Shown: positions 1 through 55,013 of the stretch, one piece after another
Layout: every line of letters begins with the position of its first letter
Numbering within the stretch: position 1 is the first letter of the stretch
Origin: an uncultured Anaerolineae bacterium
Lineage (GTDB): Bacteria; Chloroflexota; Anaerolineae; SpSt-600
Length of the DNA stretch: 55,013 nt
NCBI GenBank assembly: GCA_964655275.1
Contig: CAZZMI010000004.1
Location: 1-55,013 of the forward strand
Direction of reading: 5' to 3'
The notes under the pieces: generated by a model
Told to the model about the DNA's origin: nothing
Databases searched by the model: none
The model's input: only the letters and a program-made list of their open reading frames with translations
Translations under genes and position numbers: made by a program

Positions 1-60
1 GAGGGTAGGAAATGGGGGTGGAGGGGGCGTAAGCCCCCTCCACCCCCATTTCCTACCCTC
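1..60. repeat. Perfect 28-bp inverted repeat with GTAA loop (REP-like hairpin or terminator downstream of murE)
   Basis: gagggtaggaaatgggggtggagggggc-gtaa-gccccctccacccccatttcctaccctc; the arms are exact reverse complements. Confidence 0.85.
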
Positions 61-108
61 GTGGACTTGGAGTTTACCGGGGTTCTATAGTTTGCCAAGG
101 AAGCAACC

Positions 109-1623
109 TTAAGTGGAGATTAGGCGGCGCTTGAGAGCAAGTTTTACGGTTTCAAATTCATCCCATGGGTATTCCACAGTGCCTATGCACATGGATTGTT
201 CATGCCCTTTGCCGGTAATAAGAACCAGGTCACCTGACCGGGCATTGGCTATGGCCCATTCAATGGCTTCTTTGCGGTCAGGTATAGCTATATAGCCTTC
301 GCCTTCACGACGGCCTGCCCGATGGCATCCTTCAGCAATTTGCTTGATGATTTCATTTACATCTTCCGTCCTCGGATCTTCCGCCGTGAGGACTGCTAAG
401 TCCGCCAGGCGGCCGGCTATTTCTCCCATCATGGGTCGCTTGGCTCGGTCTCTGAGCCCGGCGCATCCGAATACGACTATAAGCCTTCCTTTCGTCCAGG
501 GACGGCAGGTCTTCAGCGCTTCTTCCAGAGAGCGAGGAGTGTGAGCAAAGTCCACAATTACTGTGAAGTCCTGACCCATCTCAATTTTTTCCATCCTTCC
601 TTTTACTCTTTCCACTCTCTTTACCCCTTCCTTTATAGCCTCAGAAGATATGCCCAGGGAGAGGGCCACAGCGGCGGCGGCCAGGATATTGTAAACGTTA
701 AATTGCCCCACCAGTCGGCTTTCAATACCAAATTTTACTTCTTTGGAGACCACTGTAAACCTGAGTCCGTCAAAATCGGTTTTTATGTCTTCCGCCCTGA
801 CATCCGCTGAGGAACCCAGCCCATAGGTTATATGAGAATCAGCAGGGATGGACAGGAGGTAGGGTGCGGAGGAGTCATCGGCATTTATCACTGCCAGCTT
901 GGGGACACCGGGTTTGCGGAAGGAGGTGGAGAGGCTGCGGAAAAGCAAGGCTTTGGCTTCACGGTAAGCTTCATAAGTCTGGTGGTAATCCAGGTGTTCA
1001 TGGGTTATGTTGGTAACCACAGCCACATCAAACTCACATCCTGTTACCCGATGCTGGTGCAGGCCGTGGGAGGTTACTTCCAATACAGCATACTGGGCAC
1101 CTGCTTTTGCCATTTCCGCCAGGTAAAACTGGACATCGGGGGCCTCAGGTGTGGTGGTGTGGAGGCCGGTGTCGTAAACTTTATCGCCAATGCGAGCGTT
1201 TACTGTGCTGATCATTCCAGCTTTGTAGCCCGCCGCTTCCAGGATGGAATGGATAAGGTTAACGGTAGTGGTCTTGCCATCAGTCCCGGTTACTCCAATA
1301 ACCTTCATCTTGCGCCCCGGGTGGTCATAAAATGCGGCTGAAAGGATTGCCAGAGCATGGCGGGAGTCTTTAACCTGAAGGTAAGGGATCGGAAGGCCGT
1401 GGATTTCTTTTTCCCCCACCACAACCCTGGCACCATTTTCCAGAGCCTGAGGGATGAATTGGTGGCCATCCTGGCTCAAGCCAGATATTGCTACGAACAT
1501 ATCCCCAGCTTTGACAGCCCGGGAATCGTGGATCACCCCGGAAATTTCCATATCTTCTGGGCCATCATACCGGATAAGTAAGCCGGCTGCCCGGAGTTCT
1601 TCTACCAGGGCTCCGAGCTTCAT
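109..1623 (-). CDS. murE: UDP-N-acetylmuramoyl-L-alanyl-D-glutamate--diamino acid ligase (MurE)
   Basis: GVTGTDGKTTT P-loop, TTPE, LEVTSHGL, NITHEHLDYH, VDFAHTP, EDPR and GKGHE motifs; start moved to ATG 1623 (MKLGAL), which overlaps the upstream stop as ATGA. Confidence 0.93.
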   Translation of the reverse strand: MKLGALVEELRAAGLLIRYDGPEDMEISGVIHDSRAVKAGDMFVAISGLSQDGHQFIPQALENGARVVVGEKEIHGLPIPYLQVKDSRHALAILSAAFYDHPGRKMKVIGVTGTDGKTTTVNLIHSILEAAGYKAGMISTVNARIGDKVYDTGLHTTTPEAPDVQFYLAEMAKAGAQYAVLEVTSHGLHQHRVTGCEFDVAVVTNITHEHLDYHQTYEAYREAKALLFRSLSTSFRKPGVPKLAVINADDSSAPYLLSIPADSHITYGLGSSADVRAEDIKTDFDGLRFTVVSKEVKFGIESRLVGQFNVYNILAAAAVALSLGISSEAIKEGVKRVERVKGRMEKIEMGQDFTVIVDFAHTPRSLEEALKTCRPWTKGRLIVVFGCAGLRDRAKRPMMGEIAGRLADLAVLTAEDPRTEDVNEIIKQIAEGCHRAGRREGEGYIAIPDRKEAIEWAIANARSGDLVLITGKGHEQSMCIGTVEYPWDEFETVKLALKRRLIST

Positions 1624-1982
1624 CGTTTTTCCCCCAGCAATATGTTCAGGATCACACTGACCACGCTGATCACCAGCGCTCCCCACAGGGCCGGGATAGG
1701 CCCATGAATGTAAAAGGGAAAGCCCAGCTGCTGACCTATCCATGCGGTTAGACCCAGCATTATGGCATTGAGGATCAGGGTGAAAAGGCCTAAAGTGATG
1801 ATTATGAGAGGGCAGGTAAGGAACCTGAGGACAGGCCCAATCAGGGCATTGATGATGCCGAAAATTAGGGCAAGTATAGCCAGGCCTTGCCAGTTTCCAC
1901 GGAAATCAATTCCGGGAACCAGCTCCACAGCTACCCACAGGGCTACGGTGTTTATGAACCACCTTATGAGTAAGCGGCGCAT
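1620..1982 (-). CDS. YvlD-like 4-TM membrane protein (phage holin superfamily IV)
   Basis: 120 aa, hydrophobic, with the IFGIINALIGPVLRFLTCPLIIITLGLFTLILNA signature. Confidence 0.85.
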   Translation of the reverse strand: MRRLLIRWFINTVALWVAVELVPGIDFRGNWQGLAILALIFGIINALIGPVLRFLTCPLIIITLGLFTLILNAIMLGLTAWIGQQLGFPFYIHGPIPALWGALVISVVSVILNILLGEKR

Positions 1983-1994
1983 TTTATCCTCCTC

Positions 1995-2339
1995 TTACTC
2001 AATGTAAATTTCCACCTTTTCCCCCTCCTCCTCATCCTCAACATCCACAACCTTACCCGATATCCCAGCCCTTATCCTCTCCCAAATTTCCTCCCACCTG
2101 GGTGAAAAGCGCGCACCAATGCTGAAACCGAGGCTTACAAGGCCAAGGGGTATATTGACATTCACCTTTTGCCTTCCCGTGCGCAGGTCAGTTACCCTTA
2201 TGCGGAACCATCGCTCCCGCTCCGGAGGGGTCTCCCGATGCCGAGAAGCCTCAAGGGCCTCCAGAAGCCTGGCTGCTTCCTCGGCTGTTATCTTCCCCTC
2301 TTCCAGCATTTTAAGAATTCTCATCCTCTCCTCATCCAT
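1995..2339 (-). CDS. SHOCT-like domain protein (YvlB/LiaX N-terminal-like)
   Basis: N-terminal EERMRILKMLEEGKITAEEAARLLEAL; C-terminal RIRVTD..KVNVNIPL and KVEIYIE. Confidence 0.8.
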   Translation of the reverse strand: MDEERMRILKMLEEGKITAEEAARLLEALEASRHRETPPERERWFRIRVTDLRTGRQKVNVNIPLGLVSLGFSIGARFSPRWEEIWERIRAGISGKVVDVEDEEEGEKVEIYIE

Positions 2340-3318
2340 AGCTCAATACCTCCTTACTTAAGGATTCCAGGTCCACCCGCATTTGCACCAGCACTCTTGC
2401 GACCTTGAACCCGGCCTTTTCCAGAATCCGGGCAAGCTCCTGGTATTCAAAGGGGATCTTGGTGTAAGCTATTCCCCGGAAAGGCCTTGTTAGGGGTTTA
2501 AGGATGCCCTCAACCAGTGCTTCTTCCACCTGGCCCCGGACTTCAGGATGGATGAGGAATTGAAGTTTGTGCCTATTCCCTAACAGGCTCTTCCAGAGAG
2601 CAGCTGTGGCTACTATCCTGCTATCTTTAAGCACCATGACATGGTGCAAATCATAACCCTGGAGGAAGTAGGCCAAACGGTTCAGGAAAGGATTCAGGGA
2701 TAAGGGACGGAACCCTTCAAGTTGGGGCCTTTCAAGCCACAACAATCCTGCAGGTAGAGAAGTCAGGGCCAGCTCGTATTCTTCCTCCCATCGGGATAGC
2801 TCAAAATCTACAGCCTTCTGACCCGATGAGCAAAGGGGCCTGGCTTCTCCTTTTAGCTCCATTTCCACCACCTTCCCGATTTCTTCAAAACCTAAGCTCA
2901 TGTAAAGGGATAAAGCTGCGAAGTTGTCTTCCCTCACCTGAAGGTTCACCCATCGTCCCCCCTGCTCCCAGATGTAAGTTAAGGCGGCCTGCATGAGACG
3001 GCGGGCTATTCCCCTGGAGCGATAGGACGGTGCCACTGCCACATTGCTTATATGCCACCGATCCCAGCCTGTTTGAGTAATTGAGACATTACCCACAACT
3101 TTCCCGCCTTCATCCCAGATAAACCCTCTGAATTCTCTGCCAAGGGTTGAATCCAGTGCGAAGATCAAACCACCCAGGGGCCCCAGACTTCCCATAATCC
3201 GGAGGTCCCGGATCAGTTCTTTCCCTTCGTGGCTCAAGTCCGGCCCGAAGGCTTCTTCCAGAAGGTCAGCCAGCCCGCGCAGGTCCCTTTCGGGCCGCAT
3301 CATCCTTATGAACCCCAA
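2332..3318 (-). CDS. GNAT family N-acetyltransferase (probably tandem GNAT domains)
   Basis: NVAVAPSYRSRGIARRLM acetyl-CoA motif, NFAALSLYMSLGF, second degenerate IHPEVRGQ...LEKAGF; TTG start at 3318 follows a GAGGAGGG RBS. Confidence 0.82.
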   Translation of the reverse strand: MGFIRMMRPERDLRGLADLLEEAFGPDLSHEGKELIRDLRIMGSLGPLGGLIFALDSTLGREFRGFIWDEGGKVVGNVSITQTGWDRWHISNVAVAPSYRSRGIARRLMQAALTYIWEQGGRWVNLQVREDNFAALSLYMSLGFEEIGKVVEMELKGEARPLCSSGQKAVDFELSRWEEEYELALTSLPAGLLWLERPQLEGFRPLSLNPFLNRLAYFLQGYDLHHVMVLKDSRIVATAALWKSLLGNRHKLQFLIHPEVRGQVEEALVEGILKPLTRPFRGIAYTKIPFEYQELARILEKAGFKVARVLVQMRVDLESLSKEVLSYG

Positions 3319-3328
3319 TGTTCCCTCC

Positions 3329-3688
3329 TCAATCCTCCAGAGCCTCCAGAAGAGCGGCACCCTCTTCGGGGGAAATTTTTCCTTCCGCTACCATCTGGAG
3401 GATCCGAAGCCTCTCATCCTGGGGAGAGGGTTGTTCGGGATGCCTTTCCTCAAGGCGAGCCTGGGCCTCTTCAAGAGCGATCCGGGCTTTTACAAGCCCT
3501 TTCTTTAAGGCTTCTTTTGCTTCCGCTTTAAGTTTTTCCCAGTCAATTCCGGCTATTTTCTCCCCCAAAGTTGCAGCAATGGGGACTACTTCCTTCTCAA
3601 GCTTACGGGCAAGGGCCTGGGTCAGGGAGTTGATTTGATCTACAAATTTGCGGATCTCCTCTTCCAGCTGGTAATCCTGTTCATTCAT
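3329..3688 (-). CDS. Coiled-coil protein with C-terminal SHOCT-like domain
   Basis: C-terminal DERLRILQMVAEGKISPEEGAALLEAL; start at ATG 3688 after GGAGG. Confidence 0.75.
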   Translation of the reverse strand: MNEQDYQLEEEIRKFVDQINSLTQALARKLEKEVVPIAATLGEKIAGIDWEKLKAEAKEALKKGLVKARIALEEAQARLEERHPEQPSPQDERLRILQMVAEGKISPEEGAALLEALED

Positions 3689-4070
3689 GGCCTGTCCCTC
3701 CTTCTCCACGGAGTCGTTTAATGGCCTCTTCAACGGTTATTTTACCCTGGGCAAGCTCATCCAGAACAGCTTTCCTTTCTTCAGGCGTAATGTGGGGCTC
3801 TTCCTTCACTTCGTAGCCAAGGGCTCTTATAACTTCAAGAAGGCGAGCCCTTGCAGTGGGGTAAGAAATCCCGAGCATCTCCTGAACCCGGTTGAGTTTT
3901 CCCTCGCACCGGAGGAAAATCTCCACAAACTGTAACTGTTCCGGACTGAGCCGATAGATCCTTCCGAGGTCAAAATTACCCTCAATTGTGGTTCCGCATC
4001 CCGGGCAATGGAGCGCCGTCACAACCATTTGGGTTCCGCAAACCGGACAATTCCCCAAGACTCTCCGCAT
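3681..4070 (-). CDS. DUF2089 family protein (Zn ribbon + HTH + SHOCT-like)
   Basis: CPVCG...CPGCGTTIEG Zn ribbon, LGISYPTARARL HTH, C-terminal GKITVEEA. Confidence 0.9.
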   Translation of the reverse strand: MRRVLGNCPVCGTQMVVTALHCPGCGTTIEGNFDLGRIYRLSPEQLQFVEIFLRCEGKLNRVQEMLGISYPTARARLLEVIRALGYEVKEEPHITPEERKAVLDELAQGKITVEEAIKRLRGEGGTGHE

Positions 4071-4099
4071 GCACTTACCTCCTGGCGGTGTGTGGGAAA

Positions 4100-4128
4100 A
4101 TTATAACACTGGGGTTAAATTTTGTCAA
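4100..4128 (-). promoter_or_regulatory. Sigma70-type promoter of the DUF2089-murE operon
   Basis: Minus strand TTGACA-17 bp-TATAAT, a perfect consensus with extended TG. Confidence 0.8.
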
Positions 4129-4214
4129 GGTTGTTTTTAGCAATATTGAAAGCGCGTTCAAAATCTTAACGAAGCAGCTGCGGAAGGCAAAAATTGGGAG
4201 CTTCGCACGCAGTA

Positions 4215-5291
4215 TTACTTCAGGAACGTCCGCGATGTCACCAGTTTAATATAACGCCGCCAAGTTTCTTTCCATTGGAAGCTTCGGGCTTTCCAGGTGC
4301 CCACAATTCCATAGGGCAAGAATACAACGATTAACACGAAGGCGATCCCAAAAGCAAGCAGCCAGGCGGGCCCAAAAAGCCGGTTCAGCCAGTAACCCAA
4401 AAGGTGAACAATAGCGGCCCCCAGTACCGGGCCACTGAGAGTTCCTACTCCTCCGACAATGGTCATGGCTATTACTTCTATCGTAGTGCTTACGCTCAGG
4501 ACCGTGGGGGTAACTCCAAGATTGAAAAGTGCGTTGAAGGAACCGGCTAAAGAAGCCATTACCCCTGAGGCCATGAGAGCAAAGAGTTTGTATATAAAAG
4601 TATTGTAGCCGAGCATCGCAGCGCGCATCTCATTTTCCCGAATTGCCACCATAACCCGGCCAGTAGGTGAATTTACCAATCGGTGCGCAGCTAAATACAT
4701 AAGCAGGAAAAAGGCTAAGGTGAAAAAGTAAAAATTGGTGCGGTGAACGGTGGGGCTTAGGATTAAAGGCGGATATATACCATGCAAACCATCATCAGCT
4801 CCGGTGTAATGGCGGAAGTCCGTGGCCTCAGCCAGGATGTAGAAGAATTCGGCGAAAGCAAGGGTTACCATAGCTAAATAGACACCACGAACGCGCAGGG
4901 ATAAAATCCCTATGATAAAGCTTTGAAGCAATGCTACTATAACTACCGCCACCATCGCCTCCCAGATGGACCAGCGCGCATGTTTAACCAGAAGGCCAAG
5001 CACATAGCCACCTGTTCCGTAAAACATTGCATGGCCAAAGGAGATAATTCCAGTATAGCCCAAAAGCAAGTCATAGCTCATGGCAAAAACACCTAATATC
5101 AGCATCTGGATAATCATGCCTTGCCAGAATTTAGCTTGTCCCGTTTCGGCTAAGGCCAAAATACGGCTGAGGCCATGCAGTTGAGGATCCACGCTGAGGG
5201 GATCGCCCAGGATTAATCCGCCAATGAAGGGGAAAGCGATTAATAGAGCAAGCAGCAGTAAATTCCAGCGCCATTCTTTTAATGCTCTCAT
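4215..5291 (-). CDS. livM: LIV-type (branched-chain amino acid family) ABC permease
   Basis: LLLGYTGIISFGHAMFYG, VYLAMVTLAFAE, SPTGRVMVAIRENE, GGVGTLSGP motifs. Confidence 0.88.
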   Translation of the reverse strand: MRALKEWRWNLLLLALLIAFPFIGGLILGDPLSVDPQLHGLSRILALAETGQAKFWQGMIIQMLILGVFAMSYDLLLGYTGIISFGHAMFYGTGGYVLGLLVKHARWSIWEAMVAVVIVALLQSFIIGILSLRVRGVYLAMVTLAFAEFFYILAEATDFRHYTGADDGLHGIYPPLILSPTVHRTNFYFFTLAFFLLMYLAAHRLVNSPTGRVMVAIRENEMRAAMLGYNTFIYKLFALMASGVMASLAGSFNALFNLGVTPTVLSVSTTIEVIAMTIVGGVGTLSGPVLGAAIVHLLGYWLNRLFGPAWLLAFGIAFVLIVVFLPYGIVGTWKARSFQWKETWRRYIKLVTSRTFLK

Positions 5292-5295
5292 GGCA

Positions 5296-6792
5296 TTACC
5301 CCTTTTTCCCGAATATTCCGGAAGGTCGGATCAAAAGAACCAGGGCCATTATAAGGACGATAGAGGCCCGCGCGATGGCCGGGGAGGCCCGCCAGGTATA
5401 AGCTATGCCCGGAAAAGTAAAGCCAGTAGTTACCAGGGTATCTCCGAAAGCCCGCGCTAATCCGAGAATCAGCGCTCCCACCGCAGTGCCTGGATAACTG
5501 CCCATCCCACCGATCACTACGGCAATAAAAGCCTGCAGCTGAAATAGTCCACCCATATCTGGGAAAACGCCGACAAAGGGCGCAGCTACTACTCCCCCCA
5601 GCGCTGCCAGAGCTGAACCAAGGGCGAAAACTAAAGTAAAAACACGCCGGACATTGATCCCCAAAGCTTCTACCATCTCGCTGTCCTGAACTCCAGCCCT
5701 CACTATCATTCCCAGGCGAGTATACCGCAGAAGCAAAGTTACGCCTGTTAAAATCAGAACCCCCACAAATATGATAAACAATCGGTAAGTCGGGAAAGCC
5801 CGGCCCAAAACATCTATGGAAGAGCAATGCTCCCTTAGCCAGGCTATCAGGTTAGTAGAGCGGCAGCTCACAGCAAAAAGGGACAGAGAAGGCATTGGAG
5901 CGCGGCCTTCTTTGCCCCAGATGGCTTTTACCAGTTCTCCTCCTGCAAACATTAACCCTAAGGTGAGCACTATTTGGGTTACAGGACGACCATAGAAGGG
6001 ACGAATAAAGGTAGTTTCTATAAGAGCTCCAAGAGCTGCCCCGACTAAAGCGCTGGCCAGCATGGCCAGAAGGAAGCGTATATCTGTTGAAAGCCCCAGA
6101 AGGAATCGCTCCAATATATCACGGGCGTAAAGGATGGAGAAAGCAGCTACTGTAAATCCGAAGGCGTAAGAAATGTAACGGCGGAAAAGCTTCCAAGGGC
6201 TTACATCCTCCCTTCTCTGGAAACCCATAGCCAGGCCCAGGAATATCCCGGAAAGGCTCATCCATCCAAGGCGCGCTGTCATGCGAGGCAAAGGTTCCTG
6301 GGCGAGGGCGGTGGGGATAGCTCCCCCCGGCGTTGTAGGTTCAAAAGCGACTAATGGGCGCAGTGGGAATCCTCTAATTCCCCAGAGCAGAACAGCAACC
6401 CCCAACAGGAGCATAAAGAAGGTTAAAAACCGTCGGTGCAATCCCTCCATCCCCTGCTGATCCAGCAGCTTCTTGATAAAATTGCCCATCGCTATCCCGG
6501 CTCCTAGGTTCAAAAAAAGAGGCACAGTGTTGAGGATAAGGCGAGGGTTACTATGAAAAGTGTAGCCTATGTAGGCTCCGATCATGAATATTATCCCATG
6601 AGCGAAGTTCAGGACATCCATAAGCCCGAAGATCAGTGAAAGCCCTGCCCCCAGGAGGAAATAAAGGGAAGCCAGGGTCAGGCCAGATAGAAGCGTAGCA
6701 GTAGCTTTGGAAGGGCCAAAAATCCAGTAGGCCCCAAGTATTATGCCCGAAACTATAAGGACAGAAGCAATTACTTCACGATAAGTTTTCAT
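5296..6792 (-). CDS. livH: LIV-type ABC permease with large internal membrane insertion
   Basis: GLSLIFGLMDVLNFAHG, TRLGMIVRA, VVIGGMGSYPG motifs; 498 aa. Confidence 0.85.
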   Translation of the reverse strand: MKTYREVIASVLIVSGIILGAYWIFGPSKATATLLSGLTLASLYFLLGAGLSLIFGLMDVLNFAHGIIFMIGAYIGYTFHSNPRLILNTVPLFLNLGAGIAMGNFIKKLLDQQGMEGLHRRFLTFFMLLLGVAVLLWGIRGFPLRPLVAFEPTTPGGAIPTALAQEPLPRMTARLGWMSLSGIFLGLAMGFQRREDVSPWKLFRRYISYAFGFTVAAFSILYARDILERFLLGLSTDIRFLLAMLASALVGAALGALIETTFIRPFYGRPVTQIVLTLGLMFAGGELVKAIWGKEGRAPMPSLSLFAVSCRSTNLIAWLREHCSSIDVLGRAFPTYRLFIIFVGVLILTGVTLLLRYTRLGMIVRAGVQDSEMVEALGINVRRVFTLVFALGSALAALGGVVAAPFVGVFPDMGGLFQLQAFIAVVIGGMGSYPGTAVGALILGLARAFGDTLVTTGFTFPGIAYTWRASPAIARASIVLIMALVLLIRPSGIFGKKG

Positions 6793-6800
6793 GATCCCTC

Positions 6801-7508
6801 CTAAACCACAGCACCGAGGTAACGGCGGATGGTCTCGGGCTCCTTGAGGAGCTCTTCCATGAGCCCGCTTCGGACGGTGCGACCGTCGTCAATCAAAGTA
6901 TAATGGCTGGCGAGCGAACTGGTCATCTGGAAATTTTGATCCACCAAAAGTATGGTGACTTCAGAGGAAAGTTGCCGGATGGCTTCCATTAGTTCTCGCA
7001 CCAGTATGGGGGCCAAACCTTCACTGGGTTCGTCTATTAAAAGCAGCCGGTTATCCGGGACTAAAGCACGCGCAATCGCTAACATTTGCTGTTGTCCTCC
7101 CGAGAGGTTCCCTGCAGGAAGTTTATATAGACGCTTGAGGTCAGGAAAAAGTGAGAAGATAAAATCAGCTTTCCGTTTAAGGTCACCCTTGCGCCGTTCA
7201 GCAATGCGGAGGTTTTCTTCCACGGTCAGGCTGGTGAATATAGCTCTGTGTTCAGGGACATAACCGATCCCCATGGCAGCTATTTCAAAGGGCCGGCGCT
7301 CTTGAATTTCTTCCCCGGCGAATATCACTTTCCCGCTTCGGGGTGGGGTCAGGCCCAGTATTGACTTTAAAGTGGTGGTTTTGCCAGCCCCGTTGCGTCC
7401 CAGGAGTGCGGTTATGCTCCCGGCAGGAACTGTTAAAGATACGCCCTGGAGGATATGAAATTGGCCAATAAAGGTATGAATATCCTGGACTTCCAGAAGA
7501 GGTTCCAA
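6801..7508 (-). CDS. livF: LIV-type ABC ATP-binding protein
   Basis: GRNGAGKTT Walker A, LSGGQQQML signature, LLLIDEPSEGLAP; TTG start with GAGGAGG RBS. Confidence 0.9.
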   Translation of the reverse strand: MEPLLEVQDIHTFIGQFHILQGVSLTVPAGSITALLGRNGAGKTTTLKSILGLTPPRSGKVIFAGEEIQERRPFEIAAMGIGYVPEHRAIFTSLTVEENLRIAERRKGDLKRKADFIFSLFPDLKRLYKLPAGNLSGGQQQMLAIARALVPDNRLLLIDEPSEGLAPILVRELMEAIRQLSSEVTILLVDQNFQMTSSLASHYTLIDDGRTVRSGLMEELLKEPETIRRYLGAVV

Positions 7509-7518
7509 GGTTACCTCC

Positions 7519-8274
7519 TCATAACTCGCCTAAATAGGCTTGCTGGACCTGTTCGTTTGCTTTGATCTCTTCAGGGGTTCCCTCAGCCAGTATTCGGCCC
7601 TGGTGCATGACGGTTATGATGTCTGAAAGGTTCATAACTACATCCATCTTGTGTTCCACCAACAGGATGGTATGCCCACCCTCTTCCCGCAGGCGCGCTA
7701 TTAATTCCATAAAGGCTGGGACTTCACCAGAAGCCATCCCAGCTGTAGGTTCATCCAGGAGGAGGATTTCCGGATCTGTGGCCAGAAGGAGAGCGATCTC
7801 CAGTTTCCTCTGATCTCCATGAGGCAAAGAGCGGGTCAGGAAATATGCCCGATCTGCAAGCCCAACTTTGCGGAGTATTTCCATAGCTTTTTCCTCGTAT
7901 TCCCGATAACGCTTATAATGGCTCCAGAAGTGCAGGCCATGGGGGCCGCGAGCCTGCGCTGCTAACCTCACACTTTCCAAAACTGTCAGGTTAGGGAAGA
8001 GGTTAGTAATCTGGAAAGAGCGGCCTATGCCTCTACGAGCTATTTCATGGGGTGGGAGACCAGTTATATCTTGCCCTCGCAAGAAAACACGACCTGATGT
8101 AGGAGGTAATACGCCGCTTATAAGGTTAAAAAGGGTGGTTTTGCCTGCACCGTTGGGACCAATTATAGCGTGAAGCTGGCCTTCCCGCACCTTCAGGGAG
8201 ACATTGTCAACGGCCACAAGTCCGTCAAATTCTTTACGCAGGTTTCTGGTTTCCAGGACTACTTGCGGCTCCAT
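7519..8274 (-). CDS. livG: LIV-type ABC ATP-binding protein
   Basis: [34 protein letters not shown]-type C-terminus. Confidence 0.9.
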
Positions 8275-8295
8275 CAGTCAAATTCCTCCATGGAG

Positions 8296-8322
8296 TGGGG
8301 GAGGGTTGTTAGCCCTCCCCCA
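8296..8322. terminator. GC-rich stem-loop 3' of the substrate-binding protein gene
   Basis: tgggggagggtt-gtt-agccctccccca; no strong U tract, so more likely an mRNA-stabilising or attenuating hairpin. Confidence 0.55.
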
Positions 8323-8335
8323 ACCTCTCAGGGCT

Positions 8336-9676
8336 TTATGGGCAACGATGTTTATACTGGTCTGGCAGCAGGCAAGGAGGCGCTGCTTCCTCCGGAGCGA
8401 ACTCGCGGATCAGCTCAACGAATCTGTATTCAGGATCAGTAACATTGGTCAGGCGGACATAGTAAAGCGGGTAGAGACAGACATGGTCATAAGGCCGGAT
8501 GATGTATTTGCCGTTGGGGCCATCGAAGGAGAAATTATCTTCGTAGACTTTAATGAGGGCATCGGCGCTGGCATCTCCATTTGTTCGCTTGAGGCCTTCT
8601 ACAACCATGATGGCAGCAGCCATCCCACCAGCGGTGAAGAGGTCAGGTGGAGTCCCATATTTTTCCTTATGGCGCTTCACAAGCCAATCGTTGACCGGGT
8701 TCTTGGGGAGGGTGTAATGGTAGACAATAATGCCAGTAGAGCCTATAGCACTAGCGTACCCGGCAGCCAGTGTCTGGTTATCGCCGATGCCGGTACCAAC
8801 GATCATCTTGTCAAATATGCCAAGTTCCTGCATCTGCTTGAAGAGTGGGACAAAGCCCGCACCAGCCCAGGTGATTATGAGCACTTCTGCCCCGGAGTCC
8901 AGCACTTGCTGAAGGTAAGGGGTGAAGTCGGTGGTATCAAAGGGGATGAATATAGCACCGCATCCCTGTGGGGTATCGTTGATGGGGAAGGTTCCGCCTC
9001 CTGCTTTGATCACAGCATAGAAGCCGCAGGCAGAGCCCCAACCAAAGGCATAGTCAGGAGCGATCTGGACAAAGGTTTTCCCGAGGCTCAATAGACCCTG
9101 GCCCATTACGATGGCATCTTGATAGTTGGTGCGGCTCGTGCGGAAGGTGTAGGGGTTGAAGTTCTTGCCAGTGATATCGGTGGCAGCGGCAGGTTCAGCA
9201 ATGAGGATAACTTTATATTCTTCAGCAATCTTCTGGACGGCCATTGTGACTCCAGAGCTGGGGGCACCTACCAGAATTTCAACCCCTTCAGCTTCAATGA
9301 GCTCGCGGGCTAAGCTGACACCCTTTTCCGGATCGCTGGAGGTATCTTTAATTATGACCTTGATGGGACGTCCTGCCACTTCCATTGTGCCATTAGTGGC
9401 GTATTCCAAGCCCAGCTCAAAACCGCGTTCCAGCATTGGCCCATATATGGCCAGTGGGCCGGAATCATCGGTCAAGAGACCAATTTTAAGGGGCTTGCCC
9501 GCAAACGGATACTTAGGAGCTGTCGGCGTGGGGCTGGGAGCGGGTGTAGGGGTTGGTGCAGGCGTCGGAGTAGGCGGCACCGGGGTTGGAGTAGGGGCCG
9601 GCTTGCAAGCGGCCAGCACCAGCGACAGCCCAGCAATGATGGTGGCACACAACCACAGGACATTTTTGTTCTTCAT
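8336..9676 (-). CDS. LIV-family ABC substrate-binding lipoprotein
   Basis: Lipobox LAAC, Pro/Thr linker, KIGLLTDDSGPLA, YTFRT, DYAFG; start MKNKNV at 9676 after AAGGAGG. Confidence 0.9.
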   Translation of the reverse strand: MKNKNVLWLCATIIAGLSLVLAACKPAPTPTPVPPTPTPAPTPTPAPSPTPTAPKYPFAGKPLKIGLLTDDSGPLAIYGPMLERGFELGLEYATNGTMEVAGRPIKVIIKDTSSDPEKGVSLARELIEAEGVEILVGAPSSGVTMAVQKIAEEYKVILIAEPAAATDITGKNFNPYTFRTSRTNYQDAIVMGQGLLSLGKTFVQIAPDYAFGWGSACGFYAVIKAGGGTFPINDTPQGCGAIFIPFDTTDFTPYLQQVLDSGAEVLIITWAGAGFVPLFKQMQELGIFDKMIVGTGIGDNQTLAAGYASAIGSTGIIVYHYTLPKNPVNDWLVKRHKEKYGTPPDLFTAGGMAAAIMVVEGLKRTNGDASADALIKVYEDNFSFDGPNGKYIIRPYDHVCLYPLYYVRLTNVTDPEYRFVELIREFAPEEAAPPCLLPDQYKHRCP

Positions 9677-9695
9677 GTTTCTCCTCCTTAAAAAT

Positions 9696-10499
9696 TTACT
9701 TTCTTTCGCGGTGCCGGGCAAGGAAGCCCAATATTATGGAGTTAAAAGCTCCCGCGCTTTCCCAACAGGTGGCATGCCCGGCTCCCGGGATCACATGGAG
9801 TTCTGCTCCAGGAATTCGTTTGGCAATTTCTTCGGCGTACCTCCTTCCTTTCAGAAGGTCATATTCCCCGACGATGACGCAGGTGGGGGCCCTTATTTCC
9901 TTCAGCTGTTCAGTAAGGTTGAGGGTCAAGAAGCACTCACACAGGCGTATGAAAGCTTCGTAGTCCAGCTGCGCATATCGTTCCAGTGCCTGAGCCATCA
10001 GGTCAGGATGCTCCTGAATAAAGCGGGCTGAGAAGTTCCAGGGGACAGTGACACTGAAGAAAGCCCTGGGGTCTCTTGTCCGAGCTGTGGCTATCCACCC
10101 TTCCACTATCGTGCGAAGCCAGGGATCTACATGGCTTACTGAATCGGCCACGATCAAGCTCAGGGTTTTCTCCGGATAACGGAGAGCGAAGGTCATGCTG
10201 ATCTCACCCCCGTAGGAGATGCCACCGATGTGGGCTCTTTCAATCCCAAGGGCATCCATTAATCCGGCCAGATCATCAGCATGCTGCTCCATAGAATAAG
10301 GACCGGGAGGATGGTCGGATTGCCACATTCCCCGGCAATCGTAGAGGAGCAGATGGTAGTGCCTGGCCAGTTCGCGGGTTTGGAATACCCAGCTGGCAGT
10401 ACTCATCAGTATCCCGTTGGAAAGCACCAGGGTTTCGGCCTCTTTCGGGCCGTGTAGCTCATAATAGAGGTTTACACCGTTAACCTTTACCTTGGGCAT
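9696..10499 (-). CDS. Alpha/beta hydrolase (PcaD/enol-lactonase-like)
   Basis: YDCRG, nucleophile GISYGG, C-terminal GAGH. Confidence 0.85.
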   Translation of the reverse strand: MPKVKVNGVNLYYELHGPKEAETLVLSNGILMSTASWVFQTRELARHYHLLLYDCRGMWQSDHPPGPYSMEQHADDLAGLMDALGIERAHIGGISYGGEISMTFALRYPEKTLSLIVADSVSHVDPWLRTIVEGWIATARTRDPRAFFSVTVPWNFSARFIQEHPDLMAQALERYAQLDYEAFIRLCECFLTLNLTEQLKEIRAPTCVIVGEYDLLKGRRYAEEIAKRIPGAELHVIPGAGHATCWESAGAFNSIILGFLARHRERK

Positions 10500-11377
10500 C
10501 AAGCCTCCCTTCCTCTGACGTCCCGCACGAGAACCAGGGCTTCTCCGTCACAGACGAGCTTGCCATCCTTCTTTATGCAAGTGGTGCGCAGGTTAATGAG
10601 CTCCTTTTCTGGCCGTAAACGAACTATTTCTACTCTGGCAGCGAGCTCTTCGCCGGGATAGACAGGCTCCAGGAATAGGAGGCGCTGTTTGAGGTAATTG
10701 GTTCCCCAGCCGGGGAGATGTGCTCCCAAAAGGCATGAGAAAAGCGCTTCAAGAAGCGGAGCAGGAATAGGGGGCTGGTTAAGCCCCAGCCTGGAAGCCA
10801 GTTTGGGATCCATGTAAATGGGGTTAGCATCGCCGGTAAGTTCAATGTATTCTCGTACATCTTCAAAAGTAAAAGTGCGTTGCAAAGAGGCGCTTTCACC
10901 TAACCGAAACCCCTTAAAGGTGTAACCTTCACTCGGAAGGGGTGGAGGTAATTCAACCTTTGCTCTGGGCCACCCTTCCGAGGGGCCAAATTGGACCAGG
11001 GCCAGCCCCTGGCATCCAATTTCTCCGTTCGGCCGGAGGACAAGGGTTGAAAGTTCAGCGTGGCCCTTTTCCGCATCTATGCCGGTGATTTCTACCTGCA
11101 CTGTTATTTCTTCCCCAGCATATGTAGGGGTCGGGAACATGAGCTCCTGGTAAAGAATTACTGTTCCCGGCCCCGGTAGTTGAGTTCCCAATACGGAGGA
11201 AATCAATCCGAAGAGGAAAGCTCCGTGGGCTACGGGTTTCCCGAACTTTGTTTGAGAAGCGAAGGATGGATCTGTATGAATAGGGTTATTATCACCACTC
11301 AGGAGGGCGAAGTGGTTAAAGTCCTCCTGTTCAAGCCTTCGGCGGATTAAAGCTTTCTTCCCGATTTCCAATTTCAT
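10499..11377 (-). CDS. Double MaoC/hotdog (R)-specific enoyl-CoA hydratase-like protein
   Basis: SGDNNPIHTD...AHG hydratase motif in domain 1; degenerate TGDANPIYMD in domain 2. Confidence 0.85.
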   Translation of the reverse strand: MKLEIGKKALIRRRLEQEDFNHFALLSGDNNPIHTDPSFASQTKFGKPVAHGAFLFGLISSVLGTQLPGPGTVILYQELMFPTPTYAGEEITVQVEITGIDAEKGHAELSTLVLRPNGEIGCQGLALVQFGPSEGWPRAKVELPPPLPSEGYTFKGFRLGESASLQRTFTFEDVREYIELTGDANPIYMDPKLASRLGLNQPPIPAPLLEALFSCLLGAHLPGWGTNYLKQRLLFLEPVYPGEELAARVEIVRLRPEKELINLRTTCIKKDGKLVCDGEALVLVRDVRGREA

Positions 11378-12897
11378 GTTGCACCGAACCTTTTACGAAG
11401 CTCCGTTTTCAGGACCTTGCCTGCGGGATTGCGAGGTAGTTTGTCCACAAAGACCACATATTTGGGGACCTTGTAGCGGGCAATTTTCCCTTCACAGAAC
11501 CGGATGACTTCTTCTTCGGTAAGGGTGTAGCCGGGTTTAACCACAACTATGGCTTTCCCCACTTCACCCCATTTAGGGTCAGGCACGCCGATGACGGCTA
11601 CTTCTGCTATTTGCTCCATCTGGTAAAGGACGTTCTCCACTTCAGCCGGGTAAACGTTTTCCCCGCCGGAAATATACATGTCTTTTAGCCGGTCCACGAT
11701 ATAGTAGTATCCATCCTCATCCACCCTGGCCAGGTCTCCGGAGTGAAGCCACCCATCGGTAAAGGACTCAGCGGTTGTTTCCGGCTGTTGCCAGTATCCA
11801 GGAGTAACCCCAGGGCCTTTTATCCACAGTTCGCCCACCTCTCCCGGTGGCACATCCCGCCCTTCCCGGTCTACGATGCGCACTGCCACGTGCATCTGGG
11901 GTTTGCCCACCGAGCCCGCTTTGGATATGGCATGCTCTTTATCAATCAAGAAGACGGTAGGGCCTGTTTCAGTCATGCCGAAGCCTTGTTGGATAATGAT
12001 GCCCCTTTCTGCATACCAATGTAATAAATGGACAGGCATTGGAGCACCACCGCAGGCCCAGGAGCGGACACGGGAAAGGTCATACTTATCAAAATCTGGA
12101 TGCTGGCTCATGAAGAGATACATTGCAGGCACGCCAAAAAAGGCCGTAGCCTCTTCCGAGAGAAGGCGAAGGGTCTCGGCCGGGTCAAAAGAACGCTGGA
12201 TTATGGCAGTCCCACCCACGTGGAAAGTAGGGTTAGCATAGAGGTTAAGGCCACCGGTGTGGAAAGTGGGGAGGACATTGAGGGTCACGTCTTCCGATGT
12301 CAAATCAATGGCGATGCCGATATTGACGGCATTGTAGAAGACCATCCCGAAGGTCTGAATTACTCCTTTAGGGCGCCCTGTTGTGCCGGCAGTATACAAT
12401 AAATGCCAAACATCGTTCAATGAGCGAGGAGGCATAACGATCGGCTGCCCGCTGGCCTGGGCCAGGGCTTTTTCATAAGCCCACTCACCCTCAGGAGCTT
12501 TCTCCCCAAGTGCCATGAGCAATGTGGCTGTCGTGTGCTCTTTTAAGTAATGGGCAGCCTCGGAGAAATCGGGATCGTATATAAGGGCACGGGGGGATGC
12601 ATCGTTAACGATAAGCTCCAGCTCCGGCAGAGCCAGCCGCCAGTTGAGGCAAACCAATATCGCTCCTACCTTAGCGCAACCGTAGAGGATTTCAAAATAA
12701 TCGGAAGAATTGCAGGCCAAGATAGCTACCCGTTCTCCTTCCCTGATTTTCCATTCATCCCGGAGGAATTCGGCGAAGCGGCTAGCTCGTTCGTTAAACT
12801 GGGCGTAAGTCCACCGGCGGCCCGTAGCTACATCTATAAGGGCGACCTTATTGGGTGAGAGTTCCGCTCGCTTGGCTAACCAGTCAAAGGTGTACAT
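11374..12897 (-). CDS. Acyl-CoA synthetase (AMP-forming, fatty acid--CoA ligase family)
   Basis: YTAGTTGRPKG, GFGMTE, SGDL, SGGENVYPAEVE, GKVLK. Confidence 0.92.
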   Translation of the reverse strand: MYTFDWLAKRAELSPNKVALIDVATGRRWTYAQFNERASRFAEFLRDEWKIREGERVAILACNSSDYFEILYGCAKVGAILVCLNWRLALPELELIVNDASPRALIYDPDFSEAAHYLKEHTTATLLMALGEKAPEGEWAYEKALAQASGQPIVMPPRSLNDVWHLLYTAGTTGRPKGVIQTFGMVFYNAVNIGIAIDLTSEDVTLNVLPTFHTGGLNLYANPTFHVGGTAIIQRSFDPAETLRLLSEEATAFFGVPAMYLFMSQHPDFDKYDLSRVRSWACGGAPMPVHLLHWYAERGIIIQQGFGMTETGPTVFLIDKEHAISKAGSVGKPQMHVAVRIVDREGRDVPPGEVGELWIKGPGVTPGYWQQPETTAESFTDGWLHSGDLARVDEDGYYYIVDRLKDMYISGGENVYPAEVENVLYQMEQIAEVAVIGVPDPKWGEVGKAIVVVKPGYTLTEEEVIRFCEGKIARYKVPKYVVFVDKLPRNPAGKVLKTELRKRFGAT

Positions 12898-13944
12898 CTA
12901 TCCTCCCTTTACTAAGAACTCGTGGAAGGCAGCGTTGAATTCCTCAGGCTTTTCTATAAAGGGGGTATGGCCGCAATCAGGTATGACTACTTCCCGGTAG
13001 TAGCCTCCGTTGGCTTTGTAGCGCTCCAGCACTGCCCGAATTTGGTCCAGCATTGGCTGAGGAGGGCATTCTGCGGGACCTGGCCATCCGGGGACAAACC
13101 CTAATGCACCCAGGGTAGCTATGTCCCACATTGCGTTGTTGGAGACCACAAGGTCATCGGCCCCCCGGATCCAGAGTATGGGGGGTTTCGGGTTGATCTC
13201 AGCTATGCCGCTGGCGTCAAAATACTTTCGACTGATGGCGTTTATTATGCCTCGCTTTCCTGGAGCGACCCCCGGCCAATTAGGAGAGGGGACAAAGTCG
13301 CCTGGGTACCAATCTTCACCAACCCTCATTGAAAGCAAAGCGGTGAGAAGGTCCTCCTCCCGCTTTGGGATGAAAGGAGGTTTAAAGTAAAATTGGCGCA
13401 ATACATTGCGAGGGGAAAAGGGGCTATCGGTTCCTCTATCCTTTTCTTTCAGGAGCCGGATAAATTCAGGGTTTACGCTACCCGCCCCAGCTGGAGCGCC
13501 ATCCTCATAGCAGGGTGTTCCATTCACATCCTTGCTGCCGCTGTAACCGTAAGGGGACATAGTGTCCACAAGGGTTATGGATATCAGGCTATCGGGGTAA
13601 GCGATAGCATATTTCATAGCAATGCCGCCACCCATTGAGTGGCCAACGATGTGGAACTTCTCCAGCCCCATTGTTTCTACCAGGGAGCGAAGGTCTTCCA
13701 CCATATCGCTCAGCCCCAGAGTGGCATCTATCGGCAGAGGTTCCGTCTCCCCATACCCGCGCATATCAGGAGCTATGCCCCTAAAACCGGCCGGGAGGGA
13801 AAGCATCGTCTCCTCCCAGAAAGTGGAGGATGAACCATTACCGTGGATAAAAAGGACAGGGATACCATCTTCCGGCCCTGCCGTAAGTACATGCATCTTC
13901 AACCGGGGAGTTTGAATCATCTGTGAATTTATTCTACCGGTCAT
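12898..13944 (-). CDS. Alpha/beta hydrolase
   Basis: FIHGN oxyanion motif, GHSMGG nucleophile elbow, CGHTP. Confidence 0.88.
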   Translation of the reverse strand: MTGRINSQMIQTPRLKMHVLTAGPEDGIPVLFIHGNGSSSTFWEETMLSLPAGFRGIAPDMRGYGETEPLPIDATLGLSDMVEDLRSLVETMGLEKFHIVGHSMGGGIAMKYAIAYPDSLISITLVDTMSPYGYSGSKDVNGTPCYEDGAPAGAGSVNPEFIRLLKEKDRGTDSPFSPRNVLRQFYFKPPFIPKREEDLLTALLSMRVGEDWYPGDFVPSPNWPGVAPGKRGIINAISRKYFDASGIAEINPKPPILWIRGADDLVVSNNAMWDIATLGALGFVPGWPGPAECPPQPMLDQIRAVLERYKANGGYYREVVIPDCGHTPFIEKPEEFNAAFHEFLVKGG

Positions 13945-15503
13945 TTTGCCCCTCCTTCTCCTGCAAATTGTTTTCGCAATTCCCTTTTAAGGATTTTGCC
14001 CGCGGCTGAAATAGGAAGGCTATCCATAAAAACCACTCGTTTGGGGACTTTGTAACTGGCCAGGCGTTCTTTTAGGAAGGCTATAAGTTCTTCTTCGGTG
14101 GCTGTGGCTCCGGGCTTCAGGACGACGCAGGCTAATCCTACTTCTCCCCACTTCGGGTCTGGCACACCAATTACAGCACACATGTGCACTGCGGGGTGTT
14201 CATATAAGGCTTTTTCTATCTCCACGGGATAGACATTCTCGCCACCCGAGATAAACATGTCTTTCTTGCGATCCACTATGTAGAAATACCAATCCTCATC
14301 GTAGTAAGCGAGGTCGCCAGTATGGAACCAACCCTCTTCATCCAGCATTTGAGCAGTAGCTTCGGGATCGCCGAAATAGCCTGAGCACAGGGAGGGGCCT
14401 TTGAGCACCAGCTCCCCGATCTGGTTAGGGCCCAGAGGGCGGTTTTCATCATCAACGATGCGAGCATCTACGAAGAAGTTGGGGCGGCCTATGGAGCCGG
14501 CTTTGCGCACGGCATCTTCCGGAGCCAGGGCGAAAATCCCTGGCCCGAATTCAGTCATCCCAAAGCCTTGTTTGAAGCGAATTCCTTTCTCGCGGGTGTA
14601 TTTCTCTATCAGCGGGACCGGCAAGGGGGCTCCGCCACTGGTGCAGAACCGCAGGGAGGAAAGGTCTGCCTCTTCCCAGTTTGGAGCCTGGGTCATCATT
14701 TGATACATCGTGGGCACGGCGGCAAAAACTGTGACCTTTTCTTGTTCTATAAGCTTCAGGACCAGAGCGGGGTCAAACTGGCGGATTAAAATGGTGGTGC
14801 CACCCAATATAATCTGAGGCAAAGTGTAGACAAAGAGGCCACCGGTGTGAAACATGGGGAAGACGTTAAGGTAAACATCGTTGTGAGTAAGGTCATGGAT
14901 GACGGTATTTAAGGTGTTCCAGGCTATCATCCGGTGGGAAACCTGAGCAGCCTTGGGGAAACCGGTAGTGCCTCCGGTAAAGATCAAGGCAACGATGTCT
15001 TCAGCTTCTACTGATTCACATGTAACAGGGTCGGCAGGACTGCTCTGAAGCGTGGTTTCAAAATGGAGGCTTCCTTCCAGGCCTTCGCCTTCAATATGGA
15101 GGTAGTAACGGATCGCATATTCTGTATCTTTTATCGCTGCCTGGAGTTGGGCGACATTCCCCCGGAAGTCGTCGGAGTAAATAAGGACAGTGGGGGTGGT
15201 CTTGCGGATTATTTCCACCAGTTCCCGCCAGTGGAGGCGCCAGTTTAAGGCGGTATGGATAGCCCCCAGTTTAGAGCAGGCAAAGAAACAATCAAGATGT
15301 TCTACTCCATCCCGAGCCAGAATAGCTACTCTATCGCCTTTTTTAATTCCAGCTACGTTGCGAAGCCAGTTGGCAAAGCGGTTGGCCCGCTCATTCATCT
15401 GGCGGTAAGTGAGACGCCATGGGGGTTGCTTGCCGTAATCTATTATGGCTAATTTGTCCGGACTGTAAATAGCCCTCCGCCCAAGGTAATCGCCCACATA
15501 CAT
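13941..15503 (-). CDS. Acyl-CoA synthetase (AMP-forming)
   Basis: FTGGTTGFPK, GFGMTE, TGDL, SGGENVYP, GKILK. Confidence 0.92.
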   Translation of the reverse strand: MYVGDYLGRRAIYSPDKLAIIDYGKQPPWRLTYRQMNERANRFANWLRNVAGIKKGDRVAILARDGVEHLDCFFACSKLGAIHTALNWRLHWRELVEIIRKTTPTVLIYSDDFRGNVAQLQAAIKDTEYAIRYYLHIEGEGLEGSLHFETTLQSSPADPVTCESVEAEDIVALIFTGGTTGFPKAAQVSHRMIAWNTLNTVIHDLTHNDVYLNVFPMFHTGGLFVYTLPQIILGGTTILIRQFDPALVLKLIEQEKVTVFAAVPTMYQMMTQAPNWEEADLSSLRFCTSGGAPLPVPLIEKYTREKGIRFKQGFGMTEFGPGIFALAPEDAVRKAGSIGRPNFFVDARIVDDENRPLGPNQIGELVLKGPSLCSGYFGDPEATAQMLDEEGWFHTGDLAYYDEDWYFYIVDRKKDMFISGGENVYPVEIEKALYEHPAVHMCAVIGVPDPKWGEVGLACVVLKPGATATEEELIAFLKERLASYKVPKRVVFMDSLPISAAGKILKRELRKQFAGEGGAK

Positions 15504-15521
15504 GCTATAAACCTCCCGGCA

Positions 15522-16514
15522 TTATACCCAGCGCCAGACAGAGGCAGCCATGGTTATGCCACCACCACTGGTGCAGAAGACAATAATGTCTCCATGCTTG
15601 GGCCCTCTCCCCTGGTTGATCAGATCGTCCAGCGCCATTGCTACGCAGGGTGAGCCTGTGTAACCCCATTTGTCCATTATCCAATGGGTTTTCTCCATCG
15701 GCTGGCCCAATATCTGCATCATGAGTTCTATAGTGCGAAGGTTAAGCTGGGTGAAGAGGAAAAGGTCCACATCTTCTACCTTAAGGTTTGCTTTTTCAAG
15801 GGCCTTCTGAATTAACCAGGGCCAGTATTCGGTGTTAAAGGTGCGGGGGAATTTCTTAACGAATTGGACCCGTGGTGGGCCATACTTTTCCAGGTTTTCC
15901 GGGGTGCAGGGCCGAAAAGCTCCACCGGTGTAAATTCCCAGGGCATCGTGGTATTCCCCTTTGGCTAAAAACTGGCTTGCCAGGAAACCTGGTTCCTCGC
16001 TGGGCCCCAGCACTACAGCTCCGGCGCCGTCAGCAAAGATGTTGGCGGTCTTTTTGTCTTTTAGGTCCAGAAAACGGCTCATCCCGTAACCCCCGGCTAC
16101 CAGGATGTAGCGGATTGAGGGCTCAGTCATAATGTATCGTGCTCCCTGGTCCAGAGCTGTTACCCAGCCAGCACAGGCACTGTTTACATCCCAGCACCCG
16201 GCGTTGATTGCTCCCAGTTTGTATTGCACCACTGCCGAGGTAGAAGGAGAAATGTAATCCGGTGTATCAGTGGAAACGATGATGAGGTCCAGATCTTCTG
16301 GACGGATGTCAGCTCGTTCCAGAGCTCTTTTAGAGGCTTCCACCACCAAATCAGAAGTAGTCTGGTCAGGGGTCATCCAGTGGCGCTGGCGGATGCCCAC
16401 GTTTTCTATTAGCCAATCGCTGGTCTTTTCGCCCAGTATTTCGTCTATCTCTTCGTTGGTTACGATCCTCTCAGGGACATAGCTTCCCGTAGAAATGATA
16501 CGAGCATGGCGCAT
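15522..16514 (-). CDS. 3-oxoacyl-ACP synthase III (FabH)-like protein with altered catalytic triad
   Basis: GIRQRH, DVNSACAGW catalytic Cys, FADGAGAVVL; HQAN replaced by TQLN and GNT replaced by GYT. Confidence 0.85.
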   Translation of the reverse strand: MRHARIISTGSYVPERIVTNEEIDEILGEKTSDWLIENVGIRQRHWMTPDQTTSDLVVEASKRALERADIRPEDLDLIIVSTDTPDYISPSTSAVVQYKLGAINAGCWDVNSACAGWVTALDQGARYIMTEPSIRYILVAGGYGMSRFLDLKDKKTANIFADGAGAVVLGPSEEPGFLASQFLAKGEYHDALGIYTGGAFRPCTPENLEKYGPPRVQFVKKFPRTFNTEYWPWLIQKALEKANLKVEDVDLFLFTQLNLRTIELMMQILGQPMEKTHWIMDKWGYTGSPCVAMALDDLINQGRGPKHGDIIVFCTSGGGITMAASVWRWV

Positions 16515-16525
16515 TATCCAACCCC

Positions 16526-17323
16526 CTATTTTTCAGGTTTCAGGAATTCCAGCAGGGCTTCAACTGTAGCTTGTGGGTCTTCTATTGGGAAAATATGACC
16601 AACGTTAGGCAGGATTTTCACGCGCGCATTTGGAAGCTTGCGGGCTAAAAGTTCAGCATTGCCAGGGGGAACTACCTTGTCATGCTCACCAAAAAGGATA
16701 AGTACAGGACAAGTTATTTGAGAGATGCGGTCTTCAGCGTTGTGGGTGGCACCGGCCATTACCTGAGCTTGATACTGTGCCGGTGGAACTGGATTGGTTA
16801 AGCGGTATTCCAGTAACTCTTTTACTACCTCCGGATGGCGCTCGGCAAAACCAGGAGCACAGGCTACTTTTATTCCTCGGTGGACTAACTCCACCGGATC
16901 TCCATCACGCTTGGTGAGAACTTCAAGGGCTTCCGGAGTAATGGGAATGACGTTTGGGCCTCCGTAGGTGGTGGAAGCCAGAATTAGTTTTTCTACAAGG
17001 TCAGGCCTGGCTAAGGTTAACTCTTCAGCAATGAATCCCCCAAGAGAGTGCCCCATTACGTAAGCTTTGCGGATACCAAGGCCATCCAGAAGGCCGGCAG
17101 TGTCAGCGGCCATCATCTTTGTGGTGTAAGGGCCTGGGGGTTTATCGCTTTCTCCTGCTCCTCGGTTATCAAAAGTAATAACCTGGAAATGTTGAGCAAG
17201 GTCCGGCACAATCTTGTGCCAGAACCAACGCCCATAACCGACTCCGGTTATAAGCACCAGGGGATGACCAGAGCCGGTCACCTCGTAGGCGATTTCTATA
17301 TCGTTAACTTTCATCCTGGGCAT
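16526..17323 (-). CDS. Alpha/beta hydrolase
   Basis: FDNRGAGES, GHSLGG, GEHDKVVP, VGH. Confidence 0.88.
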   Translation of the reverse strand: MPRMKVNDIEIAYEVTGSGHPLVLITGVGYGRWFWHKIVPDLAQHFQVITFDNRGAGESDKPPGPYTTKMMAADTAGLLDGLGIRKAYVMGHSLGGFIAEELTLARPDLVEKLILASTTYGGPNVIPITPEALEVLTKRDGDPVELVHRGIKVACAPGFAERHPEVVKELLEYRLTNPVPPAQYQAQVMAGATHNAEDRISQITCPVLILFGEHDKVVPPGNAELLARKLPNARVKILPNVGHIFPIEDPQATVEALLEFLKPEK

Positions 17324-17349
17324 TGAGACCTCCTTGTCTTTATGCTCAT

Positions 17350-18876
17350 CTATGAGCCGTATTCTTTTCTGAGGCGTTCTTTATCTACCTTGCCTGCCCC
17401 CGTCTTGGGTAGTGAATCCACAAAGATAATGGATTTGGGCACTTTGTAGCCCGCCAATCGTTCCCGGCAGAAAGCTATCAGCTCTTCTTCCGTGACAGAA
17501 AAACCGGGACGTAGAGCTATAATAGCTCTGCCCACTTCCCCCCACTTCGGGTCGGGAACTCCTATAACGGCAGCTTCAGCTACAGCGGGGTGAGCATGGA
17601 GCACGCTTTCAATTTCAGCGGGGTAAACGTTTTCACCTCCAGATATGAACATGTCTTTAATTCGGCCCACTATGTAATAGTAACCTTCCGCATCACGTTT
17701 GGCCAGATCCCCGGTGTGGAGCCAACCATCCCGGAAAGTCTGAGCTGTGGCTTCAGGATTGTTCCAGTAACCGGCGCATAGGTGAGGTCCCCGGATGATG
17801 AGTTCTCCAACCTCTTCAGGGCCGCATTCAGTCCCATCTTCTCGGACGATTTTAACATCAATGTGGAAGAGTGGGAAACCTACAGAGCCAGGCTTGCGAC
17901 GGACATCCTCCGGAGGTAGCCAGAAAGTGTTAGGGCCGGCTTCAGTAAGACCATAACCGGTTTTGAAATTGACGCCTCGCTCCCAAAACTTCTCAAAAAC
18001 CGGCATTGGACAGGGAGCTCCCCCACTTATTACAATTTTCAAGCGGGAGAAGTCAGCTTCTTGCCAGCGAGGATGCTGCTGGAGCATTATGAACATTGTT
18101 GGAACGCCGAAAAACACTGTCACTCCCGCATCCCGTATTAGATCAAAGACCTGGTCAGGGTCAAAGCCCTTGCACACGATGCTGGTGCCACCGATGTAGA
18201 CCAGGGGAGCAGTAAAAACATTTAGACCACCGGTGTGAAAGAGAGGGGCATTGAGGATGGCAACATCATCGGGAGTAAGCCCCCAGGATATGACGGTATT
18301 CACAGCATTAGCGGTAATGGAACGATGGGTTAATACAGCACCCTTCGGGAAGCCGGTGGTCCCGCCAGTATAACAGATGACCCAGGGATCATTCCAATCC
18401 AGATCTATTTCCGGCAGAGGGTGATCAGGGAAAGATTCCCGCTCAGAGAAAGATATGTCATCAGGGTTTGCCTTTTCCCCCAGGGCCACGTAATGGCGCA
18501 ATTCGGGGATCTTGCCACGGAGGGCGTTGACCTGAGAGATAAATTCACTCCCGTAAACCAGAGCCACGGGCCTGCCATCGGCCAGGAGGCCTTCCAGCTC
18601 GTAAGGGGTAAGGCGCCAGTTTAAGGCCTGCATAATCCCGCCGATGCGGCCCAAGGCAAACCAGAGATCCAAATATTCCACACAATTTTGAGCCAGGATA
18701 GCCACCCGGTCGCCTTTGCAAACTCCAAGGCTTTCCTGCAGGAAGCGAGCGGTGCGGTTGACCATCCGGCTCCACTCTTTATAAGTTATTGGTCGGTTGC
18801 CGTTGAGAGTATCTATCAAAGCAACTTTGTTGGGGGTAAGTAGCTCCCGGCGTCCGAGCCAATCACCGACTATCAT
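17350..18876 (-). CDS. Acyl-CoA synthetase (AMP-forming)
   Basis: YTGGTTGFPKG, GYGLTE, TGDL, SGGENVYPAEIE, GKVDK. Confidence 0.92.
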   Translation of the reverse strand: MIVGDWLGRRELLTPNKVALIDTLNGNRPITYKEWSRMVNRTARFLQESLGVCKGDRVAILAQNCVEYLDLWFALGRIGGIMQALNWRLTPYELEGLLADGRPVALVYGSEFISQVNALRGKIPELRHYVALGEKANPDDISFSERESFPDHPLPEIDLDWNDPWVICYTGGTTGFPKGAVLTHRSITANAVNTVISWGLTPDDVAILNAPLFHTGGLNVFTAPLVYIGGTSIVCKGFDPDQVFDLIRDAGVTVFFGVPTMFIMLQQHPRWQEADFSRLKIVISGGAPCPMPVFEKFWERGVNFKTGYGLTEAGPNTFWLPPEDVRRKPGSVGFPLFHIDVKIVREDGTECGPEEVGELIIRGPHLCAGYWNNPEATAQTFRDGWLHTGDLAKRDAEGYYYIVGRIKDMFISGGENVYPAEIESVLHAHPAVAEAAVIGVPDPKWGEVGRAIIALRPGFSVTEEELIAFCRERLAGYKVPKSIIFVDSLPKTGAGKVDKERLRKEYGS

Positions 18877-18887
18877 TTTCCTCTCCT

Positions 18888-19652
18888 TTAAGTGCCTATA
18901 ACGATCCCGCCATCAACCCTGAGCACAGCCCCGGTTATGTAGGAAGCTTCGTCAGAAGCCAGGAAGAGATAAGCATTGGCTACATCCCGGGGGTCGCCCA
19001 AACGCCCAAGGGGTATGCGGGATTTCATCTGCTCCAGGATTTTCTCCGGCATCTGCCGGACCATATCAGTGAGGATGAACCCCGGAGCGACGGCATTAAC
19101 ACGGATATTGTATCTTGCCAGTTCCCTGGCCCACACTTTGGTCATCCCGATGACGCCAGCCTTGGAAGCCACGTAATTTGTCTGGCCGAAGTTCCCGTCT
19201 ATCCCCACTACTGAAGAAGCGTTGAGGATAACTCCACCCCCCTGGCGTATCATGTAGGGCACAACGGCCTGAGTGCAGTTAAATACCCCTTTAAGGTTGA
19301 CGGCGATTACTAAATCAAAGTCTTCTTCTGACATCTGGCTTACTACCTGCCCATCTTTGTATTTAACCAGCAAGGCATCTCGGAGGATTCCAGCATTGTT
19401 CACAAGAATGTCAATACGGCCGTAGCGGGCAGCCACATCATCCACCCAGGCCTGGACAGCTTTCCTGTTAGTGACGTCAACCTTATAGAATCGGGATTCA
19501 TCCCCGAGCTCAATAGCTGTTCGGCGGCCTGCTTCCTCGTTAACATCGCAGATAATAACGATGGCTCCTTCTTCAGCGAAACGGAAAGCAGTGGCTTGCC
19601 CTATGCCTGCAGCTCCACCGGTAATTAAAGCGACGCGGTCTTTAAGCCTCAT
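18888..19652 (-). CDS. fabG: 3-oxoacyl-(ACP/CoA) reductase, SDR family (FabG/PhaB-like)
   Basis: TGGAAGIG, NNAGILRD, GNFGQTNYVASKAG, VNAVAPGFI. Confidence 0.85.
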   Translation of the reverse strand: MRLKDRVALITGGAAGIGQATAFRFAEEGAIVIICDVNEEAGRRTAIELGDESRFYKVDVTNRKAVQAWVDDVAARYGRIDILVNNAGILRDALLVKYKDGQVVSQMSEEDFDLVIAVNLKGVFNCTQAVVPYMIRQGGGVILNASSVVGIDGNFGQTNYVASKAGVIGMTKVWARELARYNIRVNAVAPGFILTDMVRQMPEKILEQMKSRIPLGRLGDPRDVANAYLFLASDEASYITGAVLRVDGGIVIGT

Positions 19653-19684
19653 AACTTTCCCCCCTGATTCTTGCCTTGAAATAA

Positions 19685-19727
19685 AGTATAGCGCGCAGTG
19701 GTTACAAAAAAGTTACAATGGAGTTAC
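19685..19727 (-). promoter_or_regulatory. Probable activator-dependent promoter of the acyl-CoA cluster with three GTTAC direct repeats
   Basis: -10 TATACT at 19690-19685, no recognisable -35, GTTAC at 19701, 19712 and 19723 (11-bp period). Confidence 0.5.
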
Positions 19728-19776
19728 TCAGGCCTCGTGCACAGTTTGCCCCTCCTAAAATGCTCATTTAGATAAT

Positions 19777-19805
19777 TTGACAAGCTGGGTCCTTACGTTT
19801 ACAAT
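19777..19805 (+). promoter_or_regulatory. Sigma70-type promoter of the BMP ABC operon
   Basis: TTGACA-17 bp-TACAAT. Confidence 0.75.
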
Positions 19806-19835
19806 AGGATTGAAAACCTCTTAAGGAGGAGGCTT

Positions 19836-21116
19836 ATGAGCAGGAAGCTTTACATCCTCTTTGCCCTGCTTACGGTAATAGCTTTAGCCGTGGCAGGGTG
19901 CAAGCCAACCCCCACCCCTAAGCCTAAGATCAAAATAGCTGTTGTTTCCGACATCGGAGGAAGGGGTGACCTGAGCTTCAACGACATGGCCTTTAAGGGT
20001 GGGGACGAAGCTGAAAAAGATTTCGGCGTAGAAATGGTTGAACTCATAAGCAAAGTGGAAGCTGACTACGTCCCCAACCTGACTACCGCCGCTAAGGACC
20101 CCGATGTCAAACTAATTGTAGGGGTTGGCTTCCTTTTGAGCGACGCCCTGGCCGAAGTAGCCCAGAAATACCCGGATAAGAACTTCGTGGGTATTGACAC
20201 TTACGCCCAGTCCATCATCAAAGAGAAATTCCCCGATAAATATCCTCTCCCCAACCTTATGGACATTGTCTACGAGGAGCACAAAGGGAGCGCCATAGTA
20301 GGAGCCCTTGGTGCTCTTCTGGCCGCTGCCTACGATAAGCCTCACATCGGTGCCGTTCTCGGGATCGAGATCCCAGTCCTCTGGAAGTTTGAAATCGGTT
20401 ACAAGTGGGGTGCCCGCTGGGCTACTGAGTGGCTGAAGAAGAATGTGCCCAACGAGGCCTTTGACTACACCAAGGACTTCGTCCTCTGGACTTATACCGG
20501 TACTTTCAGCGATATCACCAAGGGCTACGAAGCAGCTAAGGCCATGTATGCCAAGGATGCCGTAGCCGTATATAACATCGCTGGTCCTCTGGGGCTGGGC
20601 ATAAACCAGGCCGTATCCGAAATTGCTGAAGCCCAGAAGCTTGAATATGGTCCGCCCTTCTGGATCGGCGTGGACGCCAACCAGGACTGGATCAACCCCG
20701 GATTTGTCATCGCCAGCATGATGAAGAGGGTTGACAAAGGCGTATACTATGCCACAAAGCTGGTGGTGGATGGCAAGTTCCGGGACATCGTCAAGGAAAA
20801 CAAAGGCGTCCTCGTCCTGGGCGTGGGCACCAAAGTAGCCGGCGAGCTTATGGAAGGAATCTCCGTGAGCACCCTGGCTGACCTTGATGAGTTCATCCAG
20901 ATGGGAGTCAACGCTGAGAAGCTCACCGGCAAGAAGGTCCTCCCCATGGAGCCTGAAAAGATCCGTGAGAAGGTCAAGAAGATGAGGGACAGCCAGCCCG
21001 AGTGGGTATGGCGCGCCATCAAAGAGCTTGAGGAGCAGATCCGCACCGGAGCTGTTGAAGTCCCGGCCGTCACCACTGACGAGCTCATCAAGAAGTGGCG
21101 CGACGAGCTCGGGTAG
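19836..21116 (+). CDS. BMP family ABC substrate-binding lipoprotein (probably nucleosides)
   Basis: Lipobox VAGC, GGRGDLSFND, IGVDANQD, SMMKRVD; AAGGAGG RBS. Confidence 0.9.
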   Translation: MSRKLYILFALLTVIALAVAGCKPTPTPKPKIKIAVVSDIGGRGDLSFNDMAFKGGDEAEKDFGVEMVELISKVEADYVPNLTTAAKDPDVKLIVGVGFLLSDALAEVAQKYPDKNFVGIDTYAQSIIKEKFPDKYPLPNLMDIVYEEHKGSAIVGALGALLAAAYDKPHIGAVLGIEIPVLWKFEIGYKWGARWATEWLKKNVPNEAFDYTKDFVLWTYTGTFSDITKGYEAAKAMYAKDAVAVYNIAGPLGLGINQAVSEIAEAQKLEYGPPFWIGVDANQDWINPGFVIASMMKRVDKGVYYATKLVVDGKFRDIVKENKGVLVLGVGTKVAGELMEGISVSTLADLDEFIQMGVNAEKLTGKKVLPMEPEKIREKVKKMRDSQPEWVWRAIKELEEQIRTGAVEVPAVTTDELIKKWRDELG

Positions 21117-21124
21117 TATTCGGA

Positions 21125-21199
21125 AGGGGAGGGGGAGTTGCCCCCTCCCCTCTCTTAAATTCACCCGAAAATATGAAAAGCAAGCGTTAGCTTGTTTTT
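21125..21199 (+). terminator. Stem-loop plus weak intrinsic terminator between the BMP and ATPase genes
   Basis: aggggaggggg/ccccctcccct hairpin (21125-21151) and aaaagcaagc-gtta-gcttgttttt (21176-21199) followed by T-rich sequence. Confidence 0.6.
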
Positions 21200-21226
21200 A
21201 TTTTTAAATCCGAGGAGGACGAGAGC

Positions 21227-22756
21227 ATGAGCTCCAAACCTCTGATTGAGATGAAGTCCATCCACAAGGTCTATCCTGATGGAACGGTGGCTCTGAGGGG
21301 CGTGGATTTTGAGCTCTATAGAGGGGAAGTAGTGGGCCTTCTTGGGGAGAACGGGGCAGGAAAAACAACTCTCATGAAAATCCTCTCAGGCCTCCTTCCC
21401 CCGACCTCCGGAGAAATTTATTACGACGGACGCAAAGTCCATTTCCGTAACCCTTCTGATGCCCTTAAACTTGGAATAGGCATGGTCCACCAATACTTTG
21501 CTCTGGTACCGCCCTTCACAGCTCTGGAGAACATCCTCCTGGGCCAGGAGAAGGCAGGACGATTATCCCCACCGGACCTGAAAAGAGCAAGGGAAAGGAT
21601 CCAGGCCCTCATGGAAGAGACAGGGCTCACAGTCCCCCTTGATACTCCTATAGAGCTATTGTCGGCCGGTGTTCAACAGAGGGTGGAAATCCTTAAGGTC
21701 CTCTATAGGGGAACCGAGGTTCTTATCCTGGATGAGCCTACATCTTACCTTACCCCATTGGAAGTTGAGGAACTTTTCAAAATTATGCGCAACCTCAAAG
21801 CACAGGGTAAGGCAATAGTTTTCATTACCCATAAGCTACGGGAAGTAATGGAAATAAGCGACCGGATTCAGGTGCTCAGGAATGGGGTGGTGACGGGAAA
21901 ATTGCCCACTTCCGAGGCTACTTTTGAGAAATTGGCAATTATGATGGTGGGGAAAGAAGTAATCCCTCAGGCTGTCCGCTCCGAGGCTGAACCAGGAGAG
22001 CCCATATTGAAGGTCAAAGATCTTTACGTGATGAGCGATTTCGGAACTATGGCGGTGAAGGGGGTCTCCTTTGAAGTAAGGGCGGGTGAAATCTTTGGGA
22101 TAGCAGGAGTTGAAGGAAACGGTCAGAGCGAGTTGGTTCAGGCTATAACCGGGCTTAGGCGACCTCTAAAAGGGGAGATATGGATTAAGGATCACAATGT
22201 TACAGCCTTAGGCCCCCGCCAACTTTACGCCCTGGGCTTATCCCACATCCCTGAAGATAAAAGCAAATTTGGCCTTGCCATGAACTTTGACCTGGCCGAA
22301 AACAGCATATTGAGCAGACAGTGGGAACCCCAGTTTGCAGGAGCCTTTGGCCGATTGAACTGGGATAACATTTTGAAATTCGCAGATCGCCTGGTTAAAT
22401 CCTTTAACGTGGTAGCTCCTGGCTTAAGAACCCCTGTGAGGAGCCTGAGCGGAGGAAATCAGCAGAGACTTTTAGTGGGCAGGGAGCTTTCCAAAGAACC
22501 TTCCCTCATAGTGGCTGCTCACCCTACCCGTGGTTTGGATATAGCCTCAACGGTGTATATAAGGGAACTTCTCATTAAGATGCGGGATGCCGGAAAGGCA
22601 GTGCTTCTGGTTTCGGCTGATTTGGACGAAATCCTCGAGCTTAGTGACAGGATTGCAGTAATGTATGAAGGCGAGTTCTTGGGAGAGGGGAAGATCGGGC
22701 AGTTTGCAAGGGAAGAGATAGGTATGATGATGGGTGGTGTGAAGCTTAAAAAATAA
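21227..22756 (+). CDS. Nucleoside/sugar ABC transporter ATP-binding protein (two NBDs)
   Basis: [39 protein letters not shown]. Confidence 0.92.
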   Translation: MSSKPLIEMKSIHKVYPDGTVALRGVDFELYRGEVVGLLGENGAGKTTLMKILSGLLPPTSGEIYYDGRKVHFRNPSDALKLGIGMVHQYFALVPPFTALENILLGQEKAGRLSPPDLKRARERIQALMEETGLTVPLDTPIELLSAGVQQRVEILKVLYRGTEVLILDEPTSYLTPLEVEELFKIMRNLKAQGKAIVFITHKLREVMEISDRIQVLRNGVVTGKLPTSEATFEKLAIMMVGKEVIPQAVRSEAEPGEPILKVKDLYVMSDFGTMAVKGVSFEVRAGEIFGIAGVEGNGQSELVQAITGLRRPLKGEIWIKDHNVTALGPRQLYALGLSHIPEDKSKFGLAMNFDLAENSILSRQWEPQFAGAFGRLNWDNILKFADRLVKSFNVVAPGLRTPVRSLSGGNQQRLLVGRELSKEPSLIVAAHPTRGLDIASTVYIRELLIKMRDAGKAVLLVSADLDEILELSDRIAVMYEGEFLGEGKIGQFAREEIGMMMGGVKLKK

Positions 22757-22770
22757 GCAGGAGGTAAACA

Positions 22771-23811
22771 ATGAAGCTGCTCCAGGGGCTTCGCCCTATC
22801 CTTGAATCCCTCCTGGCCGTAATTCTTGGACTCCTTGCAGGTTCAATTTTGATGATGTTTTTCAAATATCAGCCAGCAGAAGCTTACATTGCTCTTTTTA
22901 AAGGCTCCTTTGGCACTTTAGGGGATATTCTGGAAACCCTGGCCTTTGCGGTGCCTATAATGCTTACGGCTATAACCTTTGCTCTGGGAGTTCGCGCGGG
23001 CCTTTTTAACATAGGGGCTGAAGGCCAGATGTACCTTGGGGCTATCGGAGCAGTGGCTGTGGCAGGCCTTTTACACCTTCCCCCAGTGCTCCACGTCCTG
23101 GCTGCAACTCTGGCGGGTATGATTGCGGGAGCTCTCTGGTCTCTTATACCTGCTCTCCTTAAAGTTTGGCGCGGGGTCCATGAAGTCATCTCCACCATAA
23201 TGTTCAACTGGATAGCTTATCATTTTTCCATTTACCTGGCTATTTACTTCCTTGCCCAGCCTGGAAGAGCTGAACGCACAGTCCCTGCTCTCCCCACGGC
23301 CAGGTATCCTGTTCTTATGGAGGGTTCAACCCTTACGGCTGCAATTTTTGCAGCACTGGTTTTTTGCCTTTTTATTTACTTTTACCTCTGGGGGACCAGG
23401 TCCGGTTATGAGCTGAGGCTTGTGGGGGAAAACCCCCACGCCGCCCGCTATGCTGGGGCTTCGGCTAAGAAAGTGATCATGATAAGCTTCATTTTGGGAG
23501 GGATGGCAGCAGGGCTTGCTGGAGCGAGCCAGATAATCGGAAGGCCACCCGCTTGGTCCCTCTACGCCACTTTGGGAAATGTTTATGGGTTGGGATTTGA
23601 CGGGATAGGGGTGGCTTTGATAGGGCGCAATCATCCCTTAGGGGGCATCCTGGCTGCTATCCTTTACGGTGCCCTCCAGCATGGGGGCCGCTACATGGAG
23701 TATCAGGCTGGCGTAGATTCGGAAATGGTCAGGGCCATAAACGGCATAATAATAGTGGCCCTTTCTATCCCAGAACTCTGGGCTATCATCAAAAGGAGAA
23801 TTAAGCGATGA
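22771..23811 (+). CDS. Nucleoside ABC transporter permease
   Basis: GLFNIGAEGQ, HEVISTIMFN, GFDGIGVALIGRNHPLG. Confidence 0.9.
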   Translation: MKLLQGLRPILESLLAVILGLLAGSILMMFFKYQPAEAYIALFKGSFGTLGDILETLAFAVPIMLTAITFALGVRAGLFNIGAEGQMYLGAIGAVAVAGLLHLPPVLHVLAATLAGMIAGALWSLIPALLKVWRGVHEVISTIMFNWIAYHFSIYLAIYFLAQPGRAERTVPALPTARYPVLMEGSTLTAAIFAALVFCLFIYFYLWGTRSGYELRLVGENPHAARYAGASAKKVIMISFILGGMAAGLAGASQIIGRPPAWSLYATLGNVYGLGFDGIGVALIGRNHPLGGILAAILYGALQHGGRYMEYQAGVDSEMVRAINGIIIVALSIPELWAIIKRRIKR

Positions 23812-24785
23812 ACCAGCAGAGAATTTTCTGGATAATCGCTATAGTGTTAATAAGTTTGCTGGCCTTCTACGGGATAGAAATCGCTGGTCTTAAGCCTCTC
23901 TCCATCCTGGAGGCCACTTTCCTGGCCATGACCCCACTGGTCTTGGCGGCCGTTGGGGAATGCATAAACGAAAAAGCAGGCGTGATCAACATAGGTTTGG
24001 AAGGGATATTGCTCATAACTTCGGTCCTAGGGGTTTATGGAGCCGAGATTTTCGGAAACGGTTGGGGAGGATTGTTTCTCGGTATGGTGGTGGGAGCCAT
24101 CATTGGCCTCTCCTTGGGCCTCATAAGTGTATATGCCAGGGCAGCCCAGGTAGTAGCCGGCATGGGTATTAATATCTTTGCCCTCGGGTTCGTCCCCTTC
24201 TTGCTCAGGGCTATCTGGGCTTTCCCAGGTATTCACCTCTTCCCACGTACTCTCATGGTCCAGCCCCTTTATACCTTTATAGGTAGGATAAGCCCTGTAA
24301 CAATCATAGCCGTAGCTTTGGCTATCTTGGGTCACATCCTCCTTCACCGGACCGTCCTGGGTTTCAGGATAAAGGCTTGTGGAGAGAGGCCAGAAGCAGC
24401 GGATGTGGCAGGAATAAGGGTTGACCTTATAAGGCTGTTTACTGCTACTTTAGGTGGAGCTCTCTGTGGGCTGGGAGGAGCCTTTATGCCCCTCTGCTGG
24501 TTCGGAGGAGTTGTGAAGGAGATCTCTGCAGGGCGAGGGTTCATAGCGCTGGCTTGCGTAGTTTTTGCAGGGCTTGAACCTCTACTGGCTTTAGCAGCAG
24601 CTTTTATATTTGGCTTCGCCGAAGGTTTTGCTTACGCTGTAGCTATTACCCCGGGCGTCAAAGAGATTATCCCCTTCTATTTCGTGCACATGATACCATA
24701 TATAACCACACTGCTGGTAGTAACCATAGCTATAGGCCAGAGAAGGTTCCCAGCAGCTTCAGGCCTGCCTTACAGGAGGGAGTAA
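23808..24785 (+). CDS. Nucleoside ABC transporter permease
   Basis: EKAGVINIGLEG, GERPEAAD, AGRGFIALA, GLPYRRE. Confidence 0.9.
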   Translation: MNQQRIFWIIAIVLISLLAFYGIEIAGLKPLSILEATFLAMTPLVLAAVGECINEKAGVINIGLEGILLITSVLGVYGAEIFGNGWGGLFLGMVVGAIIGLSLGLISVYARAAQVVAGMGINIFALGFVPFLLRAIWAFPGIHLFPRTLMVQPLYTFIGRISPVTIIAVALAILGHILLHRTVLGFRIKACGERPEAADVAGIRVDLIRLFTATLGGALCGLGGAFMPLCWFGGVVKEISAGRGFIALACVVFAGLEPLLALAAAFIFGFAEGFAYAVAITPGVKEIIPFYFVHMIPYITTLLVVTIAIGQRRFPAASGLPYRRE

Positions 24786-24789
24786 TCTT

Positions 24790-25701
24790 ATGAGCACAAT
24801 ACTTGGGTTAGTGGGCTCTGCAAGGCCCTGGGGGAACTGTGAGGTCCTGGTAAGGGAAGCATTAGCAGCAGCTCAGGAGTTAGGTTCTTCTGTGGAAATC
24901 CTCAGGGTGAGCGACCTCCACATCCAGCCCTGCACAGGCTGTATGCGGTGTGCTTTCCGGGGTGAAGATTGTCCGATAGAGGACGATATGAAATTTTTCC
25001 TGGAAACGGTGCTTCAGGTTGATGGTCTTATCCTGGCTGCCCCTACTTATTTCCTGAACATTCCCGGCCCCCTTAAAAGTGTGTTTGACCGCCTCCTAAT
25101 GCTTTCCCCCAGGTGGGATGTCCGGAAGGATGAAGACCTGAAGAGCGGCGGAGCCATAGTGGTGGCAGGTCTTTCACCATGGCGAGGTGTGGCAAGGCCC
25201 TTTTTAAATGCTTTCCTGTATGCCTTGGGATTTGTGCCGGTTGAGAGCATTGCGGTCTTTTCCCCTGGCCCAGGTGAGAGTCTTTTGGACGATAAAATCG
25301 TGAGTGAAGTTCGGGAGCTTGGCCGCAGGGTGGCAAAAGGGGAGAAAAGGACTTTTTTGCCAGAGGGTAACCGGTGCCCCGTTTGCGATTCCGATTTCTT
25401 CCGCCTGGATGGGAGCGAAGCTGAGTGCCCGATCTGCGGCACAAAAGCCCGCGTTACGCTGGAAAATGGTAACATAAAGCTTGATTTCTCCAGTGGTATA
25501 TCAGATCGCTGGACTTCAGAGGGGCTTCGGAAGCATTTGAACGAATGGATAAGGGAGACAGGGGTCAGATTCATGGCTATAAGGCATCAGGTTAAAGAAC
25601 GCCGTCAATCTATGGCAGGCGGGGAGATTCCATGGATTAAGCCCCCTGAAAGGAGGCAGGGCAATGTCGGGGGCGAAGAGGGGGCTGGGAAAGGGCCTTG
25701 A
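24790..25701 (+). CDS. Iron-sulfur flavoprotein / NADPH-dependent FMN reductase family protein with C-terminal Zn-ribbon-like domain
   Basis: GSARPWGN, CTGCMRC-x6-C, AAPTYF, CPVC...CPICG. Confidence 0.8.
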   Translation: MSTILGLVGSARPWGNCEVLVREALAAAQELGSSVEILRVSDLHIQPCTGCMRCAFRGEDCPIEDDMKFFLETVLQVDGLILAAPTYFLNIPGPLKSVFDRLLMLSPRWDVRKDEDLKSGGAIVVAGLSPWRGVARPFLNAFLYALGFVPVESIAVFSPGPGESLLDDKIVSEVRELGRRVAKGEKRTFLPEGNRCPVCDSDFFRLDGSEAECPICGTKARVTLENGNIKLDFSSGISDRWTSEGLRKHLNEWIRETGVRFMAIRHQVKERRQSMAGGEIPWIKPPERRQGNVGGEEGAGKGP

Positions 25702-26530
25702 AGCCCTAATCCCTTCCCTTGGTCTGGAAGAGAGCGGAGCTATAAAGGAGGTAGCAGTTGATGAAATCATCCCTAACCCCTATCAGCCCAGGCGCAACCT
25801 TAATCAAGAGGAACTGGAAGAGCTTGCTCAGTCCATAAAAGAACATGGCCTTATCCAACCTCTCATTGTTAAAAGGGATGAAGAAAGCGGCAAGTATCAG
25901 CTTATAGCGGGAGAGAGGCGCTGGCGCGCAGCCAAGATGGCAGGCCTTAACACTGTCCCTGTTATTGTAAAAGAAGTAAGCCCAAGGCAGATGCTGGAGC
26001 TGGCTCTGGTAGAGAACCTCCAAAGGGCTGACCTCAACCCGCTGGAAGAAGCCGAAGCCTACAGGTTCTTGATAGAAGAATTCGGTCTGACTCAGGAAGA
26101 AGTAGCTAAGAGGGTAGGTAAAAGCAGGGCTGCTGTAGCCAATACCCTCAGGCTCCTTCGGCTCCCGTCGGAAGCAAAAAAAGCCCTTATTGAGGGGTTT
26201 ATTTCCGAAGGTCACGCTCGAGCCCTCCTCGCTCTCCCTTCCCCGGAACTTCAGATCAAAGCTTTAGAAAAAATCATAAAGCGAGGCCTTAATGTCCGCC
26301 AGACGGAGGAACTTGTAAAGAAGCTTCAGGAAGCCAAACCCCAATTTAGTAAAGAAAGCGCACCCGAAATCAGAGAATTGGAAGAGAAGCTCATGGAAAA
26401 TTTGGGGACCAGGGTCCGGCTCCTTAAGGGACGGAAGGGCGGCAAGCTCATTATTTTCTTTTACTCTGACGAAGACCTGAGGTTTATTTACGAGCGCATT
26501 GTGGGGGTGAGCGGTCATGCACGCGATTGA
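25664..26530 (+). CDS. parB: ParB/Spo0J chromosome partitioning protein
   Basis: RGLGKGLEALI, PNPYQPR, IAGERRWRA, ENLQRADLNPLEEA, GKSRAAVANTLRLL. Confidence 0.95.
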   Translation: MSGAKRGLGKGLEALIPSLGLEESGAIKEVAVDEIIPNPYQPRRNLNQEELEELAQSIKEHGLIQPLIVKRDEESGKYQLIAGERRWRAAKMAGLNTVPVIVKEVSPRQMLELALVENLQRADLNPLEEAEAYRFLIEEFGLTQEEVAKRVGKSRAAVANTLRLLRLPSEAKKALIEGFISEGHARALLALPSPELQIKALEKIIKRGLNVRQTEELVKKLQEAKPQFSKESAPEIRELEEKLMENLGTRVRLLKGRKGGKLIIFFYSDEDLRFIYERIVGVSGHARD

Positions 26531-27155
26531 AGAGCAGATCGTGCTTTTACTCCAGCAGCTTTTCCAGACCATTGGATGGACCGGGGTAATAATAGCAATG
26601 GCTATAGAAAGCGCTTGCATTCCTCTTCCCAGTGAGATTGTGATGCCTCTTGCGGGATGGATGTTAGTGCAAGCTCAGGGTTTCTCGCCCTGGCACACTG
26701 CCTGGGCTGGCTTTATGGGTGCTCTGGGTTGTACCATAGGCTCCATCTTCACCTACTGGTTTGGAGCTAAAGGTGGAAGGCCTTTATTGCTGCGTTACGG
26801 CAAATACATCCTTATATCCAAGCATGATATTTACATGGCTGACAGGTGGTTTGAAAGGTATGGTGAGTCCACAGCCTTTTTCTCCAGGCTTATGCCCATA
26901 GTCCGCACTTTCATCTCCCTTCCGGCGGGTGTAGCCCGGATGAATTTTCCCCGCTTTGTGATCCTTACCTTTATCGGTTCTTTCCTCTGGTGCTGGGTCC
27001 TGGCTTTCGCTGGTTACCTTTTCGGAGAGCACTGGAGGGAAGTCAGGGAAATAATGCGCCCATTTGATATACCCATAGCTATAGCCCTACTGGCTCTGGT
27101 AGCATGGTATATCTACCGCCACATAAAGCGTTATAACGAACTGGAAAAGGAGTAA
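26517..27155 (+). CDS. DedA family membrane protein
   Basis: ESACIPLPSE, RLMPIVRTFISLPAG. Confidence 0.92.
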   Translation: MHAIEEQIVLLLQQLFQTIGWTGVIIAMAIESACIPLPSEIVMPLAGWMLVQAQGFSPWHTAWAGFMGALGCTIGSIFTYWFGAKGGRPLLLRYGKYILISKHDIYMADRWFERYGESTAFFSRLMPIVRTFISLPAGVARMNFPRFVILTFIGSFLWCWVLAFAGYLFGEHWREVREIMRPFDIPIAIALLALVAWYIYRHIKRYNELEKE

Positions 27156-27334
27156 AATACCAGCAGTGCTCCTCCTGACGCAGGCAGCCCACCTCGTTAC
27201 CAGTCCCAGAACTGTTCTTATCCGGCCCCGGAAAAAGGTATAGGCCAGCGCTTGTGAAGAATCCACTATTCTAAAGGCAACTGCTTCCTCATTGGGCCCT
27301 CTATTAGTTTTATAGCCAAATCTGGCTTTGGAAA

Positions 27335-27387
27335 TTGACACCAAGCCATTTTTGGAGTATAATGTTTGTGAAAAAAAGTACAAACAT
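27335..27387 (+). promoter_or_regulatory. Consensus promoter of focA with overlapping palindromic operator (Rex-like)
   Basis: TTGACA(27335)-17 bp-TATAAT(27358); inverted repeat atgtttgt-N10-acaaacat at 27362-27387. Confidence 0.7.
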
Positions 27388-27446
27388 GGCGAGAGGTTTT
27401 CTGACCGTTAAGCAAAGCAAACAAACCTTAATATTAGGAGGACGCC

Positions 27447-28709
27447 ATGAGCAACGAACTGCAAATTGATGCCTACCCCCCGGCTAAGATGGCCAGCCGC
27501 ATGGAAGAAATAGGAGTCACCAAAGCGAAAATGGACTTCTGGACCATGTTCACTCTTGCCGTCCTGGCTGGCGCTTTCATTGCTACAGGAGGGATTTTCC
27601 TGACAACGGTGACAACAGGGCTAAGCGCAGCCGGTGTACCATATGGGTTGGTCCGGCTGGTAGGGGGCTTGGTTTTCTGCCTTGGCCTGATTGCTGTAGT
27701 GGTTGGAGGGGCAGAACTCTTCACTGGAAATAACCTCATAATTATGGCCTATGCCAGCGGCCGGATAACGACAGCTCAGCTACTCCGCAACTGGGCCATC
27801 GTATATGTCGGCAACTTCGTCGGCTCTGTATTGACAGCTCTGGTTATGTTCCTGACCGGTCAATACATGTTCGCCTCTGGAGCCCTTGGACTTAATGCTC
27901 TTTCCATCGCTAATGCCAAGTGCAACCTGGGATTTGTCCAGGCCATTGCCCTGGGCATCATGTGCAATGCCCTGGTTTGTCTAGCTGTATGGCTTTGCGC
28001 CTCAGCCCGGTCCACCACCGATAAAATCCTTTCCATCCTTTTCCCCATCACAGCTTTCGTCGCAGCTGGGTTTGAACACAGCATCGCTAACATGTATCTC
28101 ATTTCCATCGGGTTATTCATTAAATCATGGGCTCCACCAGCTTTCTGGGAAGCCATTGGCAGAGTGCCTGCCGACTTCCCTTATCTTACCTGGCCAGCTT
28201 TCTTCCTGAGGAACCTCCTGCCGGTGACCATAGGAAATATAATTGGCGGGGCGGGGTTCGTGGGTTTCATCTACTGGTTCGTATACCTTCGCCCGAAGAA
28301 GGTTGTAGAAGTTGCTCCGGGGATTATGCCACGAATTCTTGTGGTTGATGACGACCCGGATTTCGTGGATCTGTGCCGGAGAATCCTTTCTAAAGAGGGT
28401 TATCAGGTAAGCGCGGCCAGCGATGGCCAGCAAGCTCTGAGCATGATGCAGAACGAGCAACCCGACCTGGTGTTGCTGGATGTGATGATGAGAACCCCTC
28501 TGGAAGGGGTGACAGTGGCAGAAAAGATTGCGGCTGATCCCAAACTCAAGACAATTCCCGTGGTTATGGTTTCCAGCATAGATAGTAGCCAGTATGCTAA
28601 CCTACTGCCCGATACCCTCCATATCCCTGTGGATGCCTGGATAAGTAAGCCAATAGACCCGGATCACCTCGTGCGTACTGTCCGCCGCTACGTGAAAAGC
28701 AGACGATAA
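27447..28709 (+). CDS. focA: Formate/nitrite transporter (FocA/FdhC-like) fused to C-terminal receiver (REC) domain
   Basis: FNT motifs GAELFTGN, GFEHSIANM, PVTIGNIIGG; from aa ~294 a REC domain: ILVVDDD, DLVLLDVMM, SKP. Confidence 0.88.
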   Translation: MSNELQIDAYPPAKMASRMEEIGVTKAKMDFWTMFTLAVLAGAFIATGGIFLTTVTTGLSAAGVPYGLVRLVGGLVFCLGLIAVVVGGAELFTGNNLIIMAYASGRITTAQLLRNWAIVYVGNFVGSVLTALVMFLTGQYMFASGALGLNALSIANAKCNLGFVQAIALGIMCNALVCLAVWLCASARSTTDKILSILFPITAFVAAGFEHSIANMYLISIGLFIKSWAPPAFWEAIGRVPADFPYLTWPAFFLRNLLPVTIGNIIGGAGFVGFIYWFVYLRPKKVVEVAPGIMPRILVVDDDPDFVDLCRRILSKEGYQVSAASDGQQALSMMQNEQPDLVLLDVMMRTPLEGVTVAEKIAADPKLKTIPVVMVSSIDSSQYANLLPDTLHIPVDAWISKPIDPDHLVRTVRRYVKSRR

Positions 28710-28782
28710 ATAAAGGGTCTGGTGCTTTTCCCCGGCCAATGTTAAAATACATTATGAGATAACCTTTAACCCGGGGAAAAAC

Positions 28783-29952
28783 ATGAATACTTCCATACGC
28801 GTTTTGGTTGTAGACGACGAAATCGGCATCAGAGAAGGATGCCGACGGGTATTAGCCCCACGTGGTTTTGAAGTAGATGTAGCCGAGAACGGCCCTACAG
28901 GTTTACACAAACTTCGGGAATCCCGTTATGATGTTCTTTTGTTGGACATAGTAATGCCCGGAATGAGCGGGATGGAGGTTCTCCGCCAGGCCCGCCAGAT
29001 AGATCCCGATCTCATCTGCATCGTCATTACAGGTTATGCCACTGTGGAGCTGGCTGTTCAGGCTATCCGTGAAGGGGCCCATGATTTCATCGCCAAACCT
29101 TTCTCCGGCGACCTTCTCTTACAGGTCATAAACCGGGAACTGGAACGGAGAACTCTTCGCAAAGAAGCGGAGCGGCTTAAAGCTTTGGAAGAGGAAGCGC
29201 GTGAACTGGCCCGCACCAAGGCCGAGCTTCAAAAGCTGGAAGCCGTAGAGAGCCGCTTTATGCTCACTCTGGTGCACATATTGCGAGCCCCTGTAGCTGT
29301 CATCCAGAACACAATCCAATTAATCCGCAAAGGATACATTCCGCCCGAGGAACAATCGGAAGCATTGGAACGCCTTGAAATAAGGGCTACAGAGTTGCTA
29401 ACAACTTTGGATGACCTTTTACTTTTAGCACACCTTAAGGAGAGGATTGGCTTAAGCAAAGCGGAAAAAGTCTCCTTGGCAGAAGTGCTGAACGAGGTCC
29501 TGGCTAACCTGAAACCTTCTGCTGACCGGCAGGGCTTGACCCTGGAAGTTGATATAAGGGATTCTCCACGAGTGCAGGCCAATCCCGATCACATAAAAGC
29601 CGTTTGGAAACATCTTATTGATAATGCTATCCGCTATACTCCCTCAGGCGGTCGGATAACTATATCGGTCTGGCCCGATCATGAGCGCAGGATGGCTGTT
29701 GGTGCTGTTTCTGATACTGGTATCGGGATCCCGGTTGATGAAATTCCTCGCATCTTTGAGGAGTTCTACCGAACTCAGGAAGCAAAGCGCATGCACGAGA
29801 TAGGCACTGGCTTGGGCCTGCCCATTGTCAGGCAGGTGGTGGAAATGTATGGAGGGACAATTGAAGTGGAGTCTGAAGTTGGCAAGGGAAGCACTTTCCG
29901 CTTCATGTTGCCTTTGGCAGAAGATCAGGACGATTTAGTTAAGCTCTGTTGA
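28783..29952 (+). CDS. Hybrid REC-histidine kinase (atypical H-box)
   Basis: VLVVDDE, LLLDIVMP, AKPF; VHILRAP; DNAIRYT, DTGIGI, GTGLGL. Confidence 0.9.
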   Translation: MNTSIRVLVVDDEIGIREGCRRVLAPRGFEVDVAENGPTGLHKLRESRYDVLLLDIVMPGMSGMEVLRQARQIDPDLICIVITGYATVELAVQAIREGAHDFIAKPFSGDLLLQVINRELERRTLRKEAERLKALEEEARELARTKAELQKLEAVESRFMLTLVHILRAPVAVIQNTIQLIRKGYIPPEEQSEALERLEIRATELLTTLDDLLLLAHLKERIGLSKAEKVSLAEVLNEVLANLKPSADRQGLTLEVDIRDSPRVQANPDHIKAVWKHLIDNAIRYTPSGGRITISVWPDHERRMAVGAVSDTGIGIPVDEIPRIFEEFYRTQEAKRMHEIGTGLGLPIVRQVVEMYGGTIEVESEVGKGSTFRFMLPLAEDQDDLVKLC

Positions 29953-29975
29953 TGTTCTGTAGGAAGGGGGAAGAC

Positions 29976-31952
29976 GTGAAAAAATTTCTCTTGCAGCTTC
30001 TGGGTGGGCGATTAAGAACTACCCTCATTATATCCTTTGCCCTGGTGGCTGTCCTGACGGTAGGGCTGAATGCCATTGCGGTCTCCCGCGTCATAAATGA
30101 TTATCTGTCCTCGGCCGAGGCAGAAAGGGTGGCGCGGGACATGAAACTGGCCGAGACCTTATATCAGCTTAAACTTGATGAGGTTGCCGCTATAAGCCAC
30201 CGGCTGGCACTTGACCAGTGGGTTCTGGAGAACTTTCCCAAAGCTGCCCAAAAAGACCCGCATGCGATCCAGATCATTGACCGGCAAATTACCAACAAAA
30301 TAATCGTCCTGGCCCTGGGCGGCACACACCTCATAGCCCTTTTAGATACTGAGGGCAACCTGGTAACCGGAAAGGTGCTCTGGCCCGATGGAGAACTCTC
30401 TCCTCCGTTGACCGAAGGACAGTTCGGTGATCTGCCCATTTTCCGCACCACTATAGAAACCGGCAAACCCCAGGCGGCTACTGAGATAATCCCGAAAGAG
30501 ATCCTGGCTCAAGTTGGGCTGGATAAACAGGCCTATATTCCATTGCTTGAAACACCATTGGCCGCTCCAGAACCCTTTGACCCTCGGGAGGGGACAGCAG
30601 GTCTGGCCTTGGTGGGAGTTTTCCCGCTCAAGGACAACGAAGGAAATCTCTTTGGAGCTGTCCTTTCGGCCTACATGTTCAATAATGATTATACCCTGGT
30701 GGATCGGATTAAAGAGGTTGCCGGGATAGACACCGTTACCATATTCTTAGGAGATTTGCGGGTCTCCACCAACGTAACTGATGAGGCAGGACGCCGCGCT
30801 ATAGGTACCCGAATCTCCCAAACAGTCCGCAAGGTTGTCCTGGAGGAGGGTCAGGAATATATTGGGCGTGCCTTTGTGGTGAAGGAATGGTTTATAACCC
30901 GGTATGAACCGCTTAGGGACCACAAGGGCAATGTAGTAGGTAGTTTATATGTCGGGGCACGAGAATCCACTTTCCTGGCTTTAGTCCGGGCCTTCAACCA
31001 GCGAGTTGCTTTGATAGCTATAGTTTGTATTCTGTTAGCGGCGGCTATTGCCTTCCCCATTGGTCACCTTATAATGCTGCCTCTTACCGAACTGCTGGAA
31101 GCACATCGCCGTCTGGCGGCTGGGGACATGTCTGTCCGGGTTAATATTTACGGCAATGGTGAACTGGCTGTATTGGGCCGCTCCTTCAACAGCATGGTGG
31201 AAACCCTGTACCGTGCTCAGCAAGAGCTTATCCACAAAGAGAAACTGGCCTCCATGGGGCAGCTTGCCGCCGGTGTGGCTCATGAGTTGAACAACCCTCT
31301 TGGCACCATAATGCTTTTTGCTGATGCCCTTGCCCAGGAGCTTCCACCTGATCATCCTTATCAGAAGGATTTAAAGATGATCTTGGATGAAGCAAACCGT
31401 GCTAAGAAAATAGTGGCTGGACTCCTTAACTTCGCCCGCCAGCAAGAGGTATTGGCTCAGGACACCGACCTGCATAGCTTACTGGACCAGGTTCTGGAGA
31501 ACCTCCGGCATCAGCCAATCTTTGCCGGAATAGAAATCGTCAAACATTATGACCCGAAAGTCCGCATTATTCAGGCGGATCCCGCTCAACTGCAACAGGT
31601 TTTCATCAACCTCCTCACGAATGCCGCTGAAGCCATAAACGGGCCCGGAACTATAACCGTAACCACGCGAGCTTTAAATGGACAGGTAGAGATCTCAATA
31701 GCCGACACCGGATGTGGCATTCCTCCAGAGCATATGAACAAGCTTTTCACCCCCTTCTTTACCACAAAGCCACCAGGTAAAGGGACAGGACTTGGTCTTT
31801 CCATCGTCTATGGGATTGTTAAAATGCATAGAGGACAGATCAATGTCCAGAGCGAGGTAGGCAAAGGGACGACCTTCACAATTACTTTACCGGTGCGATG
31901 GATGGGGAAAGCGGAGCGTCCGATTTCTTCCTTTGAGGAAACCATTGGCTGA
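29976..31952 (+). CDS. Membrane sensor histidine kinase (Cache-HAMP-HisKA-HATPase, NtrB-like core)
   Basis: Two TMs flanking a Cache-like region ([13 protein letters not shown]...RAIGT), [36 protein letters not shown]; GTG start 29976 chosen on RBS. Confidence 0.9.
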
Positions 31953-31963
31953 GGTGGCTTATT

Positions 31964-33115
31964 ATGAGCGAACCCCCGCGCATACTTGTGATTGATGACG
32001 AGGAAGGAATCCGAGCAGGCTGCCGAAGGGTCTTGGAGCCAGAGGGCTATATAGTGGAAACTGCAGCCACTGGGCAGGAAGGACTGCGTCTATTTATGGA
32101 AGGGAACTTTGACCTGGTACTCTTAGATGTAGTCCTCCCTGATATGCGCGGTATTGACCTTTTAAAGCCAATGCTGGAGAAGGACCCGGATGTTATATGT
32201 GTGATCATTACAGGTTACGCTACCATAGAACTGGCAGTCCAGGCTATCCGGGCCGGTGCTTATGATTTCCTTTCCAAACCCTTTACGGCGGATGTTTTGA
32301 AACTGGTTGTAGCCCAGGGTCTGGAGCGACGACGACTTTCTTTAGAGGCAAAACGCCTGCAAAAAATTGAAGAAGAAGCGCGAGAGCTTGCGCGCGCCAA
32401 GGAGGAATTGGAGCGGCTGGATCGCTTTAAGACTATGTTCATGCTTACAGTAGCTCATGAGCTACGCGCTCCCCTGAATGCCCTCCAGAGCTTCCTCCTG
32501 GCAATCCTTAAAGGATACATACCCCCTGAAGAGCAAAGGGAAGTTCTGGAGCGGGCTGCTCAACGGACACAGGATCTGATAAACCTGGTGGATGACCTTC
32601 TTAAACTCGCTGCAGCCAAGAGCGAAAAAGGGCTGGAAAAGCGTGAACCCATCTCTTTGGCCGATGTCCTGGAAAAAATATTCCCTCTCTTTAAAGCCGA
32701 GGCAGATTCAAAAGGCATTAATTGCACTCTGGAAATTCGTCAGCGGCCAATCGTTCAAGCCGACCCGGACCAGATGGCTCAGGTATGGAGCAACCTCATT
32801 TCTAATGCGGTGAAATACACTATGCCCGGTGGGAAAGTGCAGGTTATTCTGGAAGAGCGAGACGGATGGGCCATAGGGATAGTAGAGGATACTGGCATTG
32901 GCATTGCCCGGGAAGATTTAGAGCGAATATTTGAAGAATTCTACCGCACTCCTCAAGCTAAAAAATTGGTGCCTCACGGAACCGGGCTCGGGCTTCCTTT
33001 GGTCAAACAAATTGTGGAGGCTCATGGAGGAAATATAACGGTGGAATCAGAATTAGGACGCGGAAGCCGCTTCACATTTCGGATACCCGTAATAGAAAAA
33101 AACCGGCCGGATTGA
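31964..33115 (+). CDS. Hybrid REC-histidine kinase (paralog of 28783-29952)
   Basis: [43 protein letters not shown]. Confidence 0.9.
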
Positions 33116-33148
33116 TTAACAAAACCGGCCGGCCTTTACAGTCTATGT

Positions 33149-33529
33149 CTATTTCTTCTTTAAAGCCTCTTCTATCCGCGCCAGCAACTGGTCCGGATCT
33201 ATTGGTTTGTGTATCCACTCATCCACCGGAACATACTCCCCGGATGGAGCTATACCTTGAGCCCGCGCTCCAGTGAGCGAGGTCACCATTATGACCGGGA
33301 TATCTTTAAGTTCTGGATCCTGCGCCATCTCACGGCTGACATCAATTCCGTCCAAGATGTAGGACATCATGATGTCCAGAAGCACCAGATCGGGCTTTTC
33401 TTTGCGCATTACCCGGAGCGCTTCCTGACCGCTGGCGGCGGTAATCACCTCGTAACCTTTAGTTTTGAGAATCCGCTGAGTAAGTTTAACGAAATCAGGA
33501 TCATCATCCACTACCAGGATTTTAGCCAT
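33149..33529 (-). CDS. Single-domain response regulator (last gene of fdh operon)
   Basis: ILVVDDDPD, DLVLLDIMM, HKPID; 126 aa, no output domain. Confidence 0.9.
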   Translation of the reverse strand: MAKILVVDDDPDFVKLTQRILKTKGYEVITAASGQEALRVMRKEKPDLVLLDIMMSYILDGIDVSREMAQDPELKDIPVIMVTSLTGARAQGIAPSGEYVPVDEWIHKPIDPDQLLARIEEALKKK

Positions 33530-33549
33530 TTCCCACCTCCTTATCCAAG

Positions 33550-34278
33550 CTAATGCCCACCCTTGTGTGCGGCCTCCCGCTTCTTAGCTTCCCATATCTC
33601 CATCGCCCTCTTGGGGCCATAGAACCACTTGGCGTGGTGCTCAGCAGCGTAATCGGCAGAAGTTACACCAAACCGCATGCTTACCAGGGCTGCCCACATG
33701 AGCGGGTGAGCTACTGCAAGGTAAAGGTGAATCAGGAACATGCATGCCGAGGCAATCATAGCCAGGTCGTGGAAGAGCACCGCCCAGCGGAAAATGATCG
33801 GCGAAACCACCCCTTTCCCGAACCACATAATGAGCCCAGTAATCCCAAAAACTACCCAAGCAATAATCATTACTAGGCCATTTAGTTTCTCACCAGCATT
33901 GAAACGGCCCTGAGGTGGCATTGCCTCATGTCTTCCGAAGAGGTAGTAGGGAATAGCACCCTTTAACCAGCCAATATCCTCTTTTTCGGGAAGGAAATCA
34001 CGGATATTCATAATGAAGCGGCGAGGTTGTATTATGGCGTAGAGGATGGGCACAAGGCCGAAGAACACCGCAGCAATGCGATGGATCAACCTGAGGAAAA
34101 TGCCTGCTTCCCCCTGAGCCAAAGGTTGCAAGAAGGGGAAATAGAGGACCATCCCAGTCAGAAGCAGGGGAATGAAGGTAGCGGTATGGGCCCAGTGGAC
34201 TATTCTTTCCATAAGGGTGTACTTTGGAATCCACTGGATCGTGACAATTTCCGGTTTGCCTTTAATCTGGACGCTCAT
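33550..34278 (-). CDS. fdnI: Formate dehydrogenase gamma subunit (cytochrome b)
   Basis: ERIVHW, RLIHR, GRFNAGEK, LFHD, IHLY, AEHHAKW heme-ligand pattern. Confidence 0.92.
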   Translation of the reverse strand: MSVQIKGKPEIVTIQWIPKYTLMERIVHWAHTATFIPLLLTGMVLYFPFLQPLAQGEAGIFLRLIHRIAAVFFGLVPILYAIIQPRRFIMNIRDFLPEKEDIGWLKGAIPYYLFGRHEAMPPQGRFNAGEKLNGLVMIIAWVVFGITGLIMWFGKGVVSPIIFRWAVLFHDLAMIASACMFLIHLYLAVAHPLMWAALVSMRFGVTSADYAAEHHAKWFYGPKRAMEIWEAKKREAAHKGGH

Positions 34279-35075
34279 TTCACCTCCTCCATGCGAATAT
34301 TACGGCGCGCGATAAAGAAAGCCCCCAGAATGCCCAGGATGGTGGCGCCAAAAGCCACTCCACCCAGAGGCTGGACCACTTTCTGCCACACAGTGGCCAG
34401 GGCAGGGAATTCCACCTTAGCGGGCAGACCATATGCCTCCGGCGGAGCTATTAAAACGTAGATCCGGCCAAGGCCCCCTACTTCATTGACCCCATACACA
34501 TTAGCCTGGGTGTAGCCGCGAGCCTTCAGCTCTTCCACCCTGGCCATAGCTTTAGCCACAATCTCTTCCCGATCACCAAAATCTAAAGCTTTGGCCGGGC
34601 AAGTTTTGACACAGGACGGAAGCAGGCCATTGGTCACCCGATCTTGACAAAAAGTGCATTTATAGGATTTCCCTTTTCCGGTAAGTGGATCAAACTCTAG
34701 CCTGGGGATATTGAAGGGACAAAACTGAGAGCAGTAGCCACAACCATTGCATAGCTCACGCTCTAGGGTGACCATGCCATAAGGATGTTTCTTCAAAGCC
34801 CCGGTGGGGCAAACAGCCACGCATGCCGGATTGCCACAGTGCATGCACCCTTCCTTCAAGAAAAGCCAGCGGAAACCATCCGGCCCCGTGTACTCAGTGA
34901 AGCGGATGCGGGTCCAGGTATGAGGTGAAAGATCCGGCGGGTTCTCGTAGGTGCCCCGGTTGCGAGTACGGGAATAGAGCCACCCTTCCCGATCGTTCCA
35001 CTGCTTACAGGCAACCTGGCAACCACGGCATCCAACGCACTGGGAGGTATCAATTAACATTGCTAATCTTGCCAT
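34275..35075 (-). CDS. fdnH: Formate dehydrogenase beta (iron-sulfur) subunit
   Basis: CVGCRGCQVAC, CMHC..PACVAVCP, CNGCGYCSQFCP, CTFC..PSCVKTCP; C-terminal TM helix. Confidence 0.93.
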   Translation of the reverse strand: MARLAMLIDTSQCVGCRGCQVACKQWNDREGWLYSRTRNRGTYENPPDLSPHTWTRIRFTEYTGPDGFRWLFLKEGCMHCGNPACVAVCPTGALKKHPYGMVTLERELCNGCGYCSQFCPFNIPRLEFDPLTGKGKSYKCTFCQDRVTNGLLPSCVKTCPAKALDFGDREEIVAKAMARVEELKARGYTQANVYGVNEVGGLGRIYVLIAPPEAYGLPAKVEFPALATVWQKVVQPLGGVAFGATILGILGAFFIARRNIRMEEVK

Positions 35076-35085
35076 GTTTCACCTC

Positions 35086-38000
35086 CTACGCTTTCTCTAT
35101 ATCAACAAGGAAAGCCTTGAATTCCGGCATAAGTGTGGCTGGGTCACAGGCATGGGGGGTAAGGAAGTTAGCAGTGCTCTGGACCAGATCTTTCACGCCT
35201 ACATCGTAAGGCAAGCCCTTCCAGCCCCAGTGCCAGGGCAGCCCTACCACATGCACGGTCTTGCCGTTAACCTGTAGTGGCTTGATACGCGCAGTAACGA
35301 TGGCTATGGCCTCAATCTCCCCGCGGGCGGACTTAACCTTCACCTTGTCGCCGTTCTTGATGCCCTTCTCGGCAGCCAGCTCCTGGCTCATCTCCACGAA
35401 CATCTCCGGCTGAGCCTCCACCAGCCAGTCCAGCCAGCGAGACATGCCACCCGCTTGCCAGTGCTCTACTAAGCGGTATGTAGTAGCAACGATGGGGAAT
35501 TTATCGGGAGTGCCATAGTTATCACCAATGTCCTTACCCTCATCGGTCCTGTAAACTTTGGCGACTGGGTTGGTCTGCTGGCTGGAAAGGAGGTTCTTCA
35601 CCGGAGACTCAATGGGCTCATAATGCTCCGGCAAGGGGCCTTCGGGCATCGGGGCAAAGAGTGCACCTTTGCCGTGAATCATCATGATAAATGGATCGCG
35701 CCCACCGGGGTCAGTAGGGGCCTTGGTAGCCGGGAAGTCAGGCACATCATAACCTACCCACTTCTTCTGGGCTTCATCCCACCAGATGTACTTGCGGTCC
35801 TCTGACCAGGGTTTGCCATTAGGATCAGCAGAACAGCGGTTGTAGACGATACGGCGGTTAGCGGGCCAAGCCCAACCCCAGTATGGATAGTTGCCGTAAC
35901 CACCAGGGTCATAAACACTATTGCGTCGCTTGGCCGCGGGCATCATGTTACCGAACCCATCGGGCTGGAGGGAGAAGTAGCCGGTGTAAATCCAAGCACC
36001 GCAAGCAGTGGAACCATTGTCCTGGAGGTGAGCGAAGGTGCTAAGCACTGTCCCTTTCTTGGCCAGGATGTTCCCTTCCGCATCCTTCACATCTTCCAGA
36101 GCATAACCGTTAATTTCCTGAGCTACCTTTTCAATATCCAGCTCTTCACCGTAGTCCCACTTCAGGTGAATAATGGGGTCTGGGAAAGGACCAGGGTCGG
36201 CTTTGTAAAGTTCCTTGAGCTTCAGAGCGATGAGGTTAATGATCTGATGGTCAGGTTTCGCTTCACCCGGGGGCTCGGCAACTTTAGGCCGCCACTGGAT
36301 AGTGCGACCGCTGGTGACTATGCTGCCGGGTTTCTCCATTGCATCAGCTGCAGGCAGGACGAAAACCTCAGTCTTGATCTGGGTTGGGTCCTCACCCGGA
36401 GCCCGCCAGAAAGAGGTGGTCTCGGTGTCAAAGATTTCCTGAACTACAAGCCAATCCAGCTTCTTAAGAGCCTCTCGCTCAAAGCGGGAGTTTGGACCAC
36501 AGACCGCCGGGTTCTGTCCCATAATCCAGAGCCCCTTGATTTTGCCAGCATACATGGCTTCAAACATCGGGACCCAGGAGTGGTTAGCCGGGACATCGGG
36601 CTTAGGTAGGTAATCGTAGGCAAAATCGTTGGCCGTGGTAGCATGATCGCCCCACCATGCCTTCAGCAGGCTGATCAGGAACTTAGGGCCATTGACCCAA
36701 TAACCGCCCGACCAGGGGCCACCAGGCTTGGTCTTGTTCTCAATGTATGTCTTGAGATCTTTATCAGCAGGTGTGGGAACAGGCAAGTAACCAGGCAGAA
36801 TGTGAGCCAGAACTCCCATATCCGTGGAGCCCTGCACGTTGGACTCACCGCGCAAGGCATTAACACCACCACCAGGGATGCCGATGTTGCCCAGGAGCAG
36901 CTGGACAATGGCGAGAGCACGCACATTTTGGGAACCTACAGTGTGTTGAGTCTGACCCATTGCATAGAGGATAGTGCCGGCTTTGCCTGGCCGTCCTGAT
37001 TCAGCATATGTCTTGTAGATTTTCTCCAACAAATCCTTCGGGATGCCCGTAACCTGGGAAACGGTGTCCAAGGTGTAGCGAGCGTAATGGCGTTTCATTA
37101 TCTGGAAAACACACCTGGGATGCTGAAGCGTTTCATCGCGCAGAGGTTTGCCTTCTTCGTCGGTCTGGTAAGTCCATGTGGAACGGTCATAAGCACGCTT
37201 CTCAGGATTGTAACCCGAGAAAAGCCCGTCCAACTCATCGGGACCTTTATAATCGGGATGGACAAGGAAGGAAGCATTGGTGTAATGGACGACGTACTCC
37301 TTGTGGTAAAGCTCGTTATCCAAGATGTACTTAATCATTCCACCGAAGAAGGCAATATCAGTTCCTGGGCGGATTTGAGCAAAGATATCAGCCTGGGTGG
37401 CGGTACGAGTAAAGCGTGGGTCTACAACGATGACCTTAGCTCCGCGCTTCCTCTGGGCTTCATGGATCCATGTCATAGAAGCTGGGTGGTTTTCCGCAGC
37501 ATTGGAACCTATGATAAGGATGTAATCGGCATTTTTGATGTCCACCCAGTGGTTGGTCATTACTCCGCGACCATATGTGGGGCCGAGACCGGCCACCGTT
37601 GGGGAGTGTCATATCCGCGCTTGGTGGTCTATGTAGACCAGACCTAAGGCTCGGGTTAGCTTGACTGCCAGGTAACACTCTTCGGAGTTATTGGCCGCAC
37701 CGCCGAGGAAGGCAATAGCCTGGGTGCGGTTAACGGTTACCCCCTGCTCATTGGTGCGCTCAAAGGTAGCATCGCGGGTAGCTTTGATCCGCTTGGCAAT
37801 TTCGGTAATTGCCCAGTCCCATTCAACTTCTTGCCACTCCTTAGCGCCGGGAGCACGATAGAGGGGCTTCTTCAGACGGAGAGGGCTCTGGGAAAGCTGC
37901 CGGACAGAGATAGATTTGGGGTCAAGGGCACCACGGTTATGAGGGTTGTCCGGGTCACCTTCAGCGTTTATAATGTGCCCATCTGGGCCGGTAGCTATTA

Positions 38001-38172
38001 TCAGACCACAACCGCAGGAGCAGTATGGACAGATGGTCGCTGCTTCCTTTACTTTCTTATGAAGTGGGAAAACCGGGACAGTGGTAGCTGCCAGAGCTTT
38101 TGATGAAGGTATAAGTAAACTTCCGCTGGCTGCAGCTGTCAGTTTCAGGAATTCCCTTCGTGTAATCTTCAT
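35086..38172 (-). CDS. fdnG: Formate dehydrogenase alpha subunit, selenocysteine-containing, Tat-exported (1028 aa with UGA read-through)
   Basis: ORFs 37609-38172 and 35086-37596 are in the same frame, joined by HQARI-UGA-HSPTV; Tat motif TRREFLK; CPYCSCGC; ALRGESNVQG; SECIS immediately 3' of the UGA. Confidence 0.95.
37577..37611 (-). promoter_or_regulatory. Sec UGA codon (37611-37609) and bacterial SECIS element
   Basis: UGA CAC UCC CCA ACG GUG GCC GGU CUC GGC CCC AC: GGCCG/CGGCC stem with GUCU loop, at the same position and with a similar apical sequence as the E. coli fdhF SECIS. Confidence 0.85.
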
Positions 38173-39044
38173 AGCTCCTCCTCCTGTGCGAAGGTTTCAA
38201 AAATCCCATAACCTTCCTGGCGAGCTGCTATGTCCAGAGGCAAAGTGATTATCCGTTCCACTGGGAGCAGTGGCTCCTCCACCAGCTCCCGTAAATCTAT
38301 TACCTTTAGATAACGGCGACAACGATCGCAAAGGTATAGCCGATATTTACCGTTTTCCGAAGGCACATAAAGATACTGGTCAGGATTATCGTTGCCGCAG
38401 AAAGGACAAGAAAGCCTTCGGTAGGGCCATTCAAAATCGCAGCGGGAACAGAGCAGCCAACGAGCTCCATAGGGTTTGGTTAAAGCTGCAAAATCTGGCT
38501 CCCCGCCGCAGACCGGACAATAAGGTTTATACCATGTTTCAATGTTTATAAGTGGGGCTAACATGCGTGCATAGCAGCGCAGGAAGGGATGAAAAGTATT
38601 GTTAAGCACAAACTGAAAAAGGTGCGGCTTAAATCCTGTTTCCTTTGCCAGGAGATCAGCCTCGCCCCGGAGGTAATATCTGGACGCTGAAAGTAAGCGA
38701 TCATCCTGGCCACCAGGCCAGCGGCTTATGGGCTCCAAAGCAGGAGCTAAATCAGGAAAATAGCGGGCGGTAATGGCGCAAATCTCTTCCCATAACCATC
38801 GGATTTGCCCGGAATCGGCCTGAAAATCTTCGGGGACTAATGCTGGGAAACCCCTGCTAAGCCTGGCCTCAACACTTTCTCCTGAAAGAGGGGGCGGGAA
38901 AAAAGCGGTTTCCACGCGCGCTTGTGCTGAGAAGATAGCCAGATAGGGCATACTTATTTCCCTTAACTCCGGCCGTTCCGCTATACGACGATTCAACTCC
39001 TCGGCCAACTCTTTGGCCTCCACAGGCCTGGCTTTGGCTTCCAT
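38169..39044 (-). CDS. fdhE: Formate dehydrogenase maturation protein FdhE
   Basis: CPVCGG, LLCSRCDFEW, RLSCPFCGN, CDRCRRYLK; first gene of the fdh operon; start MEAKARP at 39044. Confidence 0.9.
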   Translation of the reverse strand: MEAKARPVEAKELAEELNRRIAERPELREISMPYLAIFSAQARVETAFFPPPLSGESVEARLSRGFPALVPEDFQADSGQIRWLWEEICAITARYFPDLAPALEPISRWPGGQDDRLLSASRYYLRGEADLLAKETGFKPHLFQFVLNNTFHPFLRCYARMLAPLINIETWYKPYCPVCGGEPDFAALTKPYGARWLLCSRCDFEWPYRRLSCPFCGNDNPDQYLYVPSENGKYRLYLCDRCRRYLKVIDLRELVEEPLLPVERIITLPLDIAARQEGYGIFETFAQEEEL

Positions 39045-39072
39045 AAAGACCTCATCGGCTTTAGCTTTTTGC

Positions 39073-39101
39073 ATTATAACAAAATTGGCTATTATTGTCA
39101 A
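39073..39101 (-). promoter_or_regulatory. Sigma70-type promoter of the fdhE-fdnGHI-REC operon
   Basis: Minus strand TTGACA-17 bp-TATAAT with extended TG. Confidence 0.8.
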
Positions 39102-39104
39102 GAT

Positions 39105-39839
39105 TTAACTTCCAGTCGGAGCAGGAACAAAGAGCCAGCTGATCTCCTCCTTTAACCTCTTATCATAAGAAGGGTCAGAATCTATTGCCTCCTCCACCTG
39201 GGAAAGGAGGGTCTCCGCACTTTCAGCTCCTTCAGTATATTCCCTGAGAAGAAGGTATAAACCAAAACAAAAATCTATAGGGTTTGCCTTTCCCTCCTTA
39301 AGCCTGGCCAGGGCCTCCTCCGCCTCTTCCCGATCCTCAATATCAAGTTGAGGGAAGAGGAGCTTCACTGCCCCTAAAAAGACATGAGGCTTGGCTCTGT
39401 AGCGGGAGAAAACTGTTAGGAATTCTCTCCGGATTTTACTTCTAATTCGCATATCATGGTGCCGGAGCAAATATTGAGCCAGGGTGCTGTAAATTCCATC
39501 AAATCCAACCCCTATCGTCTGCCCTCTTATGGTTATATCCAGGAGGCTAGTTCTCGCTAAAACCAGATAACCCAGGCCAGCTACAATTGCCCTTACCAGG
39601 GGATTTTCCAGAGAAGGAAGGAGCTCGCTGCGCACCAATACTCCGCCAAGGTAAGGTAATGCCCAGTACACAATGCCGCAAAAGAGAGCATTAAGTAAAG
39701 CGAAGAAAATGTAATAGGGGGAAAAGAAAATTTCCTGGAAGCTCCGGGCTTGGTACTTGCTCAAAAGCTCCATAGAACTTGCCACAACTGCGATGATAAC
39801 TGCTATGAGGCCAAAGAGCAGAGATTTAATCTCCGGCAT
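39105..39839 (-). CDS. Hypothetical membrane protein (about 3 N-terminal TMs plus helical cytoplasmic domain)
   Basis: 244 aa ORF with three hydrophobic segments; 5 nt after the upstream gene. Confidence 0.7.
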   Translation of the reverse strand: MPEIKSLLFGLIAVIIAVVASSMELLSKYQARSFQEIFFSPYYIFFALLNALFCGIVYWALPYLGGVLVRSELLPSLENPLVRAIVAGLGYLVLARTSLLDITIRGQTIGVGFDGIYSTLAQYLLRHHDMRIRSKIRREFLTVFSRYRAKPHVFLGAVKLLFPQLDIEDREEAEEALARLKEGKANPIDFCFGLYLLLREYTEGAESAETLLSQVEEAIDSDPSYDKRLKEEISWLFVPAPTGS

Positions 39840-39844
39840 TGGAT

Positions 39845-40084
39845 CTACTCATTAAGGTCAATAATGTCCAGAGTATCTACAAATTCGGTTTCCTCTTCAG
39901 AGACGGGATTGGCCCTTACTTTTTCAATTCGGATAAGCCCTCTTTCTTCAAGGGTTTTCACTGCTTCCTGAATAACCCCATAAGGCAAGCGAGTGGAAAA
40001 AACCAGCTCAGCTATGGATTGCTTGCCCTGCTGTCTCAAGCTAATCAAAACCTTGCTGAGCACCTCTTTCCTTGAGTATTCCAT
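39845..40084 (-). CDS. Small winged-helix (TrmB/MarR-like) protein
   Basis: 79 aa; SIAELVFSTRLPYGVIQEAVKTLEERGLI; GGAGGTG RBS before ATG 40084; upstream TTGCCT-17-TATAAT. Confidence 0.7.
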   Translation of the reverse strand: MEYSRKEVLSKVLISLRQQGKQSIAELVFSTRLPYGVIQEAVKTLEERGLIRIEKVRANPVSEEETEFVDTLDIIDLNE

Positions 40085-40164
40085 AACTTTCACCTCCGCA
40101 GGTGTTATTATAGCATTTACGGGGCAATAAGGCAAATGCACGGTTCAGCACCTTGCAGGGATAC

Positions 40165-40209
40165 TCAATCTCCGTTGAGATTGACAAAATCGGCCGGAGA
40201 AGGTATAAA
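40165..40209 (+). promoter_or_regulatory. Promoter of GT2-kinase-hflX operon with 8-bp inverted repeat overlapping -35
   Basis: TTGACA(40181)-17 bp-TATAAA(40204); tcaatctc-cgtt-gagattga at 40165-40184. Confidence 0.65.
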
Positions 40210-40214
40210 GCTTA

Positions 40215-41003
40215 ATGGAAATTTTTCTTTCAGAGGAGGGAACCACGGCTGAGGAACTTTTCCTGAGTTTTGTTATCCCGGCTTATAACGAGGAAAAAAG
40301 GCTTCCCCGCACCCTGGAGAAGGTTCTTGATTATTTAGGAAAACAAAATTATTCCTGGGAAGTGATCGTGGTGGATGATGGGAGTGAGGATGGGACGGCA
40401 GCGGTAGCGGAGCGCTTTCAGAGCCATACTCCTAATTTGCGCCTCATCCGCAATACTCATCGCGGTAAAGGTTATGCTGTAAGAACCGGGGTTCTGGCTT
40501 CCCAGGGGAAATTTATCGTCTTTTCTGATGCTGACCTGGCCACCCCGATTGAGGAACTGCCTAAGCTCCTTGGCCCACTTCAGGAAGGTTACGATGTAGC
40601 CATTGGCTCAAGGGAGGGCATTGGTGCCCGCCGCTATGGAGAACCATGGCACCGCCACCTCATGGGCCGAATCTTTAACTTTCTGGTCAGGTTAATGGTG
40701 GTGGGCCATTATCAGGATACCCAGTGTGGCTTTAAGGGATTCCGCCGGGAAGCAGGCCACGATCTCTTCCGCCGTGTTCGCCTTTATGGGGACGATGCGG
40801 CGGAAATAAAGGGGGGAGCTGTAACTGCTTTTGATGTGGAAATACTCCTCCTTGCCCACAAAAGGGGTTATAAGGTCAAAGAAGTGCCAGTGGAATGGTA
40901 TTACGGAGAAAACACCAAAGTTAATCCCATCAAGGATTCTTTCCGCATGCTGATGGATATAATCAAAGTTCGCTGGAACGATTGGCGTGGCCTTTATGGT
41001 TGA
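40215..41003 (+). CDS. GT2 glycosyltransferase (polyprenyl/dolichyl-phosphate glycosyltransferase-like)
   Basis: VIPAYNEE, VVDDGSED, GKGYAV, SDADL, IGSR, DTQCGFK. Confidence 0.9.
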   Translation: MEIFLSEEGTTAEELFLSFVIPAYNEEKRLPRTLEKVLDYLGKQNYSWEVIVVDDGSEDGTAAVAERFQSHTPNLRLIRNTHRGKGYAVRTGVLASQGKFIVFSDADLATPIEELPKLLGPLQEGYDVAIGSREGIGARRYGEPWHRHLMGRIFNFLVRLMVVGHYQDTQCGFKGFRREAGHDLFRRVRLYGDDAAEIKGGAVTAFDVEILLLAHKRGYKVKEVPVEWYYGENTKVNPIKDSFRMLMDIIKVRWNDWRGLYG

Positions 41004-41012
41004 GGGAGAAAA

Positions 41013-42935
41013 ATGGCTTCTAAAGAGCTGGCTCGCTGGCTTAAAGAACGTAAAGATTTAGTGGTAGTCAAGTGGATAAGAGCCGTAAGGAAAGTAAGTC
41101 CTGGGACTGATGCCCTCCTCTCAACGCGAGAATTAGGGGCTCGCCACCTTGAAGCTCTATATGAAGCATTCATTTTAGCCCTGGAAAAGGATGACACTGC
41201 AACCTTAGAAGCTATCCTGGAACAATTGGTCCGAGACCGCCTCAAGCGAGAATATAACCTTCGGGAAGTCCTGGTCATTGCCACAGAGCTCAAGAAAACC
41301 TGCTGGGAAGAGATCACTAAAGAATTCCCCTCTCTCCAAGCCATGGAATACATCAGGGCGACAGATGAAATCTTTAACCATATGATCGTAAAAATGGCCA
41401 ACACGTTCACCGAAGAAAGCTTTGCCCTTATCAAAAGGCTTAATAAGAGCCTTGAGCAAAAGGTAAGGGAAAGGACTAAAGAGTTGCAGAAGATCAAGGA
41501 TGAACTGGAACGCATAGACAAAGCCAAATCCGATTTCATCCGAATAGCCGCCCACGAACTGCGTACTCCTCTAACCTTGATCCAGGGCTACGTAGGGATG
41601 TTGACGGCTGAAGGTTTTCCTGAGAAAGAACGTTTCCGTTCCATACTCCAAGGGTTAAACAAAGGTATAGCGAGGCTTGAGTCCATAATTCGTGACCTCA
41701 TAGATGTCTCTTACATTGATGCTGAAGTCCTTACCCTGAGCATTCAACCTGTATCAATGCCTCAAATCTTCCAGTCCCTTGTGGTGGAATTTCAACCCGC
41801 CCTCCAGTCCAGGCGCCTGAATCTTACTATTTCAGGCTTAGAGGAATTGCCCCAGGTGGAAGGCGATCCCCAGCGACTTCGTCAAGTTTTCTACAACCTC
41901 CTCAGCAACGCCATAAAATACACCCCCGATGGCGGCTCCATTACCGTTACCGGAAATTTAATCAAGGGGGAAACAGACTTTGTCCACATAGCCATTAAGG
42001 ATACAGGGATAGGTATCCCACCCGATAAGCTTGAACGTATCTTTGACAAGTTCTACCGGGTTGAAGATTTCAAGCACCACAGCACCAGCAAAACCGAATT
42101 CAAAGGAGCAGGGCCTGGACTTGGGCTCACCATTGCCAAAGGGGTAGTGGAAGCGCATGGGGGCAAGATCTGGGCTGAAAGTCCTGGTTACGATGAAGAA
42201 CGCTTCCCAGGAAGCACTTTCCATGTCCTTTTGCCTGTTAAAGCCCAGCCCTCAAGTAATGTATACGTTCATCAACTTAAGATGCCTGTTAGAGCCGTAA
42301 TTTTTGATTTAGATGGGGTCATGGTGGACACGGCCCCTTACCACTTCCAGGCCTGGCAGAAAGCTCTGGCTGAATTTGGCCTGGAAATGAGCTACGAACA
42401 ATTCCGCTCCACTTTTGGAATGCGGAACCAGGAAATAATCCGTGCTATTTTCGGCTCCAGGTTTACCTCTGAACAAGTGGAAGAAATCGGCCGGCGTAAG
42501 GACCTTATTTACCGGGAACTTGTATACAAACACCTGACCCCAATGCCTGGCCTTTTGAGACTGATCCAGGACCTCAAAGCAAAGCGATTCCGCATCGCTG
42601 TAGCTACCTCTACCTCCAAAGCCAATGCCTCTCTCATCCTTAAAACCCTGAAACTTGAGCACGAAATAGTGGCCCTTGTAACTGAAGAAGATGTAGAAAA
42701 TGGCAAACCGGACCCGGAAATTTTCCTCAAAGCAGCTGAAAAATGTCTGGCTGAACCTGAAAACTGCATTGTTATAGAGGACTCCCCAGCGGGGATCCAG
42801 GCGGCAAAGGCTGCCGGAATGAAAGTCATTGCCCTGACTACCACCAGACCTCCAGAAGAACTTAAAGAGGCCGATTTGATAGTGGAAAATCTTATGATGC
42901 TGACCCCGGAAATCTTGGAGAGTCTGCTGGAATAA
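41013..42935 (+). CDS. Soluble histidine kinase (RsbRD_N-like sensor) fused to HAD-family phosphatase (beta-phosphoglucomutase-like)
   Basis: AAHELRTPL, NLLSNAIKYT, DTGIGI, GPGLGL; then in frame IFDLDGVMVDT, VATS, GKPDPEIF, IEDSPAG. Confidence 0.88.
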   Translation: MASKELARWLKERKDLVVVKWIRAVRKVSPGTDALLSTRELGARHLEALYEAFILALEKDDTATLEAILEQLVRDRLKREYNLREVLVIATELKKTCWEEITKEFPSLQAMEYIRATDEIFNHMIVKMANTFTEESFALIKRLNKSLEQKVRERTKELQKIKDELERIDKAKSDFIRIAAHELRTPLTLIQGYVGMLTAEGFPEKERFRSILQGLNKGIARLESIIRDLIDVSYIDAEVLTLSIQPVSMPQIFQSLVVEFQPALQSRRLNLTISGLEELPQVEGDPQRLRQVFYNLLSNAIKYTPDGGSITVTGNLIKGETDFVHIAIKDTGIGIPPDKLERIFDKFYRVEDFKHHSTSKTEFKGAGPGLGLTIAKGVVEAHGGKIWAESPGYDEERFPGSTFHVLLPVKAQPSSNVYVHQLKMPVRAVIFDLDGVMVDTAPYHFQAWQKALAEFGLEMSYEQFRSTFGMRNQEIIRAIFGSRFTSEQVEEIGRRKDLIYRELVYKHLTPMPGLLRLIQDLKAKRFRIAVATSTSKANASLILKTLKLEHEIVALVTEEDVENGKPDPEIFLKAAEKCLAEPENCIVIEDSPAGIQAAKAAGMKVIALTTTRPPEELKEADLIVENLMMLTPEILESLLE

Positions 42936-42942
42936 AGGGGCT

Positions 42943-44277
42943 ATGAGCAAGAGGATTATTCCCATAAACCAGGAAGAAGAAAGAGCCATTCTTGTAGGAG
43001 TTGAACTCAAAGGCAAGCCTTCCAGGTGGTCAGTAGAAGATTCCCTGGCCGAGCTTGCCCAGCTTGCCTGGACTGCAGGTGTACGGGTAGTGGGGCAAAC
43101 TTATCAGAAACTTGAACGCATAAACCCCGCTACATTTATTGGTCCCGGCAAGGTGGAAGAGCTCAAGGCTATGAAAGAGGCTTTAGGCTGCAACCTCATC
43201 ATCTTTGACGATGAACTATCCCCTCGCCAGCAGCGGGAACTGGAAAAAGCCCTCAAGGTTAAGATAATAGACCGGACTGTCCTTATTCTGGACATCTTTG
43301 CCCGCCACGCCCGTACCCACGAGGGGCGAATACAGGTAGAGCTGGCTCAGTACCAGTATCGCCTTCCTCGCCTCACCCGCTACTGGACCCACCTTTCCCG
43401 TCAGGTAGGGAGTCCGGCTGGAGGACGCAGCACCATGAGAGGGCCAGGTGGGGGGAGCACCGGAGTTGGCCTGAGAGGGCCCGGTGAAACCCAGCTGGAG
43501 ATGGACAGGCGCCGGATAAAAGAAAGGATTGCTCACCTCAAGGAAGAACTGGAGCACATAAAAACCCACCGCCAGCTTTACCGTCAGAGAAGAAAAAGCG
43601 CGGGTATACCGGTAGTAGCCATAGTCGGATACACCAACGCAGGCAAATCCACCCTCCTGAATGCCCTGGCCAATGCTGACGTTCTGGTGGAGGATAAGCT
43701 CTTTGCCACCCTTGACCCCACCACCAGAAGGGTAAAACTCCCCAGCGGAAAAGAGGTCCTGATGACCGATACCGTCGGATTCATTCAGAAACTGCCCCCT
43801 CAACTTCTGGCTGCCTTCCGGGCTACCCTTGAAGAAGTCCTGGATGCGGACATAATAATCCATGTGGTTGATATAACCAATCCTCATGCTCTCAACCAGA
43901 GCCGGACAGTTTGGGACATACTCCATGACCTTGGAGCCAATACCAAGCCCATAATCACTGCCCTGAATAAAATTGATAAACTTGAGAACCCTGGCAAGGT
44001 GGAAGAGCTCGCCTCTTACTTCCCCAATGTAATACCCATATCGGCTTTGAAGAAGATAGGCCTTGATAGACTCATGGGGAAAGTGGAAGAAATTTTGCAG
44101 AAGAAATACGAGCGGGTGGAACTTTTCATCCCTTACACCCAGAGTTACCTGCTGAGCCTATTCCGACAGTGGGGGATAGTGGAGAGCGAAGAGCCTAATG
44201 AGAGTGGAGTTTACATCCGTGGTTATGTTCCTCCTGATCTGATGGGGAGACTTGAGAAAGTAAAAGGTCTTAATTAG
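42943..44277 (+). CDS. hflX: GTPase HflX
   Basis: GPGETQLE, GYTNAGKST, DKLFATLD, DTVGFI, NKID. Confidence 0.96.
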   Translation: MSKRIIPINQEEERAILVGVELKGKPSRWSVEDSLAELAQLAWTAGVRVVGQTYQKLERINPATFIGPGKVEELKAMKEALGCNLIIFDDELSPRQQRELEKALKVKIIDRTVLILDIFARHARTHEGRIQVELAQYQYRLPRLTRYWTHLSRQVGSPAGGRSTMRGPGGGSTGVGLRGPGETQLEMDRRRIKERIAHLKEELEHIKTHRQLYRQRRKSAGIPVVAIVGYTNAGKSTLLNALANADVLVEDKLFATLDPTTRRVKLPSGKEVLMTDTVGFIQKLPPQLLAAFRATLEEVLDADIIIHVVDITNPHALNQSRTVWDILHDLGANTKPIITALNKIDKLENPGKVEELASYFPNVIPISALKKIGLDRLMGKVEEILQKKYERVELFIPYTQSYLLSLFRQWGIVESEEPNESGVYIRGYVPPDLMGRLEKVKGLN

Positions 44278-44283
44278 TCTCTA

Positions 44284-44721
44284 TCATTTCCGGTGGAACT
44301 TCAGGGGTTTTATGCCGTTATAAACCTTGCCTGCGGTTAGAACCCTGAGGACACGGTGAGGATCCACCACCCCTATTTTATCGCCGTATCTTTCCACCAG
44401 CTCTGCTGCCGAAAGAGGTTCATTGCGGTTGAGCAAAAACACCCGGAAAATGGCCTTAGTTATGGGTAAATCGGGATTTATGTAATCAGGCTTCTGGCCG
44501 CAGCAGGAAATAAGGGCTTCCCAGAGCCCGTTCAATTGTCTTACCTCCGCTGTCTCAGGATCTATCCAATCTATGGAAATAGCCCGGCTAAAATCTTTAA
44601 AACGCTCTTTACACTCCGGGCATAGCTCTTCATAAAGGAAAAAATTGAAATCTTTTCCCTCTTTTTCCCACCATTCCAGGTCTATGTGAAGCTTCGTATC
44701 AATGTTCACCAATCCCCTCAT
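44284..44721 (-). CDS. Hypothetical protein with conserved-looking Cys residues (possible metal binding)
   Basis: 145 aa; IDLEWW, CPEC, IDWIDPETAEV, CC; GGAGG RBS. Confidence 0.75.
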   Translation of the reverse strand: MRGLVNIDTKLHIDLEWWEKEGKDFNFFLYEELCPECKERFKDFSRAISIDWIDPETAEVRQLNGLWEALISCCGQKPDYINPDLPITKAIFRVFLLNRNEPLSAAELVERYGDKIGVVDPHRVLRVLTAGKVYNGIKPLKFHRK

Positions 44722-44732
44722 TTCCTCCTCTC

Positions 44733-46304
44733 CTATGCCTTGCTCTCGTCAAAGGACCAGTAGCCGCTACCTTTGTATGTAAAACATGGATGAGAGTTCA
44801 ATTCGGCCAGGAGTGGCGGCGGCGGACACCGCTTTATCAGGTTAACGGCAGTGTAAAGAGTCAAAGAATGAACTGTGCCTTGTGGGCTGAGCTTTAAAAG
44901 TTCAGGGAAAATCTGGAGCAGGATTTCATAAAGGCTTTTGCCACTGGAATCCATCTTGCGTTTAAGAGCATCTATCTTCTCCCTTTCGCCGTCCATTATC
45001 ATCATAAGCTCATCAAAGTCACAGGTAAGTTGCCTGAGCTGGATTTCAAAAACGAGGCGTTCATTCTGCACCCTGGCCACCTTTACCCAGTCTTTCTTTA
45101 TACGCCGTGGAGCATATTTTATGATTACTTCTGTGGGATTTCTACCCTTAGTGAGGGTTATGTAAGTACCAGCTGTAGCTCCTATCTTTTCATACCACTC
45201 TTTCAACCCCGCTACATAGCCTTTTGCATGGACAGCCCAACCGTAGAATTTCTCCCCTTTTACACCATCTATGAAGTTTATCAAAGTTACTCCAGATTCG
45301 CCTTCGGGGAAGAAGGTAGCAGTCCTGGGGGTTATAGGTAATGTGCCTGACCTTAGATGATGGTAGGGCAAAGCTATTGTTACGCTATCCCCTGTTTTGG
45401 GGAGGGCCTGGAAAAATTCCCACTCAGTAGCTTCGTCTTCTATGTTCAGGGCAAGTTCCTCCAATTCCGGGGAAAGGGCTTCTTTTCTATAAGGCAATGG
45501 CAAATAAACCAGCCTTTCGGCTTCCTGGGTTACTTCTGGAGGCTCAAAGCGCCGCAAGAACCATAAAGGTTGTCCTTTAGGCCCCACCTGGGAAAATCTC
45601 TTGTCCTGAGCCATGGCAACGTTGAGGGAAAAAACTTGCAGGCTCATGGGGTATGTACTGGGCAGATCCAGGTGTTTTAGGATCTCATTGGGACTTAGAG
45701 GACGCTGCGCTATTTCTATAGCTGCTTCAGCTATGTTGAGGTGACCTTCATGGATCTCAGGCATAAGGGCCTTTAGGAACCACAGGTTACCAAAGGAAAC
45801 AAACTCATCCTCCTGAGCAAGTCTTCTGGCCACGGCCAAGCCTATAGTGCGGCCATAACGCTCAATAATGGTTTTAGCATCAAAGCCGTAGCGAATAAGC
45901 CAATCCTCAGGCGTTTCCTGATCCAGTTTGTGAGGCTTCCCGAGGGCAGAAGCGAACTCCTTTATTTCACCACCGTCGGAAAACTTCACCTTTATAACCT
46001 CAAATTCCCCGTACTCAGGGTTATAGCCAGGTCTAACGCCCAGCACAGTGGCTCTGGTAAAACCATAGGAAGGGAAGAAAATTTCCTGGCCTGGCTTATA
46101 AGAATACGCAGGTTTATAAATAAATCCCTCTTCCAGAAGCCTTGTTAGCCTTGTTTTTTCCTCCTCTTTTGCCTTTTCCACCAGGGCTAAGACAAGTTCC
46201 TCCAAGGGCAACGGACAACCCTTTTCCAGTATAAGCGCATATATTAATTCAATGTCTTCAGGCTTCAGGTCAAAATTTTCCCACCTGGATTGGTCCAGCA
46301 ACAT
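44733..46304 (-). CDS. Hypothetical multidomain protein (possible nucleic-acid binding)
   Basis: Long ORF; start moved to ATG 46304 (GGAGG RBS) because the ORF-track TTG lies only 3 nt from the -10 box of a TTGCTT-17-TATAAT promoter. Confidence 0.75.
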   Translation of the reverse strand: MLLDQSRWENFDLKPEDIELIYALILEKGCPLPLEELVLALVEKAKEEEKTRLTRLLEEGFIYKPAYSYKPGQEIFFPSYGFTRATVLGVRPGYNPEYGEFEVIKVKFSDGGEIKEFASALGKPHKLDQETPEDWLIRYGFDAKTIIERYGRTIGLAVARRLAQEDEFVSFGNLWFLKALMPEIHEGHLNIAEAAIEIAQRPLSPNEILKHLDLPSTYPMSLQVFSLNVAMAQDKRFSQVGPKGQPLWFLRRFEPPEVTQEAERLVYLPLPYRKEALSPELEELALNIEDEATEWEFFQALPKTGDSVTIALPYHHLRSGTLPITPRTATFFPEGESGVTLINFIDGVKGEKFYGWAVHAKGYVAGLKEWYEKIGATAGTYITLTKGRNPTEVIIKYAPRRIKKDWVKVARVQNERLVFEIQLRQLTCDFDELMMIMDGEREKIDALKRKMDSSGKSLYEILLQIFPELLKLSPQGTVHSLTLYTAVNLIKRCPPPPLLAELNSHPCFTYKGSGYWSFDESKA

Positions 46305-46430
46305 CAACCCCTCCACTGTTCGCTCTTTATCAAAAACCAATTAATTATACCCACCCTCTGCCTTTAAAGCAACTTGCACGGAAATGGTCTGGAAAATTGA
46401 GAGACATCCTTTTGGTTGCCCTCCATACTT

Positions 46431-46459
46431 TTGACAAATGCGGGAAGGAATGGTAAAAT
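46431..46459 (+). promoter_or_regulatory. Sigma70-type promoter of the proS leader
   Basis: TTGACA-17 bp-TAAAAT with extended TG. Confidence 0.85.
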
Positions 46460-46477
46460 AAAAAACGGAGGAGGCGT

Positions 46478-46555
46478 ATGAAAAAAGTTTTCCCATTGCC
46501 GTGCCCGATACCGCGCCTTTATCCAGACCCCGGTCTGGGTATGCCGGGTTGTTAA
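46478..46555 (+). CDS. Proline-rich leader peptide of proS attenuator (MKKVFPLPCPIPRLYPDPGLGMPGC)
   Basis: GGAGGAGG RBS at 46467-46474, ATG...TAA, 7 Pro of 25 codons, directly upstream of a terminator and proS. Confidence 0.82.
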   Translation: MKKVFPLPCPIPRLYPDPGLGMPGC

Positions 46556-46579
46556 TGGGTTAAGGTGTGGTGTTAACAG

Positions 46580-46615
46580 GGCCGGCCCCCAGACCATAAG
46601 GGGGCCGGTTTTTTT
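46580..46615 (+). terminator. Intrinsic attenuator terminator in the proS leader
   Basis: ccggccccc-agaccataa-gggggccgg followed by 7 T; the 5' arm and loop are complementary to leader segment 46532-46547 (antiterminator). Confidence 0.85.
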
Positions 46616-46635
46616 AATCCCTTAAGGAGGGGTAA

Positions 46636-48066
<1,431 letters not shown>

Positions 48067-48115
48067 TAGATGCCCCCTCCCGAAGGATGTGGTGGTGTTC
48101 CCCGTTTTGTAAGAC

Positions 48116-48160
48116 GGGGGCAAATTGTTAGCATTGGCCGTTAGCCCGGGAGGGTGGGGG
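48116..48160. repeat. REP-like imperfect palindrome, related copy at 54865-54945
   Basis: gggcaaattgttagcattggccgttagccc vs gggctaattgctaatgccggccgtttgccc; adjacent hairpin ccccgt...acgggg may terminate proS. Confidence 0.5.
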
Positions 48161-48166
48161 AAATTT

Positions 48167-48195
48167 TTGCACTTGCTTAACCTGTATGCTATAAT
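48167..48195 (+). promoter_or_regulatory. Sigma70-type promoter
   Basis: TTGCAC-17 bp-TATAAT with extended TG. Confidence 0.7.
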
Positions 48196-48227
48196 TCTTC
48201 CACGAATTTTTCCTCAGGGGAATAAAG

Positions 48228-49220
48228 GTGGGAGCAGAGGAAAAGATCCGTTGCAGTGTAGGGGTTACTGCTTACAATGAGGAAGCCAACATAGGTAAAC
48301 TCCTGGATGCCCTCCTCAATCAAAAGCTCCACGAAGTTGAGATTACGGAGATAATCGTTGTGGCTTCGGGTTGCACTGACCGCACAGTGGAGATAGTCCA
48401 GGAATACCAGAAAAAAGACCCCAGGATTAAGCTGCTGGTTCAGGAGCGTCGGGAAGGGAAAACTTCAGCTGTGAACCTTTTCCTCAAGCATGCCCAAGAG
48501 GACATATGCGTCCTGGAAAGCGGCGATACGTTGCCCCGCTACGACGCTATTGAAAACCTGGTAAGGATGTTCAGAGATCCCAAGGTTGGCATGACGGGAG
48601 CCCAGAAAGTAGCAGTTAATACCCCTGATCATATTATCGCAGCCCTTTCTCACCTCAGATTGAAACTGGAGCATGAACTTTGTATGGAAATACCTCGCCT
48701 TGGAGAGCTCATTGCTTTCCGCAAAGTTTTTGACCAGATCCCGCCCGATGTGGCTATGGATGAGGCTTTTGTGGAGGCGCTGGTTATAAAGCGTGGTCTT
48801 GAAGTGCGTTATGCCCCCGATGCTGTGGTCTTCAACATGGGGCCCACCACTTTGGGGGATTTCATCCGCCAGCGCCGGCGCAATTACGCTGGTCACCTTC
48901 ACCTTATGCGAAAATATGGTTACAAAGTAGCGAGCCTTGATACCTGGCGTGTGGTGCGCCTCTGGCTCGGGGAACTTTGGGGAGCTATAAGGCTTATATA
49001 TGTCCTTATAGCTTTAGCCGCAATAGAAGCCTTCGCCAGGCTTCTGGGTGCTTATGATTATTACATCCGTGGTCGCAAGCATGTTATATGGGATATGGCC
49101 TGGACTACTAAGAAGGTTGAGCCTTCCCCGCAGCTGGAGAAAGCCCCGCCTTCTATTATCACCAGGCTGACCCTTGACCCCTTTGCCCCTATCATTGATG
49201 CGGAGCAAAAAGAGGAATGA
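48228..49220 (+). CDS. GT2 glycosyltransferase (processive/CesA-like subfamily)
   Basis: VTAYNEE, SGCTDRT, EGKTSAVN, MDE, QRRRN (QxxRW-like); GTG start. Confidence 0.85.
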   Translation: MGAEEKIRCSVGVTAYNEEANIGKLLDALLNQKLHEVEITEIIVVASGCTDRTVEIVQEYQKKDPRIKLLVQERREGKTSAVNLFLKHAQEDICVLESGDTLPRYDAIENLVRMFRDPKVGMTGAQKVAVNTPDHIIAALSHLRLKLEHELCMEIPRLGELIAFRKVFDQIPPDVAMDEAFVEALVIKRGLEVRYAPDAVVFNMGPTTLGDFIRQRRRNYAGHLHLMRKYGYKVASLDTWRVVRLWLGELWGAIRLIYVLIALAAIEAFARLLGAYDYYIRGRKHVIWDMAWTTKKVEPSPQLEKAPPSIITRLTLDPFAPIIDAEQKEE

Positions 49221-50200
49221 AAAGAGCCCTCACTTCAGTCCTTAAGGTAGTGGTAAGCCTCGGTTTACTGATTTTCCTCCTGAGAAAGCCTGAAATACAC
49301 CAGTCCTGGGAGCTGTTTTTAAAGGCCAGGCTTGAATTCATTGTCCTGGCTTTTGCCCTTTATATCATGGCTATATTTGCCAACATTTACAAGTGGCACC
49401 TCCTTTTGAATGCAATGGGTATGGAAGTGCCCTTTGCTAATCTTACTTCTTACTTTTTCACAGGCCTTTTTTTCGGAAATTTCCTCCTGCCCATGGTGGC
49501 GGGAGATATTATGCGTGGCTATGGCCTGGCGGTGGATTCAGAGCAGGCCGCAGAGGCTGCCGTATCGGTGCTTGTGGACAGGCTGGTGGGTTTGGCCTCT
49601 TTCCTTTTTGGGGGTCTTGTGGGGATAACTTTCGCCATTTGGGGGATGCAAAGGTATGATTTTCGGGGCCTGGCACTGGTAGTGGTGGGTGTAAATGCCC
49701 TTTTTGCCCTGGGCTTTGTTTCCCTTTTAAGCCGTCGGTTTCGCCATTTTCTGGGTAAAATCTCCGGGGTTAATGCCGTATTCCTACGCCTTTCCAAAGC
49801 TGTGGATGTTTATAGAACCAGCCCTGAGGCTCTGGGAAAAGCTTTTCTGGTAGCTCTTCTGGGCCTTGTTCTTACCAACCTTGTGAACTGGTGTGCTTCG
49901 GAAGCTATAAAAGCAGGTATACCTCCGGCTTATATCTTCATTCTAAACCCCCTAACTCCATTTGCTCCCCTCATTATCCCTTCGGTGGGTGGACTTGGAG
50001 TAAATCAGGGGGCTTTTGTTTTTCTTTATAGCACTGTAGCTAAAGCCACAACTCCTGCAGGGGCTTTTTCTCTTTCTCTGCTGATGCAAGCTATAATTTA
50101 TATTACGAGCCTTCCAGGGGCTTTCCTCTGGTGGAAAAGCAGAAAAACCAGTAACTCCAAAGGAGGGGGAGTATGGTTAGGGAAAGAGAACAAGAACTGA
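49217..50200 (+). CDS. UPF0104 / lysylphosphatidylglycerol-synthase TM (flippase-like) protein
   Basis: KWHLLL, GNFLLPMVAGDIMR, SVLVDRLVG, PSVGGLGV. Confidence 0.85.
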   Translation: MKRALTSVLKVVVSLGLLIFLLRKPEIHQSWELFLKARLEFIVLAFALYIMAIFANIYKWHLLLNAMGMEVPFANLTSYFFTGLFFGNFLLPMVAGDIMRGYGLAVDSEQAAEAAVSVLVDRLVGLASFLFGGLVGITFAIWGMQRYDFRGLALVVVGVNALFALGFVSLLSRRFRHFLGKISGVNAVFLRLSKAVDVYRTSPEALGKAFLVALLGLVLTNLVNWCASEAIKAGIPPAYIFILNPLTPFAPLIIPSVGGLGVNQGAFVFLYSTVAKATTPAGAFSLSLLMQAIIYITSLPGAFLWWKSRKTSNSKGGGVWLGKENKN

Positions 50201-50358
50201 GGAGAAGGAGGGTGCGCAAGCAGAAATTGCGCAAATTGCGGGCGAAGCTTGCTGCCACAACGGACCCCGCCGAAAGGGAGCGGATCATTCAGAAGATTCG
50301 CAAGATAAGTCCATGGGCACCCATAGAATTGCCACCCAAGCCATCAGAGGTTAAATAA
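50173..50358 (+). CDS. Small basic helical protein (DUF6800-like)
   Basis: 61 aa, EQELRRRRVRKQKLRKLR...KIRKISP; AAGGAGG RBS; followed by terminator. Confidence 0.7.
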   Translation: MVREREQELRRRRVRKQKLRKLRAKLAATTDPAERERIIQKIRKISPWAPIELPPKPSEVK

Positions 50359-50364
50359 CTGATG

Positions 50365-50389
50365 AAGCCGGGCTTTGCCCGGCTTTTTT
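50365..50389 (+). terminator. Intrinsic terminator between convergent genes
   Basis: aagccgggc-ttt-gcccggctt followed by T run. Confidence 0.8.
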
Positions 50390-50395
50390 GCATCC

Positions 50396-50779
50396 TTAAT
50401 CTTTAAGCTTGAGCACTTTCTTTATGCTTTCTACTAATTCATTAGGGCCGAAAGGTTTGGTTATGTAGTCATCAACCTTCGCGATGTGAAGCCCCAAGAT
50501 TTTATCTATGCTCTGAGACCTGGCGGTAACGATGATCACCGGTATATTTTTAAGCTCATCATCGCTTTTAAGCTGGCGGTAAACTTCCCAGCCGTCCATT
50601 TCCGGCATCATAAGGTCCAAAAGGATCAGGTCGGGCTTTTTAGCTCTGGCCTTTTCCAAACCTTCTTCTCCACCTATTGCCCCTTCAACTTCAAAGCCCT
50701 TTTTCTCCAGGATTATACGGATCAATTCAATCATTTCGGGTTCGTCTTCTATGCACAGGATGTGCTTTTTCTCGCCCAT
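50396..50779 (-). CDS. Single-domain response regulator
   Basis: ILCIEDE, DLILLDLMMPEMDG, DDYITKPF. Confidence 0.92.
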   Translation of the reverse strand: MGEKKHILCIEDEPEMIELIRIILEKKGFEVEGAIGGEEGLEKARAKKPDLILLDLMMPEMDGWEVYRQLKSDDELKNIPVIIVTARSQSIDKILGLHIAKVDDYITKPFGPNELVESIKKVLKLKD

Positions 50780-50788
50780 GCTTCCCCC

Positions 50789-51484
50789 TTACTCCACAGC
50801 ACCCTGATAGGTGGGAGGTTTTACGGGTTTGGCTATTACAATTACCCTGTGGGAATTTCCGCGGGGAGGCCAGCAGGATATAAGGGTGAGGGTTTCGTCA
50901 GGTGTGGGTTCCATATACCTTGCGTTGGCCCTGCGTTGCTCCTCACTTACACCCTTTTCCTTAAGCAAAAGCACTTCTTTTACCTCGTAGACGAAGAGTT
51001 TATCTGCAGCATTGTATAAAAAAACCCTATCCCCTGGCTTCAATTCCCATAACCTTTGAAAAACTTTGCCTTTTATATTGTTATGGCCTGAAATCACAAT
51101 GTTGCCTTTTTCGCCGGGACTGGCACTGGTGGAATGGTGTCCTGCGGCATACTCAGCAGTTTCCCATTCCGCTTTAGGCCCTTTTTCAGTGTAAACTATT
51201 TTCATTCCAACTTCCACTACCGGCGCATCAACACCTATGGCCGGGATCACAATCCTAACCGGTTTGGGAGCCGGGGTTGGAGTGGCTTCGGGGGCAAGCT
51301 GCGTGGCAACATATGTTAGAGTTATGGAGACAGGGGAAGGGGAAAGCGCAAAAGTAGGCGCCAGCTTAATGTAAGATAAGTCATAAGCCTCTGACCAGCC
51401 TTCCCCCTGGCTCAAGTAAAAAATACTGGCTGCCATTAAAATTGCTCCTATCAGGATTAAAGCCCAGGGCAGGAATCTAACCAT
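50789..51484 (-). CDS. Sortase (class D/F-like)
   Basis: N-terminal TM, ISGHN (His), LTLISC (Cys), HRVIV (Arg); start MVRFLP at 51484. Confidence 0.9.
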   Translation of the reverse strand: MVRFLPWALILIGAILMAASIFYLSQGEGWSEAYDLSYIKLAPTFALSPSPVSITLTYVATQLAPEATPTPAPKPVRIVIPAIGVDAPVVEVGMKIVYTEKGPKAEWETAEYAAGHHSTSASPGEKGNIVISGHNNIKGKVFQRLWELKPGDRVFLYNAADKLFVYEVKEVLLLKEKGVSEEQRRANARYMEPTPDETLTLISCWPPRGNSHRVIVIAKPVKPPTYQGAVE

Positions 51485-51506
51485 GATTTTGCCTTCCCGG
51501 TAAAAC

Positions 51507-51537
51507 ATTATAGCCTAAAAGGTTTTGCGACGCAAAA
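51507..51537 (-). promoter_or_regulatory. Sortase promoter with palindrome over -35
   Basis: TTGCGT-17 bp-TATAAT on minus strand; ttttgcg-a-cgcaaaa at 51523-51537. Confidence 0.6.
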
Positions 51538-51579
51538 GCTTATATTTTTCAAGCTCAGGGGGTAAACCGCAGCGAATTT

Positions 51580-52257
51580 TTATAACTTCAAAGCTTGCAA
51601 GGCCTTTTCCACAAGGCTTAATGGATTATGTACGAGGGCGAGTTCAAGTTCCTCCCCTTCCAACCCTGCTCCCATAGCTACTTTCCTGGCTAACTCGGGG
51701 TCCATAAGATCGCCGGGGGAATGGGCATCGGAGTTCACAAGGAGTTTTGCTCCAGTAAGCCTCGCTATTTTGACCACGTGACCGTTGGTAAGGCAATGCC
51801 ATTTTCGGGCGCTTATCTCAAGGTAGATCCCATTTTCAGCGGCAATGGCCGCTTCCTCAGCTGTAATGAATCCAGGGTGAGCCAGAATATCCACATCGGG
51901 GCACTCAACGGCGGCTTTGTTTGTGCCTGGCCAAACCGGTTCCATCATGGTTTCCCCATGCACCACCACTATGCCAGCCCCCAATTCCTTAGCCCTTCGG
52001 GCTAAACGAGGAATTAAGGAAGGGGGCACATGGGTTATTTCAATCCCCGGTATAAAAGGTATCGGAAGGTTGTCGGATTGTTCTCTGGCCAGTTTTACCA
52101 GTTCTTTAACCACCCTATCAAGGTTTGAAGCATCGGCATGGTCAGTTATAGCAATAGCAACGCAGCCTCTGGAGCAGGCACGCCTTATGAGTTCGCTGGG
52201 CAGAAGCTCTCCATCGCTTAAAAAAGAATGGGTATGCAGTTCATAATGCCCACGCAT
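51580..52257 (-). CDS. PHP-domain phosphatase (histidinol-phosphate phosphatase domain-like)
   Basis: HTHSFLSDG, ITDH, GIEITH, VVHGET, LAHPG, NSDAH. Confidence 0.88.
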   Translation of the reverse strand: MRGHYELHTHSFLSDGELLPSELIRRACSRGCVAIAITDHADASNLDRVVKELVKLAREQSDNLPIPFIPGIEITHVPPSLIPRLARRAKELGAGIVVVHGETMMEPVWPGTNKAAVECPDVDILAHPGFITAEEAAIAAENGIYLEISARKWHCLTNGHVVKIARLTGAKLLVNSDAHSPGDLMDPELARKVAMGAGLEGEELELALVHNPLSLVEKALQALKL

Positions 52258-52287
52258 TTTCCCCTCCGCTGGGATTCAGGAGTGTAT

Positions 52288-53013
52288 TTAGAGAGGGCAG
52301 ATCGGGGGCAAAGCTCTCTTGTGAGCCGAGGATTCAATCATTCTTTTTACTTTGGGGGTCAAAGGGGAAAGTTCATCGGCTTCCCCTTTCTCCAGAGCTT
52401 CCAAAATAGAATCCAACTCCGAGTAAGTTATGCCCATTTCTCCTTCATCGGTCTGGCCCTCCCAGAGCCCCGCACTGGGCGGCTTTTCTATAATTTCTTT
52501 TGGTATTCCGAGGTAATGGGCGAATTCCCTTAGCTGAGTTTTGTAAAGGTTGCCTAAAGGTAAAAGGTCAACCCCTCCATCTCCGTATTTTGTGAAGTAT
52601 CCAACCTGAAGTTCGCTCTTGTTTCCAGTTCCCACCACGAGGTAATTGAAGGTATTGGCGTAATAATAAAGGGTTAGCATCCTCAAACGAGGTTTGAGGT
52701 TAGCCCTGGCCATGGGAGTACCTGGGGGAAGGATTGTGAGGAGAAGGTCATATACAGGAGTTAAATCTACCGTTTCAGTTTTCAGGGCGAAAGTTTGAGC
52801 TAAAAGATTAGCGTGCTCCAGATCGGCTGGAGAACTATGACAGGGCAAAATCAGGGCAAGGTGATTATCGCCTACCGCTTTTTTAACCAGCACAGCAGTT
52901 ATTGAAGAATCAATGCCACCGCTTATGCCCAGAACCAGACCTTTAGCCCCAGCCTCTTCCACTTTAGCTCTGAGCCAGTGAACTATTTTGCTTTCAATTT
53001 CCTCCCAGTTCAT
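52288..53013 (-). CDS. nadE: NH3-dependent NAD+ synthetase
   Basis: GISGGIDS, ANLKPRLRM, GTGNKSE, GYFTKYGDG, PSAGLW..QTDE. Confidence 0.95.
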   Translation of the reverse strand: MNWEEIESKIVHWLRAKVEEAGAKGLVLGISGGIDSSITAVLVKKAVGDNHLALILPCHSSPADLEHANLLAQTFALKTETVDLTPVYDLLLTILPPGTPMARANLKPRLRMLTLYYYANTFNYLVVGTGNKSELQVGYFTKYGDGGVDLLPLGNLYKTQLREFAHYLGIPKEIIEKPPSAGLWEGQTDEGEMGITYSELDSILEALEKGEADELSPLTPKVKRMIESSAHKRALPPICPL

Positions 53014-53022
53014 CTCTCCCTC

Positions 53023-53613
53023 CTATTCGCGTTTTTTAGTGGCCTCGTAAGCCAGGATTATGGCTTCGGCAACTTCTTTCATAGGCTTACGAGTATCCAT
53101 GCTCAATTTCTGGATTCGCCTAAAAGCTTCGGCTTCGGATAAACCCTGGGTATCCATTAAGATCCCCTTGGCTCTTTCTACAAGCTTGCGAGTTTCAAGA
53201 GCCTCCTTGAGGTCCGCCACTTCTTTCTTAAGGGCCTTGAATTGTTCAAAGCGAGCCAGGGCGATTTCTATAGCTGGAGCCAGGTCTGATTCCCGGAAGG
53301 GTTTCACAAGGTAAGCCACAACTCCTGCTTCCTTGGCCTGATCCACAAGCTCTTTCTGACTGTAAGCGGTGAGGAAAATAACGGGGGCAATTTCTTCCTG
53401 AGTGAGGATGCGGGCAGCTTCAATGCCATCCATATCGGGCATCTTTATGTCCATGATTACAAGGTCTGGACGAAGTTCCCGAGCCATGTTAACCACGCTC
53501 CTGCCATCGCCAGCCTCCCCTACCACCAGGTAACCAAGATTTGTGAGCATTTCTTTCAGGTCCATCCGGATTATGGGCTCATCATCGGCTATTATTATTC
53601 TGACTTTCCTCAC
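53023..53613 (-). CDS. REC-ANTAR response regulator (PdtaR/EutV-like RNA antiterminator)
   Basis: IIADDE, DLVIMDIKMP, YLVKPF; ETRKLVERAKGILM...EAEAFRRIQKLSMD ANTAR; GTG start. Confidence 0.92.
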   Translation of the reverse strand: MRKVRIIIADDEPIIRMDLKEMLTNLGYLVVGEAGDGRSVVNMARELRPDLVIMDIKMPDMDGIEAARILTQEEIAPVIFLTAYSQKELVDQAKEAGVVAYLVKPFRESDLAPAIEIALARFEQFKALKKEVADLKEALETRKLVERAKGILMDTQGLSEAEAFRRIQKLSMDTRKPMKEVAEAIILAYEATKKRE

Positions 53614-53646
53614 GGCACCCTCCTTGGCTCCGGTAGTCCACGCAAA

Positions 53647-53675
53647 ATTATATCCTTTAGGCGAAGTAACGCCAA
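53647..53675 (-). promoter_or_regulatory. Sigma70-type promoter of ANTAR-nadE-PHP genes
   Basis: TTGGCG-17 bp-TATAAT on minus strand. Confidence 0.6.
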
Positions 53676-53704
53676 ATTTTGCTCAAACACAAGGCCACGC
53701 GATT

Positions 53705-54769
53705 TTAAATTTTCCCCACCGTAAGTATGTAAATAACCGCTTCCTTTTTTCCATCAACTCCTATGAGGCCATTTATGGGGTCATCCAGGAAAGCCCCTAT
53801 AGCGCATGCTCCCAGGCCCATAGCTGTGGCTCCAAGATATATGTTCTGTCCTATGTGCCCCCCTTCCAGGAGGATGTAACGGTATGCCCTTTCCCTGTAT
53901 TTCCACCGGGTTCTCTGAAATACAGCTGTAAGGACGAGGGTTACTGCGGCTGCCCCCGGCATTTCTTGACCGAGGCAATAGTTAACCATTTCTTGACTGA
54001 AATCCCCCTCTTTCAGGAGTTCAAGGGCATGGACCCGGACATTGTAATGGTAAATGCCTGGTCTTAACCCCTCCACCCGGTTGATTATCGGGTAGATTTC
54101 AATGGGATAGAGAGCGCCCGCTGAAGGAGCCGTCCTGAAGCCAATTCCGTAACGCCACAAGGTTATACCATCGGCTAAGAAAAGAAGCAGGGAAAGTTCC
54201 TGCAAGGAAAGGGGCTCCCGGGAGTAATCCCTAATAGATCGCCTTCTCTGAAGAGCTTCCTCCACACTTATTTTCCTCAGAGGTTCAGGCTTGGGCAAGG
54301 GAATAAGGGGGGCATCGGGATATTCTTTGAAAGGCAGAGGAGGTTCCCCCCATTGGACCAGGTGACCTATAAGGCTCCTGAACCCCGGTTTGCTCCACTG
54401 GTGGTAAAATTCACCTACATCGGAGTAGGGCCCAAGCTCCGGGGTTCGCCTGGGCCAGAAAAAGCCAAGGATGAATCCTCCAGCCGCAGCAATGGAGGCC
54501 AGGAGGAAGCTACGCCGGGAAAGTTTTTCCACAGGTGGAGAAGGTGGAAACTTTTCCTGTTTTATAGAAGGTAGGCTTCGGAAATAAGAAAGGAGGGCTT
54601 TCCGGTTGAGCCAGACATGGACAGCAGCAATAATGGCTACGATAAGGCCTCCATTACGGTGGTAAATTGAGCGGTTAATGTCAAGGGCATCAGCCCAGAG
54701 GCCCGTGATGAAAAGGTAAAGTCCTCCTGCCAGGAGGGATAGACTTACTATAGCTCGCAAAGTTTTCAT
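53705..54769 (-). CDS. SagB/ThcOx-type nitroreductase-fold flavoprotein with N-terminal DUF4405-like TMs and internal twin-arginine signal
   Basis: RRRSIRDY, RTAPSAGALYPIE, KYRERAYRY, EGGHIGQN; N-terminal H-x13-H TM pair; SRRSFLL followed by hydrophobic helix. Confidence 0.85.
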   Translation of the reverse strand: MKTLRAIVSLSLLAGGLYLFITGLWADALDINRSIYHRNGGLIVAIIAAVHVWLNRKALLSYFRSLPSIKQEKFPPSPPVEKLSRRSFLLASIAAAGGFILGFFWPRRTPELGPYSDVGEFYHQWSKPGFRSLIGHLVQWGEPPLPFKEYPDAPLIPLPKPEPLRKISVEEALQRRRSIRDYSREPLSLQELSLLLFLADGITLWRYGIGFRTAPSAGALYPIEIYPIINRVEGLRPGIYHYNVRVHALELLKEGDFSQEMVNYCLGQEMPGAAAVTLVLTAVFQRTRWKYRERAYRYILLEGGHIGQNIYLGATAMGLGACAIGAFLDDPINGLIGVDGKKEAVIYILTVGKI

Positions 54770-54864
54770 AGGTTTTTACCCTCTCTCATAATTGATTATC
54801 CTTGTGGGCATTGAGTTTGCCGGTCGCAGGGGCGCGGCGCTGTCGCATCCTTACAAAAGGAACT

Positions 54865-55013
54865 CCCCACCCCCGTGGGCTAAGGGTTCGCTGTGGTTTT
54901 GGGTCCCACTCGTGGGCTAATTGCTAATGCCGGCCGTTTGCCCCCTTTTTGATAAAGCTTTGGGGGGGACACCCCCCAAACCCCCCGGTAGGGGCTAAAG
55001 CCTCCCTGCAACC
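54865..55013. repeat. Cluster of short palindromic/REP-like repeats at window end
   Basis: cgtgggctaa repeated (54874, 54911); tttggggggg-aca-ccccccaaa-type hairpin at about 54959-54980; further GC hairpin truncated at the end. Confidence 0.5.

Follow-up and report, generated by a model that had tools for sequence, protein, structure and literature searches.

A FocA-type formate channel with a C-terminal receiver domain, encoded beside sensor kinases and a formate dehydrogenase operon in an uncultured Anaerolineae bacterium

The window, the whole 55,013-nucleotide stretch of DNA that we analyzed, comes from an uncultured Anaerolineae bacterium and contains a gene that joins a FocA-type channel of the formate/nitrite (FNT) family to a response regulator receiver (REC) domain. 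Kinase genes follow this focA-REC gene on the same strand, and beyond them, on the opposite strand, lies a formate dehydrogenase (fdh) operon whose last gene encodes a stand-alone REC (Table 1). The start codon of focA-REC is preceded by a ribosome-binding site, AGGAGG, 4 nucleotides 5' of the ATG, and farther upstream by a candidate sigma-70-like promoter. No terminator-like site was found between focA-REC and kinase 1 (28710-28782), the listed plus-strand sites all falling inside open reading frames (ORFs); co-transcription of focA-REC and the kinase genes is therefore possible. An Rfam scan (E <= 1) of positions 27100-28900, which include the 290-nucleotide leader and the gene, gave no matches to RNA elements.

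Table 1. Features of the focA-REC locus, with positions in the window
Feature	Position	Strand	Description
Sigma-70-like promoter (candidate)	27335..27363	+	TTGACA-17 nt-TATAAT; consensus match 12/12; ~85 nt before focA-REC start codon
focA-REC fusion gene	27447..28709	+	420 aa, stop codon included in coordinates; single ORF without internal stop
FNT (FocA-type) channel domain	27489..28280	+	Residues 15-278; pore residues T93, H211
Y-L-R motif	28284..28292	+	Y280-L281-R282; immediately C-terminal to TM6
Linker	28293..28331	+	Residues 283-295 (13 residues); consensus P-Q/K-K-V-V-E-V-K/A-P-G...
REC domain	28332..28691	+	Residues 296-415; D301/D302, D345, S376, W398, K401
Kinase 1, REC-HisKA-HATPase	28783..29952	+	Receiver-controlled histidine kinase (domain search)
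Membrane sensor kinase, sCache_3-HAMP-HisKA-HATPase	29949..31952	+	Domain search; co-occurs with fusion
Kinase 2, REC-HisKA-HATPase	31964..33115	+	Domain search
Stand-alone REC	33149..33529	-	126 aa; last gene of fdh operon; 50% identical to channel tail
fdhC	33550..34278	-	Cytochrome b (domain search)
fdhB	34275..35075	-	4Fe-4S subunit (domain search)
fdhA	35086..38172	-	FDH-N-type alpha subunit, 1028 aa; TIGR01553 1302 bits vs cutoff 814
FdhE-like accessory gene	38169..39101	-	Pfam FdhE_central 28.2 bits vs cutoff 27, weak match

Profile searches recovered both parts of the protein. Form_Nir_trans (Pfam PF01226) matched residues 15-278 with 263.1 bits against a cutoff of 34.6 (E 2.8e-78), and Response_reg (PF00072) matched residues 297-412 with 80.5 bits against 30.2 (E 1.3e-22), taking in positions 1-110 of the 111 in the profile. 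The protein also exceeded the cutoffs of the NCBIfam model "formate transporter FocA" (TIGR04060, 301.5 versus 290.1 bits) and of fnt (TIGR00790, 247.4 versus 232.3 bits), and it fell below the threshold of the enterobacterial model NF008069 (299 versus 440). The channel carries the motifs ELFTGN at residues 90-95 and FEHSIAN at residues 209-215, whose T93 and H211 we take to be the counterparts of T91 and H209 in the central pore of E. coli FocA. An AF2 monomer model of the fusion (pLDDT 83) has the six-helix aquaporin-like FNT fold, and Foldseek superposed it on E. coli FocA (9g49/9i3k) with a TM-score of 0.93-0.94 and a root mean square deviation of 1.8-2.0 Å.

The receiver has an acidic pocket (D301-D303), the predicted phospho-acceptor D345 in LLDVMM (codon 28479-28481), S376, and K401 within SKP. 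Its modeled elements follow the (beta-alpha)5 order, with strands at residues 296-300, 320-324, 341-345, 372-376, and 397-400 and helices at 304-316, 327-337, 353-363, 380-386, and 405-415. The linker was modeled with a pLDDT of 82-89 and includes a short strand at 287-289. The segment from alpha4 to beta5 (SSIDSS..A.LLPDD.HIP.DAWISKP) is long and strongly conserved, and the REC loop at residues 381-390 is conserved, yet has a pLDDT of 55 in the model. A complex prediction for two copies of the FNT domain and the REC tail, run with alignments and without controls, scored 0.00, which speaks neither for nor against docking.

The FNT-REC fusion is real and not an artefact of assembly. The contig X10 record 1 (14,140 nucleotides) covers positions 27400-28800 with 5 substitutions and no indels, X12 record 10 covers 27877-28800 without a difference, and X2 record 17, which may be close to the source of the DNA, covers the entire stretch. 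An RNA-library contig of 230 nucleotides (X16 record 13, positions 28261-28490, 5 differences) also bridges the junction of FNT and REC, but it is only a weak hint, since RNA libraries can contain DNA. X16 holds 0.16 of the words; its contigs signify presence in an RNA library and not expression, and the parts of the gene that they leave uncovered carry no meaning. We give almost no credence to a misassembly or frameshift that joined focA to a separate REC gene, or to a REC that has become a nonfunctional pseudo-receiver. The junction is spanned without indels by contigs from other studies, the same fused ORF with both domains is present in all 120 of the best database clusters and in 26 Chloroflexota species genomes, and the catalytic residues are the same in 121/121 fused homologs. 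A 121-aa protein, P0199, which is 82% identical to residues 300-419, could represent a separate REC gene; a truncated gene call fits it equally well. The best clusters, the residue conservation, and the independent contigs already refute an artefactual or decayed fusion.

These results bear out an initial annotation, which had been made from the letters of the DNA. It had described FNT and REC in one uninterrupted ORF, and the 420-aa frame indeed has no stop between them; a complete FNT domain with conserved Thr and His, which the Pfam match and the two residues confirm; a linker PKKVVEVAPGI, which we located at residues 283-293; and an intact REC with acidic pocket, phospho-Asp, Ser, and Lys, for which every quoted motif was found. 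The resemblance it saw between the tail and the stand-alone REC amounts to 63/126 identical residues (E 6e-47). At the junction, independent contigs show neither stop nor frameshift, and most homologs are fused rather than encoded as separate genes.

The fusion is conserved. It was found at full length in 2/401 genomes sampled from Chloroflexota, a tally that includes six unpublished genomes (G145, G227, G038, G344, G173, and G272), none with the full-length fusion; they enter into no other result given here. The residues invariant in all fused homologs are D301, D302, D345, S376, and K401 of the receiver and T93 and H211 of the pore, and W398, the aromatic switch position, is kept in 120/121. 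Of the motif that follows TM6, Y280 and L281 never vary in alignment A1, and at least 90% of its sequences have R282. Seven residues are specific to the fused clade; four of them map to the N-terminal helix or the C terminus, both cytoplasmic, and none to the 49 periplasmic positions. Position 14 is K in 28/28 fused proteins, whereas in plain proteins it is E in 58/77 and D in 12/77, and the REC-less pair L061/L062 once more has E there. Judged by this sequence conservation, the fusion is under selection. Inside the fused clade, four genomes have lost the REC and kept a remnant of the linker. Because the channel has outlasted at least three losses of the REC, the latter is dispensable for basic transport.

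Other FNT channels also carry signaling domains. Among the long FNT representatives that we scanned, N-terminal REC, PilZ, and CBS fusions exist as well. The REC-FNT order occurs in P0141, P0144, and P0176, which have the canonical D/D/T-S/K residues; their receivers come from another REC lineage, and their channels form another FNT clade. As these lineages indicate, the design of an FNT domain with a signaling domain is convergent. There is also a Rosetta-stone pattern: in L069, L085, L088, and L091, which form a clade of plain focA loci, focA directly adjoins a kinase gene and one to three genes for small stand-alone RECs. FNT matches without a REC match were seen in open frames of 419-444 aa in three Chloroflexota genomes (G105, G364, and G087), which are probably other fusions. 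The earlier statement that FNTs normally have no signaling domain thus holds insofar as most FNTs are plain, and fails insofar as fused signaling domains are not rare.

A full-text search of the literature found no description of an FNT-receiver or FNT-CBS fusion, in keeping with the remark in the initial annotation that no characterized example was known. Within its main text, the 2017 FNT census (PMC5525234) makes no mention of a fusion, additional domain, response regulator, receiver, or CBS, and an archaeal two-component system census (PMC5847659) mentions neither "formate" nor "transporter." The FNT-REC architecture is conserved, yet we found no published description of it.

Positions 27447-33529 contain four REC domains and three kinase cores. 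Many receivers and kinases in one cluster are typical of branched phosphorelays. The membrane sensor kinase is 667 aa long, and its periplasmic Cache domain takes up about residues 40-350. In counts drawn from related genomes, which are not independent samples, a Cache sensor kinase lies within 10 kb of the channel gene in 13/26 fused loci versus 1/54 plain focA loci, and the sole plain locus (L060) is a member of the fused clade cut by a contig end. A REC-bearing kinase, orthologous to kinase 2, is near the channel gene in 15/26 fused versus 1/54 plain loci, and neither kinase type is near the fusion in 11/26 loci. Genome-wide, again among relatives, the Cache sensor is present in 23/26 fused genomes versus 2/44 plain-FocA Chloroflexota genomes; our search found none in the other three fused genomes. 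It is present in one of the four REC-loss genomes and absent from three. Linkage to the kinase is particular to channels that have a REC: across these related genomes, the kinase accompanies such channels and is mostly absent from REC-less relatives, the pattern of a cognate kinase. The earlier proposal of a wiring between the channel and the adjacent kinases gains comparative support from the linkage near the gene, the genome-wide counts, and the joint loss of REC and sensor in 3/4 genomes.

The fdh operon gives the fusion gene a setting of formate metabolism. Its fdhA has an in-frame TGA (Sec188) at 37609-37611, translated as U, and an N-terminal RR motif, MKITRREFLKL, which we take to be a Tat signal. 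In the REC tree, the stand-alone REC at the end of the operon shares a starred clade with the channel tail, and the two are of one subfamily. In six related fused loci, a REC of this subfamily is also found on an Lrp/AsnC regulator; for this reason, the pathway may act chiefly on transcription, and the channel tail would then serve as a competitor or sink. A search of the bacterium's own genome found no Lrp-REC, as all matches were confined to the REC part of the query. The cluster in the window has no DNA-binding response regulator, and the channel is the only non-kinase domain joined to a REC there.

These relatives of the tail bear on a reading in which the REC would not regulate the channel and would take part in signaling as a membrane-anchored receiver, a transceptor or phosphate sink; we regard this as unlikely. 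The REC might drain or buffer phosphoryl groups, or its accessibility might depend on the passage of formate, both of which we likewise think improbable. The channel would then report flux to the kinases, which would act via other receivers, the stand-alone REC or, where there is one, Lrp-REC, a version to which we assign a similarly low probability. The wealth of receivers and kinases in the cluster suits such a role, as do the same-subfamily RECs that stand alone or sit on Lrp/AsnC factors and the ability of the REC to disappear while the channel remains. However, with neither an Lrp-REC in the genome nor a DNA-binding output in the cluster, the stand-alone REC is the only obvious target that a pure sink could tune. 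A sink also leaves unexplained the short conserved linker after Y-L-R, the fused-clade changes on the N-terminal gating helix, and the independent FNT fusions to PilZ and CBS, which are ligand-binding regulators and not phosphate sinks.

The tail could also be a docking site. According to PMC12559229, E. coli FocA is controlled by cytoplasmic PflB placed over the vestibule, and this precedent suggests that a phosphorylated REC might recruit or release a cytoplasmic partner at the pore mouth, for substrate channeling and not pore gating. We consider this distinctly unlikely, and equally so for the candidate partners, an FdhF-type formate dehydrogenase, formate-tetrahydrofolate ligase, and pyruvate formate-lyase (PFL). 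Genes for FdhF-type alpha subunits adjoin the fusion in 9/26 loci, including L043 and L049, where they lie directly upstream and score above the TIGR01591 cutoff, but such a neighbor is equally common at plain loci (23/54) and so is not tied to the REC. The genome does encode FTHFS, and the alpha4-beta5 stretch is conserved but of low model confidence, as expected of a surface that binds a partner. That the REC stands in for PflB is unsupported: 23/26 fused genomes have PFL-like genes, though none was found in the bacterium's own genome, which is 96% complete. We dropped replacement of PflB by the REC as the gating partner as a general explanation, and, given these PFL-like genes, E. coli-style PflB gating may still operate.

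We return to regulation of the pore itself. We think it somewhat probable that the channel serves as the output of a response regulator and that two-component phosphorylation would gate or bias the flux of formate. The FocA-type part would form the usual FNT pore, and the REC, 13 conserved residues past Y-L-R at the cytoplasmic C terminus, would lie beneath the cytoplasmic vestibule. The periplasmic Cache sensor kinase and the two receiver-controlled kinases would together sense a signal in the periplasm, for which formate or some other small carboxylate is plausible, and would phosphorylate D345 in the tail of the channel as well as its sister, the stand-alone REC that the fdh operon encodes. 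In a two-tier version of this scheme, the Cache kinase would phosphorylate the receivers of the other two kinases, whose cores would in turn phosphorylate the tail and the stand-alone REC. The switch would work through one or more of four elements: the unusual, highly conserved face from alpha4 to beta5, the linker, Y-L-R, and the N-terminal gating helix. Movement of formate in both directions through E. coli FocA requires the Y-L-R motif (PMC5572259, abstract). The outcome would be posttranslational control of formate flux, coordinated with the adjacent periplasm-facing selenocysteine FDH-N. We infer the phosphotransfer to the tail, the identity of the signal, and the effect on the pore from the architecture, conservation, and kinase coupling. 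Weighing against gating are the losses of the REC with the channel kept, the fused loci that have no kinase nearby, and the fused genomes in which no Cache sensor was found.

The fusion can be compared with known channels and receivers. Over its channel part, it is 49% identical to E. coli FocA, with a TM-score of 0.93 to 9g49; it shares the Thr and His of the pore and the C-terminal Y-L-R with FocA of E. coli, Salmonella, and Vibrio (9g49, 3q7k, 3kcu, and 3kly), and, like that of E. coli, its gene lies in a formate-metabolism context. Unlike E. coli FocA, which ends 5 residues past Y-L-R (PMC5572259, abstract), the fusion has a 137-residue C-terminal extension bearing the REC. It further differs from E. 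coli FocA in its neighbors, which are kinases and FDH-N and not pflB, and in the clade-specific changes to its N-terminal helix, including K14 in place of E/D. The closest solved relative of the tail is the first receiver of PleD (9g85/1w25, E 5e-20). The tail resembles PleD and single-domain receivers in its acidic pocket, phospho-Asp, Ser, aromatic switch, Lys, and (beta-alpha)5 order. However, PleD-type receivers precede a soluble output domain, whereas this REC is the C terminus of a polytopic membrane channel, and its alpha4-beta5 segment is about 6 residues longer than in the canonical RECs aligned.

Cytoplasmic modules act on membrane pores in AmtB-GlnK, in ClC and MgtE with CBS domains, in BcsA with PilZ, and in phosphorylation-gated plant aquaporins. 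The proposal for the fusion is alike in that a cytoplasmic signaling module would act directly on the pore, but its trigger would be His-Asp phosphotransfer and not the binding of a nucleotide or second messenger or the phosphorylation of Ser. In DcuS-DctA/DcuB, a transporter that has no receiver domain modulates the kinase through contact. The fusion is similar in tying a carboxylate transporter to a periplasmic sensor kinase of the Cache/PAS type and differs in that the transporter itself bears the predicted phospho-acceptor.

A broader reading is that FNT pores as a class are directly signal-gated, with FocA-REC as the first response regulator to have a membrane-channel output; we put this forward as a tentative possibility. 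It is possible, though again rather doubtful, that small modules such as single-domain receivers dock on the cytoplasmic face of the FNT pentamer, in cis or in trans, and set its open state or direction. This class-wide reading unites the C- and N-terminal REC, PilZ, and CBS fusions, the loci with plain focA, kinase, and RECs, and the stand-alone REC of the fdh operon.

There is still debate on the gating of FocA-type channels and on how they change between export and import. To our knowledge, the only regulator of FocA is the enzyme PflB, which binds the N terminus in enterobacteria. A natural FocA with a covalent phospho-switch, if it is one, would offer a tractable genetic and biochemical handle on FNT gating, and, given its thermophilic (hot-spring) source, the protein should be a good subject for structural studies. 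That REC-FNT, FNT-PilZ, and FNT-CBS fusions occur in parallel indicates that formate/nitrite-family pores are widely subject to direct regulation and that this has been overlooked. If the proposed gating is true, membrane transport would join the list of two-component receiver outputs, and a role would be suggested for some of the many orphan single-domain receivers. A two-component system would then set metabolite flux posttranslationally and not via transcription.

The gene focA-REC, at 27447-28709(+), is a single 420-aa open reading frame (ORF) with no internal stops, preceded by an AGGAGG ribosome-binding site. This bears out the initial annotation, which had read it as a formate channel (FNT) joined in one frame to a receiver (REC) domain. 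On NCBIfam's FocA equivalog model TIGR04060 the protein scores 301.5 bits, above the 290.1-bit cut-off, and all the residues first quoted are in place: T93 in ELFTGN and H211 in FEHSIAN, the linker at 283-293, and D301-303, D345 in LLDVMM, S376, and K401 in the receiver. The proposed resemblance of the tail to the stand-alone receiver at 33149-33529(-) also holds (50% identity, E 6e-47). By all criteria that could be tested, it belongs to both FNT/FocA and REC, its parent families.

Ten residues (T93, H211, D301, D302, D303, D305, D345, S376, K401, and P402) are invariant in 121/121 fused homologues, and the aromatic switch position W398 is kept in 120. The same homologues show unusually strong conservation of the alpha4-beta5 segment (376-402), which exceeds its counterpart in aligned canonical receivers by about six residues. 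The linker (283-295), directly after Y280-L281-R282, is short and conserved. An AF2 model based on a 46-sequence alignment (mean pLDDT 83, pTM 0.75) predicts a receiver of canonical (beta-alpha)5 order and a linker with a short strand (pLDDT 82-89); confidence is low for loop 381-390 (pLDDT 55). Superposition of the channel part on E. coli FocA (9g49) gives TM 0.93 and 49% identity, and the nearest solved protein to the tail is the PleD receiver.

Thirteen sequencing runs contain the window at half or more of sampled words, 12 labeled hot-spring metagenome and one carrying a coded organism label. We aligned contigs of matching runs over 27400-28800, the junction check suggested at the outset. 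A 14,140-nt contig from run X10 covers the entire interval with five substitutions and no indels, and one from X12 covers 27877-28800 without differences. A contig from X2 likewise spans 27400-28800 but is possibly near the source of this DNA, and a 230-nt RNA-library contig (X16) bridging the junction (28261-28490) is a weak hint only. Contigs of two runs show an A>C difference at 28643, and residue 323 is A in the window and T in database representative P0001; both are ordinary strain variation.

Database evidence for the fusion is independent of the reads. In a search of 5.8 billion proteins, Form_Nir_trans and Response_reg are both found in 120/120 best clusters (70-100% identity, 416-455 aa), and 26 species-representative genomes (L032-L057) match residues 1-416 or more, with fused ORFs confirmed. 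All 26 are Chloroflexota metagenome-assembled genomes (MAGs), assigned to Anaerolineae, Anaerolineales, Thermoflexales, or Thermoflexus sp. (85% identity). In its own genome, a 2.04-Mb MAG that is 96% complete, focA-REC is the only FNT gene. An artefact is excluded, and the fused architecture is established and under selection. As far as full-text literature searches and an FNT census paper show, the combination is undescribed, in agreement with the earlier statement that no characterized example was known.

The fusion is lineage-restricted. Among 401 evenly sampled genomes of the phylum, including six unpublished ones (none with the fusion), the full-length form occurs only in the own genome and G015. 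About 30 other listed genomes of this sample encode a plain FocA of ~300 aa (56-65% identity). In a quick IQ-TREE of the FNT domain (141 rows), one clade (99% SH-aLRT) holds 26 of the 30 rows with a C-terminal REC, together with five "plain" rows. One of these five, L060, is a gene cut by a contig end; the others (L058, L059, L061, and L062) end at 298-310 aa, retain a linker remnant, have no REC downstream, and are secondary REC losses. The other fused rows, four in number (L056, L057, P0122, and a second L048 copy), are placed where the tree is unresolved or has long branches. Locus L048 has tandem focA-REC genes (9941-11290 and 11277-12590); the second has diverged to 48% identity with the query, and its FNT and REC domains are confirmed by Pfam.

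Three kinase genes follow focA-REC, their boundaries being short gaps or 4-nt overlaps, and no terminator-like site lies between focA-REC and these genes. Convergent to them is an FDH-N-type operon of fdhE-like, fdhA, fdhB, and fdhC genes, with the stand-alone REC last. Table 11 splits fdhA into two ORFs, which become one protein on TGA read-through; it scores 1302 bits on TIGR01553 (FDH-N alpha subunit), and its N terminus has an RR motif, MKITRREFLKL, which we take to be a Tat signal. Elsewhere in the window, a 640-aa protein (41013-42935, +) joins RsbRD_N, HisKA, and HATPase_c to a C-terminal HAD-type hydrolase domain, an unusual combination of histidine kinase and phosphatase-like domain.

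Features of focA-REC, its neighborhood, and related proteins
Feature	Position or protein	Strand	Remark
Perfect -35/-10 consensus	27335-27363	+	Upstream of focA-REC
Form_Nir_trans	focA-REC residues 15-278		Pfam E 2.8e-78
Response_reg	focA-REC residues 297-412		Pfam E 1.3e-22
REC-HisKA-HATPase kinase	28783-29952	+	Downstream of focA-REC
Membrane sCache_3-HAMP-HisKA-HATPase sensor kinase	29949-31952	+	
Second REC-HisKA-HATPase kinase	31964-33115	+	
fdhA	35086-38172	-	1028 aa; in-frame TGA 37609-37611 read as Sec188
ORF, 244 aa	39105-39839	-	No Pfam match at E<=1e-4; directly upstream of fdhE-like gene
ORF, 535 aa	44733-46340	-	No Pfam match at E<=1e-4
Lrp/AsnC-REC	L038:4878-5948, L041:3185-4033, L044:1804-2658		
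Lrp/AsnC-REC	L052:1332-2924, L054:3-1145, L055:5849-6922		
FNT-PilZ	P0126		Attributed in one source to a Candidatus Magnetominusculus MAG
FNT-CBS	P0128, P0131, P0171, P0175, P0190, P0228, P0253		Two separate FNT-tree clades

We compared focA loci, including as much as 10 kb of flanking DNA and counting sensor kinase (Cache-HK) orthologues at 45% identity or more. Cache-HK lies near focA in 13/26 fused versus 1/54 plain loci, the sole plain locus being the truncated L060, and orthologues of the REC-HisKA-HATPase kinases (REC-HKs) in 15/26 versus 1/54. An FdhF-type gene, which served as internal control, occurs at similar rates near both types (9/26 versus 23/54). Those of L043 and L049 are above the TIGR01591 cut-off and visible as a 550-aa ORF, a length probably due to a Sec codon. 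Searched genome-wide, the periplasmic sensor part of Cache-HK occurs in 23/26 fused genomes and that of L060, in 1/4 REC-loss genomes, and in 2/44 plain-FocA Chloroflexota genomes. Because the genomes are related, all these counts overstate independence. What carries most weight here is that separate lineages have lost REC and sensor together.

The best-supported mechanism, toward which we lean slightly, is that the linked Cache-HK/REC-HK system would feed a response regulator whose output is the channel, with D345 phosphorylation gating or biasing formate passage. A Pfam scan found no DNA-binding response regulator in the focA-REC/kinase/fdh cluster. That the receiver is instead a membrane-anchored phosphate sink or transceptor seems fairly unlikely.

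Seven positions (P11, K14, M19, G46, G270, F271, and P283) are fused-specific, each kept in 90% or more of 28 fused proteins but in no more than 25% of 77 plain relatives. Of the seven, four are in the cytoplasmic N-terminal helix or C terminus; the 49 periplasmic positions contain none. Plain FocAs have E or D where the fused proteins have K14, and the REC-less L061 and L062 have reverted to E. In E. coli FocA, the N-terminal region gates the channel and binds PflB (PMC12559229). The N-terminal changes are consistent with a receiver that may act on the gate, a clue that essentially comes down to one ancestral change and one reversal. That the tail instead offers a cytoplasmic enzyme a docking site controlled by phosphorylation is, in our estimate, distinctly unlikely. 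Substitution of the receiver for PflB is unsupported, as 23/26 fused genomes have PFL-like genes; none was found in the own genome (96% complete).

A starred split (96%) divides a REC tree of 77 rows in two. The first group, of 46 rows, comprises all channel tails, the stand-alone RECs of these loci, including 33149-33529, and the receivers of Lrp/AsnC-REC proteins; the second comprises receivers of REC-kinases and LuxR-type regulators and the N-terminal RECs of REC-FNT proteins. The Lrp/AsnC regulators (HTH_AsnC plus AsnC_trans_reg), with a C-terminal REC of the channel-tail subfamily, are encoded a few kilobases upstream of focA-REC at six fused loci. Such a layout is unusual for a transcription factor, and a search of the own genome found no example. 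At L069, L085, L088, and L091, which form one clade, a plain focA follows an fdhF-like gene, and genes for a histidine kinase and one to three small stand-alone receivers flank it, a possible split counterpart of the fusion.

For the wider pattern, we scanned 20 long FNT representatives from an exhaustive search of 1.84 billion representatives with Pfam: one is FNT-REC (P0122), three REC-FNT, one FNT-PilZ, and seven FNT-CBS, one has DUF4389, and seven lack a second Pfam domain. The metagenomic REC-FNT proteins P0141, P0144, and P0176 (425-452 aa) start with a receiver whose D/D/T-S/K residues are intact. In the FNT tree they make up a separate clade (98%), their receivers lie across the REC-tree split from the channel tails, and they are an independent fusion in the opposite order. 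In three Chloroflexota genomes, FNT matches at 53-54% identity without a REC match (G105:C1:328409-329245, G364:C17:60328-61155, and G087:C25:2630-3448) sit in 419-444-aa open frames, probably other C- or N-terminal fusions, possibly with CBS. Since the N-terminal REC proteins form their own clade and the CBS fusions two, FNT channels have been joined to cytoplasmic signaling modules several times independently.
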